From IMG/VR virus record IMGVR_UViG_3300044624_002142, positions 1 through 64,000 of that record: a stretch of DNA of 64,000 bases, one strand, 5' to 3'. Shown piece after piece: positions 1 to 64,000 of this stretch; positions within the stretch are counted from its first letter, which is position 1; every line of letters begins with the position of its first letter. The position numbers and the translations under genes were made by a program. This stretch comes from a virus. The notes under the pieces were generated by a model that was not told the origin of the DNA, made no database searches, and was given only the letters and a program-made list of their open reading frames with translations.

Positions 1-3000
1 ACATCTGGTACTTCGGGTACATCAGGCACAAGTGGTGAATCTGGTACTTCAGGTACATCCGGTACTTCAGGCACAAGTGGTGAATCTGGTACATCAGGTA
101 CGTCAGGTACATCAGGTACATCAGGTACTTCGGGTACATCAGGCACAAGTGGTGAATCTGGCACATCGGGTACGTCAGGCACAAGTGGTGAATCTGGCAC
201 ATCGGGTACGTCAGGTACATCAGGTACTTCGGGTACATCAGGCACAAGTGGTGAATCTGGTACTTCAGGTACATCCGGTACTTCAGGCACAAGTGGTGAA
301 TCTGGCACATCGGGTACGTCAGGTACATCAGGCACAAGTGGTGAATCTGGTACATCAGGTACTTCGGGTACATCAGGCACAAGTGGTGAATCTGGTACAT
401 CAGGTACTTCGGGTACATCAGGCACAAGTGGTGAATCTGGTACATCAGGTACTTCCGGCGAATCGGGTACATCGGGTGTAACTGGTACATCAGGTACTTC
501 GGGCACAAGTGGTACTTCAGGAACATCTGGTACATCTGGTACATCGGGTGAATCCGGTACAACTGGTCTTTCTGGTACATCGGGTCTTTCTGGTACATCG
601 GGTCTTTCTGGTACATCGGGTGGAAATGGAACATCAGGTACAAGTGGTGAATCTGGCACATCTGGTACTTCAGGCGAATCTGGTACATCCGGTACGTCAG
701 GTACATCAGGTACGTCGGGTGTCTCTGGTACATCAGGCACTTCAGGCGAATCTGGTACATCAGGTACTTCGGGTGAATCCGGTACATCGGGTACATCAGG
801 TACTTCAGGTACATCAGGTGTCGCTGGTACATCAGGTACTTCGGGCACGTCGGGTGTAGCTGGTACATCAGGTACTTCGGGTGAATCCGGTACATCGGGT
901 ACATCGGGTACATCCGGTACATCAGGTACTTCAGGTACATCAGGTGTAGCTGGTACATCAGGTACATCAGGTACATCAGGTGTCTCTGGTACTTCAGGTA
1001 CATCAGGTACTTCGGGTGAATCCGGTACATCGGGTACTTCAGGCACAAGTGGTACATCGGGTACATCAGGTACTTCGGGTGTAGCTGGTACATCCGGTAC
1101 ATCCGGTACATCCGGTACATCCGGTACATCCGGTACTTCAGGTGAATCCGGTACATCGGGTACATCAGGTACTTCAGGTACATCAGGTGTAGCTGGTACA
1201 TCCGGTACATCAGGTACTTCAGGTACATCAGGTGTCTCTGGTACATCAGGTACTTCGGGTGTAGCTGGTACATCCGGTACATCCGGTACATCCGGTACAT
1301 CGGGTACATCAGGTACTTCAGGTACATCAGGTGTAGCTGGTACATCCGGTACTTCGGGTGTAGCTGGTACATCCGGTACATCCGGTACTTCAGGTGAATC
1401 CGGTACATCGGGTACATCAGGTGTCTCTGGTACATCAGGTACTTCGGGTAGAGATGGTACATCCGGTACATCCGGTACATCCGGTACTTCAGGTGAATCC
1501 GGTACATCGGGTACATCAGGTACTTCGGGTACATCGGGTGCATCAGGTACATCAGGTACATCAGGTACATCAGGTACTTCAGGTACATCAGGTACTTCAG
1601 GTACATCAGGTGTCGCTGGTACATCAGGTACTTCAGGCACGTCGGGTGTAGCTGGTACATCGGGTACATCGGGTGAATCCGGTACATCGGGTACATCGGG
1701 TACATCAGGTACTTCAGGTACATCAGGTGTCTCTGGTACTTCGGGTACATCAGGTACTTCGGGTGTAGCTGGTACATCAGGTACTTCAGGTACATCAGGT
1801 ACTTCGGGTGAATCCGGTACATCGGGTACATCAGGTACTTCGGGTGTAGCTGGTACATCAGGTACAAGTGGTGAATCTGGCACATCTGGTACTTCAGGTG
1901 AATCTGGTACATCCGGTACGTCAGGTACATCAGGTACGTCGGGTGTCTCTGGTACATCAGGTACTTCAGGTACATCGGGTGTAGCTGGTACATCAGGTAC
2001 TTCGGGTACATCAGGTGTCGCTGGTACATCAGGTACTTCGGGTGAATCCGGTACATCGGGTACATCGGGTGCATCAGGTACTTCAGGTACATCAGGTGTC
2101 GCTGGTACATCAGGTACTTCAGGTACATCAGGTGTCGCTGGTACATCAGGTACTTCGGGTACATCAGGTGTCGCTGGTACATCAGGTACTTCGGGTACAT
2201 CAGGTGTCGCTGGTACATCAGGTACTTCGGGTGTAGCTGGTACATCAGGTACTTCGGGTGAATCCGGTACATCGGGTACATCGGGTACATCGGGTTCATC
2301 AGGTACTTCAGGTACTTCGGGCACGTCGGGTGTCTCTGGTACATCAGGTACTTCAGGTGAATCGGGTACATCAGGTACTTCGGGTGTAGCTGGTACATCA
2401 GGTACTTCGGGTGTAGCTGGTACATCAGGTACAAGTGGTACTTCAGGTACATCAGGCACAAGTGGTGAATCTGGTACTTCGGGTACATCAGGCACAAGTG
2501 GTGAATCTGGTACTTCTGGTACTTCAGGTCAGTCGGGTACATCAGGTACATCAGGTGTCGCTGGTACATCAGGTGTCGCTGGTACATCAGGTACTTCGGG
2601 TGTAGCTGGTACATCAGGTACTTCGGGTGTTGCTGGTACATCGGGTACTTCAGGTGTGGCAGGTACGTCAGGTACATCGGGTCAATCTGGAACATCAGGT
2701 ACTTCGGGCACAAGTGGTACATCAGGTCAATCCGGCACATCTGGTACATCGGGTACGTCAGGTGATGCTGGTACAAGTGGTACATCGGGTGTACAAGGTG
2801 CTCAAGGTGCGTCGGGTATTTCTGGTGGACAAAACTTCTTCTTAAATTCAAGTGTATCTCAAACACCGTCTCCATATAAACAACTTGGAAATCAAACAAC
2901 GGTTGCTTCTGAATTTACTCAATCAATCAATTTGGACGCACTTGAAGCTGATAAATTAGTTGTACAATATATTACTGATGTAGGAACACCAAATACTGTT

Positions 3001-6000
3001 GTAGTGCCAAATGGTATATGGCACGCTTACGTGTATTTTACAAAAGAAGCAACTAACCATGATGTTGAAACATATTTTAAAGTTTCTAAATATACCACCG
3101 GTAATGTTAAAACTTTATTGTTTACCAGTGATAGTAGCACAATTCCATATGATAGTGATATTGGTACAAATCCAGTAGAACTCAAAGTCAATGGTGTTGC
3201 TACGTCAGCAATATTGGATCCATCTGATCGATTGATATTTGAATTGTTTGTCACCAATCGTGATAATCACATTCGTACCGTCGTATTTTATACAGAAGGA
3301 ACCCAACATTATTCTTACGTTGTAACTACTATTAGTCAATCATCAGGTACTTCAGGTACTTCAGGTGTACAAGGTGCAAGTGGTACAAGTGGTACTTCGG
3401 GTGTACAAGGCGCAAGTGGTACAAGTGGTACTTCGGGTGCTCAAGGTGTAAGTGGTACATCAGGTACATCGGGTGTACAAGGCGCAAGTGGTACAAGTGG
3501 TACTTCGGGTGCTCAAGGTGTAAGTGGTACAAGTGGAACATCTGGTGAATCTGGTACAAGTGGAACGTCAGGTCAGTCGGGTACATCGGGTACATCAGGT
3601 CAGTCGGGTACATCCGGTACTTCAGGCACAAGTGGTGAATCTGGTACATCAGGTACATCAGGTACATCAGGTACATCGGGTGTCGCTGGTACATCAGGTA
3701 CTTCGGGTGTTCAAGGTGCAAGTGGTACATCAGGTACTTCGGGTGTTCAAGGTGCAAGTGGTACATCAGGTACTTCGGGTGTTCAAGGTGCAAGTGGTAC
3801 ATCAGGTACTTCGGGTGTTCAAGGTGCAAGTGGTACATCAGGTACTTCGGGTGTTCAAGGTGCAAGTGGTACAAGTGGTACTTCGGGTGTTCAAGGTGCA
3901 AGTGGTACAAGTGGTACTTCGGGTGCAGCTGGTACAAGTGGTACTTCGGGTGTTCAAGGTGCAAGTGGTACATCAGGTCAGTCGGGTACATCAGGTACAT
4001 CGGGTACATCGGGTACATCGGGTACATCAGGTACATCGGGTACATCAGGTACATCGGGTACATCGGGTACATCGGGCAGTTCTGGTACATCAGGCACAAG
4101 TGGTAGAGCTGGCACATCAGGCACAACTGGTACAAGTGGTACAAGTGGTACAAGTGGTACGTCGGGTAGAGCTGGTACCGCTGGTACATCGGGTGCAAGT
4201 GTTAGTGTAAGTGGAACTCTAAATACGTTGGTTAAACTTACTAGTGCTACTACGATTGGTAACACGACCACGCCTGTTTTTGAAACTGGTTCAAGAATTG
4301 CTATCGGTTCGTCTACAGTTCCGGATGGTACTTTGGATGTAACTAGTACACAAGCATCTGGATCGTCCGTGTTTAATGTTAAAGGTACCGCTGGATTACT
4401 ATTCAATGTATCTGATTCACTCAGTGGTAGTTTATTCTCTGTAAATAATATTACAGGATTGCCAATCGCAGAAGTGTTCAGTGATAACAGAGTTGTTTTG
4501 GGTGCTTATAACAAAAATGATTTAGTAATTAGTAGTAGTCGTACAGGTATTAACGTTGCTTCACCAACAGCTCAATTGCACGTAAGTGGTAGTGGTAGTG
4601 GTAGTTTGGCTACATTAAAACTAGAAGGACTTGTAAGTAACAATACCGGCTTCTATTTAACTGTAGACGATACTACAGGAGTTGTATATAAGACCGGTGG
4701 TGGTACTTCAGGCACTTCAGGTAGAGATGGTACTTCAGGTACATCAGGTAGAGATGGTACTTCGGGTACATCAGGCACCTCAGGTGTTTCTGGTACAAGT
4801 GGTACTTCGGGTACATCAGGTACATCAGGTACTTCGGGTGTTCAAGGTGCAAGTGGTACATCTGGTACATCAGGTGCGGGTTCTCCGGGTGGCAGTGGTT
4901 CATCTGGTACAACCGGTACATCGGGTGTTGCAGGTACTTCAGGTGTTCAAGGCGCAAGTGGTACATCAGGTACTTCGGGCGTACAAGGTGAATCTGGTAC
5001 ATCAGGTACTTCAGGTGTTCAAGGCGCAAGTGGTACATCAGGTACTTCGGGAGTCGATGGTACGTCAGGTACTTCGGGTACTTCAGGCGAATCTGGTACG
5101 TCAGGTACTTCGGGTACTTCAGGCGAATCTGGTACATCAGGTACGTCGGGTGTTTCTGGTACAAGTGGTACTTCAGGTACTTCAGGTACTTCAGGTACTT
5201 CAGGTGTAGCTGGTACATCAGGTACATCGGGTGCTGCTGGTACATCAGGTACTTCAGGTACTTCAGGTACATCGGGTGTAGCTGGTACATCAGGTACATC
5301 GGGTGTAGCTGGTACATCGGGTACTTCGGGTACATCAGGTACTTCAGGTGAATCGGGCACTTCAGGTACATCGGGTATTTCTGGTACATCAGGTACTTCA
5401 GGTACATCGGGTGTCGCAGGTACTTCGGGAACATCAGGTGTCGCAGGTACTTCAGGTACGTCCGGTACATCGGGTGTCGCTGGTACGTCAGGTACATCGG
5501 GTGTCGCAGGTACATCGGGTACATCGGGTACATCAGGTGAATCGGGCACTTCAGGTACATCGGGTATTTCTGGTACATCAGGTACTTCAGGTACATCGGG
5601 TATTTCTGGTACATCAGGTACTTCAGGTACATCGGGTGTCGCAGGTACTTCAGGTACGTCCGGTACATCGGGTGTCGCTGGTACGTCAGGTACATCGGGT
5701 GTCGCTGGTACGTCAGGTACATCGGGTGTCGCAGGTACATCGGGTACATCGGGTACATCGGGTACATCTGGTACATCTGGTACATCTGGTACATCTGGTA
5801 CATCTGGTACATCTGGTACATCTGGTACATCTGGTACATCAGGTACTTCGGGTGTAGCTGGTACATCAGGTACATCGGGTGTACAAGGCGCAAGTGGTAC
5901 AAGTGGAACATCGGGTGTACAAGGCGCAAGTGGTACAAGTGGAACATCGGGTGTACAAGGCGCAAGTGGTACAAGTGGTACAAGTGGAACATCGGGTGTA

Positions 6001-9000
6001 CAAGGTGCAAGTGGTACAAGTGGTACAAGTGGAACTTCGGGTGTACAAGGTGCAAGTGGTACAAGTGGTACAAGTGGAACATCGGGTGTACAAGGCGCAA
6101 GTGGTACAAGTGGAACCTCGGGTACATCGGGTGCAGCTGGTACAAGTGGTACTTCGGGTACGTCAGGTGTTGCTGGTACAAGTGGAACCTCGGGAACAAG
6201 TGGTACCGCTGGTACATCGGGTACAAGTGTTGCTGTAAGTGGAACTGCCAATACGTTGGTTAAATTTACTAGTGCTACTACGATTGGTAATACATCAACG
6301 CCGGTATTTGAGAGCGGTTCAAGAATTTCTATTGGTTATTCAGGAAGTAGTATAGACGGAACGTTAGATGTAACCAGTACACAAGCATCTGGATCATCTG
6401 TATTTAATGTTAAAGGCGTCAGCGGTACATTATTTAGTATTAGTGATACGCTCAGTGGTAGTTTGTTTGTTGTTAATAATATTTCAGGATTGCCAATCGC
6501 AGAAGTGTTCAGTGATAACAGAGTTGTTTTGGGTGCTTACAACAAAAACGACTTGGTAATCAGCAGTAGTCGTACAGGTATCAATGTTGCTTCTCCAACA
6601 TCTCAGTTGCACGTAAGTGGTAGTGGTTCGGGATCCACATTACGATTGGAAGGTCTCGTAAATAATAACACCGGCTTCTATTTGACAGTAGATAACGCTA
6701 CAGGTGCTGTATATAAGAGTAACGTCGGTTCCGCTGGTACATCGGGTGTATCAGGTACTTCGGGTACATCGGGTAGAGCTGGTACATCAGGTACTTCGGG
6801 TACAAGTGGAACCTCGGGTACATCAGGTACTTCAGGTGCTCAAGGTGCAGCCGGTACAAGTGGTACCTCAGGTGTTCAAGGCGCAACCGGTACAAGTGGT
6901 ACTTCGGGCGCTCAAGGCGCAATCGGTACAAGTGGTACTTCGGGTGCTCAAGGCGCAGCCGGTACAAGTGGTACTTCGGGTGCTCAAGGCGCAGCCGGTA
7001 CAAGTGGTACTTCGGGTGCTCAAGGCGCAGCCGGTACAAGTGGTACTTCGGGTGCTCAAGGCGCAGCCGGTACAAGTGGTACTTCGGGTGTAAATGGTAC
7101 ATCAGGTACATCGGGTGTAAATGGTACATCGGGTACATCAGGTAGAGATGGTACTTCGGGTACATCAGGTACATCTGGTAGAGATGGTACATCTGGTACT
7201 TCGGGTAGAGATGGTACATCGGGTACATCAGGTACATCAGGTACTTCGGGTACATCAGGTACATCAGGTACTTCGGGTACATCAGGTACATCTGGTACGT
7301 CAGGTACATCGGGTACGTCAGGTACAACTGGTACTTCAGGCACATCAGGTAGAGATGGTACTTCGGGTACATCAGGTACATCTGGTAGAGATGGTACATC
7401 TGGTACTTCGGGTAGAGATGGTACATCGGGTACATCAGGTACATCAGGTACATCAGGTACATCAGGTACATCGGGTACATCAGGTACATCTGGTACGTCA
7501 GGTACATCGGGTACATCAGGTACATCTGGTACCTCTGGTAAAGATGGTACTTCAGGCACTTCAGGTAGAGATGGTACTTCGGGTACATCAGGTAGAGATG
7601 GCACATCGGGTACATCAGGTACATCAGGTACATCAGGTACATCGGGTACGTCAGGTACATCTGGCACGTCAGGCACATCGGGTACATCAGGTACATCGGG
7701 TACATCGGGTACATCGGGTACATCGGGTACATCGGGTACATCAGGTACATCAGGTAGAGATGGTACTTCGGGTACATCAGGTACATCCGGTAGAGACGGT
7801 ACATCGGGTACATCAGGTACATCAGGTACATCGGGTACATCTGGTACATCGGGTACATCTGGTACATCAGGTACATCGGGTACATCAGGTACATCGGGTA
7901 CATCGGGTACATCGGGTATATCGGGTACATCAGGTACAGCTGGTACTTCTGGTAAAGATGGTACTTCAGGCACATCAGGTAGAGATGGTACTTCGGGTAC
8001 ATCAGGTACATCCGGTAGAGATGGTACATCAGGTACATCGGGTACATCAGGTACATCGGGTACATCAGGTACATCAGGTACTTCGGGTACATCAGGTACT
8101 TCGGGTACATCAGGTACATCGGGTACATCAGGTACAAGTGGTACATCGGGTGTCGCAGGTACTTCGGGTACATCAGGTAGAGATGGTACTTCGGGTACAT
8201 CAGGTAGAGATGGTACTTCGGGTACATCAGGTACATCCGGTAGAGACGGTACATCGGGTACATCGGGTACATCAGGTACATCAGGTACATCAGGTACATC
8301 TGGTACATCTGGTACATCAGGCACAAGTGGTACTTCGGGTACATCTGGTACATCTGGTACATCTGGTACATCGGGTACATCAGGTACATCAGGTACATCA
8401 GGTACAGCTGGTACTTCGGGCAGAGACGGTACATCAGGTACTTCTGGTACTTCAGGTAGAGACGGTACATCAGGTACAAGTGGTACATCAGGTACTTCGG
8501 GTACATCAGGTACATCGGGTACATCGGGTACATCAGGTACAAGTGGTACATCGGGTACATCGGGTACATCGGGTACGTCTGGTAAAGATGGTACCTCGGG
8601 TACATCAGGTACATCGGGTAGAGATGGTACGTCTGGTACTTCAGGTACATCAGGTACTTCTGGTAGAGACGGTACATCAGGTACAAGTGGTACATCAGGT
8701 ACAACTGGTACATCAGGTACATCAGGTACATCAGGTACAAGTGGTACATCAGGTACATCAGGTACATCGGGTACGTCAGGTACATCAGGTGCGTCAGGTA
8801 CATCAGGTACATCAGGTACATCAGGTACTTCGGGTAGAGATGGTACATCTGGTACATCAGGTACTTCTGGTAGAGACGGTACATCAGGTACTTCGGGTAC
8901 ATCAGGTACTTCGGGTACATCAGGTACATCGGGTACATCAGGTACTTCGGGTACATCAGGTACAAGTGGTACAAGTGGTACATCCGGTACTTCAGGAACA

Positions 9001-12000
9001 TCGGGTACATCAGGTACATCTGGTAAAGACGGTACATCAGGTACTTCGGGTACATCAGGCACTTCAGGTAGAGATGGTACATCAGGTACAAGTGGAACCT
9101 CGGGTACATCAGGTACAAGTGGTACATCTGGTACTTCGGGTACATCGGGTACGTCAGGTACATCAGGTACAACTGGTACTTCAGGCACATCAGGTACAAC
9201 TGGTACTTCAGGCACATCAGGTAGAGATGGTACATCTGGTACATCAGGTACTTCGGGTAGAGATGGTACATCTGGTACATCTGGTACATCAGGTAGAGAC
9301 GGTACATCAGGTACAAGTGGTACATCGGGTACATCTGGTACATCAGGTACATCCGGTACATCGGGTACATCAGGTACATCGGGTACATCAGGTACATCCG
9401 GTATTTCGGGTACTTCGGGTACGTCAGGTACTTCAGGTAGAGATGGTACATCAGGTACAAGTGGAACCTCGGGTACATCAGGTACAAGTGGTACAACTGG
9501 TACTTCGGGTACGTCAGGTACAAGTGGTACAACTGGTACTTCGGGTACGTCAGGTACAAGTGGTACATCCGGTACAAGTGGTACTTCGGGTACATCAGGT
9601 AAAGATGGCACTTCTGGTACGTCCGGTACTTCGGGTACTTCGGGTACTTCGGGTAGAGATGGTACATCAGGTACATCAGGTACATCAGGTACATCAGGTA
9701 CTTCGGGTACTTCGGGTACATCAGGTACATCGGGTACATCAGGCACTTCCGGTACAAGTGGTACAAGTGGCACATCCGGCACTTCTGGCACTTCCGGTAC
9801 AAGTGGTACATCAGGTACATCCGGCAGAGATGGTACGTCTGGTACTTCAGGTACTTCGGGTAGAGATGGTACATCCGGTACAAGTGGTACATCCGGTACA
9901 AGTGGTACATCCGGTACAAGTGGTACATCAGGTACATCGGGTACAAGTGGTACGTCTGGTACAACCGGTACAAGTGGTACTTCTGGTACAAGTGGTACAT
10001 CAGGTACAACTGGTACATCGGGTACGTCAGGTAGAGACGGCACATCAGGTACAAGTGGTACATCCGGCACAACTGGTACATCAGGTACAACTGGTACATC
10101 AGGTACAACTGGTACATCAGGTACAACTGGTACATCAGGTACATCAGGTACATCAGGTACATCAGGTACATCAGGTACATCAGGTGTAACTGGTACATCA
10201 GGTACTTCAGGTACATCGGGAACTTCAGGTAGAGACGGTACATCGGGAACTTCAGGTAGAGACGGTACATCAGGTACATCTGGTACGTCAGGTACATCGG
10301 GTACGTCAGGTACAAGTGGTACAACTGGTACTTCGGGTACGTCAGGTACAGGTGGTACAACTGGTACTTCGGGTACATCGGGTACATCGGGTACAAGTGG
10401 TACATCAGGTACAAGTGGTACATCAGGTACTTCAGGTACTTCAGGTAGAGACGGTACATCAGGTACAAGTGGCACATCTGGTACGACTGGCACATCGGGT
10501 ACAAGTGGTACAACTGGTACTTCGGGTACATCAGGTACATCAGGTACATCAGGTACAAGTGGTACTTCTGGTACATCAGGTACATCAGGTACAAGTGGTA
10601 CTTCTGGTACTTCAGGTAGAGACGGCACATCAGGTACTTCAGGTAGAGACGGTACATCAGGTACAAGTGGCACATCCGGCACTACTGGTACATCAGGTAC
10701 AACTGGTACATCGGGTACATCGGGTACATCAGGTACATCGGGTACATCGGGTACATCAGGTACATCAGGTACAAGTGGTACTTCGGGTACATCAGGTACA
10801 AGTGGAACCTCGGGTACGTCAGGTACGTCAGGTACTTCAGGTAGAGATGGTACATCGGGTACAAGTGGCACGTCCGGCACAACCGGTACATCAGGTACAT
10901 CCGGCACAACCGGTACATCAGGTACTTCGGGTACATCAGGCACAAGTGGTACTTCAGGTACATCAGGTACGTCAGGTACTTCGGGTACATCAGGTACTTC
11001 AGGTAGAGACGGTACATCAGGTACAAGTGGTACATCCGGTACAACTGGTACATCAGGTACAAGTGGTACGTCGGGTACAACTGGTACATCGGGTACATCA
11101 GGTACTTCGGGTACATCAGGCACAAGTGGTACTTCAGGTACATCAGGTACGTCAGGTACTTCGGGTACATCAGGTACTTCAGGTAGAGACGGTACATCAG
11201 GTACAAGTGGTACATCCGGTACAACTGGTACATCAGGTACAAGTGGTACGTCGGGTACAACTGGTACATCGGGTACATCGGGTACATCGGGTACATCAGG
11301 CACAAGTGGTACTTCGGGTACATCAGGCACAAGTGGAACCTCAGGTACATCAGGTACTTCAGGTACTTCGGGTAGAGATGGTACATCGGGTACAAGTGGC
11401 ACATCCGGCACAACCGGTACATCAGGTACTTCGGGTACATCAGGTACAACTGGTACATCAGGTACTTCGGGTACATCGGGCACAAGTGGTACTTCAGGTA
11501 CGTCAGGTACTTCGGGTACATCAGGTACATCAGGTACTTCAGGTAGAGATGGTACATCGGGTACAAGTGGTACATCCGGCACAACTGGTACATCAGGTAC
11601 AAGTGGTACGTCAGGTACAACTGGTACATCGGGTACATCGGGTACATCGGGTACATCAGGCACAAGTGGTACTTCGGGTACATCAGGCACAAGTGGAACC
11701 TCGGGTACATCAGGTACTTCAGGTACTTCAGGTAGAGATGGTACATCGGGTACAAGTGGTACATCCGGCACAACCGGTACATCAGGTACTTCGGGTACAT
11801 CAGGTACAACTGGTACATCAGGTACTTCGGGTACATCGGGCACAAGTGGTACTTCAGGTACGTCAGGTACATCAGGTACGTCAGGTACTTCGGGTACATC
11901 AGGTACATCAGGTACTTCAGGTACTTCAGGTAGAGATGGTACATCGGGTACAAGTGGTACATCCGGCACAACCGGTACATCAGGTACTTCGGGTACATCA

Positions 12001-15000
12001 GGTACATCAGGTACTTCGGGTACATCGGGCACAAGTGGTACTTCAGGTACGTCAGGCACATCAGGTACGTCAGGTACTTCGGGTACATCAGGTACATCAG
12101 GTACTTCAGGTACTTCAGGTAGAGATGGTACATCGGGTACAAGTGGTACATCCGGCACAACCGGTACATCAGGTACTTCGGGTACATCAGGTACATCAGG
12201 TACTTCGGGTACATCGGGCACAAGTGGTACTTCAGGTACGTCAGGTACAAGTGGTACATCAGGTACTTCGGGTACATCAGGTACTTCAGGTAGAGATGGT
12301 ACATCGGGTACAAGTGGTACATCCGGCACAACTGGTACATCAGGTACAAGTGGTACGTCAGGTACAACTGGTACATCGGGTACATCGGGTACATCAGGCA
12401 CAAGTGGTACTTCGGGTACATCAGGCACAAGTGGTACTTCGGGTACATCAGGCACAAGTGGAACCTCGGGTACATCAGGTACTTCAGGTACTTCAGGTAG
12501 AGATGGTACATCGGGTACAAGTGGTACATCCGGCACAACCGGTACATCAGGTACTTCGGGTACATCAGGTACATCAGGTACATCAGGTACTTCGGGTACA
12601 TCGGGCACAAGTGGTACTTCAGGTACGTCAGGCACGTCAGGTACTTCGGGTACATCAGGTACATCAGGTACTTCAGGTAGAGATGGTACATCGGGTACAA
12701 GTGGTACATCCGGCACAACTGGTACATCAGGTACTTCGGGTACATCAGGTACAACTGGTACTTCGGGTACATCGGGCACAAGTGGTACTTCAGGTACGTC
12801 AGGTACTTCGGGTACATCAGGTACATCAGGTACTTCAGGTAGAGATGGTACATCGGGTACAAGTGGTACATCCGGCACAACTGGTACATCAGGTACAAGT
12901 GGTACGTCAGGTACAACTGGTACATCGGGTACATCGGGTACATCAGGCACAAGTGGTACTTCGGGTACATCAGGCACAAGTGGTACTTCGGGTACATCAG
13001 GCACAAGTGGAACCTCGGGTACATCAGGTACTTCAGGTACTTCAGGTAGAGATGGTACATCGGGTACAAGTGGTACATCCGGCACAACCGGTACATCAGG
13101 TACTTCGGGTACATCAGGTACAACTGGTACATCAGGTACTTCGGGTACATCGGGCACAAGTGGTACTTCAGGTACGTCAGGTACATCAGGTACGTCAGGT
13201 ACTTCGGGTACATCAGGTACATCAGGTACTTCAGGTACTTCAGGTACTTCAGGTAGAGATGGTACATCGGGTACAAGTGGTACATCCGGCACAACCGGTA
13301 CATCAGGTACTTCGGGTACATCAGGTACTTCGGGTACATCAGGTACAACTGGTACATCAGGTACTTCGGGTACATCGGGCACAAGTGGTACGTCAGGTAC
13401 ATCAGGTACGTCAGGTACGTCAGGTACTTCGGGTACATCAGGTACTTCAGGTACTTCAGGTACTTCAGGTAGAGATGGTACATCGGGTACAAGTGGTACA
13501 TCCGGCACAACTGGTACATCAGGTACAAGTGGTACGTCAGGTACAACTGGTACATCGGGTACATCGGGTACATCGGGTACATCAGGCACAAGTGGTACTT
13601 CGGGTACATCAGGCACAAGTGGAACCTCGGGTACATCAGGTACATCAGGTACTTCAGGTACTTCAGGTAGAGATGGTACATCGGGTACAAGTGGTACATC
13701 AGGTACATCAGGTACGTCAGGTACTTCTGGTACATCGGGTACAAGTGGAACCTCGGGTACAAGTGGTACATCGGGTACAAGTGGTACAAGTGGTACATCA
13801 GGTACAAGTGGTACATCGGGTACATCGGGTACAAGTGGAACCTCGGGTACAAGTGGTACATCGGGTACAAGTGGAACTTCCGGTATAGATGGTCAAGTAG
13901 GAATGTTTGGCGGTAATTCAGTATTGTATAGATACGCAAGCGTAGCTAAGGATCCAGATTATTATCCAGTCTTCGCAGCAGAAGCATGTTTCCCAACTGC
14001 TTCGTTCGGTAGTGTTATTAACGTTGATTACAGATCAATGACTTTATATCCGCCAGGTGATTTTAGTATAACACCAACGACGAATGTAACAAAATGGTGG
14101 CAATCTGTATCGGCATCTGTGCCTGGATATTTAAGAGTCAGTCACGCTTTCAGTTCTAGTAGATTCGTAATCACTAAAGTTACATCCGTACAAGAGTTTG
14201 CATCTAGTCCGTTTGTAGGTTTCCAAATAACTGGTACTCCAGTTATGTCATCATCGATTGATCCATTCACCGACAATCTTGCTGAACCCGCTGATCGATT
14301 GGTTATGACATGGACAGCAAATGGTGCAAGTGGTACATCGGGTACATCGGGTACATCGGGTACATCGGGTACATCGGGTACATCGGGTACATCGGGTACA
14401 TCGGGTACATCGGGTACATCGGGTACATCGGGTACAAGTGGAACCTCAGGTACAAGTGGAACCTCAGGTACATCAGGTACAAGTGGTACATCGGGTACAA
14501 GTGGTACATCAGGTACAAGTGGTACATCGGGTACATCGGGTACATCGGGTACATCGGGTACATCGGGTACATCAGGTACATCAGGTACAAGTGGTACATC
14601 GGGTGCAGCAGGTCAGAACGCGTCTAACGTTATACAGTGGTTGTACGATACAAACATTCGTGATTCCGCTCCAAACGTAACAACTGTGGCTAGTGGTTCA
14701 GCCGGTGCCGTCAGTGGAAGTTTGTATATATCAGAATACTCATATCCATTTGTTGCTCCGGGAAATAATTATTTTGACTTATTTAATACAATAAATAACG
14801 TTAATAATCCTACAAAAGCAGTCGTTACAGTAACAGCAAAAGATGATCCTACAACATGGCAGATCTATAAAATTACTAGTGCTGCTTATTTTAATTTGAA
14901 AAGATATTGGGTTTTCGGTATCACTGGTCTTGGATCTGGTAATGGAGATAATACATGGGGTACTGTTCAGAATTTGACATTTAGTTTCTCTGGTGAATCT

Positions 15001-20638: not shown

Positions 20639-23600
20639 ATGCCAATTACAGAAGGGGGTACATTTACTCCACATAATCCAATAGTGAGTCCGGGCGTTTT
20701 TAGTCGTGAAAACGACCTATCAGGTCTCGCTCAGGGTGTTGCTGATATTGGTGGAGCAATTGTCGCTCCCTTTCCAAAGGGACCGGGTTTTGCTCCAACA
20801 GTTGTCACCAGCGTTGCTGAGTTAGAAGAAAAATTTGGTGTAGCGGACGGAGTATATTACGGTCCTTACACTGCTAAACAATATCTACAAGAACAAGGTC
20901 TTGTGACTGTGTGTCGTGTAGGTGCGTTAACAGGTTACGAACAAGATAATCCGTTTGTGATTTACGCAATTCCGGGTTATTATAATCGTGCCACCGAAAG
21001 TGGTTCATTTACCGCTTTGGGAACTGCTGATTCATCATATATTGCTCTTGATCCTGATGATATCATGGTCAATATTCAATATGTCAGTTCTAGTGCAACT
21101 GAAACATTGACGATTACTGGTAGTTTGTACGCAAACTTTGAAACCAGTTCATTCTCAGTGTACAACCCACCGGGAACACCAGGCAACAAGACATATACCA
21201 CTCGTTACATCGGTGATGTACATTTTACATTTGATGCTGCGCACTTTGAAATCAGTTCAAGTTATCAAGGTGACGGATCACTTAGTGCAGATGCTAAGTT
21301 GTTGCGTGCTCTTGCTGAACAAACCGGAAAGTTCTCTGGAAGTTTGGCAACAAGCAGCAGTTTGGTTAAGTTGAGTGATGATTTCCCTGTGTCTGGTACC
21401 GCATCTGAAGTTATTATCAATAACATCAGTTTTGCTAAATATCGTCCAGCTAATAGCTGTGGTGTTCAAATTCAATTGACATGTAACATTAGCGGTAGTT
21501 TTGGTAAATACACTTCATTTGTTGAAACTACGGTTTCTGGTGGAGATCCTTGTAATGATGGTGTTGCTCGTGAGTCTATAGTTTTAGCTGTATTGGCAAA
21601 TACACAAAATGCAGCCATTCAATCTGATGCCAATAACAAATTGGCACAAGTTGTATATGGATTTGAGGGTTCTGCTTTAAGTAAGAAGATTGCAACATCA
21701 GGATTGTACAGTGGTAGTATTGATCCGACCGCACAAGACTTTGTTCTTGATTTGCGTTATAACATCGGTGGTACAAGTGGAAGTTACGGAATCTATGAAT
21801 TCTCATTGGATCCAGCAAGTTCTAATTATATTACCAACGTGTTTGGATCTGATCCAACTGCTGGTGATCCAGCAAAACAAGTTGCTGGTCAAAAGATTGA
21901 AGCTGCTTATTTATATAAGATCTTCAAGGATACAATTGGACGTATTGTTCAAGAAGCAACAGATCCATCTGATGGATGGTTGATTGTTGGTAGTTCAGCT
22001 CCATATGTTCCATCTGGGGGTGCAAATGAACTTACCTTTAATGGTAATCCAATGAAGTTTACTGACGACTACGGTTACGCACCAACAACTGGTGATAGTG
22101 ATTTTAGTTTGAAGTGGGCATCAACACCTTGGATTAACTCACAACAAGTTGCACCATTTACTGGTACATCAGATGTAACTGCACAACCACAACGTTTCCC
22201 ATTATTCCGTGTTCACACTCTTGCTGACGGAACCAATATGAACACGTCATACAAGATCGAAATCAGTGATGTAAAACTCGCTGGTACCGTTACTGGTAGT
22301 GATTATGGTTCATTTACATTGGCAGTACGTAAGTTTAGTGATACTGATAAGAATCCTAAGTATTTGGAACGTTTCCAAAACTTGAATCTTGATCCTGATA
22401 GCAGCAACTTCATTGCTCGTCGTATTGGTGATCGTTACAACTATATTTCTTACTCCGGTAAGATTATTGAGTTTGGTACGTATTCCAATTTGAGTAAGAA
22501 TATTCGTATTGAAATGACCGAGAACGTGTATCCAATATCAGCAGTTCCTTACGGATTTGATGCTCTTGCTACACCACTTGGTGGTAACGTCGGTGGATAT
22601 TTGCCACCAGTTCAATTCAGTCGCGCATCAACATATTCAACTGCTCCGGGTAGATATCCATCTGGTATTGTATTCGGTGAACCACCAATTGGTGCAGCTG
22701 ATGATTTGTTGGCATTGTATCCTACATCATCACTTGGTGTATACAGTGTATATAACGACAATATTCAATACTTTGCTCCATTGCCTTCTTATGAAGGATT
22801 TAGTTCAATTGGCAACAATGTTGTATTTGACCTTGAAACAGGTGATACATACAATCCAGTTGGTTCTAAACAACCAGATGTTCAAAACGACAGTGCTGGT
22901 ATTCCATCAACTTATGACGCTGCATACGAATCAACCCGTGTGAAGATGCGTAAGTTTATACTTGGATTCCAAGGTGGATTTGATGGTCAATCACCAGCAA
23001 TTCCAATCAACGTTGGATCTGATATCATTCCAGGCAACACGCAAGGTTTGAACTGTACTAGTATTACAAGTCCAGGCAGTATTGCTTACAGACAATGTAT
23101 TGGTGCACTAGGTAATGCTGACGAGTTTGATATTAACTTGATTGTGACTCCGGGTATCTTCTATCAACACCACAGTTATGTGGCACAGTTGACAATTGAT
23201 ATGTGTGAAGCACGTGGTGATTGTTTCTATATCATGGATAACGTGGTATTCCCTAAGAGCAATCAAAGCGTTGGATTGATTGATGCTGCTATTAATGTGG
23301 CTGCTACAATTGACAGCAGTTACGTTGCTACATACTATCCATGGGTCAAGATTCTTGATACCAATTTGAACAAGATTGTTAGTGTTCCACCATCAGTTGT
23401 TCTACCTGCTATCTACGCAGCAAACGATAAAGCATCTGCTGAATGGTTTGCTCCAGCTGGTTTAAACCGTGGTGGTATTACACAAGCAGTTCAAGTGTTG
23501 GATCGTTTGACACACGGTGAACGTGATACCCTCTATGAAGGTCGTGTGAACCCAATTGCAGCATTCCCCGGTCAGGGTATCTGTGTATGGGGTCAAAAAA

Positions 23601-23944
23601 CTCTTCAAATTGCCCCAAGTGCATTGGATCGTATCAATGTTCGTCGTTTGATGATCAACTTGAAGAAGTTTATTGCTTCAAGTTCACGTTTCTTGATTTT
23701 CGAACAGAACGTCGCAAATACACGTAACCGTTTCTTGAGTATTGTAAATCCTTACCTTGAACAGGTTCAACAACGTAGTGGTGTGTACGCTTTCCAAGTG
23801 AAGATGGATGAAACAAATAATACACCTGATTTGATTGATAGAAATATCCTTTATGGTCAAATCTTCCTACAACCAACCAAGACTGCTGAATTCATTATTC
23901 TTGATTTCAACATCTTGCCTACGGGTGCATCGTTCGGTGCTTAA
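20639..23944 (+). CDS. Contractile tail sheath protein (T4 gp18-like)
   Basis: N-terminal SPGVFSRENDLS. C-terminal YYPWV, WFAPAGLNRG, VNPI..FPGQG..VWGQKTLQ, ALDRINVRRL and IFLQPTKTAEFIILDF. Confidence 0.96.
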   Translation: MPITEGGTFTPHNPIVSPGVFSRENDLSGLAQGVADIGGAIVAPFPKGPGFAPTVVTSVAELEEKFGVADGVYYGPYTAKQYLQEQGLVTVCRVGALTGYEQDNPFVIYAIPGYYNRATESGSFTALGTADSSYIALDPDDIMVNIQYVSSSATETLTITGSLYANFETSSFSVYNPPGTPGNKTYTTRYIGDVHFTFDAAHFEISSSYQGDGSLSADAKLLRALAEQTGKFSGSLATSSSLVKLSDDFPVSGTASEVIINNISFAKYRPANSCGVQIQLTCNISGSFGKYTSFVETTVSGGDPCNDGVARESIVLAVLANTQNAAIQSDANNKLAQVVYGFEGSALSKKIATSGLYSGSIDPTAQDFVLDLRYNIGGTSGSYGIYEFSLDPASSNYITNVFGSDPTAGDPAKQVAGQKIEAAYLYKIFKDTIGRIVQEATDPSDGWLIVGSSAPYVPSGGANELTFNGNPMKFTDDYGYAPTTGDSDFSLKWASTPWINSQQVAPFTGTSDVTAQPQRFPLFRVHTLADGTNMNTSYKIEISDVKLAGTVTGSDYGSFTLAVRKFSDTDKNPKYLERFQNLNLDPDSSNFIARRIGDRYNYISYSGKIIEFGTYSNLSKNIRIEMTENVYPISAVPYGFDALATPLGGNVGGYLPPVQFSRASTYSTAPGRYPSGIVFGEPPIGAADDLLALYPTSSLGVYSVYNDNIQYFAPLPSYEGFSSIGNNVVFDLETGDTYNPVGSKQPDVQNDSAGIPSTYDAAYESTRVKMRKFILGFQGGFDGQSPAIPINVGSDIIPGNTQGLNCTSITSPGSIAYRQCIGALGNADEFDINLIVTPGIFYQHHSYVAQLTIDMCEARGDCFYIMDNVVFPKSNQSVGLIDAAINVAATIDSSYVATYYPWVKILDTNLNKIVSVPPSVVLPAIYAANDKASAEWFAPAGLNRGGITQAVQVLDRLTHGERDTLYEGRVNPIAAFPGQGICVWGQKTLQIAPSALDRINVRRLMINLKKFIASSSRFLIFEQNVANTRNRFLSIVNPYLEQVQQRSGVYAFQVKMDETNNTPDLIDRNILYGQIFLQPTKTAEFIILDFNILPTGASFGA

Positions 23945-23963
23945 TTAAAGTAACCGATTAATC

Positions 23964-23996
23964 AAAACCTCACCTAGAAATAGGTGGGGTTTTTTT
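23964..23996 (+). terminator. Intrinsic terminator after the sheath gene
   Basis: AAAACCTCACCTA-GAAA-TAGGTGGGGTTTTTTT hairpin followed by a U-tract. Confidence 0.88.
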
Positions 23997-24035
23997 ATTT
24001 AAAAAATAATTTTACAATTCTAGTTTTTTATACTA

Positions 24036-24043
24036 TATTTATA
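24036..24043 (+). promoter_or_regulatory. TATTTATA putative late promoter
   Basis: Octamer 28 nt upstream of ATG 24072. Confidence 0.5.
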
Positions 24044-24071
24044 GTATATCATAGTAACACCATGACAATAT

Positions 24072-25859
24072 ATGCCTTATAAAAGATGTAATCAATGTAA
24101 AAAAAGATTGAGCGATAATCATAGTAATTTTTTTTGTAATATTATATGTGAAAATTTGTATGTAAATTCATCAGATATTTTTTGTAAATTTTGCAACGTC
24201 CTATTAGGAAAACAGTCTACAATTAAAAATAAAATTTTTTGTAATACTGTGTGTCATAATAAGCATCAACAAAAAACAAATTTAGAAAATAGAAATTGCA
24301 TCTATTGTAATACTACTTTTGTAGTTACGAGAAGTTCTAAAAGAAAAAAATTATGTTCACCTGAATGTGAAACGTTTCATGCTAAATCAAGTGAAAGAAA
24401 CGACAAACGAAAAAATACATTAATTCAAAATAATTTAGAAAAATACGGCGTAGAAAGTATTTTTTCGTTGAAAGAGGTACAAGAAAAATCTAAAAAAACA
24501 AAATTAAATAAATATGGACATGAATATTTTAATAATAACGAGATTGCTAAACAAACAAAATTAAATAAATATGGAACTTTAGATTTTAGTGATAAAGCAA
24601 ACAAAACAAAATTAAAAAAGTACGGTACTTTAAATGTAAACGATAAATCAAAACGGACTAAACTAGATAAATATGGTACATTAGATTTTAGTAATAAAGC
24701 AAACAAAACAAAATTAGACAGATATGGCACTAAAAACTTTAGTAACAAAGCTAAAAAAACAACTATAGAAAAATATGGGTCATATTCAAATATTTTATTA
24801 AAAAAATCATTTAAACGATTAGAAGAAAAATATTCATCAATTGTTAAATTTTTATTTTCAGAAGATGAATATGTTGGTGTGAATGAATATAAAAAATATA
24901 AATTTGAATGTTTAAGATGTTCTAATATTTTTGTAGATGATATGTGTAATGGTAGTTCGCCTATTTGCAGAATTTGTAATCCAATAACAAGTAATATTTC
25001 AAGTGAAGAAAAAGAAATTTTATCTTATATAAAAACAATTTGTGATGCTGAAATTATAGAGAATGATAGAAATACATTAAATGGACAAGAAATTGATATT
25101 TTAATACCAAACTTAAATTTGGGTATCGAATATAACGGAATATACTGGCATAGTGAACTTGTTGGCGGTAAAGATAAACACTATCATTTAAACAAAACTA
25201 AGTTATCACTTGATAAAAATATTCAATTGATGCACATATGGGATTGGGAATGGCGGTGCAAAAACTCTATAATTAAAAGTATTTTGATTAATAAGATGGG
25301 TAAATCTGCGAAAGTTTATGCACGAAAATGTGTGGTTAAAGAAGTGTCAAATGAAGATAAATCAACCTTTTTGGAAGACAATCATATACAGGGAGATGAT
25401 ACGTCATCAGTACGATTAGGGTTATATCATAACAACGCATTGGTTTCTATAATGACATTTGTCAAATCCAGATACGATAAAAAATATCAATACGAACTAT
25501 CTAGATATTGCAATTTGTTAAACACAAATATTGTGGGAGGATCTTCTAAGTTATTCACGCATTTTATTAAAAATTATGATGTGAGTTCAGTTGTGACTTA
25601 CAGCGATAAACGTTTATTTACAGGAAAAGTTTACGAAAGGTTGGGTATGCGGAGGTTGAAAAATACTCCCTGTGGTTATCATTATTTTCATAAAAATAAC
25701 GGTATTCCAATGAATAGAACTCATTTTCAAAAACACAAGCTTAATAGAATCTTAGAAAAGTTTGATAGTGGTTTGAGTGAATGGCAGAACATGCAAATTA
25801 ATGGTTATGATCGCATATGGGACTGTGGACACTTTAAGTTTGAATGGACACGAAAATAA
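24072..25859 (+). CDS. Free-standing homing-endonuclease-like protein (Cys-rich Zn repeats, KTKLxKYG repeats, PD-(D/E)XK-like domain, Hef-like C-terminus)
   Basis: Three CxxC...C...C units, 17-aa KTKLxKYG repeats, EIDILIP...GIEYNGIYWH, and ARKC...FLEDNHIQG...ELSRYC...GGSSKL...YSD. It is much more A-rich than its neighbours. Confidence 0.7.
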   Translation: MPYKRCNQCKKRLSDNHSNFFCNIICENLYVNSSDIFCKFCNVLLGKQSTIKNKIFCNTVCHNKHQQKTNLENRNCIYCNTTFVVTRSSKRKKLCSPECETFHAKSSERNDKRKNTLIQNNLEKYGVESIFSLKEVQEKSKKTKLNKYGHEYFNNNEIAKQTKLNKYGTLDFSDKANKTKLKKYGTLNVNDKSKRTKLDKYGTLDFSNKANKTKLDRYGTKNFSNKAKKTTIEKYGSYSNILLKKSFKRLEEKYSSIVKFLFSEDEYVGVNEYKKYKFECLRCSNIFVDDMCNGSSPICRICNPITSNISSEEKEILSYIKTICDAEIIENDRNTLNGQEIDILIPNLNLGIEYNGIYWHSELVGGKDKHYHLNKTKLSLDKNIQLMHIWDWEWRCKNSIIKSILINKMGKSAKVYARKCVVKEVSNEDKSTFLEDNHIQGDDTSSVRLGLYHNNALVSIMTFVKSRYDKKYQYELSRYCNLLNTNIVGGSSKLFTHFIKNYDVSSVVTYSDKRLFTGKVYERLGMRRLKNTPCGYHYFHKNNGIPMNRTHFQKHKLNRILEKFDSGLSEWQNMQINGYDRIWDCGHFKFEWTRK

Positions 25860-25862
25860 CTC

Positions 25863-25893
25863 AAACCTCACCTATTTCTAGGTGAGGTTTTTT
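25863..25893 (+). terminator. Intrinsic terminator; near-perfect inverted copy of 23964-23993
   Basis: AAACCTCACCTA-TTTC-TAGGTGAGGTTTTTT. Confidence 0.88.
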
Positions 25894-25926
25894 GTTTTGT
25901 ATTGCTGTATATTGATATTTATATAT

Positions 25927-26139
25927 GTGGAAACAAACAATGATAAATTTGAGGTTTATGATGATAATAAACTAAATCATGTGATTGCTGCGCCTGATTA
26001 TGGCCAGACTGGAGATACTGATTTGGCTTGGAGTTGTGAAAACTCAAAAGAATATAAGCAGATATGTTTTTGCGATTCAAGCAGTTCAAAACTACTAATT
26101 AAAGTTATAGATTTTTTAAAAAGTGAAAAAAGTGATTAA
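25927..26139 (+). CDS. Hypothetical protein (about 70 aa)
   Basis: In-frame GTG 3 nt after TATTTATA (25916-25923). The track start at 25882 lies inside the terminator. Confidence 0.45.
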   Translation: METNNDKFEVYDDNKLNHVIAAPDYGQTGDTDLAWSCENSKEYKQICFCDSSSSKLLIKVIDFLKSEKSD

Positions 26140-26220
26140 TTGATTATTGCGCAGCAATGCTTATAGGTAATTTCTCACATTGTCAAGATCTTATTGAATT
26201 TTCTTGATATTTATACTCAA

Positions 26221-26847
26221 ATGATACAATTAAAACAAACTCTTCTTGAAGTTTTTGATCATAATCTATTGGAGACTGATGATGAAAATTCAACGGTCAT
26301 TTATTGTGACATGGATGGAGTTTTAGCTGATTTTGATAAGGGATTTGAAAAGTTATCCAATGGAGTATCTGCTGCTGAATTTGATCAAAGAAATCAAAGT
26401 AGTGAAATTTGGAGACTAATATGGAGCGCTCCACCGGATCATGGTATTACGTGGTGGTCAATATTGCCAAAAATGGAAGATTGTGATGTTCTTTGGAAGT
26501 TTATAACATCATTAAAAGTACCGGTCAAAATTTTAAGTAGTACATCTTCCAGAAGGTCAAAAACTAATAATGCTGAAATTGGTAAACGTAAGTGGTTATC
26601 AACCAATTTAACTCCAACACCTAAAGACGAAAATATAATACTAGTTGATAGTTCAGAAGCTAAGCAACAATATGCGTTAGGACCAAATCATATATTAATT
26701 GATGATTTGCCTTCGAATATATCTCAATGGAGAGCAAAAGGTGGAACTGCAATTGAACACAAAAAAGCGGAATCAACTATACCTGAATTAAAAAGAATTT
26801 TAGGAATAACACAAGAAAGTTACGGATATAGTTGGTCAAATATATAA
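26221..26847 (+). CDS. HAD-superfamily phosphatase, 5'(3')-deoxyribonucleotidase-like
   Basis: IYCDMDGVLADF (motif I), ILSS, K and ILIDD (motif IV). ATG lies 5 nt after TATTTATA (26208-26215). Confidence 0.85.
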   Translation: MIQLKQTLLEVFDHNLLETDDENSTVIYCDMDGVLADFDKGFEKLSNGVSAAEFDQRNQSSEIWRLIWSAPPDHGITWWSILPKMEDCDVLWKFITSLKVPVKILSSTSSRRSKTNNAEIGKRKWLSTNLTPTPKDENIILVDSSEAKQQYALGPNHILIDDLPSNISQWRAKGGTAIEHKKAESTIPELKRILGITQESYGYSWSNI

Positions 26848-26848
26848 T

Positions 26849-27535
26849 ATGAAAGCGGTAATTTATAACAATACACTCAATCCCAATATCTGGAACAATG
26901 ATAAAACAATACAGCCAGATGTTCGTGACGCTTTACTAAAAGTTGCTCAGGACTTTTATGAAGAGACAGAATTGTCAGCACCAATTGAAGATGTGTACAT
27001 GTTGGGAAGTGCTGCAAATTACAATTGGGGTCCAACAAGTGATATTGATCTTCATATTTTGATCAATTTTGATAAACTTGGATTGGAACACGATCTTGTA
27101 AAAAAAATGGTAGATAGTATTAAAGCCAATTGGAATAAAAATCATGACATACGTATTCATGGTCACCGAGTAGAGTTGTATATTCAGGATATTAAAGAAA
27201 CCAATAGAGCATTAGGAATATACAGTATTTTGAACAATAAGTGGATAAAAGTACCACAGAAGTTGAATTTGAATTTGGATAAGAACGTAATTCAACAAAA
27301 ATACACAGATATGGTGGTACAAATTAAAAATGCTATCAAGTCAAATAACTTAACAGATTTAAAACGTGTGTTAAAATCAGTATACGATATGCGTGAAGCT
27401 GGTTTAAGTAAAGGTGGTGAATTCAGTGTGGAAAACATTGTTTTCAAATTACTTCGTACTCGTAATCACGTTGATAATTTGAAAACTGCTGTTAATAAAG
27501 TTTATGATACGCAAAATTCATTAAAAGAATCATAA
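26849..27535 (+). CDS. Pol-beta-superfamily nucleotidyltransferase
   Basis: LGSAANYNW...SDIDLHI (GS...DxD) and VELYIQD. Confidence 0.8.
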   Translation: MKAVIYNNTLNPNIWNNDKTIQPDVRDALLKVAQDFYEETELSAPIEDVYMLGSAANYNWGPTSDIDLHILINFDKLGLEHDLVKKMVDSIKANWNKNHDIRIHGHRVELYIQDIKETNRALGIYSILNNKWIKVPQKLNLNLDKNVIQQKYTDMVVQIKNAIKSNNLTDLKRVLKSVYDMREAGLSKGGEFSVENIVFKLLRTRNHVDNLKTAVNKVYDTQNSLKES

Positions 27536-27564
27536 GATTTTTAGAAAAAATCGAAAACTAAAAC

Positions 27565-27572
27565 TATTTATA
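27565..27572 (+). promoter_or_regulatory. TATTTATA putative late promoter for the tube gene
   Basis: Octamer 24 nt upstream of ATG 27597. Confidence 0.6.
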
Positions 27573-27596
27573 TACAAGACCTAATAATAAAAATAT

Positions 27597-28088
27597 ATGG
27601 CAGATCTACTAAATCCAAACGAAATGTTTTACACCGTATTTGAACCAAAAGTTCAAAACCGTTTCATTTTCAGTGTTGACGGTATTCCATCTTTCATCAT
27701 CAAAAAGACGGATCGTCCAAAGTTGAATCAAGAAAAGAAGACCATTGATTATATCAATACACAACGTTACTATAAAGGTAAGAGCGTTTGGAACGACATT
27801 AGTCTTGAACTTTATGACCCAATTGCACCATCTGGTGCTCAGGCTGTTATGGAATGGGTACGTTTGCATCACGAATCTGTAACTGGCCGTGATGGTTATC
27901 TTGACTTTTATAAGAAGGATTGCGCCATTTCAATTCTTGGTCCAGTAGGTGACAAGGTTGAAGAGTGGGTATTGAAGGGTGCACAAATTGTAAGTGCAGA
28001 GTTCGGTAGTGTTGATTGGTCAAATATGGGAGATTCATTGAATATTACATTGAACCTCGCCTACGATTACGCTATACTTCAATTTTAA
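27597..28088 (+). CDS. Tail tube protein (T4 gp19-like)
   Basis: 163 aa. FEPK..NRF, W.DISLELYDPI, VMEW, YKKD, GDKVEEW.LKGA and L.YDYA. It lies downstream of the sheath gene. Confidence 0.92.
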   Translation: MADLLNPNEMFYTVFEPKVQNRFIFSVDGIPSFIIKKTDRPKLNQEKKTIDYINTQRYYKGKSVWNDISLELYDPIAPSGAQAVMEWVRLHHESVTGRDGYLDFYKKDCAISILGPVGDKVEEWVLKGAQIVSAEFGSVDWSNMGDSLNITLNLAYDYAILQF

Positions 28089-28109
28089 TATAAAACATCT
28101 ATTGTATTC

Positions 28110-28143
28110 AAACCTCTCAACTCAAACAGTTGGGAGGTTTTTT
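28110..28143 (+). terminator. Intrinsic terminator after the tube gene
   Basis: AAACCTCTCAACT-CAAAC-AGTTGGGAGGTTTTTT. Confidence 0.85.
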
Positions 28144-28166
28144 ATGCGGTATACTATTTATACGAT

Positions 28167-28514
28167 ATGAAGATTACCAGATCAGAATTGAAATCAATCA
28201 TTAACGAAGTATTGTCTGAAGTGGTTGATTCCGATAAATTCACAAAAACATTGGATGGTTTGAGGAAAAAACAACAAGGATTAAAGGTACAAGTAGCAAA
28301 AGTAGGTGTTGATATCGCTAAAGTACTTGTTGCGCAGTCACTAGAACGTGAACAAACCGCGTCCGATACACTTGATGCTGCAGAAAATCGTGGAGAAGAC
28401 AAATCAAAAGAAACAGAAGCATTAAATACGGCAAAGGAAAATACAAAAAAATCCAGAGATGGTCTAGATGCAGCAAATGATAGTTTGAAAGCTGCACAAA
28501 AAGGTGGATCTTGA
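28167..28514 (+). CDS. Hypothetical coiled-coil protein with an MKITRSELKSIINE leader
   Basis: ATG lies 4 nt after TATTTATA (28155-28162); helical composition. Confidence 0.7.
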   Translation: MKITRSELKSIINEVLSEVVDSDKFTKTLDGLRKKQQGLKVQVAKVGVDIAKVLVAQSLEREQTASDTLDAAENRGEDKSKETEALNTAKENTKKSRDGLDAANDSLKAAQKGGS

Positions 28515-28578
28515 TACTTAATTAAAATAACAAAAAGTTTTATTGAGATACTATATATTGTTACATTAAAGAGTTATT

Positions 28579-29457
28579 ATGAGTGAAGAAAATATTTCCA
28601 TTACACGACCATCGACAATTGTTGGCGGTCCACCTATTGCACGTCAACCATCAATGTCAGTTCCGTTTAATCAAACTGATATTCCCCAAAAGGTTGTTAG
28701 CAAGTTTCCAACTGAGACAATTGAATTGCCAAGTGAGGGTCATTTTTATCCAGAAGGTCATCCTCTTTCAGATGGACATTTGGAATTGAAAATGATGACT
28801 GCAAAGGAAGAAGATATTCTCACCAATCAGAATCTAATTCGTAAAGGTGTCGTTTTGGATAAACTTCTTGAATCGTTGATTGTAACTCAGGTTAAAATTG
28901 ATGATATTCTTATTGGTGACAAGAACGCAGCGTTTTTTGCGGCAAGACGACTTGCCTACGGTGATGTTTATGGTCCCGTCAAGATTACGTGTCCTAAGTG
29001 TCAGACTGAGTGTGAACGAAAGATTGATCTTAGTCTGATGAAGTCTAAGGAATTGGATTTAACTGTGTACCCTAAGGGTCAGAACGAGTTTGAATTTCTT
29101 TTACCATATACCAAGAAGGTTGTTAAGTACAAGTTATTAACACACCGTGATGAAATGACAATTGATGCTGAAATCAAGGCTATGGTCAAGATCAATAAGA
29201 ATGCAAGTAGTGACGTTACCACACGTTTGCGTAACATGATTTTATCGATTGATGGTAATTCAGATAGAGCGTTTATTCAGAAGTTTGTAACACAAGAAAT
29301 GCCATCGAGAGATAGTTTGGCGTTTAGACAACATGTACGTGAACAAACTCCTGATTTGGATATGACGTTTGATTTTGGATGTGATGAATGTTCGCATGAG
29401 GAAAGGGTTTCGGTGCCGATGACGGCACAGTTTTTTTGGCCTGACTCCGGAGGATAA
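28579..29457 (+). CDS. T4 gp26-like baseplate hub / tail assembly chaperone
   Basis: IELPSEG.FY, MTAKEEDIL, CPKC, F.LP..K..V.YKLLT and CDEC; ends QFFWP. It sits between the tube and tape measure genes. Confidence 0.78.
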   Translation: MSEENISITRPSTIVGGPPIARQPSMSVPFNQTDIPQKVVSKFPTETIELPSEGHFYPEGHPLSDGHLELKMMTAKEEDILTNQNLIRKGVVLDKLLESLIVTQVKIDDILIGDKNAAFFAARRLAYGDVYGPVKITCPKCQTECERKIDLSLMKSKELDLTVYPKGQNEFEFLLPYTKKVVKYKLLTHRDEMTIDAEIKAMVKINKNASSDVTTRLRNMILSIDGNSDRAFIQKFVTQEMPSRDSLAFRQHVREQTPDLDMTFDFGCDECSHEERVSVPMTAQFFWPDSGG

Positions 29458-29635
29458 GATATCGTTACATACACAAATCTTTGATTTGGCGTATTATTCG
29501 GAGGGTGCTTTCAATCATGAAATAGTGTACAATTTGCCTGTACACTTGCGTGTCTTTTACCTGCGTAAATTGGCCGAAGTTCGGAAAAAAGAAAACGAAC
29601 AGATGGAAAAAGCATCAAAACCTAAAGGTAAATAA
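29432..29635 (+). CDS. Unannotated +1-frame ORF (FFGLTPEDKISLHTQIFDLAYY...KPKGK), probable frameshift extension of the chaperone
   Basis: The frame is open from 29423 (TGA at 29420) to TAA 29633-29635. There is no ATG until 29603. It overlaps the T7 run at 29431-29437. Confidence 0.7.
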   Translation, partial: FFGLTPEDKISLHTQIFDLAYYSEGAFNHEIVYNLPVHLRVFYLRKLAEVRKKENEQMEKASKPKGK

Positions 29636-29695
29636 CCATAGAAAATCGAACAATAACTGTATGAATTTTATATTTATAATGTACAATAGATTTTT

Positions 29696-32521
29696 ATGGC
29701 AGATGATACTGTAGATCAAGCACGAAAGATTCAGGACCAGTTGAACGAAAGTTTTCGACGTGGTGCTAAAACCGCGCAAATGACTTCTGATCAAGTTAAA
29801 ATTCTTAATAATGCTTACGATCATCTTGCGGCTGCTGCAAAGATGGCATCAAAACAAGCCAGAGAATTATACAAAGATATTGATATAGTAACTACAGCTT
29901 TTTATAATCCGGCGGAAACGTTCTCAGGATTTTTGCAAAATGGCGTAAATTCGGGTGAAGATTTGTTAAAAACGTTCAGTGCAATTGCAGGATTAATGTT
30001 TGATGAACCACTTAAGAAAGTCAACGACGAATTAAACAAAGAAAAAGCAATATTGGCGGATTTGGAGAAGGCAAGACAAAAGGATATTGCAATCGGAGAA
30101 GATTCTGTAAAGAATTTGGAAGAGAAGTTAAAGAAAGAAAAAGATTTTTGTGATAAGGTAACAAAGTGTGATGATAGTAAAATAAAATCACTTGAAGACC
30201 AAATTAAGAAAGAGGGTGAAAAAGTTACTAAACAAAAAGAAGGCGGGTCATTAGATGATGAAGCAATAAAAGATCAAAAGAAGAAAATTGAAAAGGCCGA
30301 AGAATATCTTAAAAAACAACAAGCAATTGCAGGTGTTATTAAAGAATTTATTGCAGCATTTGGTGACGCTTTTGATCGTTTTGTTGAGTTGGATAAAGCA
30401 GCGGCTGATTTTCGTAAAGAACTTGGATTGGGAAGAGATATTGCAAGAGGATTGGAACAAACTGCACTTCAATTAAATCAACAATTTGTAAGTTTAGGCG
30501 TAACCATTGAAGGTGCATACGCTTCTTTAAAAGCAATTGGTAAAGAATTTGGAACCGCTTTATTGATTAATAAAGAACTTGCACAAACCACTGCTCTTTT
30601 GGCTGCAAATTATGGTGTATCTGAAGGTAACGCTGCTGGATTCTTACAAAAGATGTCATCTATTGGAGGAATGACAGATAAACAAGCCAGTGCAATGGCT
30701 GGGTTTACTGCTAACCTTGCAAATGCAGCAGGAGTTAATTTGGATGAAGTGATGAGAGATGTGGCAAACGCATCTGACGATACGGTTACCTTGATGAGAG
30801 GCAATGTCAAACAAATGACCATGGCCGCAATTCAAGCAAAACAAATGGGTGTAAGTCTTGATAAGTCTGCAAGTTCTGCAAAAGGACTATTGAACTTTAC
30901 TCAGAGTGTATCTGATGAAATGGAAGCTAGTGTATTATTGGGTAAGAACTTGAATCTCAATGCAGCACGTCAACTATCATTCCAAGGAGACGTAGCTGGT
31001 GCACAAAAAGAAATATTGAATCAAGTGCGTTCGATGGGAGATTTCAATAAGATGAATGTCTTCCAACAAGAAGCACTTGCTAAGGCAACTGGATATAGTG
31101 CAGTTGAGTTGACCAAGATGTTGAAGAACGAAGAGAAACTTGCACAGTTGTCTGACAAGGAAAAGGCTTCATATGAAAAAGCACTTGAAGCAATGAAAGA
31201 ACAGAATGAAGAAACAGGAAAAGACCTGTTGATGAAGACTCAAATGCAAAGTGCTATGGCACAATTGAGTAATACGTTCAAATCTTTCAAACAGATACTT
31301 GCTGATATTTTGACACCGGTTGTAAATGTTGCTGTCAAGTTATTGATTCCAGCATTGAAAATCGCTTTGGTGGTTTTCAACTTATTGTTAGTACCAATAA
31401 AGGTTCTTGCTAATGCATTGTATAAAATGTGGGAACCAATTGAACCGTTGGTTCAATCATTTAGTGACTCGTTAGATGGTGCAAATAAATTTATCGAGGA
31501 AATTGTACAAAAGGGAATTGATTTTGGGGTAGTGTTCTTAAAAATTAATTCTGCGATAATGTTGTTTGGTGCTATGTTCAAAACATTTCTAAATCCAATT
31601 GAGTTGGTATTTAAAGGAATTGGTAGAATATTTTCAATGATTAATTCGGGAGCAAGTCGCTTATTAAGTCCGATAAGTGGAATAATTAGTGCGTTTGGAA
31701 GTGCAGGTGGAGTGGTTGGAAAGTTTGCATCCGGATTTGGAAATGTTGGTCGTATCGTTGGTCTTTTGGGAACTGCTGGAAAAGCTATACCGATTGTTGG
31801 AACGGTTATCACTGTACTACAAGCTGTTTGGGGATTATTTAGTCGTATCAGTAAAGGAATGGGAATATTCGATGCGTTGGGTGAAACACTATACGATGTC
31901 TTTGTTGGACCATTTGAGATGTTAGTAGAACTTTTAACTAAGATTCCGATTATCGGTGATTTATTTAAACCCTTACTTGCAGTATTTCCAATTATTAAAT
32001 CATCAATTAAAAGTTTATTTGGTATGTTTCCTTCTATGTTTGAAAACGTAGTTTCTATACTTAAATCATTTGGATCCGTGTTGTATAAAGTATTCATTCA
32101 ACCATGGGTCGATGCTTGGGATTTTATATCAAATTTGTTTGTTGGTAGAAGTAATTCCACACTGGGTAATGGAATTATCAAAGGATTGATTGGCGTTGGA
32201 ACTGCAATATTGAAAATCTTTACGTCTCCCTTTGAATTTATATTTCAAATGATTATGACAGGATTTACGTCAATCGCAACGTTCGTACAAAACGTATTGA
32301 GTGTGCCATTCAAGATTGTAGGCAAACTAATAGGAGTTGATACTGGAGGAATCGGTGGGGGTGTTGAAGCGGGTAACACGTCACAATCTGATACGATTGC
32401 TGCAATAGAACAAACCAATCAAAAACTTGATACTCTTATCAGTTTAATGATGAACGGTGGTATTGCTGTAAATCTTGATGGTAGAAAAGTAAGTGAACAA
32501 CTTGCTATTGCAAGTTCATAA
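29696..32521 (+). CDS. Tail tape measure protein
   Basis: 941 aa, helical and Ala/Leu-rich, with EMEASVLLGKNLNLNAAR, a hydrophobic Gly-rich C-half and terminal VNLDGRKV. Position fits. TATTTATA lies at 29671-29678. Confidence 0.88.
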   Translation: MADDTVDQARKIQDQLNESFRRGAKTAQMTSDQVKILNNAYDHLAAAAKMASKQARELYKDIDIVTTAFYNPAETFSGFLQNGVNSGEDLLKTFSAIAGLMFDEPLKKVNDELNKEKAILADLEKARQKDIAIGEDSVKNLEEKLKKEKDFCDKVTKCDDSKIKSLEDQIKKEGEKVTKQKEGGSLDDEAIKDQKKKIEKAEEYLKKQQAIAGVIKEFIAAFGDAFDRFVELDKAAADFRKELGLGRDIARGLEQTALQLNQQFVSLGVTIEGAYASLKAIGKEFGTALLINKELAQTTALLAANYGVSEGNAAGFLQKMSSIGGMTDKQASAMAGFTANLANAAGVNLDEVMRDVANASDDTVTLMRGNVKQMTMAAIQAKQMGVSLDKSASSAKGLLNFTQSVSDEMEASVLLGKNLNLNAARQLSFQGDVAGAQKEILNQVRSMGDFNKMNVFQQEALAKATGYSAVELTKMLKNEEKLAQLSDKEKASYEKALEAMKEQNEETGKDLLMKTQMQSAMAQLSNTFKSFKQILADILTPVVNVAVKLLIPALKIALVVFNLLLVPIKVLANALYKMWEPIEPLVQSFSDSLDGANKFIEEIVQKGIDFGVVFLKINSAIMLFGAMFKTFLNPIELVFKGIGRIFSMINSGASRLLSPISGIISAFGSAGGVVGKFASGFGNVGRIVGLLGTAGKAIPIVGTVITVLQAVWGLFSRISKGMGIFDALGETLYDVFVGPFEMLVELLTKIPIIGDLFKPLLAVFPIIKSSIKSLFGMFPSMFENVVSILKSFGSVLYKVFIQPWVDAWDFISNLFVGRSNSTLGNGIIKGLIGVGTAILKIFTSPFEFIFQMIMTGFTSIATFVQNVLSVPFKIVGKLIGVDTGGIGGGVEAGNTSQSDTIAAIEQTNQKLDTLISLMMNGGIAVNLDGRKVSEQLAIASS

Positions 32522-32530
32522 TTATAGAAT

Positions 32531-35155
32531 ATGGCTGATCAAATTCAAAGAAACTCAATTGCGTTTCCACTAGAAACTCGTTATAACAACGCATCTAGTT
32601 CACCAACGCCTGGTAGTGAACCAAGAGATAGTCGTAGAATGGTACCACCAATTAATACGATACCTAAAGATTATCCACTTGGTGCTGCTCCCGGTAAAAT
32701 TGAGAAACTGTATATTGCTAACAATAAACAAATTTTAACAAGATTCAGTGCAAAAACTGATTATGCTAATAGTTTGTTGAAGTTCGGTCCACGTCAACCC
32801 TTTCTTTGGTATAACCCAAATGAAGGTAATGGTGGAACCAATGCAATTAAGAAATATGACAGTCGTGCATTTCCAATTGGATCTACATTACAAGATGTGG
32901 TTCGTATCTCCAAATATACTGTATCTGGAAATGGTGTCACGTTTTTATTGAAACAAGCACTAATTCAAAATTTACAACCATTCAATGAAACGGCGTTATA
33001 CAATCCAGCCGTGCCTATTGTCGCTGCATTACGGCCAGGATCGCTTGGGTTACTTCCAAGACCAACAAGACACATTGATTTGAGTGGCGGTATTTTAGGT
33101 GCATTAGCAAGTGTTGTAGGCTTTAGTGTAAATAACGGTACATCGTCACCAAAGGGTACTGTAGGAAGCGGAAAGCCAGATGAATCTGATAACTCTCCTT
33201 TATCAAAACAATCAATCGGCGGTGGCAAAGGTCTTTTGAGAGCAAAAACCGCATCATCTGGATATAATTCTTTAGCTTCACGTTGGGGAGGTAATGCAAA
33301 TAAGAACAGTTTTCTAAAATCCATAGTTTCATCTGTATTTCCTTCATTAATTAAAACAAATCAACCGTCAAAAACAGGATATAGAGCGGATGAAGGTGCA
33401 TATGGAATGATGATTTCGGATATCAAAGGTAAGTTTACCAAACGAAATGTCATTACCAATGTAGAAATACCATTAAACCAATTATGGATCGCTGGAAGCA
33501 GCGATGGTGGAGAAAAGAATATTAGAAAAAATGGCAATGAAGTGCCACAAAATCGTAAAATTGTGTTTGTGGACGGTACAGAACAAAAAATTTCAGGTAC
33601 CGACATAAGTGGTCCAACAATAAACGGTGGAACGACTGGATTTAAGTTTGAAAAAGATGTAGATAATGTTGAAAAATACGGAAAATCAGTTGGTATAGAG
33701 CCATATCGTAAAGACAGTTCAAATAATTTCAAGTTTTCTGTGATGTTGATGAACTATAAAAAGTTTATCGACAAGACAAACCGTTTTCCAACCAAAATGG
33801 ATGGTCCTCCGTTGGACTTAACCAATGCGGATGAACCAACTATCATACTATCACAGAAAAATTTCTTCAAAAAATACGGATTCGACACGATTCCTCAGGT
33901 TTTTGTCATCAAAACGATGCCAAATATACCAACACGTCAAGGAAGTGGTGACGAAAATCGATCAGCATACTTAGTTGATGGAACATATTCGAAAAATCGT
34001 AAAGATGCTGGTGGAAATGGTAATCTTTCCGAGTTTTTGAAGAACATGGAGGACAATAAACTTCAAAATGTACCTTCCGAAGTCACTGATTTGCCAGATC
34101 GAATCAATGCAACGCTTCAAACCAAGAAAGAAGATCCAATTAATGCAAAACGTGTTGATAATCTTAAAGAATTGGTCACAAAAATCAAAAACGCGGGATA
34201 TTCGGTGTCATTTTCAAATGTTGATACTAGAGTTATGTCTAGCCCCGACTCGACTGTATATGGTATAGAGAAGTTAAAACAAACAAACATCACCGATAAA
34301 AAATATTCAGACAATTATAAAGAAAGTACCCAATTATTAGACGGTCTTAATAATTCACGTAAGAACAGTCGTAAAATGTCTGGGACTTACAAAGGTGATG
34401 ATCTCAATAAGTTGACTATTTTGGATAAACAACGTAGGATTATTGATGAAACAGATATATCTGGGTGGAATGTATACGAACCATATAATGATGATTTGAT
34501 TGCTTTCTACTTTTATGACATGGTAAATGAAAAACATATACCATTTCGAGCAAGTGTAACCGGAATCAATGATAGTTTTCAAGCAGACTGGGCAAATTAC
34601 AAATATATTGGTCGTGCTGACAAACTATATGTGTACGATGGTGTTACTCGTCAATTAAGTTTTAGTTTCAAGGTAATTGCTAATAGCATTAAAGAATTGC
34701 TTCCAATGTGGAAACGTATTAATTATTTGTGTGGATTAACATTACCTGCTAATTACACATCTGCACCAAGTCAACAAGATGGCAGTGAGAATCAGTTTAT
34801 GATTCCATCATTTGTTTTGTTGACGTTAGGTGATATGTATAAAGAACAACCCATTATAATTAATCGTGTAGGACTTACCATACCAGAAGGTGCGTCGTGG
34901 GAAACTGTGAGTGAAAACTCGGAACAAGATTGGTCATATTTGAATAACATTATTACATGGACTGGTTCAAAAGGAAAAGTTGCTCAATTTCCAAGAGAAG
35001 TTGAAATATCAGTTGATTTGACACCATTGTTCAAAGAACGACCTGTCACTGGAATGGCAAACTTTGGACATGCTCCAAGAGATCTTAAGAACATTGGATT
35101 GGTTGGAGGATTTAATAATGAGTTTTCAGAAGCCTTAACGGTTAATCGTGTATAA
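32531..35155 (+). CDS. Baseplate / tail-tube initiator-like protein
   Basis: C-terminal tube-fold-like region IPFRA..TGINDSF.ADW..YKYIGRADKLYVY.G.TR.LSFSF...LTLGDMY; follows the tape measure gene. Confidence 0.65.
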   Translation: MADQIQRNSIAFPLETRYNNASSSPTPGSEPRDSRRMVPPINTIPKDYPLGAAPGKIEKLYIANNKQILTRFSAKTDYANSLLKFGPRQPFLWYNPNEGNGGTNAIKKYDSRAFPIGSTLQDVVRISKYTVSGNGVTFLLKQALIQNLQPFNETALYNPAVPIVAALRPGSLGLLPRPTRHIDLSGGILGALASVVGFSVNNGTSSPKGTVGSGKPDESDNSPLSKQSIGGGKGLLRAKTASSGYNSLASRWGGNANKNSFLKSIVSSVFPSLIKTNQPSKTGYRADEGAYGMMISDIKGKFTKRNVITNVEIPLNQLWIAGSSDGGEKNIRKNGNEVPQNRKIVFVDGTEQKISGTDISGPTINGGTTGFKFEKDVDNVEKYGKSVGIEPYRKDSSNNFKFSVMLMNYKKFIDKTNRFPTKMDGPPLDLTNADEPTIILSQKNFFKKYGFDTIPQVFVIKTMPNIPTRQGSGDENRSAYLVDGTYSKNRKDAGGNGNLSEFLKNMEDNKLQNVPSEVTDLPDRINATLQTKKEDPINAKRVDNLKELVTKIKNAGYSVSFSNVDTRVMSSPDSTVYGIEKLKQTNITDKKYSDNYKESTQLLDGLNNSRKNSRKMSGTYKGDDLNKLTILDKQRRIIDETDISGWNVYEPYNDDLIAFYFYDMVNEKHIPFRASVTGINDSFQADWANYKYIGRADKLYVYDGVTRQLSFSFKVIANSIKELLPMWKRINYLCGLTLPANYTSAPSQQDGSENQFMIPSFVLLTLGDMYKEQPIIINRVGLTIPEGASWETVSENSEQDWSYLNNIITWTGSKGKVAQFPREVEISVDLTPLFKERPVTGMANFGHAPRDLKNIGLVGGFNNEFSEALTVNRV

Positions 35156-35165
35156 TTATTGATAT

Positions 35166-35462
35166 ATGAGATATGACAAAAGTGTCAACATAAAGAAAAG
35201 ATGGGATGGTAAAAGATATTTTGGTACACGATTGTATCCAAATATTCCAGTCACTTCATCTGATATGTATGTTGTAACAAACGAAAGTGACACGTTGGAT
35301 AATTTAGCGTTCAAATATTATAAGAATCCTTCATTGTGGTGGATTATTGCTCAAGCAAATAATATTGGAAAAGGAAAATTGTCGGTGCCTGCTGGATTAC
35401 AACTACGTATACCTATAAACGTGACTACAATTTTAAATAATTATACCGTTCTTAATTCATAA
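35166..35462 (+). CDS. LysM-type baseplate wedge protein (gp53-like)
   Basis: DTLDNLAFKYY.NPSLWWIIAQANNI...G.QLRIP. Confidence 0.85.
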   Translation: MRYDKSVNIKKRWDGKRYFGTRLYPNIPVTSSDMYVVTNESDTLDNLAFKYYKNPSLWWIIAQANNIGKGKLSVPAGLQLRIPINVTTILNNYTVLNS

Positions 35463-35467
35463 CAGTT

Positions 35468-37921
35468 ATGTCTACTCGATTCGTAGCGCCATTTGAAATT
35501 CAACCGTTTCCAAAATACATTCGTGACGAACTAGAACGTCGTGAAAAAGATATTGGAATGAACTTTATTTCCAACACTATTGCTAGTTGGGATGATGACG
35601 GTAACTGGAATACATACAAAGGACCAATGCGTTGTTGGGTTCGTGTATGTTCCAATGGTATTGGTGAAGAAAAATATGGTTCCAAAGAAGGTTTTGTAAT
35701 GGGTGGTGCAAATGGTTTTTATAAAGACTACGGATTTGATCCAACAACTTACAACAAAACTGAAACTGTATTGGGATTTACTCCGTCTGGAGTTGAACAT
35801 AGTATTGTCGGTGAAAACAATCAAAATGGAATTATAAATAAACATGTTCCACCACCGGGTATTATCAGCATCGATGCTATAATGCAAAAGTCGATGTATC
35901 GTCAGATTACTATCAAGTGGAAGTGTTATTCTAAAGATCATTTGAATTACATGACGCCGTACTTTATGTCCCCTGGCGTTTCAATGTTTATTGAATGGGG
36001 TTGGAATCATTATAATCCCAAGTGTTTGTTAAACTTAACCGATATTGGTCAACCAGCAAAAATGAAGGAGTCTGTTGACGATAAAACACCCGGACCATCT
36101 GGAGATCCTGAAGATCCCAGAAAGACTAAAGGATTTGGTTTATTGGGAATTTACACCGATCCATTGGAACAACAATTGATTGTTGAAGACGGTAAAGGTC
36201 TGTATGATTTAACTTGTGGTATTATAAGTAATTTTGATTATTCTTTACAACCAGATGGTTCATACGACTGTACCACGGAGGTAAAGAGCAATAGCTTCAT
36301 ATATAGTGGCGTTCAAACTCGTAGTAACGCTATGGCATCAACGTCACCGGCTGATAGTAAAGGAAACAAAAAGCCAGAACCGGTTAAGACTCTCAAAGAA
36401 TACATCCAGAATGACTTTAAATCGTTACCAAAGACCGTATTAACCGGTTTGAATGGTAATACTCCACTATTCCCTATTACGGGATGGCCGGGACCAGAAA
36501 CCCGTGTATTTATTCCACGTAACTTGGATACTTCTAATGATCCACGTACAAAAATTGATAATGTAACAAAATACAGTTTTGACTCTGGTGCAAACGATGA
36601 GTTTTGGATTACTATGGGTTTATTTGTAGACTTGATTAACAAGTTCTGCACAGCAGAGTCACAGAAAACTGGCGCTACATTTAATCAAGTTGACATCAAA
36701 TCATCGTGGATTGGCGGACATAAAAATCTAATAAGTATTGATGGTAAGGTATTGTTGATACCAAATTCTCAGGCACCTAATATTTCACCATCTGTTGAAG
36801 ATCGTGGAAACTCAAAAAACTATACAACACCTGACACGCAAAAGGACGGTAAGGATCCATCTGCAATTAGCGAGGCGGATAAAACTCTACAGTCGATATT
36901 CAATAGTACAACAAGACAAGATCTCAATGAAATTGTTAACTATTTTAGAATAAAGAACGGTGGCAAAAATCCTGCTGATGTTGAATTTCCATCAAAACAA
37001 TATGATTATAATTTGGGCAAGTTGGAGAACTTGTATATTCATAAAGATGTCGTTATAAAAGCGGTTGAAAAATCAGAAACGATTACCGACATATTGAACT
37101 TCGTTCTGAATAAGATTTCCGAATCTGTCAACGGCCTTTGGAAGTTTAACCTTATTCAATTTGGACCTTCTAATTCTTTGTTATCCATTATTGATACCGA
37201 TTGTTTTAGTTTGAAACGTTTACAAGAATTGAATTCGGATAAGCGGCCGTATTTGTATTTCTTCAAAAATAGAGCCAGTAGAAACAATATTCAGGCATTG
37301 AATTTTAGTGTTAAATTAAGTGATAAGGTTGCTACTTCGGTCATGTTTAATTCACCAAATGATAATAAAACATCTGTTCCTTTGAAGAATCCGTTTAGAT
37401 TTGTAATAAGAGATAGATTCTATAAGACTATAAACGACGCATCGTATTTGTCTCCGAAAGATCAACAAACTTTAATTAAAGATAAACAAAATCTTGAATT
37501 GGAACGTAAACGGTTGGATGAAAAACGTCAAGATGCTATTAAAAAGGAACGTGATGTAAAGGATGGTGCGTACATTTATGGTGTTGTTACCCGTGAAAAT
37601 GGTGAAGAAAAGACTTATATTCGTAAGTTGGTACTGACTCAAAAAGACTTATTGACTTTATTGGTTAATGATAAAGATCCGTATAATGGTTCGATCAATT
37701 CGTTTCCACAACCGGGAATAAAAGCGGAAATTACGGTGACAGGAATTGGGGGACTAAAAACATTTCAAATTTTTGGAATTGACAATTTGCCAGAACCATA
37801 CGATAAAGACATATTGTTTCAGATAGAAGATGTAAAACATAGTTTACAAAGTAATGGTCAATGGACTACTACTATTACTGCTGGTATACGTCCTACAAAA
37901 GGATTAAACGTTAAATCATGA
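35468..37921 (+). CDS. Putative baseplate hub protein
   Basis: PPPGIISI...RQITIKWKC...PG.SMFIEWGW, with C-terminal EITVTGIGG...F.I....FQI..VKH.....WTTTI. Follows the LysM gene. Confidence 0.6.
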   Translation: MSTRFVAPFEIQPFPKYIRDELERREKDIGMNFISNTIASWDDDGNWNTYKGPMRCWVRVCSNGIGEEKYGSKEGFVMGGANGFYKDYGFDPTTYNKTETVLGFTPSGVEHSIVGENNQNGIINKHVPPPGIISIDAIMQKSMYRQITIKWKCYSKDHLNYMTPYFMSPGVSMFIEWGWNHYNPKCLLNLTDIGQPAKMKESVDDKTPGPSGDPEDPRKTKGFGLLGIYTDPLEQQLIVEDGKGLYDLTCGIISNFDYSLQPDGSYDCTTEVKSNSFIYSGVQTRSNAMASTSPADSKGNKKPEPVKTLKEYIQNDFKSLPKTVLTGLNGNTPLFPITGWPGPETRVFIPRNLDTSNDPRTKIDNVTKYSFDSGANDEFWITMGLFVDLINKFCTAESQKTGATFNQVDIKSSWIGGHKNLISIDGKVLLIPNSQAPNISPSVEDRGNSKNYTTPDTQKDGKDPSAISEADKTLQSIFNSTTRQDLNEIVNYFRIKNGGKNPADVEFPSKQYDYNLGKLENLYIHKDVVIKAVEKSETITDILNFVLNKISESVNGLWKFNLIQFGPSNSLLSIIDTDCFSLKRLQELNSDKRPYLYFFKNRASRNNIQALNFSVKLSDKVATSVMFNSPNDNKTSVPLKNPFRFVIRDRFYKTINDASYLSPKDQQTLIKDKQNLELERKRLDEKRQDAIKKERDVKDGAYIYGVVTRENGEEKTYIRKLVLTQKDLLTLLVNDKDPYNGSINSFPQPGIKAEITVTGIGGLKTFQIFGIDNLPEPYDKDILFQIEDVKHSLQSNGQWTTTITAGIRPTKGLNVKS

Positions 37922-38295
37922 TTGAACTAAGTAAATATATTAATTTGGCAGGCAACGTAATACCTCCAGTATTTCCACGTGCATATTTGTTTTCATCTTC
38001 TGACATTGATTATAGCATTCCATACACTCGTCGTTATTTTGTAAAAAAGGTCAACGATAACGATGTTATTGAGGTTGAGGGTGACAATTTTAAAAATGTA
38101 CCAGATAATATCTATCAAAAAGTGAGTATCAACTGGCAAGTTTCAGGAATTCAACGTAGTGTCATTAATGATGGCAAGGTGATACAAGAAGGCGCTTACG
38201 AGTATAATCGTAAACAAGTTAAGTTGGCAGAAAAATACATGCCGGGGTTAACAATGAGAATTAGTGAAAAATACTTGGCAGGATTTAAAAGTTGA
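37918..38295 (+). CDS. Hypothetical protein (probably tail module)
   Basis: ATGA-coupled to the upstream gene. Confidence 0.7.
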   Translation: MIELSKYINLAGNVIPPVFPRAYLFSSSDIDYSIPYTRRYFVKKVNDNDVIEVEGDNFKNVPDNIYQKVSINWQVSGIQRSVINDGKVIQEGAYEYNRKQVKLAEKYMPGLTMRISEKYLAGFKS

Positions 38296-38320
38296 CTTTT
38301 TGAAAAGATCACGATATGTT
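38292..38320 (+). promoter_or_regulatory. Sigma70-like promoter
   Basis: TTGACT-N17-TATGTT, 8 nt before GTG 38329. Confidence 0.65.
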
Positions 38321-38328
38321 ATTGTCAA

Positions 38329-39669
38329 GTGAACCAATTGACAAAAATTTCATCTGAAATAGGAAAAAAAGATATTATTATGGATGTTATTCCGTTATCG
38401 GAATCTACGCATCCTACGGTTACACAACCGTGTTTGGTTCTGATTAAGATAGTACTCACTGATCAATTTTACTGTCTTCATATCGACAGTTATGATGACT
38501 TTACATGTTACAAAAAAAGTGAAATTGAACAATTTTTGAATAAACGTCGTGGACGTATTTTTTGTTTTTCAAAACGAAAGGTTTTGCATCAACTAAACGT
38601 CAATAATCTTTTGGATTTATCTCTGGTTTGTTTTATTGAACAAGGTGACACTATTGAACAGGATGACTATGACACGTCATCACATTTGTTTTTTAAAAAC
38701 AAATATCAAAACCACAATGAGATAAATAAAATTATTCCAGCCAACAATCACATATCACGGTTTCTGGATATGTGTGAAGACGTTAAAGTTTATGTCAAAA
38801 AGAAATATGACGATTCATACCATGTTGTAAATAGTGCAATTATTGAAACTCTTCAATCAATTGAATCACACGGATTGCAAATTGATTCGGAACAATTTGA
38901 GAAACACTTTCCAGAAAGGAAACACTTGGTTATAAATAATAAAGTATATACCGAGTATAATATTTTTACATCAACTGGACGGCCAAGTAATCGATTTGGA
39001 GGTATCAACTATTCGGCACTCAATAAAGACAATGAATGTCGTAAAAGTTTTGTATCGCGACACGGCAATGATGGATTATTGGTGATGTTGGACTATAGTG
39101 CGTATCATCCACATATCATTGGAAAGTTGATTCGATACAATTTTCCGGAAGGAGTAAATATTTATCGTTATTTGGGTCAATATTATTTCAAAACTGAAGA
39201 TCTTTCCGAAGATCAGTTGAAGAAGTCGAAAACGTTAACGTTTCAACAATTATATGGGTCCATTTCAGAAGAATATGTTAAAATTCCTTATTTTGCGAAG
39301 ATTCGTGAATATATTCAACATCGATGGGAATTTTTTAATGAATTTGGGTACATTGAAACGCCAATTTTCAAGAGACCGATTACCAAGAATCACTTGAAAG
39401 ACGCAAATCCAAATAAATTGTTTAATTACATTCTACAAGCGTCTGAAACTGAGTTTTCAGTTCAAAGTTTGATGGATATCAATCGATATTTAACAGACAA
39501 ACTGACAAAACCGGTTCTGTATACGTATGATTCAATTTTGTTTGACGTAAATAAGTTTGAAGGAACAACGGTGTTGATGGAAATTACAAGATTAATGCAA
39601 AATCAAGGATTTCCCACCAAGTGTTATTTTGGACAGAATTATCATGACATGCAAACTGTAACTATTTAA
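38329..39669 (+). CDS. Abbreviated family A DNA polymerase-like protein
   Basis: TSTGRPSN, motif A LDYSAYHP, motif B KTLTFQQLYG, NYILQASET and motif C YTYDSILFD; only 446 aa. Confidence 0.82.
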   Translation: MNQLTKISSEIGKKDIIMDVIPLSESTHPTVTQPCLVLIKIVLTDQFYCLHIDSYDDFTCYKKSEIEQFLNKRRGRIFCFSKRKVLHQLNVNNLLDLSLVCFIEQGDTIEQDDYDTSSHLFFKNKYQNHNEINKIIPANNHISRFLDMCEDVKVYVKKKYDDSYHVVNSAIIETLQSIESHGLQIDSEQFEKHFPERKHLVINNKVYTEYNIFTSTGRPSNRFGGINYSALNKDNECRKSFVSRHGNDGLLVMLDYSAYHPHIIGKLIRYNFPEGVNIYRYLGQYYFKTEDLSEDQLKKSKTLTFQQLYGSISEEYVKIPYFAKIREYIQHRWEFFNEFGYIETPIFKRPITKNHLKDANPNKLFNYILQASETEFSVQSLMDINRYLTDKLTKPVLYTYDSILFDVNKFEGTTVLMEITRLMQNQGFPTKCYFGQNYHDMQTVTI

Positions 39670-39719
39670 AAAGTTCAGTTTTGGTAAGATACACAATATT
39701 TATTAGATATTGTGTCGTC

Positions 39720-41333
39720 ATGAATAAAAATAAAATTATAAAAGATATTCTAACTGAGTATGCGTTATTAGTTGAAGATGGTGGAATCTCCAAAGTTGAT
39801 GCTGACAAGTTATTAACCGCTATTGAAAACTGTGGATATAGTGAGTATTTTTCACCAACAACTGTTCAGAAGATTGTTGAGGCTGACACAAAGATCGGTT
39901 CTTCGAAATATTTGACCGATGATGAAATTAAATCGTTCAACGTCATGGTTGGACCATTGAGACGTGCTGGTGATTTCAATGACAATGATTTGAAGCAAGT
40001 TGATCTAAGTTTGGCTTATAACAAGCCAGCAGAACGTTTTCCGGGCGATGTTCATGTACCCAATGGTTTGACCTACGACGAAATGGTTGACTTGGTTTCA
40101 AATCCAGAAAAACGCAAAGAGTATGGAATCCCTGAAAACCTTGAATTAAATTTCACAAATTCAAACACAAAGTTAAGACTTAAGTTTGGACCCAAGTTGG
40201 TCTCAATGATCAACGTGCCACAGGGATTGAAAATTGGCACTCCCGGTTGGAGATCTGTTTTGTTGTATTTGCAATTGTACCGTTCACTTGGTGATTTGTT
40301 GAAATCAAAGACAGTTAAGGCAAGTGGCATTGAACAAGAAAAGATCAAGGCTGATCAACTTAACGAGTGGCTCAAAGAAAACAATCCAGAGAAAGTTGTA
40401 TTTGATCTTCATGTTTGGGACAAGGGAGAACACGTTAACACTGGTGTAAAAGTTGATTCTGCTATACACCTACAATTGGGTACTGGAGAAAAGGCAGACA
40501 TTGCCATGTTGGAACGTGGGCGTGAAGTATTTTGGATTTCCTTCAAGGGTGGTGATTTCAAGGAGGGAATGAGTACCAGTGAATTGGCAAATGTTGATTT
40601 TCCACAATATGGTGGATTCGTTGGATTGGATGACATTTATAAGACTGACAAAGTATGGTTGAGTGTCAAATCAAAGATGGTATCTGGTATTGTTAAGAAC
40701 TATCCAAATCGTATTGAAGTCAATCCAAAGACTACTACATTTGATGAAAAGGGCAATCTTGTTAATTTTAACGGTGTTCCCGCCATTGAATCACTAAAGG
40801 GTCAAGGTGAAATGTACAATCTATTGATTGGTGCATTTAAGAAGGGATTTTATCGATTTGTTACAGATCCTAACACTAAACGTAAGTATCTGTACATGAT
40901 GAACAACTTTGATGCTTATTTGGATTTCTTGGATGGATCACCAAAGACCAAAGAAATTGCAGGAAAAGCAATTTATGGTACCGATTTCACTTTGGATAAG
41001 AGCAAGCCATTTAGTCGTCAAAATTGTAGTATTTTGATGCAATCAAGAACTCCTTTGATTATGTCGAGAATTCCTAGCAAGTCAAAGAAAAATATACAAT
41101 TGTTGATTAGAACAGATGAAAACGGACACGTGTTGTTCAATCCAAATCTTCCTTTGCCAAAGAACGCTCAAGATCCATTTCAAAAGTACAAACCGGTGAT
41201 GTATTTTAGAAGTGGAACAAACGAACAGTTTACTACGAATTACAATGGTGATGGATATATGTTCATGAGAGCCAGAATCGTAGTCATTCCAGCAGCTAAG
41301 ATTGCTCCAAAGGCAATTAATCTTGCAAGTTAA
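39720..41333 (+). CDS. Hypothetical protein with a possible PD-(D/E)XK nuclease-like motif
   Basis: GIEQE...KADIAM......WISFK pattern. ATG 39720 is preferred over TTG 39681. Confidence 0.5.
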   Translation: MNKNKIIKDILTEYALLVEDGGISKVDADKLLTAIENCGYSEYFSPTTVQKIVEADTKIGSSKYLTDDEIKSFNVMVGPLRRAGDFNDNDLKQVDLSLAYNKPAERFPGDVHVPNGLTYDEMVDLVSNPEKRKEYGIPENLELNFTNSNTKLRLKFGPKLVSMINVPQGLKIGTPGWRSVLLYLQLYRSLGDLLKSKTVKASGIEQEKIKADQLNEWLKENNPEKVVFDLHVWDKGEHVNTGVKVDSAIHLQLGTGEKADIAMLERGREVFWISFKGGDFKEGMSTSELANVDFPQYGGFVGLDDIYKTDKVWLSVKSKMVSGIVKNYPNRIEVNPKTTTFDEKGNLVNFNGVPAIESLKGQGEMYNLLIGAFKKGFYRFVTDPNTKRKYLYMMNNFDAYLDFLDGSPKTKEIAGKAIYGTDFTLDKSKPFSRQNCSILMQSRTPLIMSRIPSKSKKNIQLLIRTDENGHVLFNPNLPLPKNAQDPFQKYKPVMYFRSGTNEQFTTNYNGDGYMFMRARIVVIPAAKIAPKAINLAS

Positions 41334-41335
41334 AA

Positions 41336-42037
41336 ATGAAAAAGATTTATAAGAACATTTCTGAGTTGTTATCCGAACTTTGTTTAGACAAACGAGTTCA
41401 TGATGGCACATTTGATATTTTCAACAATAACCACATGGATATTTTGCGAGAAAAACTTGCAGAAATGGAAATTCCATCAAATGAAATTGTTGAATTAGCC
41501 AATAAAGTTATCGAAGGTAAGTATCCAGAACGTCAGGCATATAATGCCAAGGGCATTTTGGTTACGTTTCCTAACGCTGAATATAAACAACGTGCGATAC
41601 GTCGTGGAACACATTTTGAAGAAGATCCTACAAAGGGTCAACACAATTTGGATTTTTCGACACCATCACAAACAATACAACAAGAACCGACATCATCTAA
41701 TGAAAAACCTATTGAAATTGAGCCAGGTGTTCAAGAACCTAATCAACAAACTGTTCAACAAAACATCAGTACAACCGATCAGTCAACCAGTCAATCCACC
41801 AGTCAAGGTCAATCCGGAGTTGACACAACCGATCTCGAAACCAGAAGTGCCGATCAAAAAGAAAAAGACGCCGAAGAAGTCGAAAAAATCCTAACGACAG
41901 AATTTACGTTGGAAGAGGCTGTAAATAACAACTGGATCAAAAACAAAGGTCGTTGGTATAATTCTGACGGACTATTAGTTGGTTACGAATGGTATAATGT
42001 AAATAGCCAAAAAACCACAATATTGTCCACAAGATGA
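41336..42037 (+). CDS. Hypothetical protein with a Q/S/T-rich linker
   Basis: 233-aa ORF tightly coupled to its neighbours. Confidence 0.7.
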   Translation: MKKIYKNISELLSELCLDKRVHDGTFDIFNNNHMDILREKLAEMEIPSNEIVELANKVIEGKYPERQAYNAKGILVTFPNAEYKQRAIRRGTHFEEDPTKGQHNLDFSTPSQTIQQEPTSSNEKPIEIEPGVQEPNQQTVQQNISTTDQSTSQSTSQGQSGVDTTDLETRSADQKEKDAEEVEKILTTEFTLEEAVNNNWIKNKGRWYNSDGLLVGYEWYNVNSQKTTILSTR

Positions 42038-42426
42038 AAGATACACAATTACTTTGTACGTTTTCTATACCAACTGAATATAAGTTGATATTGGAACAGA
42101 TCAAATCTTTTTATAAATTATCAAACAATAAGATTTTTGTTTTTAATAATGAAAAAAACAATAATGAGTTATATTTGACTTATAATATTGTTTACACAGA
42201 GTCCGGTTTAAAAAAACTGCCTAATACTATTTCTATACATCGTAAAAAACAAACCAATACTTTGTATACGTTAAATGCCATGAATAAGTTGATTACTGAA
42301 GAAAACAATGGCGTTTTTGATAAGTCATATCAGTTAAATTGGGAGTATTATAAAAACTCATTAATTATAACAAATGAGGTATCGGTTAAAATAATTTCTT
42401 TGAAGATTTTTGACGTAATAAGTTGA
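42034..42426 (+). CDS. Hypothetical phage protein
   Basis: ATGA overlap with the upstream gene; LLCTF...TISIHRKKQTNTLYTLNAMN. Confidence 0.7.
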   Translation: MKDTQLLCTFSIPTEYKLILEQIKSFYKLSNNKIFVFNNEKNNNELYLTYNIVYTESGLKKLPNTISIHRKKQTNTLYTLNAMNKLITEENNGVFDKSYQLNWEYYKNSLIITNEVSVKIISLKIFDVIS

Positions 42427-42451
42427 CTTTTTCGAGTACGTTCACTATAGT
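42423..42451 (+). promoter_or_regulatory. Sigma70-like promoter
   Basis: TTGACT-N17-TATAGT. Confidence 0.75.
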
Positions 42452-42459
42452 TATACCAG

Positions 42460-42537
42460 AATTAGTTACACTGTTTGATTTCGAGTGAAATCGAACTATA
42501 TACTAATTACTACTTAACAATTAATAAATAAATAATT
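42460..42537 (+). promoter_or_regulatory. Structured 5' leader of the SSB gene (stem-loop followed by an unstructured A/U tract)
   Basis: AATTAGT...GTTTGATTTC-GAGT-GAAATCGAAC...ACTAATT, then a G-free A/T-rich run up to the ATG. Confidence 0.5.
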
Positions 42538-43407
42538 ATGGCAATCGACTTGTCTAAAATCAAGAGCCGTTTGAACTCCCTTTCAAACACAAATAATAAG
42601 ACTCAAATTATTTGGAAGCCAAAGCCCGGTAAGCAAACTATTCGTATCGTACCTTATCGATATCAACCAGATACCCCGTTTATTGAACTCAAGTTCCATT
42701 ACGGCATCAATAACAAGACTTATCTATCGCCTGATAGCTTTAATCGTCCTGATCCTATCGTCGAGTTTAGCAATAGACTCAAGAAGACTGGCTCCAAGGA
42801 AGATTGGCAGACCGGACGTAAGATGGAACCCAAGATGCGTACTTTCGCGCCAGTGATCGTTCGTGGTGAAGAACATGAAGGTGTCAAGTTCTGGGGATTC
42901 GGAAAGCAGGTCTATCAAGAGATTCTATCGGTTATGGCTGACCCAGATTACGGTGATATTAGTGATCTATCGTCAGGACGTGATATCGTTGTTGAGTTTC
43001 GTACCGCTGATGACAGTGGTAAGAGTTATCCGGAAACTTCAATTCGTGTAAAGCCTAACTCTACACCAGCTGTTGATCCTAAGGATACTAAGATGATTGA
43101 GGCAATCAAGAGTCAGCCAGACATTCTTGATTTGTTCCCAGAACCTAAGTATGATGAACTTAAGGAGGTTATGAATGCATGGCTAAATCCAGAGGAAGCT
43201 CAGTCTGAGACCGTCACTAACTCAGTTGTTGACGAAGAGGATACTCAACCAGTCGCTGTAGCAGCTATTGCTCAGTCGGACGATGTGAGTACTAAGTCTC
43301 CAACTCCTAGTAAGCCCGCAAGTACTGGTAAGTCTCCAAGTGCTAGTTCAGCAAAGTCAAACACCGAAGACCTAACAAAGGCGTTTGATAATTTGTTCAG
43401 TAATTAA
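42538..43407 (+). CDS. Single-stranded DNA-binding protein (T4 gp32-like)
   Basis: WKPKPGKQTIRIVP, VIVRGEE..GVKFWGFGK.VY, DYGDISD...GRDI, a low-complexity tail ending FDNLFSN; lies upstream of RecA. Confidence 0.82.
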   Translation: MAIDLSKIKSRLNSLSNTNNKTQIIWKPKPGKQTIRIVPYRYQPDTPFIELKFHYGINNKTYLSPDSFNRPDPIVEFSNRLKKTGSKEDWQTGRKMEPKMRTFAPVIVRGEEHEGVKFWGFGKQVYQEILSVMADPDYGDISDLSSGRDIVVEFRTADDSGKSYPETSIRVKPNSTPAVDPKDTKMIEAIKSQPDILDLFPEPKYDELKEVMNAWLNPEEAQSETVTNSVVDEEDTQPVAVAAIAQSDDVSTKSPTPSKPASTGKSPSASSAKSNTEDLTKAFDNLFSN

Positions 43408-43418
43408 TAAATCACAAT

Positions 43419-43455
43419 AGGAGAGGTGATGGGCAAACTGTCACCTCTCCTTTTT
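43419..43455 (+). terminator. Intrinsic terminator
   Basis: AGGAGAGGTGATGG-GCAAA-CTGTCACCTCTCCTTTTT. Confidence 0.85.
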
Positions 43456-43471
43456 AGTTTTCAAAAAAGTT

Positions 43472-44668
43472 ATGACAGAAGATACACAAAAAAAGAAAAA
43501 GAAATCAACTCATGTAACTCATGAAGTTGAATCACAACGAGATGAACTAGTTGAGTCTCTCGCTGATGTTCTAAACAAGGCCAATAAAGACGCAGGCAAG
43601 TGTGCGTTTTTCTTGGATCAAAAGGAAGATCCATCCACGATTACGGATTGGATCAGTACAGGTTGCGACATATTGGATCTCGCAATTTCAAATCGTCCAC
43701 ATGCAGGTATTCCAGTTGGACGTATAACCGAAGTTACTGGACTTGAAGCATCGGGTAAGAGTTTGTTGGCAGCTCATTTGCTTGCGGAAACTCAAAAGAA
43801 GGGCGGACTTGCAGTGTTTATTGACACAGAACAATCAGTTTCACAAGACTTTTTGGCTGCAATTGGAGTTAACGTACCAAAGATGTTGTATGTTGATGCT
43901 CACACGGTAGAAGACATCTTTGAAAAGATTGAAACACTGATTGCTCATGTTCGTAAGTCAAATCGAGATCGTCTTGTTACAATCGTTGTTGATAGTGTTG
44001 CTGCTGCATCAACCAAGGGAGAATTGGAAGCAGATCATGGTAAGGATGGTTTTGCTACTGGTAAGGCAATTATCATTTCTAAGGCGATGCGTAAGATTAA
44101 CGATATGATTGGTAGACAACGTATTGCGTTGATTTTCACTAATCAGCTACGTGTAAATCTTCAGGCAGCAATGTTTGGAGACAAGTATACTACTAGTGGT
44201 GGTAAGGCTATTCAGTATCATGCTAGTGTTCGTCTTCGTTTGAAGGGTATGGGAGCACTGAAGGTTACTCAGAATGGTGAACCAGCCCATATTGGTGTCA
44301 AGACACGAGCAGTCGTTGTAAAGAATCGTATGGGTCCGCCTATGAGATTTGCTGACTTTAATATCTACTTTGATAGTGGCATTGATAATTATGGTAACTG
44401 GATTGAGGTGTTGAAGAAACACTCAATTATTACAGGAGCGAAATCACCATATTCTTATACTAAGAACAATGGTGAAATTGTTAAGATCGATACCAAGACG
44501 TTTGCTAAGGACGTAAAGGTTGATAACGAACTTCGTGAGGAGCTGTATCAAAAGATTGCTGATGTTACGATCATGAAGTATAAGTCACCTGACAGTGAAA
44601 TTCGTGAGGATGTGGAAGTAGATTCTTCTGAAGATGCAGAAGAAGTTGGTGGAGAAGCTGAAGAATAA
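43472..44668 (+). CDS. recA: RecA/UvsX-like recombinase
   Basis: ISTG...LD.AI, GRITEV.GLEASGKS, FIDTE, IVVDSVAA, IFTNQLR, TTSGGKA and VVKNR.GPP. Confidence 0.95.
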   Translation: MTEDTQKKKKKSTHVTHEVESQRDELVESLADVLNKANKDAGKCAFFLDQKEDPSTITDWISTGCDILDLAISNRPHAGIPVGRITEVTGLEASGKSLLAAHLLAETQKKGGLAVFIDTEQSVSQDFLAAIGVNVPKMLYVDAHTVEDIFEKIETLIAHVRKSNRDRLVTIVVDSVAAASTKGELEADHGKDGFATGKAIIISKAMRKINDMIGRQRIALIFTNQLRVNLQAAMFGDKYTTSGGKAIQYHASVRLRLKGMGALKVTQNGEPAHIGVKTRAVVVKNRMGPPMRFADFNIYFDSGIDNYGNWIEVLKKHSIITGAKSPYSYTKNNGEIVKIDTKTFAKDVKVDNELREELYQKIADVTIMKYKSPDSEIREDVEVDSSEDAEEVGGEAEE

Positions 44669-44674
44669 TAATAT

Positions 44675-45739
44675 ATGAGTTTTAATCAAGACGAAAAAAA
44701 GAGATTGTTCTCTATCTTTGAAAATATTTCACAAGAAGATAAGAATAAAGTATCTAATCGAAATCAAAATTCCGATATTCTCTTGATCGATGCGCTCAAT
44801 ACATTTATTCGTGCTTATTCGGTAATGCCATCCATGAATGAAGATGGTCTTCATACGGGTGGCATTGCCGGATTTCTTAAAAGTATGGGATATGCAATTA
44901 AATTGCTTAACCCTACCCGATGTGTTGTTATATTTGATGGTAATGGTGGAAGCATGAAGCGTCGTAAGATTTATCCACAATACAAAGATAAACGACACAC
45001 AAAAATTCGTCTTAACAGAGCATATTCAGAGTTGTCTACATCTGACGTAGAAGAAAAGAATATGAAATCTCAATTGTTGAGGTCAGTTCATTATTTGGAT
45101 TGTTTGCCAGTTTCAACTATGGCAATTGACCACATTGAAGCAGACGATACTATTGCTTATATTGCGCAACAATACTGCAAGGATAGTAATGTTACTATAA
45201 TGAGCGCTGACAAAGATTTTCTACAATTAGCCAGTGAAAAAGTCAAGATTTGGAGTCCTACTAAAAAGAAACTATATGGATGTGCTGAGATTCTAAATGA
45301 ATACGGCGTTAGTTGTCAAAATTATATTTGGTATAGAGTTTTAGAAGGAGACGTATCTGATAATATCGACGGCATACAAGGAGCTGGCTTAAAAACGGTC
45401 ATCAAGTGTTTTCCTTTTTTTGCCGAGAATCGACATGTAGAACTAGACGAGATTTATAATTACTGTGAAAATAATCAAAGTAAGTATAAATTGTATCGTA
45501 CCATACTTGAAAACAAAGATGTTGTAGAACGTAACTATACGTTGATGCAGTTGAAAGACACGGAGGTTCAAAGTTTCTCACAACTCCGTATTAATGAAAT
45601 ACTAGATAAGCCAACACAGAAGCTGGACCGAGTTAGTTTTTCTAAATTGGTCACTGAAGATAAAATGTGGAGTAACATTCCCAATTACCAAATATGGCTC
45701 AATGAATGTTTTGGTAAGTTGACCACGTTGGTGAGATAA
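44675..45739 (+). CDS. 5'-3' exonuclease / flap endonuclease (T4 RNase H-like)
   Basis: LLIDALN, IFDG, R..IYP.YK, EADDTIA, SADKDFLQL and GD.SDNI.GI.G.G.KT. Confidence 0.93.
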   Translation: MSFNQDEKKRLFSIFENISQEDKNKVSNRNQNSDILLIDALNTFIRAYSVMPSMNEDGLHTGGIAGFLKSMGYAIKLLNPTRCVVIFDGNGGSMKRRKIYPQYKDKRHTKIRLNRAYSELSTSDVEEKNMKSQLLRSVHYLDCLPVSTMAIDHIEADDTIAYIAQQYCKDSNVTIMSADKDFLQLASEKVKIWSPTKKKLYGCAEILNEYGVSCQNYIWYRVLEGDVSDNIDGIQGAGLKTVIKCFPFFAENRHVELDEIYNYCENNQSKYKLYRTILENKDVVERNYTLMQLKDTEVQSFSQLRINEILDKPTQKLDRVSFSKLVTEDKMWSNIPNYQIWLNECFGKLTTLVR

Positions 45740-45811
45740 TAAATCAATAAAATAAGTATACAAATAGGAAAATATAACCTACACTGGTTATGTAGTAAAA
45801 TATTATTAATT

Positions 45812-47197
45812 ATGAGTGAAAATCACATTATAGACAATTTGAAGAAGTTTGGATCTGAATTCCAAATCAAATGCATATCTGGAATTCTTAGCGATAAGAC
45901 TTTCTTGGAGAGACTTTCTGATATCATTGATCCAACTTCATTTGAATCAGATGCACATCAATGGATTGTAAAACAAACTGTATCGTACTTTATGCATTAT
46001 AAAGATCTACCTACACTTAATGTATTTAAGATAAAGGTGGATGGAATTGAAAACAACGTATTGAAGGAAAGTGTTGTTTCACAACTTCGTAATGTGTATC
46101 AAAAAATCACAGATAGTGATTTGAAGTTTGTTAAAGAACAGTATCTTGAATTTTGTAAGAGTCAAAAACTCAAGAGTGCAATTATGGACAGTGTTAATTA
46201 TCTGAAACAGGGTAATTATGAACAAGTCAAAGCATTGGTTGACAATGCAATGAAGGCTGGAATGGAACGTAATATTGGTCATGACTATATGACTGAAGTT
46301 GAAAAACGTATGAGTGTTATGGCCCGTAACACGGTAAAGACCAACTGGAACGAGGTTGATACCATTATGGACGGTGGACTGGCGGCTGGTGAACTTGGAA
46401 TTATTACGGCTTGTGCTGGTGCTGGAAAAAGTTGGGTTCTTGCCAAGATGGGGGCTGAGGCGATGAAACAAGGTAAGAACGTAGTTCATTTTACTCTTGA
46501 GTTGAATGAAAACTATGTGGGTCTTCGTTATGATAGTTGTTTTACCGGAATTGATTTCCAAAATATTCGTAACAATGTAGATATTGTCCGTAAGAAGATC
46601 GAACAAGTGCCTGGCAAGTTGTTCATCAAGTATTTTCCAATTAAGACTGTCAGTGCACATCATTTGAAGATGCATGTCGAACGTATTGCTATGTTGGGAA
46701 GTAAGATTGATATGATTGTCGTCGATTATGCTGATATTCTACGACCTTATCAGAGTGACCGTAATAGCAATAGTTACAGTGAAGCAGGTGGTATATATGA
46801 GGAACTTCGTAGTGTTGCGGGTGAATTGCAAGTACCTATTTGGAGTGCTTCACAGAGTAATCGTGCTGCTATGGATGAAGATATTATTCAGGCAAACAAT
46901 ATTTCGGATTCATATCGTAAGATCATGACAGCTGACTTTGTTATGTCACTTAGTCGTAAAGTTACCGATAAAGTTGCTAATACTGCACGGTTTCATATTA
47001 TTAAGAATCGTTTTGGTCCTGATGGACTGACATTTCCTGCCAGAATGAACGCTGGATGTGGTGATATTCAAATTTTTGCTGAAAATTCGAAGGATGGTAT
47101 GGCTATTATTAACGAAATGGGAGACAGTGAGAATTTGGTTAAGAAGGCATTGTCAAACAAGTGGAATACTCACATGGGAGATGATGATGATGAATGA
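45812..47197 (+). CDS. Replicative helicase (DnaB / T4 gp41-like)
   Basis: GGLAAGEL...AGAGKS, HFTLEL, IVVDYADI, WSASQSNR and KNRFG. Confidence 0.93.
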   Translation: MSENHIIDNLKKFGSEFQIKCISGILSDKTFLERLSDIIDPTSFESDAHQWIVKQTVSYFMHYKDLPTLNVFKIKVDGIENNVLKESVVSQLRNVYQKITDSDLKFVKEQYLEFCKSQKLKSAIMDSVNYLKQGNYEQVKALVDNAMKAGMERNIGHDYMTEVEKRMSVMARNTVKTNWNEVDTIMDGGLAAGELGIITACAGAGKSWVLAKMGAEAMKQGKNVVHFTLELNENYVGLRYDSCFTGIDFQNIRNNVDIVRKKIEQVPGKLFIKYFPIKTVSAHHLKMHVERIAMLGSKIDMIVVDYADILRPYQSDRNSNSYSEAGGIYEELRSVAGELQVPIWSASQSNRAAMDEDIIQANNISDSYRKIMTADFVMSLSRKVTDKVANTARFHIIKNRFGPDGLTFPARMNAGCGDIQIFAENSKDGMAIINEMGDSENLVKKALSNKWNTHMGDDDDE

Positions 47198-47294
47198 TAG
47201 TATGTAACAGTCGGAAAACATTAAAAAAATTATAAAAAATCAACATCAACATATAAAATTTAGAGTGAAAGTATCATAGTTATTTTTTGTCTAT

Positions 47295-49595
47295 ATGAAA
47301 AAAGAAATCTTTATTAAAAAAAGAAGCGGATTATTGGAAAAATTCAATGCTGATAAAATCAACAAGGTTTTACAATGGGCAACTGAAGGTATTAAGAATG
47401 TCTCGTTTGAAGAAGTCGCAATGAACGCACATTTGTCGTTCTTTGATGGAATGTCATCTGGTGCAATTCATGCAATGTTGATTGAAGCTGCCTCAAATTT
47501 GATTTCAATCGAAAAGCCAAATTATCAATTTGTGGCATCAAGGTTGATGAACTACCAACTTCGTAAAAAGGTGTGGGGAGGAAAGAATCCTCCTAAGTTG
47601 TATGATCTTTTAAAGACCAATATTGATAAGTTGGTGTACGATGACGCTATCTTGGATTGGTATTCCAAAAAGGATTTTGACAAATTGGATGAATATTTGA
47701 AGCATGATCGTGACTTTGATTTTTCTTATGCTGGAATCAAACAGTTGTGTGACAAGTATCTGATTCAAAACCGTAGTACTAAGGAGATCTACGAGACTCC
47801 GCAATTCGCTTATATGCTAATTGCAATGACTTTCTTCAAGGACTATAGTGATAACCGTATTGAGTACGTCAAGAAGGCCTATAACTACTTCAGCAAACAT
47901 AAGATCAACCTTCCAACTCCAATTATGGCAGGTGTTCGATCAGTTATGAAGAGTTATGCTTCATGCAGTTTGTTTACCGTTGATGATACACTCAAAAGTA
48001 TCTTCAGCAACAACACTGCTGTTGGATTTGCAACCGCTAGTCGTTATGGAATCGGACTCAATTTGAGTCGTTTGCGTGCTACAAACGCCCCAATCCGTAA
48101 TGGTGAAGTGATTCATACCGGCCCAATTCCTTTTGCCAAGGCTTTTGAGTCTACTGTGAAGTGTTGTCACCAGAATGGTATTCGTGGCGGTAGTGCAACA
48201 GTCAATTTTGCATGGTTTCACTACGACATCATGGATATTTTGGTATTGAAGAACAACGCTGGAACGGATGATAACCGTGTTCGTAAGTTGGATTACTGTA
48301 TTGGTCTTGATAAGTTGATCTTTGAACGCTTCTTGGAAAACAAGGACGTGACATTGTTCAGTTATCATGAGTGTGCAAGTCTCTGGAACACATTTGGATA
48401 TCCCGAATTTAAGGAGAAGTATGAAAAGGCTGAAGCTAACAAGAACATCAAGTTCAAGAAGACGGTCAAAGCTCGTGAATTGATGGGTCTTCTTGCTAAG
48501 GAACGTCTTGAAACCGGGCGTATTTACACAATGTTCGTGGATCATGCAAATGAACACGGTAGTTGGTTAGATCAAGTTGATACGAGCAATCTTTGTCTTG
48601 AGGTGAATCATCCTTTGATTCCTATTGAGGATGTGAATGATCCTAATGGTGAGATTGGCGTGTGTATTTTGGCCGCTGTAAATTGGTTGGAGATCAAGGA
48701 TGACGATGAAATGAAGAACGTTTGTGACGTTATCGTTCGTATGTTGGATTCTTTGATTGAACACCAGAACTATTTCGTTCCTGCTGCTGAAAACTTCGCT
48801 AAAAAGCGTCGTAGTCTTGGTGTTGGAGTGAGTAACTTGGCTGCTCTACTTGCTAGAGAGGGTTTGAAGTATTGGGATAAGGATGCTCCAAACTTTGTTG
48901 CCAAGTGGATGGAGAAGATGAGTTACTACTTGATTGAAGCGAGTGTTGAAATGGCTAAGGAACGTGGTGTATGTGAAAAGTTTGATCGTACTAAGTTCAG
49001 TAAAGGTATTTTGCCAATCGATACATACAAGAAGGACATTAATGAATTCATTACTGAACCATTACACATGGATTGGGAAGGATTGCGTGTTAAGATTAAA
49101 CAACATGGAATGCGTCATAGTACATTGACTGCTTGTATGCCTGTTGAATCCAGCAGTGTTATTCAGAGTAGTACCAATGGAATCGAACCTCCACGTAGTT
49201 TGATTAGTTACAAGGGCAGTAAGGCTAACATTTTGCCGGTAGTGGTACCTGGCATCGATAAGTATAGTGAAAATTATACGTTTGCGTTTGACATGCCGGA
49301 TAATAGTGGGTACCTTAAGGTAGCAGCTGCTATTCAGAAGTTTACTGATATGAGCATCAGCACCAATACGTACTATGTTCCGTCACGTTATTCTCAAAAC
49401 AAAGTTCCTGTTCAAGAGGTAATTAAGGATATTTTGTTGGCATACAAGTATGGTATCAAAAATCTGTATTATGCTAATACAGATGACGGTGACAAACAGA
49501 CTGCAATGGAAGATAATAAACAAAACGTTAAAGTTATTGAACCTAAAATTGAAGAAGAGTCAACTGGGTGTTCCAGTGGGGCTTGTGCTATGTAA
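47295..49595 (+). CDS. nrdA: Ribonucleotide reductase class Ia alpha subunit with ATP-cone
   Basis: IKKRSG ATP-cone, PTPIMAG, ASC, QNGIRGG, SNLCLE, MP.ESSS, TNGIEP, LYY and C-terminal CSSGAC. Confidence 0.97.
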   Translation: MKKEIFIKKRSGLLEKFNADKINKVLQWATEGIKNVSFEEVAMNAHLSFFDGMSSGAIHAMLIEAASNLISIEKPNYQFVASRLMNYQLRKKVWGGKNPPKLYDLLKTNIDKLVYDDAILDWYSKKDFDKLDEYLKHDRDFDFSYAGIKQLCDKYLIQNRSTKEIYETPQFAYMLIAMTFFKDYSDNRIEYVKKAYNYFSKHKINLPTPIMAGVRSVMKSYASCSLFTVDDTLKSIFSNNTAVGFATASRYGIGLNLSRLRATNAPIRNGEVIHTGPIPFAKAFESTVKCCHQNGIRGGSATVNFAWFHYDIMDILVLKNNAGTDDNRVRKLDYCIGLDKLIFERFLENKDVTLFSYHECASLWNTFGYPEFKEKYEKAEANKNIKFKKTVKARELMGLLAKERLETGRIYTMFVDHANEHGSWLDQVDTSNLCLEVNHPLIPIEDVNDPNGEIGVCILAAVNWLEIKDDDEMKNVCDVIVRMLDSLIEHQNYFVPAAENFAKKRRSLGVGVSNLAALLAREGLKYWDKDAPNFVAKWMEKMSYYLIEASVEMAKERGVCEKFDRTKFSKGILPIDTYKKDINEFITEPLHMDWEGLRVKIKQHGMRHSTLTACMPVESSSVIQSSTNGIEPPRSLISYKGSKANILPVVVPGIDKYSENYTFAFDMPDNSGYLKVAAAIQKFTDMSISTNTYYVPSRYSQNKVPVQEVIKDILLAYKYGIKNLYYANTDDGDKQTAMEDNKQNVKVIEPKIEEESTGCSSGACAM

Positions 49596-49598
49596 AAT

Positions 49599-50657
49599 AT
49601 GAAAACTGTATTGAATAAAAAGAATATCGACCAACTGAGAAACCCAATGTTTTTCGGTGAAGATCTATCTCTTCAGAGATATGATAAAATCAAATATCAA
49701 AAGTTCTATGATCTTTATGATCAACAACTCAACTTTTTTTGGCGTCCTCAAGAAGTGAACCTTGTAAAGGACATTAGTGACTACAAGGTGTTGTCTGATG
49801 AGGAACGGTTTGTGTTTGATAGCAATCTTAAGTTTCAGACCATGACCGACAGTATGTTGAGTCGTAGTATTCACGAATTGATGAAGCATTGTACAAATCC
49901 AGAACTGGAAATTTGTATGAATACTTGGTCGTTTTTTGAAACTATCCACAGTAACAGTTATACATACATTCTTAACAATGTTTATCCAGATGCTACCAAG
50001 TTCTTTGATAGTGTATTAGAAGACGAAGAAATTGTAAAACGCGCTAAAGCTATTAGTAAGAAGTATGACGAACTATTGGCACCATCAGATGACGTTAAAC
50101 AACAGTTGTTTGATGCTATTCTTGCTACGCAGATCACTGAGGGATTGATTTTCTATGTGAGTTTTGCTTGTAGTTTCTATTTTGGATTTCGTGGAAAGAT
50201 GGAGGGTAATAGTAAGATTATTAAGTTTATTAGCCGCGATGAAAATCTACACGTGGCTATTACCCAAAATATTATGAAGAACTGGATTAATAACCCAGAA
50301 GAAGGATTCCAAGATATTGTTAAGAAGAACGAAGACAAAATCTATGCTGCATATGAAATGGCAGTTAATGCAGAAAAAGACTGGGCTGATTATCTTTTCA
50401 GTAAAGGTAATCTAGTAGGTTTGACCAGTGAAAGTCTAAAACACTATATTGAATGGTTGGCAAACAATCGTTTATCTAGTATGGGATACAAAAAGATTTA
50501 CAGTAATGCTAAGGTAAATCCTCTATCTGGATGGTTGGATAGTTATTATGATAGTAAAAAGTTACAAGTTGCTCCTCAAGAAACAGAATTGAGTAGTTAT
50601 GTCAAAGGAGTGGATAATACCATCAATGATGATGCTTTTGATGGATTTAAACTCTAA
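49599..50657 (+). CDS. nrdB: Ribonucleotide reductase class Ia beta subunit
   Basis: FFWRPQEV, FETIHSNSY, EGLIFYVSF, RDENLH and APQETE..SY. Confidence 0.97.
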   Translation: MKTVLNKKNIDQLRNPMFFGEDLSLQRYDKIKYQKFYDLYDQQLNFFWRPQEVNLVKDISDYKVLSDEERFVFDSNLKFQTMTDSMLSRSIHELMKHCTNPELEICMNTWSFFETIHSNSYTYILNNVYPDATKFFDSVLEDEEIVKRAKAISKKYDELLAPSDDVKQQLFDAILATQITEGLIFYVSFACSFYFGFRGKMEGNSKIIKFISRDENLHVAITQNIMKNWINNPEEGFQDIVKKNEDKIYAAYEMAVNAEKDWADYLFSKGNLVGLTSESLKHYIEWLANNRLSSMGYKKIYSNAKVNPLSGWLDSYYDSKKLQVAPQETELSSYVKGVDNTINDDAFDGFKL

Positions 50658-50672
50658 TTGAGGTCAATTGTC

Positions 50673-50707
50673 AAAAAGAACACCCTCTAAAAGGGTGTTC
50701 TTTTTTT
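50673..50707 (+). terminator. Intrinsic terminator (bidirectional shape)
   Basis: AAAAAGAACACCCT-CTAAA-AGGGTGTTCTTTTTTT. Confidence 0.88.
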
Positions 50708-50745
50708 GTTATTATATGTAAACTTCGTATATTTATAGGTATAAT

Positions 50746-51429
50746 ATGAAAATTGACCAATTCCGCCAACTTATTTCTGAGAGTATTAAGGAAGTTCTTG
50801 TAGAACGTGCTGAAAAAAAGAAACGTTTAAATGAAAACAAAAAACTTTCTGTATTGTTAAAGAGTTTGATTGCTGAAATAATTGAAGAAAAAACAATAGA
50901 GTTTGATAAAACATGTGTCCAGATGGAAGAAGAATTGAATAGATTGGCACAAGGCATCAATAAAACATATAGTGTTAAGAAAAACGATGCTGGAAACTTT
51001 GAATTATGTGGATGTGAACCATATCACATTCATATTAGACCACGTTGGAACAACAATTTTGAAATTTTGGCATACAAAGACAAAATTGATAGAACTAAGA
51101 AGATTGGATGTGATTATGACGAAGTAAAAGACTTTCTAAAGTCGTTTTTGACTAGCGATAAAGAAAATTATATTAATGCTGCATATAACAAATCAGCAGA
51201 AAATAGCGTTGATAAGGAAAAAAAGAAGAATCAAGGAGATAAACCGCAAGAAACTGATGAAAAAGTGGTGGATGCTGTTAAAAAGGAAGAAGATTTGCCA
51301 GATAAACCAATGCAAGATGTGAATCTTAAGAAGGTTGAAAAGCAATCTGATCACTCTTTGAAGGGCGAAAAGGCCAAATACAAGTATCCTAAACAAAAGG
51401 ATGACAACTTGACTGTTAAGTTTAAGTGA
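50746..51429 (+). CDS. Hypothetical charged protein with repeated L/I-x-E leader motifs
   Basis: ATG lies 8 nt after TATTTATA (50730-50737). Confidence 0.7.
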   Translation: MKIDQFRQLISESIKEVLVERAEKKKRLNENKKLSVLLKSLIAEIIEEKTIEFDKTCVQMEEELNRLAQGINKTYSVKKNDAGNFELCGCEPYHIHIRPRWNNNFEILAYKDKIDRTKKIGCDYDEVKDFLKSFLTSDKENYINAAYNKSAENSVDKEKKKNQGDKPQETDEKVVDAVKKEEDLPDKPMQDVNLKKVEKQSDHSLKGEKAKYKYPKQKDDNLTVKFK

Positions 51430-51483
51430 GTTGATCGAATATGGGTACAGTCTGTATGGTCAAACCACTGTCGGATAAAACCT

Positions 51484-51786
51484 ATGAAAAAAATTATTAC
51501 TAAATCATTGTTAGTTGCCGCATTACTCAGTACTTTTTCTGTTAATGCCGGTCACTTCAGTTGGGGAGTTTCCATTGGATTTGGTGGACCAGTATATTGT
51601 CCACCACCAGTTGTTTATGCTCCCGTGGTTTATCAGCCACAAGTGGTCGTAGTCCAACAACCGGTGGTTCAACATGTAGTGTATCCACAACCAGTGGTTA
51701 TAGTTGCTCCACCGCCGGTAGTTTATTATCCATCTCCTACGATCTGGATTGGTGGTGGTCACCATCATCATGGACATAGACGTTAA
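51484..51786 (+). CDS. Small secreted Pro/Val/Tyr-rich protein with a His-rich tail
   Basis: Sec-type signal MKKIITKSLLVAALLSTFSVNA, PPPVVY repeats and GGGHHHHGHRR. Confidence 0.75.
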   Translation: MKKIITKSLLVAALLSTFSVNAGHFSWGVSIGFGGPVYCPPPVVYAPVVYQPQVVVVQQPVVQHVVYPQPVVIVAPPPVVYYPSPTIWIGGGHHHHGHRR

Positions 51787-51809
51787 ATTTGATTCAAAAA
51801 ACTACTTTG

Positions 51810-51839
51810 AAAGCCGCTGAAAAAAACAGCGGCTTTTTT
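51810..51839 (+). terminator. Intrinsic terminator
   Basis: AAAGCCGCTG-AAAAAAA-CAGCGGCTTTTTT. Confidence 0.85.
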
Positions 51840-51840
51840 G

Positions 51841-51868
51841 TTGACTTCTTTTAAAGTTGGTGTAGGAT
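51841..51868 (+). promoter_or_regulatory. Sigma70-like early promoter
   Basis: TTGACT-N16-TAGGAT; shares TGGTGTAGGATA with the 52842 promoter. Confidence 0.7.
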
Positions 51869-51884
51869 AAAGAAAATTAAGTTT

Positions 51885-52832
51885 ATGAAAAACACTAACA
51901 AGTCATTCAATCAAATCCTCGATTCTGCTCTTTCTAAGAAGCCGGATAATGTTATTATTTCGGACATCAAGTGGAAGTATCTCGTTCGATCCGTTCTTTA
52001 TGGAAAGAACGTGTTGATGGTTGGACCTACCGGATGTGGCAAGACGCTTGCTGCCCAAACAGTTGCCAAGACATTTAACCGTCCATTCTTTTACTTCAAC
52101 ATGGGGTCTACCCAAGATGCTCGTAGTGCTCTTATTGGTAATACTCACTTTGAAAAGGAAACGGGAACAATTTTCAGTGAATCTACTTTTGTAAAGGCAA
52201 TTCAAACTCCAAACGCTGTTATTCTGTTGGATGAAATTAGTCGTGCTCATCACGACGCTGCAAACATCATGATGACTGTACTTGATACTCTTCAACGATA
52301 TCTTCGATTGGATGAAAAGAAGGACAGTGAAGTTGTTAATGTTGCATCTGGTGTATGTTTCATTGGAACGGCTAATATTGGCAATCAATATACTGCTACC
52401 CGTGTTATGGACCGTGCTCTTATGGATCGATTCTCTGTTAAGATTGAAATGGACTTTCTTGACAAACAGTCCGAATTCACTTTGATGATCAATCGATTTG
52501 GAATTGATACAAATGATACGAATTTGGTTAATACGATTACTTCTATCTGTGATATTTCCGCTCATACCCGTGATCAATATCGCCAGGAAGATGGCAAGAT
52601 TACCAACTTTGTTTCAACTCGAGCGGTTTGTGAAATGGTTGAACTTGCCAAGGATGGATTTAGTCTTAAGGAAATTGCTGAAAGCGTAATCTATCCGGAG
52701 TTTTCTTCTGATGGTGGAGTTGATAGTGAACGTACTTACATCAAACAAGTTGTTCAAAAGTATGTTCCAAGTGAAGCTACAAATGATCCGTTGATGAACG
52801 ATCCGTTGAAGAAGAATCAACCTCCTTTCTAA
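51885..52832 (+). CDS. MoxR/CbbQ-like AAA+ ATPase
   Basis: GPTGCGKT, ILLDEISR, IGTAN.G..Y and MDRALMDRF. Confidence 0.9.
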   Translation: MKNTNKSFNQILDSALSKKPDNVIISDIKWKYLVRSVLYGKNVLMVGPTGCGKTLAAQTVAKTFNRPFFYFNMGSTQDARSALIGNTHFEKETGTIFSESTFVKAIQTPNAVILLDEISRAHHDAANIMMTVLDTLQRYLRLDEKKDSEVVNVASGVCFIGTANIGNQYTATRVMDRALMDRFSVKIEMDFLDKQSEFTLMINRFGIDTNDTNLVNTITSICDISAHTRDQYRQEDGKITNFVSTRAVCEMVELAKDGFSLKEIAESVIYPEFSSDGGVDSERTYIKQVVQKYVPSEATNDPLMNDPLKKNQPPF

Positions 52833-52841
52833 AAAAAGTCA

Positions 52842-52870
52842 TTGACTTTGTTATAATGCTGGTGTAGGAT
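52842..52870 (+). promoter_or_regulatory. Sigma70-like early promoter
   Basis: TTGACT-N17-TAGGAT, 9 nt before ATG 52880. Confidence 0.7.
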
Positions 52871-52879
52871 ATTAACACA

Positions 52880-54931
52880 ATGAAAAACAAATCTACTATT
52901 CACTCTGACTTTTGGTTGGATGAGTTTGATGACTTTGATGATTCCGTTACGATGGACGATACTACTCGTCTGATTCGTCTCAACATGAATCGTCGTGCTG
53001 TTTCAAATTTTGTTAGTATTCTCACCAGCAAGTCTATTCCTGTCGTTTTTAACGACGAAAACGTAAATGCAACCAATGGAAATATTGTTCATCTATCCGC
53101 TGATATTGAAAAGGCTGAAGACTTTGACAGTACTGTTGGACTTGCCCTACATGAGGGATCTCATATTTTGCTCAGTGATTTTCGATTGATTGCTGATATT
53201 TGGCAGAACGTTCCTCGTAGTCTATATAATATTGCTGAGACTAAAGGTTTCAGCAAAACGGAAGTTGCTTCATATATTAAGACTATATTGAATATTATTG
53301 AAGATAGGTATATTGATAACTTTGTTTACAATTCTGCTCCGGGATATCGTGGTTATTATTTGGCATTGTACGAAAAGTACTTTAATAGTCCACATGTTAA
53401 GACACTGTTGACTACTGATTTGTATCGGTCTACCACGGTTCAGTCGTATGAAGCGAGACTGATCAATCTAATGAATCCTCATACTGATTTGGATGCATTG
53501 CCTGCTTTTAGAAAGATTGCTGAGTGCATTGATGTTGCTAATATCAGCAGACTTAAGACTCCTAAGGACCGTTACGAAGTGGCGTTGCAAGTTTGTGAAA
53601 TGATTTATGAGAATGTTAGTATTGATGACCAACAAAAAGAGAATGAGTCTGCTCAATTGGAAATGAGTGGCAGTGGCAGCAGTAATGAATCTCAAGTTGT
53701 GGTTGTAGTCAATTCCGGATCAGATGATGGTTTTGGTGGAATTGAAACAGAAACAAATCCAGTTGGTACTGACAAGTCTGAAGAAAAGACAAAGAAAGAC
53801 AATGATAAGACGTGCATTTCCAAGAGCAAATTGAAAGCAATTGAGAAGGCTCTTAATAAACAACGTGACTTTTTGTCTGGTAAAATCAAGAAGAAGAAGG
53901 TTAACAGCCGTGAAAATTGTATTCTTGAAGACTTGGAGAAGGCAGGTGTAACTATTGTGAATGTAGGAGCCAATCTAGATGATACTACAGTTATTACTAA
54001 CGGTGTTGACTGTGTAGTCGTGAAGAATTTTACCAAGGAATTTGCTTTGTCAGATAGTTGTCCTTGTGTATTGGTTGATAGGGATAAAAATCCATTTCCA
54101 AAGAATGTTGATGCTGTAAATCGTGGCATTCAACTTGGTAACCTTTTGGGAAAACGTCTTAGTATTCGCAGTGAAATTAACACTACTAAGTATATGAGAA
54201 AGTCTACTGGTAAGATTGATCGTCGTGTACTTTCTGATTTGGGTATTGATAATGAGAATGTTTTTTATCGTATTGACACAGATCAGTATAAGAAAGGATT
54301 CATTCATATTTCAATGGATGCTAGTGGAAGTATGCAACACGCTAATAAGTGGACTAATACAATTACCAGCGTCACTGCTATTTGTAAGGCAGCATCCATG
54401 ATCAGTAACATTCGGGTTAGTGTTAGTATGAGAACTACTGGACAGAATGGTCTTCCATATATTGCTATGGTGTATGATTCTGCCAAGGATTCGTTTAACA
54501 AGGTTCGTACTATTTTTCCGTATCTTTATTGTAACGGAAGTACCCCCGAAGGATTGTGTTATGAAGCCATTATGGATCTACTCAAGGAATGTGGCGAATA
54601 CGAAGACTGTTATTTCCTAAATTTTTCAGATGGCGAACCCACATATAGTTATAATAAAAGTGGTAACTACATGTCTTATGGTCCCAAAAATGGAGGTATT
54701 CATACTCGTAAACAGGTGAATAAGATTCGTGGAAAGGGATATAAGGTGTTGTCATATTTTATTGCAGAAACAGCAATTAATAAAATAAAGGTTGACAGTG
54801 CTAGTTATGGACCGTATGTTTGTTTCAAAACAATGTATGGCGCCGATGCAAGATTTATTGATGTAACTAACATCATTAGTGTTGCTAAGACAATGAATGA
54901 AATGTTTTTGAGCAGTAATAGTAAAATTTAA
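52880..54931 (+). CDS. HEXXH metallopeptidase-like domain fused to a VWA domain (AAA+ partner)
   Basis: LALHEGSH...NIIEDRYI; MIDAS elements DASGSM, GSTPE and FSDGEP. Confidence 0.85.
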   Translation: MKNKSTIHSDFWLDEFDDFDDSVTMDDTTRLIRLNMNRRAVSNFVSILTSKSIPVVFNDENVNATNGNIVHLSADIEKAEDFDSTVGLALHEGSHILLSDFRLIADIWQNVPRSLYNIAETKGFSKTEVASYIKTILNIIEDRYIDNFVYNSAPGYRGYYLALYEKYFNSPHVKTLLTTDLYRSTTVQSYEARLINLMNPHTDLDALPAFRKIAECIDVANISRLKTPKDRYEVALQVCEMIYENVSIDDQQKENESAQLEMSGSGSSNESQVVVVVNSGSDDGFGGIETETNPVGTDKSEEKTKKDNDKTCISKSKLKAIEKALNKQRDFLSGKIKKKKVNSRENCILEDLEKAGVTIVNVGANLDDTTVITNGVDCVVVKNFTKEFALSDSCPCVLVDRDKNPFPKNVDAVNRGIQLGNLLGKRLSIRSEINTTKYMRKSTGKIDRRVLSDLGIDNENVFYRIDTDQYKKGFIHISMDASGSMQHANKWTNTITSVTAICKAASMISNIRVSVSMRTTGQNGLPYIAMVYDSAKDSFNKVRTIFPYLYCNGSTPEGLCYEAIMDLLKECGEYEDCYFLNFSDGEPTYSYNKSGNYMSYGPKNGGIHTRKQVNKIRGKGYKVLSYFIAETAINKIKVDSASYGPYVCFKTMYGADARFIDVTNIISVAKTMNEMFLSSNSKI

Positions 54932-54958
54932 CAAAAAATAGAAAGGTAAATATATAAC

Positions 54959-55369
54959 ATGAAAAAGACAAATCGACAGAATAAGACAGGACTCAGCGTT
55001 AACTGGCCTAATGGTTTTTATACCATGGATATCAGTGAGTCTCACCCCAACATTACAAACCTCTGGGATCAGAACCGGCATTTTGCCGCTTTGATTACGC
55101 TTCGGGTTCGTCTCACAAACGCACTTGAGGATAATCAAGTTGTTAAGTTGGGTACAATCAAGGGAAGTAAGGGTCGTCCTAAGTTGGTTTTTGCCAACGC
55201 TCCTGTTTCTCAAGAAACCATTGATGCCGCTCGTACTGCAGGAGTTATCCTTGAGGATAACATTCCTAATGTGGTGAATGTTGTTAATGTTAAGCCAACT
55301 GAGATTGAGACTACTGAGAGTGTTGAAACCACGGTTCGTACAGAAACCTACGTTCCTCAGACTGTTTAA
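54959..55369 (+). CDS. Hypothetical protein, possible winged-helix DNA-binding protein
   Basis: GAAAGG RBS; ITLRVRL...KGRPKLVF wing-like motif. Confidence 0.55.
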   Translation: MKKTNRQNKTGLSVNWPNGFYTMDISESHPNITNLWDQNRHFAALITLRVRLTNALEDNQVVKLGTIKGSKGRPKLVFANAPVSQETIDAARTAGVILEDNIPNVVNVVNVKPTEIETTESVETTVRTETYVPQTV

Positions 55370-55426
55370 AATAAAGATGGTGGTGTCATTTTCTTCTATG
55401 TATATGAGTTGTAAAAACTCATTACT

Positions 55427-55708
55427 ATGAAGAGAAAACATTACTATTATTTTGAATTGGCTAAGGGAGATGGTTATCTTTTATATGATGGGGAGAATCT
55501 AATAAAATTAGATTCTCCTCTTTCTATTGGCGATGAACGTGAAGTTAAGAATGCAGTAACTAAACTTCCTAAAGATAAAAACGGTAAAATGCCAATTGTG
55601 ACTTATTCTGAACTAACAGATGTTAAGATATCATCATCTAAGATAGTGTTTGACTTTAAGCGTGGTACTACTATAGACTTTGAAGAACGAAACAAAAAGA
55701 AAACCTAA
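55427..55708 (+). CDS. Hypothetical protein
   Basis: 93 aa; TAATG-coupled to the next gene. Confidence 0.65.
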   Translation: MKRKHYYYFELAKGDGYLLYDGENLIKLDSPLSIGDEREVKNAVTKLPKDKNGKMPIVTYSELTDVKISSSKIVFDFKRGTTIDFEERNKKKT

Positions 55709-56883
55709 TGAATCAATTTTTCCAAATAGACGATTTTCCATATGACGTAGAAAAACAAAAGTTCATAGACAATATGAACTATTTGAAGTCTATGAGCGTA
55801 GAAGAAGCTACGTTTTATAAGAAATGGGAAGAGGTCAGAGAATATCGTAACTTTGCGTCCCGATCAGATGATGTTAAGTATAAAATCTGGAAGCCAACTG
55901 ATATTTACAATGAAGAATTGACGTTGAAAGAATTGGATGAATTGAATCCTACTATGGTTCATGTTGAAACGGAACAACAAGAATTGGATTGGTTGATGTT
56001 GCGTGTATTTTGTCATACGATGGAGTTTAGTCAAACTCCGGGTAGGTTTTTGAAGTTTCTCATCACAGACGGTAACAGTGAGCGCACACGGTACCTAGGA
56101 GCGGTTTCTGTATCAAGTGACGTTATTACCATTACGGATCGTGACAAGTATATTGGATGGACTCCAAAGAACAAGTTGGAAGAGGGCAAATTGACGCATA
56201 GTGCGATTGGAAGTTGTATTATGAGTACTCAGCCGTTTGGATATAATTTTTTAGGTGGTAAGTTGGTTGCGTGTTTGGTCACATCATCTGTGGTTAGAGA
56301 TGTTTGGAAGAAACTTTATAATCAAACTTTGGTTGGCATGACTACTACTAGTTTATATGGTAGTTATAGTATGTATAATAGTTTGAAATGGTGGCACAAG
56401 TGTGGTACAAGTACTGGTAAAATACCTATTAAGCCAGACGACCATGTATATCAGATTTGGCATGATTGGATCAAGGAGAACAAATCTGAGGAATATACCA
56501 AGAAAATGACACAAAAGGATGATGTGTCTGGACCAGTAACAGGTGCTAAACAGCGAGTTATAAGCATGATATTTCAGGAATTGAATATTAAAACTCAAAA
56601 TTATGTTCATGGGTATGAGCGTGGTGTCTACTATAGTAGTTTTTATGAAAATACCAAGGAATTCTTACAAAACAAGGTAAATGAAGACCAACTGGTGATG
56701 AAAAAGTTGTTTTTTGATGATAAAAAGGCTATTTTGGACTGGTGGAAAGTAAAAGCCAAAGATAGATATTTGAAATTGAAGTCTGAAAATAACCTTAAGA
56801 AGGACATATTGTACTATAACTCTATAATGGATATGTCATATAACACCGCTAAGAGTAATTTTTTTCAAGAGGTTGGTAGATAA
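55708..56883 (+). CDS. DUF4338 / DruA-like domain protein
   Basis: PGR.LKFLI.D...YLG...RDKYIGW, QPFGYNFLGGKL.A and TTTSLYG..S.YN. Confidence 0.65.
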   Translation: MNQFFQIDDFPYDVEKQKFIDNMNYLKSMSVEEATFYKKWEEVREYRNFASRSDDVKYKIWKPTDIYNEELTLKELDELNPTMVHVETEQQELDWLMLRVFCHTMEFSQTPGRFLKFLITDGNSERTRYLGAVSVSSDVITITDRDKYIGWTPKNKLEEGKLTHSAIGSCIMSTQPFGYNFLGGKLVACLVTSSVVRDVWKKLYNQTLVGMTTTSLYGSYSMYNSLKWWHKCGTSTGKIPIKPDDHVYQIWHDWIKENKSEEYTKKMTQKDDVSGPVTGAKQRVISMIFQELNIKTQNYVHGYERGVYYSSFYENTKEFLQNKVNEDQLVMKKLFFDDKKAILDWWKVKAKDRYLKLKSENNLKKDILYYNSIMDMSYNTAKSNFFQEVGR

Positions 56884-56919
56884 GTTTATATTTATATAGC
56901 ACAAGAAACAGGATTTTTT

Positions 56920-57549
56920 GTGTTAGACTTTATTTCTTATAACAGATTCAATACGTTTATTGATCGTTTAGTCACAGTACGTACTACTGTGACTTCTACG
57001 TCTTACGTAGATAACTCTCCAAATGATTTGTTTACCAGTCCAACTGGTACAATTCTTCAAAAGAGAGGAAATGTATTTTCATATAAATATCCAGGCGATT
57101 CTGACTTTACTACTATCAATTATGCCAATAATTCGATAGAAAAACTGTGTAAGAAATATGAGGTGTTATTAAGTGGCGGGGTTAATAGAAATGTAACTTG
57201 GATTAAAACGGATAATAGTCCTAATAAAACGTGGGCAAATCGTGGTGTTAGTGTACAAGAGTGTATTATTTGTGAAATAGCACCTTCAGCACCATGTGCA
57301 ACACCTATTGTTACATATATAATTCCTACGTATCCAATTCCTACGTATCCATTGCCAAATTGTTGTGGTGATTTGGGTGATTCTGTGACTATCAATACAT
57401 TGAGAGTTACTACGTTGATTGTAGACAGCACTACAGATTGTCCTCCATCAACGGCTGGAACGTATGGACAAATCTCAGTTTGTGAAAATTATTTATATAT
57501 TTACGACAGTGCTGGATGGAAACGCTTTGAACTTTCTAATTATTATTGA
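56920..57549 (+). CDS. Hypothetical Cys/Thr/Pro-rich protein with a fibre-like C-terminal domain
   Basis: TATTTATA at 56889-56896. The C-terminus AGTYGQISVCENYLYIYD..GWKR.ELS is paralogous to the next ORF. A 15-bp tandem duplication lies at 57322-57351. Confidence 0.65.
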   Translation: MLDFISYNRFNTFIDRLVTVRTTVTSTSYVDNSPNDLFTSPTGTILQKRGNVFSYKYPGDSDFTTINYANNSIEKLCKKYEVLLSGGVNRNVTWIKTDNSPNKTWANRGVSVQECIICEIAPSAPCATPIVTYIIPTYPIPTYPLPNCCGDLGDSVTINTLRVTTLIVDSTTDCPPSTAGTYGQISVCENYLYIYDSAGWKRFELSNYY

Positions 57550-57551
57550 TT

Positions 57552-57743
57552 ATGGCAGACACATGTGATGAAATTATAGCGGGAACTGCGACAATCACAA
57601 CATTAATTGTGAATGATCCGGGTTCTTGTACACCTACACCAAGTACTGCTGGTACGTTTGGACAGATTATTGTTTGTGAAAATTACATTTATGTCTACGA
57701 CGGCGTTCAATGGAAACGTGGTGAGTTGAGCGTATTTTCATAA
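57552..57743 (+). CDS. Small paralogue of the upstream C-terminal domain
   Basis: AGTFGQIIVCENYIYVYD...WKR.ELS. Confidence 0.7.
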   Translation: MADTCDEIIAGTATITTLIVNDPGSCTPTPSTAGTFGQIIVCENYIYVYDGVQWKRGELSVFS

Positions 57744-57750
57744 AAAATAC

Positions 57751-57779
57751 TTTACATAGAACTTTACGCATGATAAAGT
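57751..57779 (+). promoter_or_regulatory. Extended -10 promoter, predicted to give a leaderless uvsE mRNA
   Basis: TTTACA-N17-TAAAGT with TGn; ATG lies 6 nt downstream. Confidence 0.55.
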
Positions 57780-57785
57780 ATTGTC

Positions 57786-58733
57786 ATGCGTAATTTACGT
57801 TTCGGACTTTGTTGTATTTCCCTCAAACTTCAAGAACAGGGAATTCAATCATCTACCATGACTAAAACTCGTTTCCTTCAATTGGAACGAGTCAACGCCG
57901 AACGTATTGTTGCGGATCGGACCCTAAACAACGTAGTTGTAACACGTAAAACCCTAGAGTATTGTGTGTCTCGTAAGTGGAATTACCGTATCAGTAGCGG
58001 TATGATGCCGTTGGAAACACTTCCAGAAGCAAATCTTTCAATTGAAACCACTTACAACTTTGACAAAATCAAACGTGAGTTTGAATTGTGTGCATCTGTA
58101 ATCAAACAAAATAACATTCGTTGTTCGACACATCCCGATCAATTTGTGGTTCCTGCTAGCGCAAATCCCAATGTAGTTCAAAAATCTGTTATTGAGTTGA
58201 AAGCTCATGGAAAAATGATGGATTATCTAGGACTTCCACAATCTTATGATGCACCTATCAATATTCATATGAATTGTTTCAAAGGTGCTGATATAAAAGA
58301 CATCGCAAAGCGTTTTATTGACGTATACAACGATCTTCCTGTGAATGTGAAGAGTAGATTGGTTTTGGAAAACGAAGACAAGCCTAACAGTTGGAATGTG
58401 GAACAACTGTATGAACATGTTTATCAACAGACTGGAATTCCCATTACTTACGACAATTTGCACTTTCGGTGTAATCCGGGTCGTCAAACTGCCGACGAAG
58501 CAATTTCTATGGCAAAAAACACATGGCAACAATATGTTCCGTTGTTTCATTTTAGTGATAACGACCCCACTGAAAAAAACGTGCGTGCTCATGGATATTA
58601 TGTCACGTCATTTCCCGAAGAATTTCATAATGCCAATTGTCCGTTGGATTTGGAAATGGAGTTTAAAGCCAAAGATTACGCTATTGAAAAGTTTCAAATC
58701 GAATTCAATAAAAAAATGAATTTAGTTGACTAA
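57786..58733 (+). CDS. uvsE: UV DNA damage endonuclease
   Basis: YRISS...P, R.STHPDQF, INIH, RLVLENED, IPITYD.LH, FHFS, RAH and EMEFKAKD. Confidence 0.93.
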   Translation: MRNLRFGLCCISLKLQEQGIQSSTMTKTRFLQLERVNAERIVADRTLNNVVVTRKTLEYCVSRKWNYRISSGMMPLETLPEANLSIETTYNFDKIKREFELCASVIKQNNIRCSTHPDQFVVPASANPNVVQKSVIELKAHGKMMDYLGLPQSYDAPINIHMNCFKGADIKDIAKRFIDVYNDLPVNVKSRLVLENEDKPNSWNVEQLYEHVYQQTGIPITYDNLHFRCNPGRQTADEAISMAKNTWQQYVPLFHFSDNDPTEKNVRAHGYYVTSFPEEFHNANCPLDLEMEFKAKDYAIEKFQIEFNKKMNLVD

Positions 58734-58753
58734 GACAATAGTTATGATATGAT
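58726..58753 (+). promoter_or_regulatory. Sigma70-like promoter
   Basis: TTGACT-N16-TATGAT with an extended TGn. Confidence 0.7.
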
Positions 58754-58806
58754 AGAGGTAAGTTAGTTCTAAAACTAATGAAATAAATAAAAAATATAAA
58801 AGTTAT

Positions 58807-59043
58807 ATGAAGATTATTAATGATTCACGTCGTAAGACGTATTTTGTTCAACGAAAGAATACAACAATTAACACTTATATTGCTGGCCCAACGAATGGCG
58901 CACATCGTGCGACTCGTATGACTATTCAGTCGGGAAAGACTCGATTGGATCTTAACGGTCGTCAGATTCGAGCAATTCGTGAAGTACTTGATGCAAGTAA
59001 GAATGTTGCTGGTGTTCGTACTCGTAAGAACGTTAAGAAGTAA
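58807..59043 (+). CDS. Small basic hypothetical protein
   Basis: 78 aa, Arg/Lys-rich, with an A-rich leader. Confidence 0.7.
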   Translation: MKIINDSRRKTYFVQRKNTTINTYIAGPTNGAHRATRMTIQSGKTRLDLNGRQIRAIREVLDASKNVAGVRTRKNVKK

Positions 59044-59062
59044 ACACTAAATTATAGAGAGT

Positions 59063-59209
59063 ATGGGAAAGACTTATAGACGCAATTCGGATTCTTTTGA
59101 ACGTAAGCGTAAGAATAAAAATCGGATGGAAAACTTCAAAGGAAAGTCTAAACCGATGAAATTTGACAAAAATCGTATTTCTGGAAAAGACGACGAAGAA
59201 TATGCTTAA
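59063..59209 (+). CDS. Small basic ORF (48 aa) below the track cut-off
   Basis: MGKTYRRNSDSFERKRKNKNRMENFKGKSKPMKFDKNRISGKDDEEYA. It fills the gap and overlaps the next ATG. Confidence 0.55.
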   Translation: MGKTYRRNSDSFERKRKNKNRMENFKGKSKPMKFDKNRISGKDDEEYA

Positions 59210-59519
59210 AAAGATTATAATTACACTATTAGTAATATTATCTTTGTTAACCTATAAGTTTCAATCACTGATACCACTGGGATTTATTCTGGTGGTATTT
59301 TATTTGGCACAGGTCGATAAGATGTTACTGATCAATAAAAATATTATTGATGAAAATACAGTTCACACTAATAAGGTTATAACAACTTTACTAAACAATC
59401 AAAAAGTGTTATTGTCAGATCTTAAACTGTTAAGAAACGAAATCAATAAAAACCATAAGAATGGCAACAAAAAAATCATCAGTAAAGAAGTCAAAAAAGG
59501 AATTGACAGACAACAGTAA
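59202..59519 (+). CDS. Small membrane protein (two N-terminal hydrophobic segments, basic C-terminus)
   Basis: IIITLLVILSLL and LIPLGFILVVFYL. ATG 59202 is preferred. Confidence 0.55.
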   Translation: MLKKIIITLLVILSLLTYKFQSLIPLGFILVVFYLAQVDKMLLINKNIIDENTVHTNKVITTLLNNQKVLLSDLKLLRNEINKNHKNGNKKIISKEVKKGIDRQQ

Positions 59520-59976
59520 TGTACCAAAAGCATTAGGTTTGTTTGATCATGTCAATCACATTCGTGGTGTACAAAACCCAAAATATTTTTCAACACTGAG
59601 TGATGCTGATAAAAAGAGTTTTACTCATGTGATGTTGATGAAGTTTTTGTCAATGGATCGTAATGCTCTTGATTCACTTTCTTATATTGGAAAGTATCAA
59701 GATAGTATGCCCTCTGAAAATTTTTATACTGTATTGACGGCTATAGTACCACGTACCAATCAGTTTCATAAGTATATTAAAGCGGCTAAGAACAATTACG
59801 ATGACGAGTTTTACAAACTATTGGCGAGGTGGTATGAATGTTCATCATCAGAAGCAGAAGAATATTCTGAGATTCTTGGACAAACGGATGATGGAATCAA
59901 AGAAATGATCAATATATGTAAAGCATATGGTTTGACGGATGGTGAAGTAGAAAAGTTAATGACTAATGAAAAATAA
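59461..59976 (+). CDS. Hypothetical protein, possible clamp-loader small subunit (gp62-like)
   Basis: LFDHVNHI...KKSF...M.KFLSM...Y..S..EAEEY pattern; weak resemblance only. Confidence 0.4.
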   Translation: MATKKSSVKKSKKELTDNSNVPKALGLFDHVNHIRGVQNPKYFSTLSDADKKSFTHVMLMKFLSMDRNALDSLSYIGKYQDSMPSENFYTVLTAIVPRTNQFHKYIKAAKNNYDDEFYKLLARWYECSSSEAEEYSEILGQTDDGIKEMINICKAYGLTDGEVEKLMTNEK

Positions 59977-60631
59977 ACTTTATATTGGAATATCAGGAGT
60001 AGCAAGATCTGGAAAAAATCTGTTTTGCGACATTTCTAAGAAAATTATATCTGAAAAATATGGATTGACATGTAGTTCATATGCACTTGCATTTTCTTTA
60101 AAGAACGATTGTAAAGAGTTTGTCAAAGATAAATTGGGATTGGATGTATTTACAGAAGAGACTGAAGAAAAAAAGATCTTTAGAGAAATGCTTGTTTGGT
60201 ATGGTGATGTCAAACGTAAACAATCACATGGACGGTATTGGACTGAAAAGCTTCAATCTGAAATGGAAAAGGATGATTCTGATGTTATTTTTATAACTGA
60301 CATACGTTATAACTTTTATCCTAAAGATGAGGTATATTGGATCAACAATGATTTGAACGGTAAGTTGATTCACATATCAAAATACACATATGGTTTCCCT
60401 ACTGATGGTAGACGTATTCGTGGTGATATTGCTAATACAAATCAAAAGATTTGGGTAGAACCTGTCAATGATCATGAACGATGGAACGATCCGAAGGTTA
60501 AGGCTGAAGCTGATTATGTTGTCGAATGGCCTCATGTAAAATCAGAAGGTAAAACTTATCAAGATATAATTAATGATGATCAATTAAATAAGATAATATC
60601 ACCTATATATGAACGTATATTTTCCGTATGA
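59966..60631 (+). CDS. Deoxynucleoside monophosphate kinase-like protein (T4 gp1-like)
   Basis: IGISGVARSGKN, A..LK, R..L..YG...R and ITDIRY. Confidence 0.75.
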   Translation: MKNKLYIGISGVARSGKNLFCDISKKIISEKYGLTCSSYALAFSLKNDCKEFVKDKLGLDVFTEETEEKKIFREMLVWYGDVKRKQSHGRYWTEKLQSEMEKDDSDVIFITDIRYNFYPKDEVYWINNDLNGKLIHISKYTYGFPTDGRRIRGDIANTNQKIWVEPVNDHERWNDPKVKAEADYVVEWPHVKSEGKTYQDIINDDQLNKIISPIYERIFSV

Positions 60632-61470
60632 AAGGTATTATTTTATCAGGCGGTACAGGATCTAGGTTATATCCATTGACAACAGTTGTTAATAAACAAT
60701 TGTTGCCGGTATATGATAAACCGATGATTTATTATCCACTATCAACATTAATTTCTTGTGGAATCAAAGATATTTGCATCATATCATCATATGATTTTCT
60801 TCCATTGTACCAAAAGTTATTTGGTGATGGTGAACATTTAGGATTGAATCTGACCTACAAGGTACAACCAAAACCGGATGGTATTGCACAATCGTTTTTG
60901 ATTGCTGAAGACTTTATTGGTAACGACAGTGTTTGTTTGATTTTGGGTGACAATGTGTTTCACGGATTCAACCGTATGAAGGTCGATTTCACCGGTGCGG
61001 TAATATTTGCTTATAAAGTAAACAATCCTCAAGAATATGGTGTAATTGAGTTTGATTCTAACGGCAAAGCGTTGTCTATTGAAGAGAAACCAAAGATGCC
61101 TAAAAGCAAATATGCGGTTCCTGGCCTATATTTTTACGACAATAATGTAATTGAATATTCTAGAATATTGAAACCTTCCAAACGTGGTGAATATGAGATC
61201 ACCGATATCAACCGTAGATATATGGAAGAGGGGAATTTGAATGTAGTAAAAATGCCAAAAGGTACGGTTTGGTTGGATGCAGGGTCACCAACAACATTGG
61301 GACAAGCAAGTAATTATGTACAGACTGTACAAGACCGTCAAGGATGTAAAATTGCATGTATTGAAGAAGAGTGTTTAAATCAAAAATTTATCGATCAAAC
61401 ACAATTTGTTAAATTGATAGAAAAAACGCCAAAATCGGAATATAGAAATTATTTAGAATCTGTCATATGA
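60628..61470 (+). CDS. rmlA: Glucose-1-phosphate thymidylyltransferase
   Basis: GIILSGGTGSRLYPLT, KQLLPVYDKPMIYYPL, LILGDN, EEKP, GLYFYD and RGEYEITD. Confidence 0.96.
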   Translation: MKGIILSGGTGSRLYPLTTVVNKQLLPVYDKPMIYYPLSTLISCGIKDICIISSYDFLPLYQKLFGDGEHLGLNLTYKVQPKPDGIAQSFLIAEDFIGNDSVCLILGDNVFHGFNRMKVDFTGAVIFAYKVNNPQEYGVIEFDSNGKALSIEEKPKMPKSKYAVPGLYFYDNNVIEYSRILKPSKRGEYEITDINRRYMEEGNLNVVKMPKGTVWLDAGSPTTLGQASNYVQTVQDRQGCKIACIEEECLNQKFIDQTQFVKLIEKTPKSEYRNYLESVI

Positions 61471-61485
61471 TATATATGAACAGTT

Positions 61486-62352
61486 ATGATTTTACTATTA
61501 GGCGCATCTGGTTATATTGGCCACGAATTCAATAAACAATTATTTCAAAACGGTCTTCCAGTTAGAACGTGTTCAACTCCTACCAAGGAGTTGACGTATA
61601 CTCATTTGGATCTGTTACATAAAACATTAAAGTTAACAACTATAGTTAACTGTGCTGGATATACAGGCAAACCAAATGTGGATGCTTGTGAAACTGATAA
61701 ACACAATACCATTTATGGAAACGTTGTAGTTCCAGAGATGTTATCAATATTTTGCCGTAACAACGGAATTTTACTTGGACATGTATCGTCTGGGTGTATT
61801 TATACAGGACGTAGATCAGATGGTACGCCATTCACTGAAAACGACCGTCCAAACTTTAGTTTTGAACAAAACAATTGTAGTTTTTATAGCGGAACTAAAG
61901 CACTTGCTGAGGATGTCATTCGACACAATTGGGGCAATCATTATATTTGGAGACTACGTATTCCATTTGAAGAAAAACACAATCCTCGAAACTATTTGTC
62001 CAAGATGTTGAATTATAAGAAACTTTTGGATGCTGAAAACTCTATATCTAATAAACAAGATTTTGTTAACGCTTGTGTACAAACTCTTGTTAAAAAGGTT
62101 CCATACGGAACATATAATGTTACAAATACTGGTTTTGTGACTACTAAACAAGTTATTGAAAAGATGCAAAAAACAATTGCTAAAGACAAGATCTTTGAGT
62201 TTTTTGACAATGAAGATGACTTTTATAAAACGGCTGTAAAAACACCACGTTCAAACTGTGTGATGAGTAATCAAAAGTTGTTGAATGTGGGAATTAAAAT
62301 GAGAACCGTGGATGAAGCATTGGATAATTGTTTAGAAAATTGGAAAGAATAA
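61486..62352 (+). CDS. NDP-4-keto-6-deoxyglucose reductase, RmlD / NRS-ER-like SDR
   Basis: GASGYIG, AGYTGKPNVDACE, SSGCIY, SFYSGTK (YxxxK) and RLRIP. Confidence 0.82.
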   Translation: MILLLGASGYIGHEFNKQLFQNGLPVRTCSTPTKELTYTHLDLLHKTLKLTTIVNCAGYTGKPNVDACETDKHNTIYGNVVVPEMLSIFCRNNGILLGHVSSGCIYTGRRSDGTPFTENDRPNFSFEQNNCSFYSGTKALAEDVIRHNWGNHYIWRLRIPFEEKHNPRNYLSKMLNYKKLLDAENSISNKQDFVNACVQTLVKKVPYGTYNVTNTGFVTTKQVIEKMQKTIAKDKIFEFFDNEDDFYKTAVKTPRSNCVMSNQKLLNVGIKMRTVDEALDNCLENWKE

Positions 62353-62353
62353 T

Positions 62354-63613
62354 ATGAAATACACTGAAAAAGTTAAAAGTTGTAGAGTATCAAATGACCC
62401 ATTGGTTTCATTGTTTACTTTAGGCGATTTGTTTATATCAAACTTTCTCAAGGACCAACCATCGGATGACTATAGGTCGGAAATGAAATTGATGTATTCT
62501 CCTACATCAAAGTTGGTTCAGTTGGAACAAGGCGCAGATCCTAACAAAATGTATGGCCAATATTGGTACCGTTCCGGTACGAATCAGACGATGCGTAATC
62601 AACTTAAGAACGTGGTTGATAGTTGTATGATGGTTCATACTCCAACTGATAATCCACTATGGTTAGATATTGCGTGTAATGATGGAACATTGTTGAGTTA
62701 TGTACCATCACCATATTCACGTTTGGGTATTGATCCCGCCGACGATTCTTATACCAAAGAAAGTGTTAAATTTGCTGATCAAGTAGTTCAGGAGTATTTT
62801 TCAAAGAATACGTTTGATCGAAGTATTTTTAAAGGACGAAAGTGTGATGTGATTACATGTATCGCAATGTTTTATGATCTTCCGGATCCAGTTGCTTTTC
62901 TAAATGATGTATATGATGTGTTACACGATGAAGGTTTGTTTGTAGTACAAATGAGTTATACGCCGTTGATGGTTCAACAAATGGCATTTGACAATATTTG
63001 TCATGAACATTTGATGTATTACTCGTTACATTCATTTAAACATGTTATAGAAAAAGCCAAGTTTAAGATTGTAGATTGTGAGTTGAATGATGTTAATGGT
63101 GGATCTTTCCGAGTATACTTACAGAAAGATATTGCTAAGGTTACATCATTTGCAACTGCTCCATACCGTGATGTTGCACGTTATCGTATTAACTCTACTT
63201 TGGAGTATGAAAACAAGATTGGAGCAAATACAGTTGAGTTTTATATGAATTTCTATAAGAAACTTCAGGAGTTGAAGGAAAAAACATATAACTTTATCAA
63301 ACAAGAAAAAGAAAAGGGTAAGAGCATTTGGGTCTATGGCGCATCAACCAAGGGAAATACTCTTCTTCAATATTTTGGATTGGATAAGACTTTGATTGAT
63401 GGTGCAGCAGAACGTAGTCCATATAAGTTTGGACTAAAGACTGTGGGAACTGATATTACAATTTATTCCGAACAAGATATGAGAAAGGCTAACCCAGATT
63501 ATCTTTTGATATTGCCATGGCATTTCATTGATGAATTCAAGAGACGTGAGGCTCCATATCTAATGAGTGGAGGTCATTTTATTGTACCTTGTCCTGTATT
63601 TGAAATTGTATGA
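62354..63613 (+). CDS. SAM-dependent NDP-hexose C-methyltransferase-like protein
   Basis: Y.YRSG, LDIACNDGTLL, FDNICHEHLMYYS, NGGS, YGASTKGNTLL and ILPWHF. Confidence 0.88.
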   Translation: MKYTEKVKSCRVSNDPLVSLFTLGDLFISNFLKDQPSDDYRSEMKLMYSPTSKLVQLEQGADPNKMYGQYWYRSGTNQTMRNQLKNVVDSCMMVHTPTDNPLWLDIACNDGTLLSYVPSPYSRLGIDPADDSYTKESVKFADQVVQEYFSKNTFDRSIFKGRKCDVITCIAMFYDLPDPVAFLNDVYDVLHDEGLFVVQMSYTPLMVQQMAFDNICHEHLMYYSLHSFKHVIEKAKFKIVDCELNDVNGGSFRVYLQKDIAKVTSFATAPYRDVARYRINSTLEYENKIGANTVEFYMNFYKKLQELKEKTYNFIKQEKEKGKSIWVYGASTKGNTLLQYFGLDKTLIDGAAERSPYKFGLKTVGTDITIYSEQDMRKANPDYLLILPWHFIDEFKRREAPYLMSGGHFIVPCPVFEIV

Positions 63614-64000
63614 CTAAAAAAAACATATTAGTCACAGGTGGATGTGGTTTTATTGGATCACATTTTGTTGAAAAGTTAATAAACAACCCAGACATTGGGT
63701 GTATTGTTAATTTTGATAAAATGACATATGCTGCTAATCGTGAATTGGAATTTCATAAAGACGAACGATACAAACATTACATTGTTGATATCAACGACAG
63801 TGTTGCTGTTTATAATGCGTTAAAGGAACATCAAATTACACATGTAGTACACTTTGCTGCTGAAAGTCACGTTGATAATTCAATTTACTCTCCTGATGCT
63901 TTCGTTGAAACAAACGTTGTTGGGACATTTAATTTGATGAAAGCTGCATTTGATTATGATAAACTTGAAAAGTTTATTCATATTTCAACTGATGAAGTAT
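63610..64000 (+). CDS. rmlB: dTDP-glucose 4,6-dehydratase, 3'-truncated by the window edge
   Basis: Read from the sequence: MTKKNILVTGGCGFIGSHF...DKMTYAAN...VVHFAAESHVDNSI...FIHISTDEV; ATGA overlap with the upstream gene. Confidence 0.93.
   Translation, partial: MTKKNILVTGGCGFIGSHFVEKLINNPDIGCIVNFDKMTYAANRELEFHKDERYKHYIVDINDSVAVYNALKEHQITHVVHFAAESHVDNSIYSPDAFVETNVVGTFNLMKAAFDYDKLEKFIHISTDEV

Follow-up and report, generated by a model that had tools for sequence, protein, structure and literature searches.

The triple helices that have been found stable by experiment have a high content of proline or hydroxyproline in the X and Y positions of their Gly-X-Y triplets. BclA, from the exosporium of Bacillus anthracis, is a trimeric protein with a jelly-roll head and a Thr-rich Gly-X-Y filament, which is O-glycosylated within the repeat, carries Pro in X (GPT) and comprises tens of triplets, its length being set by the number of repeats. 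In phages, the known collagen-like segments are likewise tens of triplets long, with proline or charged residues in abundance, and the vent worm Riftia has a cuticle collagen of about 1 micrometre. TibC of E. coli, a protein O-glycosyltransferase that modifies surface adhesins, has beta-helices, and not Gly-X-Y proteins, as its known substrates. Among phage fibres, Gly-X-Y segments are found in EPclA of E. coli O157 prophages (PMC3368898), and glycosylated-Thr collagens are known from a few animals and from spores. In the Riftia collagen, Pro occupies X and a glycosylated Thr occupies Y, the sugar having been demonstrated experimentally (Mann et al. 1996, as cited in PMC11923368). According to PMC11923368, the peptide (Gly-Pro-Thr)10 adopts a random coil unless its Thr carry galactose. 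Phages are also able to glycosylate their own virions, as described for the mycobacteriophage glycosyltransferases that decorate capsid and tail-tube C-termini (Freeman et al. 2023, as cited in PMC12619734).

The window analysed here is a stretch of 64,000 nt (positions 1 to 64,000 of the IMG/VR record IMGVR_UViG_3300044624_002142) from a 134-kb contig that is a fragment of an uncultured jumbo myovirus, found in lake-water metagenomes. An open reading frame runs in frame 1 of its + strand from base 1 to a stop codon at 15826-15828 and codes for no fewer than 5,275 aa (G 1551, S 1358, T 1353, P 37); the contig start cuts the 5' end of this ORF, and the N-terminal anchor is absent from the sequence. 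The ORF is composed of eight Gly-X-Y runs, 1,467 triplets in sum, and six globular spacers (D1 to D6), and no other Gly-X-Y ORF was detected elsewhere in the 134-kb contig. The first run (7..2832), whose upstream part is missing, contains 314 proline-free triplets (GTS 233, GES 29, GVA 26), scores 431 bits with Pfam Collagen and has acidic GES as its only charged marks. It is followed by D1 (2833..3345, aa 945-1115), a run of 95 triplets (3346..4200), D2 (4201..4701, aa 1401-1567), runs of 20 and 149 triplets with a 2-residue register break between them (4702..6228), D3 (6229..6726, aa 2077-2242) and the main tract (6727..13917). Downstream of the tract lie D4 (13918..14322, aa 4640-4774), a run of 33 triplets (14323..14619, GTS 30) in which the 9-nt DNA repeat is near-perfect, D5 (14620..14991, aa 4874-4997), runs of 35 and 22 triplets (14992..15510) and the C-terminal globular domain D6 (15511..15825, aa 5171-5275).

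An earlier note on this DNA, made from the letters alone, had described about 800 uninterrupted, proline-free triplets dominated by GTS, GTT, GRD and GKD, and the counts bear this out: the main tract holds 799 Gly-X-Y triplets in unbroken register (aa 2243-4639; the end given before, 13900, falls 17 nt short of 13917), and GTS (667), GRD (51), GTT (45) and GKD (5) make up 768 of them. The remaining 31, mostly GAQ, GAA, GVN and GIS, are sited at both ends of the tract, and Ser and Thr account for 60% of its residues (Ser 672). When the residues of the ORF were shuffled (n=1000), the longest in-register run had a mean of 6.7 triplets and a maximum of 12. The tract scores 1001.9 bits with Pfam Collagen (PF01391), above the gathering cut-off of 27.2, and the high imino-acid content (Pro/Hyp) of X and Y expected of a collagen is absent, with no Pro in 2,397 residues. 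Using the textbook rises of 0.286 nm per residue for collagen and 0.15 nm per residue for a tape measure, the tract would be about 0.69 um long and all 1,467 triplets about 1.26 um, in agreement with the lengths proposed before, as is the value of about 141 nm for the 941-aa tape measure, whose ORF at 29696 matches phrog_58 (E 5e-16).

The figure of 799 triplets comes from a single metagenome assembly, in a contig that starts within the same gene, and we consider it rather unlikely, although a reading to be taken seriously, that the gene is real and this figure is a product of the assembly, the true run having been collapsed, expanded or re-ordered. In each of the three closest relatives the contig likewise begins inside the collagen-like gene; the ORF region contains 22 pairs of exact repeats of at least 100 nt (the longest of 303 nt), chiefly at 10.9-13.5 kb; and 1,194 of its 15,702 127-mers are non-unique. 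Wrong joins of 9-nt units would stay in frame, so the open frame is no proof, and Logan contigs from four runs, which reproduce the globular parts (with no difference in three of the four), are broken up in every Gly-X-Y tract, these tracts being unbridged by public contigs. Against an artefact, the units have diverged from each other (TRF matches of 73-76%) and words are unique over most of the tract, with 12,612 of 15,774 positions giving a unique 55-mer. Furthermore, a relative with a CheckV-complete contig of 299 kb (G001) encodes a counterpart ORF of 5,316 aa with 1,420 triplets, a similar size, so that the order of magnitude is independently reproduced.

Variation within the 9-nt unit is unevenly distributed. 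The first and second positions of the Gly codon vary in none of the 799 units, its wobble position differs in 88 and the positions of the X and Y codons in 23 to 485, so that the register has been conserved rather than merely copied, which indicates purifying selection on Gly at each third residue of the tract. Similarly, 152 of the 168 gaps between runs in the G001 ORF are of exactly 3 residues, and the gaps inspected are in-register Gly-to-Ala triplets, showing that the register is held across the breaks. The charges of the main tract lie inside single triplets (X=R, Y=D), and none of the KGE/KGD Y-Gly-X pairs, reported to act as stabilising clamps (PMC11923368), was found in it; together with the lack of proline and the purely acidic marks of the 314-triplet run, this counts against a triple helix. 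These GRD and GKD marks are irregularly spaced, every 3-24 triplets (about 18-24 across the second half), and the 56 of them coincide with themselves at shift zero, no other shift of up to 200 triplets bringing more than 14 into coincidence; as they match fully only at zero shift, an in-register alignment is unique.

Polyproline-II bundles of the snow-flea antifreeze type consist of short Gly-X-X strands, about 10-13 residues each, that are connected by turns. The earlier note had offered a polyproline-II bundle as an alternative; the tract would then fold back as a polyproline-II or polyglycine-II structure like that of the snow-flea protein or of the Gly-rich tip of some phage adhesins, which it would resemble in its lack of Pro, its small polar side chains and its Gly at each third position. 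The tract is nevertheless unbroken over 2,397 residues, with no register break or loop-like element where turns would be needed every 10-13 residues, and this fold is not favoured and seems to us highly improbable.

The AF2 model of the globular spacer D1 (pLDDT 79.5, pTM 0.81) is a jelly-roll beta-sandwich resembling carbohydrate-binding modules (CBM), with matches to the C-terminal domain of CocE (Foldseek, TMq about 0.7), 8yzn (VIA, Z 13.4) and CBM15/35 (Z about 8.5). Relatives of D1 are present in seven other phage collagen-like ORFs, which are proline-poor and have runs of up to 236 triplets, and in L050. D2 and D3 are paralogues (83% identity) of a family with 2,632 representative clusters at E<=1e-3, whose carriers often contain several copies per protein; D3, which has no Pfam or PHROG match of its own, is an in-line domain widespread in giant phage-type fibre proteins. 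D4 and D5 have no family match, and the single relative found for D6 is the C-terminus of the L009 collagen-like ORF (43%). PHROG tail-fibre families match the collagen-like protein, with E down to 8e-123, through the repeat only, and in the G001 counterpart the first 130 aa give only weak PHROG fibre matches, which extend into its repeat. Two of the four tested carriers of D2/D3-type domains end in a Peptidase_S74 chaperone, which serves trimeric fibres, and neither a chaperone of this type nor a proven trimer domain was found in the ORF of the window.

These observations bear on whether the chains form a helix at all, since the tract could instead be extended and heavily O-glycosylated, a mucin-like brush or thread of single or loosely associated chains, stiffened by its sugars and with Gly acting as a flexible unglycosylated spacer. 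The absence of Pro, the 60% of Ser and Thr and the two multi-domain glycosyltransferases encoded next to the fibre gene would suit such a thread, as would the report that Thr-rich collagen peptides without sugar are random coils (PMC11923368). A spacer, however, does not need an exceptionless Gly at the third residue of 799 units whose wobble positions have diverged, and the thread leaves unexplained both the in-register Gly-to-Ala breaks of G001 and the joint occurrence of the knob family and the chaperone of trimeric fibres in half of the carriers tested. We regard it as improbable, and a collagen-type triple helix of three chains as the most likely arrangement.

Two glycosyltransferase genes follow the fibre gene on the + strand. 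Glycosyltransferase 1 (GT1; 15861..18320, 819 aa) starts 32 nt past the stop of the collagen-like ORF and consists of an N-terminal GT4-type GT-B fold (Pfam Glycos_transf_1), an alpha/beta domain and a beta-sandwich; its AF2 model is confident over residues 9-668 and matches HepE, BshA, PimB' and WaaG in Foldseek (E about 3e-11). Glycosyltransferase 2 (GT2; 18323..20419, 698 aa), 2.5 kb downstream of the fibre stop, is a fusion (Pfam GT1/GT4/GT9) of a GT4 domain with a TibC/Aah-type O-heptosyltransferase domain (aa 333-690) that lies about 3.5 kb downstream. GT2 matches TibC (PDB 4rap) with E 8e-70, and aa 333-690 score 335.2 bits with TIGR04414, whose curated NCBI equivalog cut-off is 200, covering positions 6-373 of the 374 in the profile. 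The four iron-finger Cys (TibC 339, 342, 358 and 370) and the catalytic base Asp110 are all identical in the alignment, and three ADP-heptose-binding residues (Trp305, Thr226 and Lys230) are kept, while Arg286 is replaced by Thr and the stereo-selector Pro300 by Gly (numbering and roles as given in PMC4358343). The donor sugar of GT2 may thus be other than that of TibC. No GmhA-type or HldE-type gene was found in the 134-kb fragment, which represents 43% of the genome; an RmlA-like nucleotidyltransferase, an RmlD-like reductase and a sugar C-methyltransferase are encoded at 60628..63613 on the + strand, a possible supply of sugar donors for the fibre. TibC acts on Ser and not on Thr according to PMC4358343. 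No autotransporter with a beta-helical passenger was seen among the ORFs of the window, and the neighbour of GT2 is the Gly-X-Y protein.

It is also conceivable that these enzymes act elsewhere, on the DNA of the phage, on glycans of the host envelope or on other proteins of the virion, and that a bare fibre keeps its helix through hydration, GRD pairs and knobs. A Gly-X-Y ORF lies immediately upstream in only 8 of the 77 loci with a GT1 relative; the other 69 have none there, and in most relatives the pair has been kept beside genes of unrelated kinds, such as those for an SbcC-like nuclease, a protease or Hoc-like proteins. A CheckV-complete relative of 321 kb possesses the GT pair, and a search of it for four consecutive GTS triplets was negative. 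In related phage groups such enzymes are read as modifiers of LPS or DNA, as described in PMC7029224 and PMC12619734. On the opposite side, TIGR04414 is a family of protein Ser O-glycosyltransferases (PMC4358343), GT1 is almost contiguous with the fibre gene, and the TibC-like domain is present in only 4 of 50,697 phage records, two of the three distinct records other than the window having GTS/GSS runs within 20 kb and one having none. The order collagen-like ORF, GT1, GT2, sheath is common to the three closest relatives, the collagen-like gene of the window lying 4.8 kb upstream of the sheath, tube, hub and tape-measure genes, and in the cultured Microcystis phage Mel-JY01 a shorter GTS/GSS ORF (at least 1,016 aa) ends 1.7 kb before a TibC-fused enzyme. 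On balance we judge a target other than the fibre unlikely. The earlier suggestion that a proline-free GTS tract needs glycosylation to fold, or else adopts another structure, has gained strong contextual support on its first part from two downstream glycosyltransferases, one of TibC/Aah type, support that is tempered by the occurrence of the pair in relatives without a GTS tract.

The explanation we prefer, to which we give about an even chance as a whole, is that the protein is a trimeric, collagen-like, O-glycosylated virion fibre, a beaded thread of more than 1 um serving as an adhesion line. The main tract would be the longest rod segment of this one giant modular protein of a freshwater jumbo myovirus, and the globular knobs, together with the irregular GRD/GKD marks, would nucleate the helix and keep the chains in register, giving beads on a flexible thread. 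Because the tract lacks proline, O-linked sugars are proposed as the probable stabilisers of the helix, and the two downstream enzymes would glycosylate the fibre inside the infected cell, the TibC-type domain targeting the Y-position Ser of each triplet and the GT4 domains priming or extending the glycan. More doubtful is the stronger version in which the TibC-type GT4 fusion coats the Y-Ser of nearly every triplet along the nascent chain, this coat being what lets proline-free (Gly-Thr-Ser)n fold as an unbroken helix of about 0.7 um, and more than 1.2 um overall. On the virion, such a thread could act as a long-reach line whose CBM-like knobs make the capture of a host more likely in dilute lake water.

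The absence of proline, the roughly 800 unbroken triplets and the nearby protein O-glycosyltransferase of the adhesin-modifying TibC family go beyond what is known, and topic searches of our paper library found no description of a collagen-like fibre paired with a TibC-type enzyme. If the stronger version is right, few known collagen-type rods would be as long as this one, a micrometre-long viral fishing line and a natural microbial proof that glycosylated Ser or Thr can stand in for hydroxyproline. If the preferred explanation holds, a new enzyme family would be added to those that glycosylate virions, and the fibre would suggest how large phages widen their capture radius in dilute water. 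The genes for the fibre, GT1 and GT2 would then provide a simple, genetically encoded two- or three-gene system for probing minimal triple-helix chemistry, with Mel-JY01 as an available cultured relative, and a collagen of programmable length that is stabilised by sugar and free of proline would be attractive as a biomaterial.

Compared with the known systems, BclA is similar in its described design; the protein of the window has no Pro, Thr in X, Ser in Y, a run of 799 triplets and several in-line knobs, and it occurs in a phage together with a TibC-type enzyme. Phage tail fibres with collagen-like segments (PHROG 1806 'collagen like minor tail', phrog_6320 and phrog_5073) also contain Gly-X-Y repeats, although the tract described here is 10 to 50 times longer than known segments and proline-free. 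The pairs TibC-TibA and Aah-AIDA-I of E. coli, whose enzymes are bacterial autotransporter heptosyltransferases (BAHT; PDB 4RAP, TIGR04414), likewise have the enzyme beside a long, repetitive, Ser-rich surface fibre, and GT2 retains from TibC the iron-finger Cys, the catalytic Asp and three of the four residues that bind the sugar; it differs in standing behind a GT4 domain, in being phage-encoded, in its Arg286 and Pro300 replacements and in its presumed substrate, Gly-X-Y instead of a beta-helix. With the Riftia collagen, an animal protein, the window's protein would share a length of about a micrometre and a sugar on a hydroxy amino acid that replaces hydroxyproline as stabiliser. Finally, the mycobacteriophage glycosyltransferases are not of TibC type and have no collagen-like substrate; common to both systems would be phage-encoded glycosyltransferases that modify the phage's own structural proteins.

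The putative fibre gene is a plus-strand ORF in frame 1, open from base 1 to a stop codon at 15826-15828 and coding for at least 5,275 residues; it has no visible start codon because the contig that contains the window (linear, 134,428 b, 43% complete by CheckV) begins within a GTS repeat. A run-length scan identified eight stretches with glycine at every third residue, 1,467 triplets in all, at residues 3-944 (314 triplets), 1116-1400 (95), 1568-1627 (20), 1630-2076 (149), 2243-4639 (799), 4775-4873 (33), 4998-5102 (35) and 5105-5170 (22). The longest of them (nt 6727-13917, the tract) had been described in an earlier note as about 800 unbroken, proline-free Gly-X-Y triplets built almost entirely from GTS, GTT, GRD and GKD, and the scan bears this out: it contains 799 triplets and no proline, distributed in 667 GTS, 51 GRD, 45 GTT, 5 GKD and 31 others. 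With the collagen-type rise of 0.286 nm per residue, the tract would extend over about 0.69 µm and all tracts together over about 1.26 µm, versus a tail of about 0.14 µm as deduced from the tape measure, in agreement with the lengths proposed previously. In shuffled ORF residues the longest in-register run had a mean of 6.7 and a maximum of 12 triplets (versus 799 observed), and the tract scores 1001.9 bits with the Pfam Collagen model. Long ORFs in other frames or on the opposite strand over the fibre region were rejected as shadows of the repeat, and no further Gly-X-Y ORF was found elsewhere in the 134,428-b contig. This fragment (43% complete) contains no tRNA genes and, therefore, no phage-supplied Gly, Thr or Ser tRNAs, and a scan for promoters and terminators in window 13900-21000 did not rise above shuffles.

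The glycine register is maintained over diverged DNA, since the units of the tract match each other only partially (TRF matches of 73-76% at periods of 18, 27, 180 and 207 nt). When variation was counted against the consensus GGT ACA TCA over the 799 units, positions 1 and 2 of the Gly codon varied in none (0 and 0), its wobble position in 88, the three positions of the X codon in 23, 69 and 225, and those of the Y codon in 224, 168 and 485 units, indicating that Gly is strictly constrained and that X and Y tolerate change. The charged triplets GRD and GKD (56 marks) are spaced 3-24 triplets apart along the tract, and about 18-24 apart in its second half. These marks overlap fully at shift zero, and for all other shifts of up to 200 triplets no more than 14 of them do so; a single register would thus be best for three identical chains, and we infer that the pattern works as a register code. 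Outside the tract, window 14332-14604 holds 30 copies of a 9-nt tandem repeat, GGTACATCG, which is near-perfect (82% matches) and may be a recent expansion, whereas the units of the long tract have diverged.

The length of 799 triplets is not fully trustworthy. The contig start falls inside the fibre gene, and in the three closest relatives (L009-L011, with 82-86% sheath identity) the contig likewise begins within the collagen-like ORF. The fibre region contains 22 exact repeat pairs of at least 100 nt, the longest of 303 nt, most of them at 10.9-13.5 kb. Twenty lake-water runs, from 20 coded studies, contain the phage, and the Logan contigs of four of these runs, compared over window 2500-7900, reproduce the globular segments 2600-3393, 4131-4730 and 6138-6828 without difference in three of the four runs. 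In each Gly-X-Y tract these contigs break, with many joints connecting repeat copies, and they therefore carry no information on tract length. The scale of the fibre is supported independently by a complete relative (G001, 298,833 b, rated 100% complete), because it holds a complete ORF of 5,316 aa with 1,420 triplets, 669 of them GTS, placed upstream of a glycosyltransferase pair as in the window. In this ORF (L086/L087; G001:139610-155557, minus strand), 152 of the 168 gaps between runs are of exactly three residues, and those that were read are Gly-to-Ala triplets (e.g., GVS-ATS-GTS), one per 8-11 triplets, so that the register runs on across them. This regular pattern of in-register defects is absent from the tract of the window. 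The longest unbroken run in G001 has 109 triplets, which makes the 799-triplet run an extreme case.

The Gly-X-Y runs are accompanied by six globular domains (knobs), five in-line spacers (D1-D5) and the C-terminal D6. None of the six has a Pfam match at E<=5, and against PHROGs they gave nothing except phrog_8766 for D1 (E 0.003), leaving D4, D5 and D6 without a family match in either database. D2 and D3 are paralogues (83% identity), and a full HMMER scan with D3 gave 2,632 representative clusters at E<=1e-3. Among the 150 matches listed, many carriers are multi-copy, and their chains reach 4,072 aa; 25 were fetched, 21 short ones were included in alignment A1, and the four scanned with Pfam showed a C-terminal Peptidase_S74 chaperone in two and a Collagen match in one. 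S74 chaperones act on trimeric fibres and spikes. D1 is predicted to fold as a jelly-roll beta-sandwich (pLDDT 79.5, from a 9-sequence alignment), a model whose nearest likenesses are carbohydrate-binding modules and the C-terminal domain of CocE-type hydrolases, with weak TNF matches. Relatives of D1 occur in other proline-poor collagen-like ORFs on large phage contigs, with GTS, GSS, GNQ/GTQ or GLQ triplets in runs that reach 236. D6 is similar to the C-terminus of the collagen-like ORF of L009, and no relatives of it were found at E<=1e-3 among proteins of 185-2000 aa. The atlas look-alikes are solely viral hypothetical proteins, with PF26696 PTL_trimer (0.88) as a candidate lead, and a tblastn search of phages with the C-terminal 636 aa of the ORF, with the low-complexity filter on, gave no matches.

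The source of the window is a large myovirus. Its tail sheath (1,101 aa, 20639-23944) is followed by the tail tube (from 27597), the baseplate hub (from 28579) and a tape measure of 941 aa (from 29696), past which nucleotide-metabolism and replication genes are found. An HNH/homing endonuclease of 595 aa (24072-25859; phrog_3339, E 4e-107) splits the sheath from the tube genes. L009 carries a counterpart of it, and none was detected in L010 or L011. Among GenBank phages, the best sheath relatives come from Microcystis phage Mel-JY01 (44%) and from an uncultured phage of 484 kb, and megablast of window 15861-35155 against phages gave no matches. Fibre appendages are known in the Tenacibaculum phages PTm1 and PTm5.

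Two glycosyltransferase genes, both on the plus strand, lie between the fibre and the sheath. GT1 (819 aa, 15861-18320) begins 32 nt past the fibre stop, and its N-terminus is confidently predicted to adopt a GT4-type GT-B fold, followed by two more predicted domains. In the AF2 model, residues 336-668 form another confidently modelled domain, of alpha/beta type, and a beta-sandwich, without a Pfam match, and residues 669-819 are modelled with low confidence and covered by few relatives. GT2 (698 aa, 18323-20419) is composed of a GT4 domain and a TibC/Aah-type domain, which scores 335.2 bits on TIGR04414 (cut-off 200) and matches PDB 4RAP with an E of 8e-70 over TibC residues 24-387. Using the TibC residue numbers given in PMC4358343, GT2 keeps the four iron-finger cysteines, the catalytic Asp110, Thr226, Lys230 and Trp305, and carries Thr in place of the sugar-binding Arg286 and Gly in place of Pro300, the heptose stereo-selector, so that its donor sugar may not be ADP-heptose. 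No ADP-heptose genes of the GmhA or HldE type (PF13580, PF01467) were found in the 134-kb fragment (43% of the genome). A tightly packed group of sugar genes at 60628-63613, continuing towards the window end, codes for an RmlA-like nucleotidyltransferase, an RmlD-like reductase and an NDP-sugar C-methyltransferase, which suggests a phage-made deoxysugar, possibly branched. TibC modifies Ser and not Thr (PMC4358343).

This enzyme pair is only partly tied to the collagen-like fibre. Scanning with GT1 gave 77 viral loci, in 73 of which GT2 adjoins GT1 (33 of the 77 were included in alignment A3), and a Gly-X-Y ORF lies directly upstream of the pair in eight (L009-L011, L049, L050, L052, L055 and L071). 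PHROG checks of the upstream genes covered 8 of the 77 loci, and in the six checked that have other upstream genes these code for an SbcC-like nuclease, a protease or a Hoc-like Ig protein. The Hoc-like Ig proteins of two loci (L013 4277-6100 and L085 7883-9955) are Ser/Thr-rich (30%) and are a further candidate surface substrate for the pair. In a complete relative of 321 kb that has the pair, no four consecutive GTS triplets were found. In related phage groups, such glycosyltransferases were read by the authors as modifiers of LPS or DNA (PMC7029224 and PMC12619734). The TibC-like domain is present in 4 of 50,697 records of GenBank phages, one of which is the cultured Mel-JY01 (L095, PP395634.1), a name for which a literature search found no paper. 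Its record opens inside a plus-strand Gly-X-Y ORF (2..3052) that codes for at least 1,016 aa and contains 202 triplets (77 GTS, 57 GSS, 18 GTR and 13 GTD), with a longest run of 149. This ORF stops 1.7 kb ahead of the gene for an enzyme of 1,226 aa with a C-terminal TibC-like domain, and the collagen-like gene probably continues across the joined ends of the record. The minus-strand hypothetical proteins annotated within positions 1-3052 of that record (1-651 and 739-2298) have Pro/Val/Glu-rich translations and look like shadow ORFs. In a 735-kb phage with the domain, two short GSS/GTS runs lie 5-6.5 kb distant from it, and a 636-kb phage has no runs of this type within 20 kb.

Most economically, the ORF is read as a modular virion fibre, in which the rods would be collagen-type triple helices and the knobs would nucleate the chains and set their register. 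A triple helix is favoured by the flawless, selected Gly register and the in-register breaks of G001, and also by the Pfam/PHROG matches and by D2 and D3 belonging to a family of fibre domains in which S74 chaperones occur. Counting against it, proline is wholly absent from the tract, which also lacks the KGE/KGD clamps described as enriched in long collagens in PMC11923368. The same paper notes that (Gly-Pro-Thr)10 folds solely once its Thr is galactosylated. Judging from gene order and family function, the TibC-type and GT4 enzymes encoded next to the fibre would supply sugars in place of the missing stabiliser of the triple helix. A thread of this length would be flexible, and it could plausibly, though speculatively, act as a long-reach adhesion line carrying CBM-like knobs. 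Prokaryotic collagen-like chains of up to ~2,000 triplets are on record (PMC11923368), and the total length has, therefore, database precedent; an unbroken proline-free run of 799 triplets is unusual. A full-text literature search gave no paper on a proline-free phage (Gly-Thr-Ser)n rod this long combined with a TibC-family enzyme; taken singly, collagen-like fibres in phages, collagen-like spore filaments that carry sugars, and glycosylation of virions are known.
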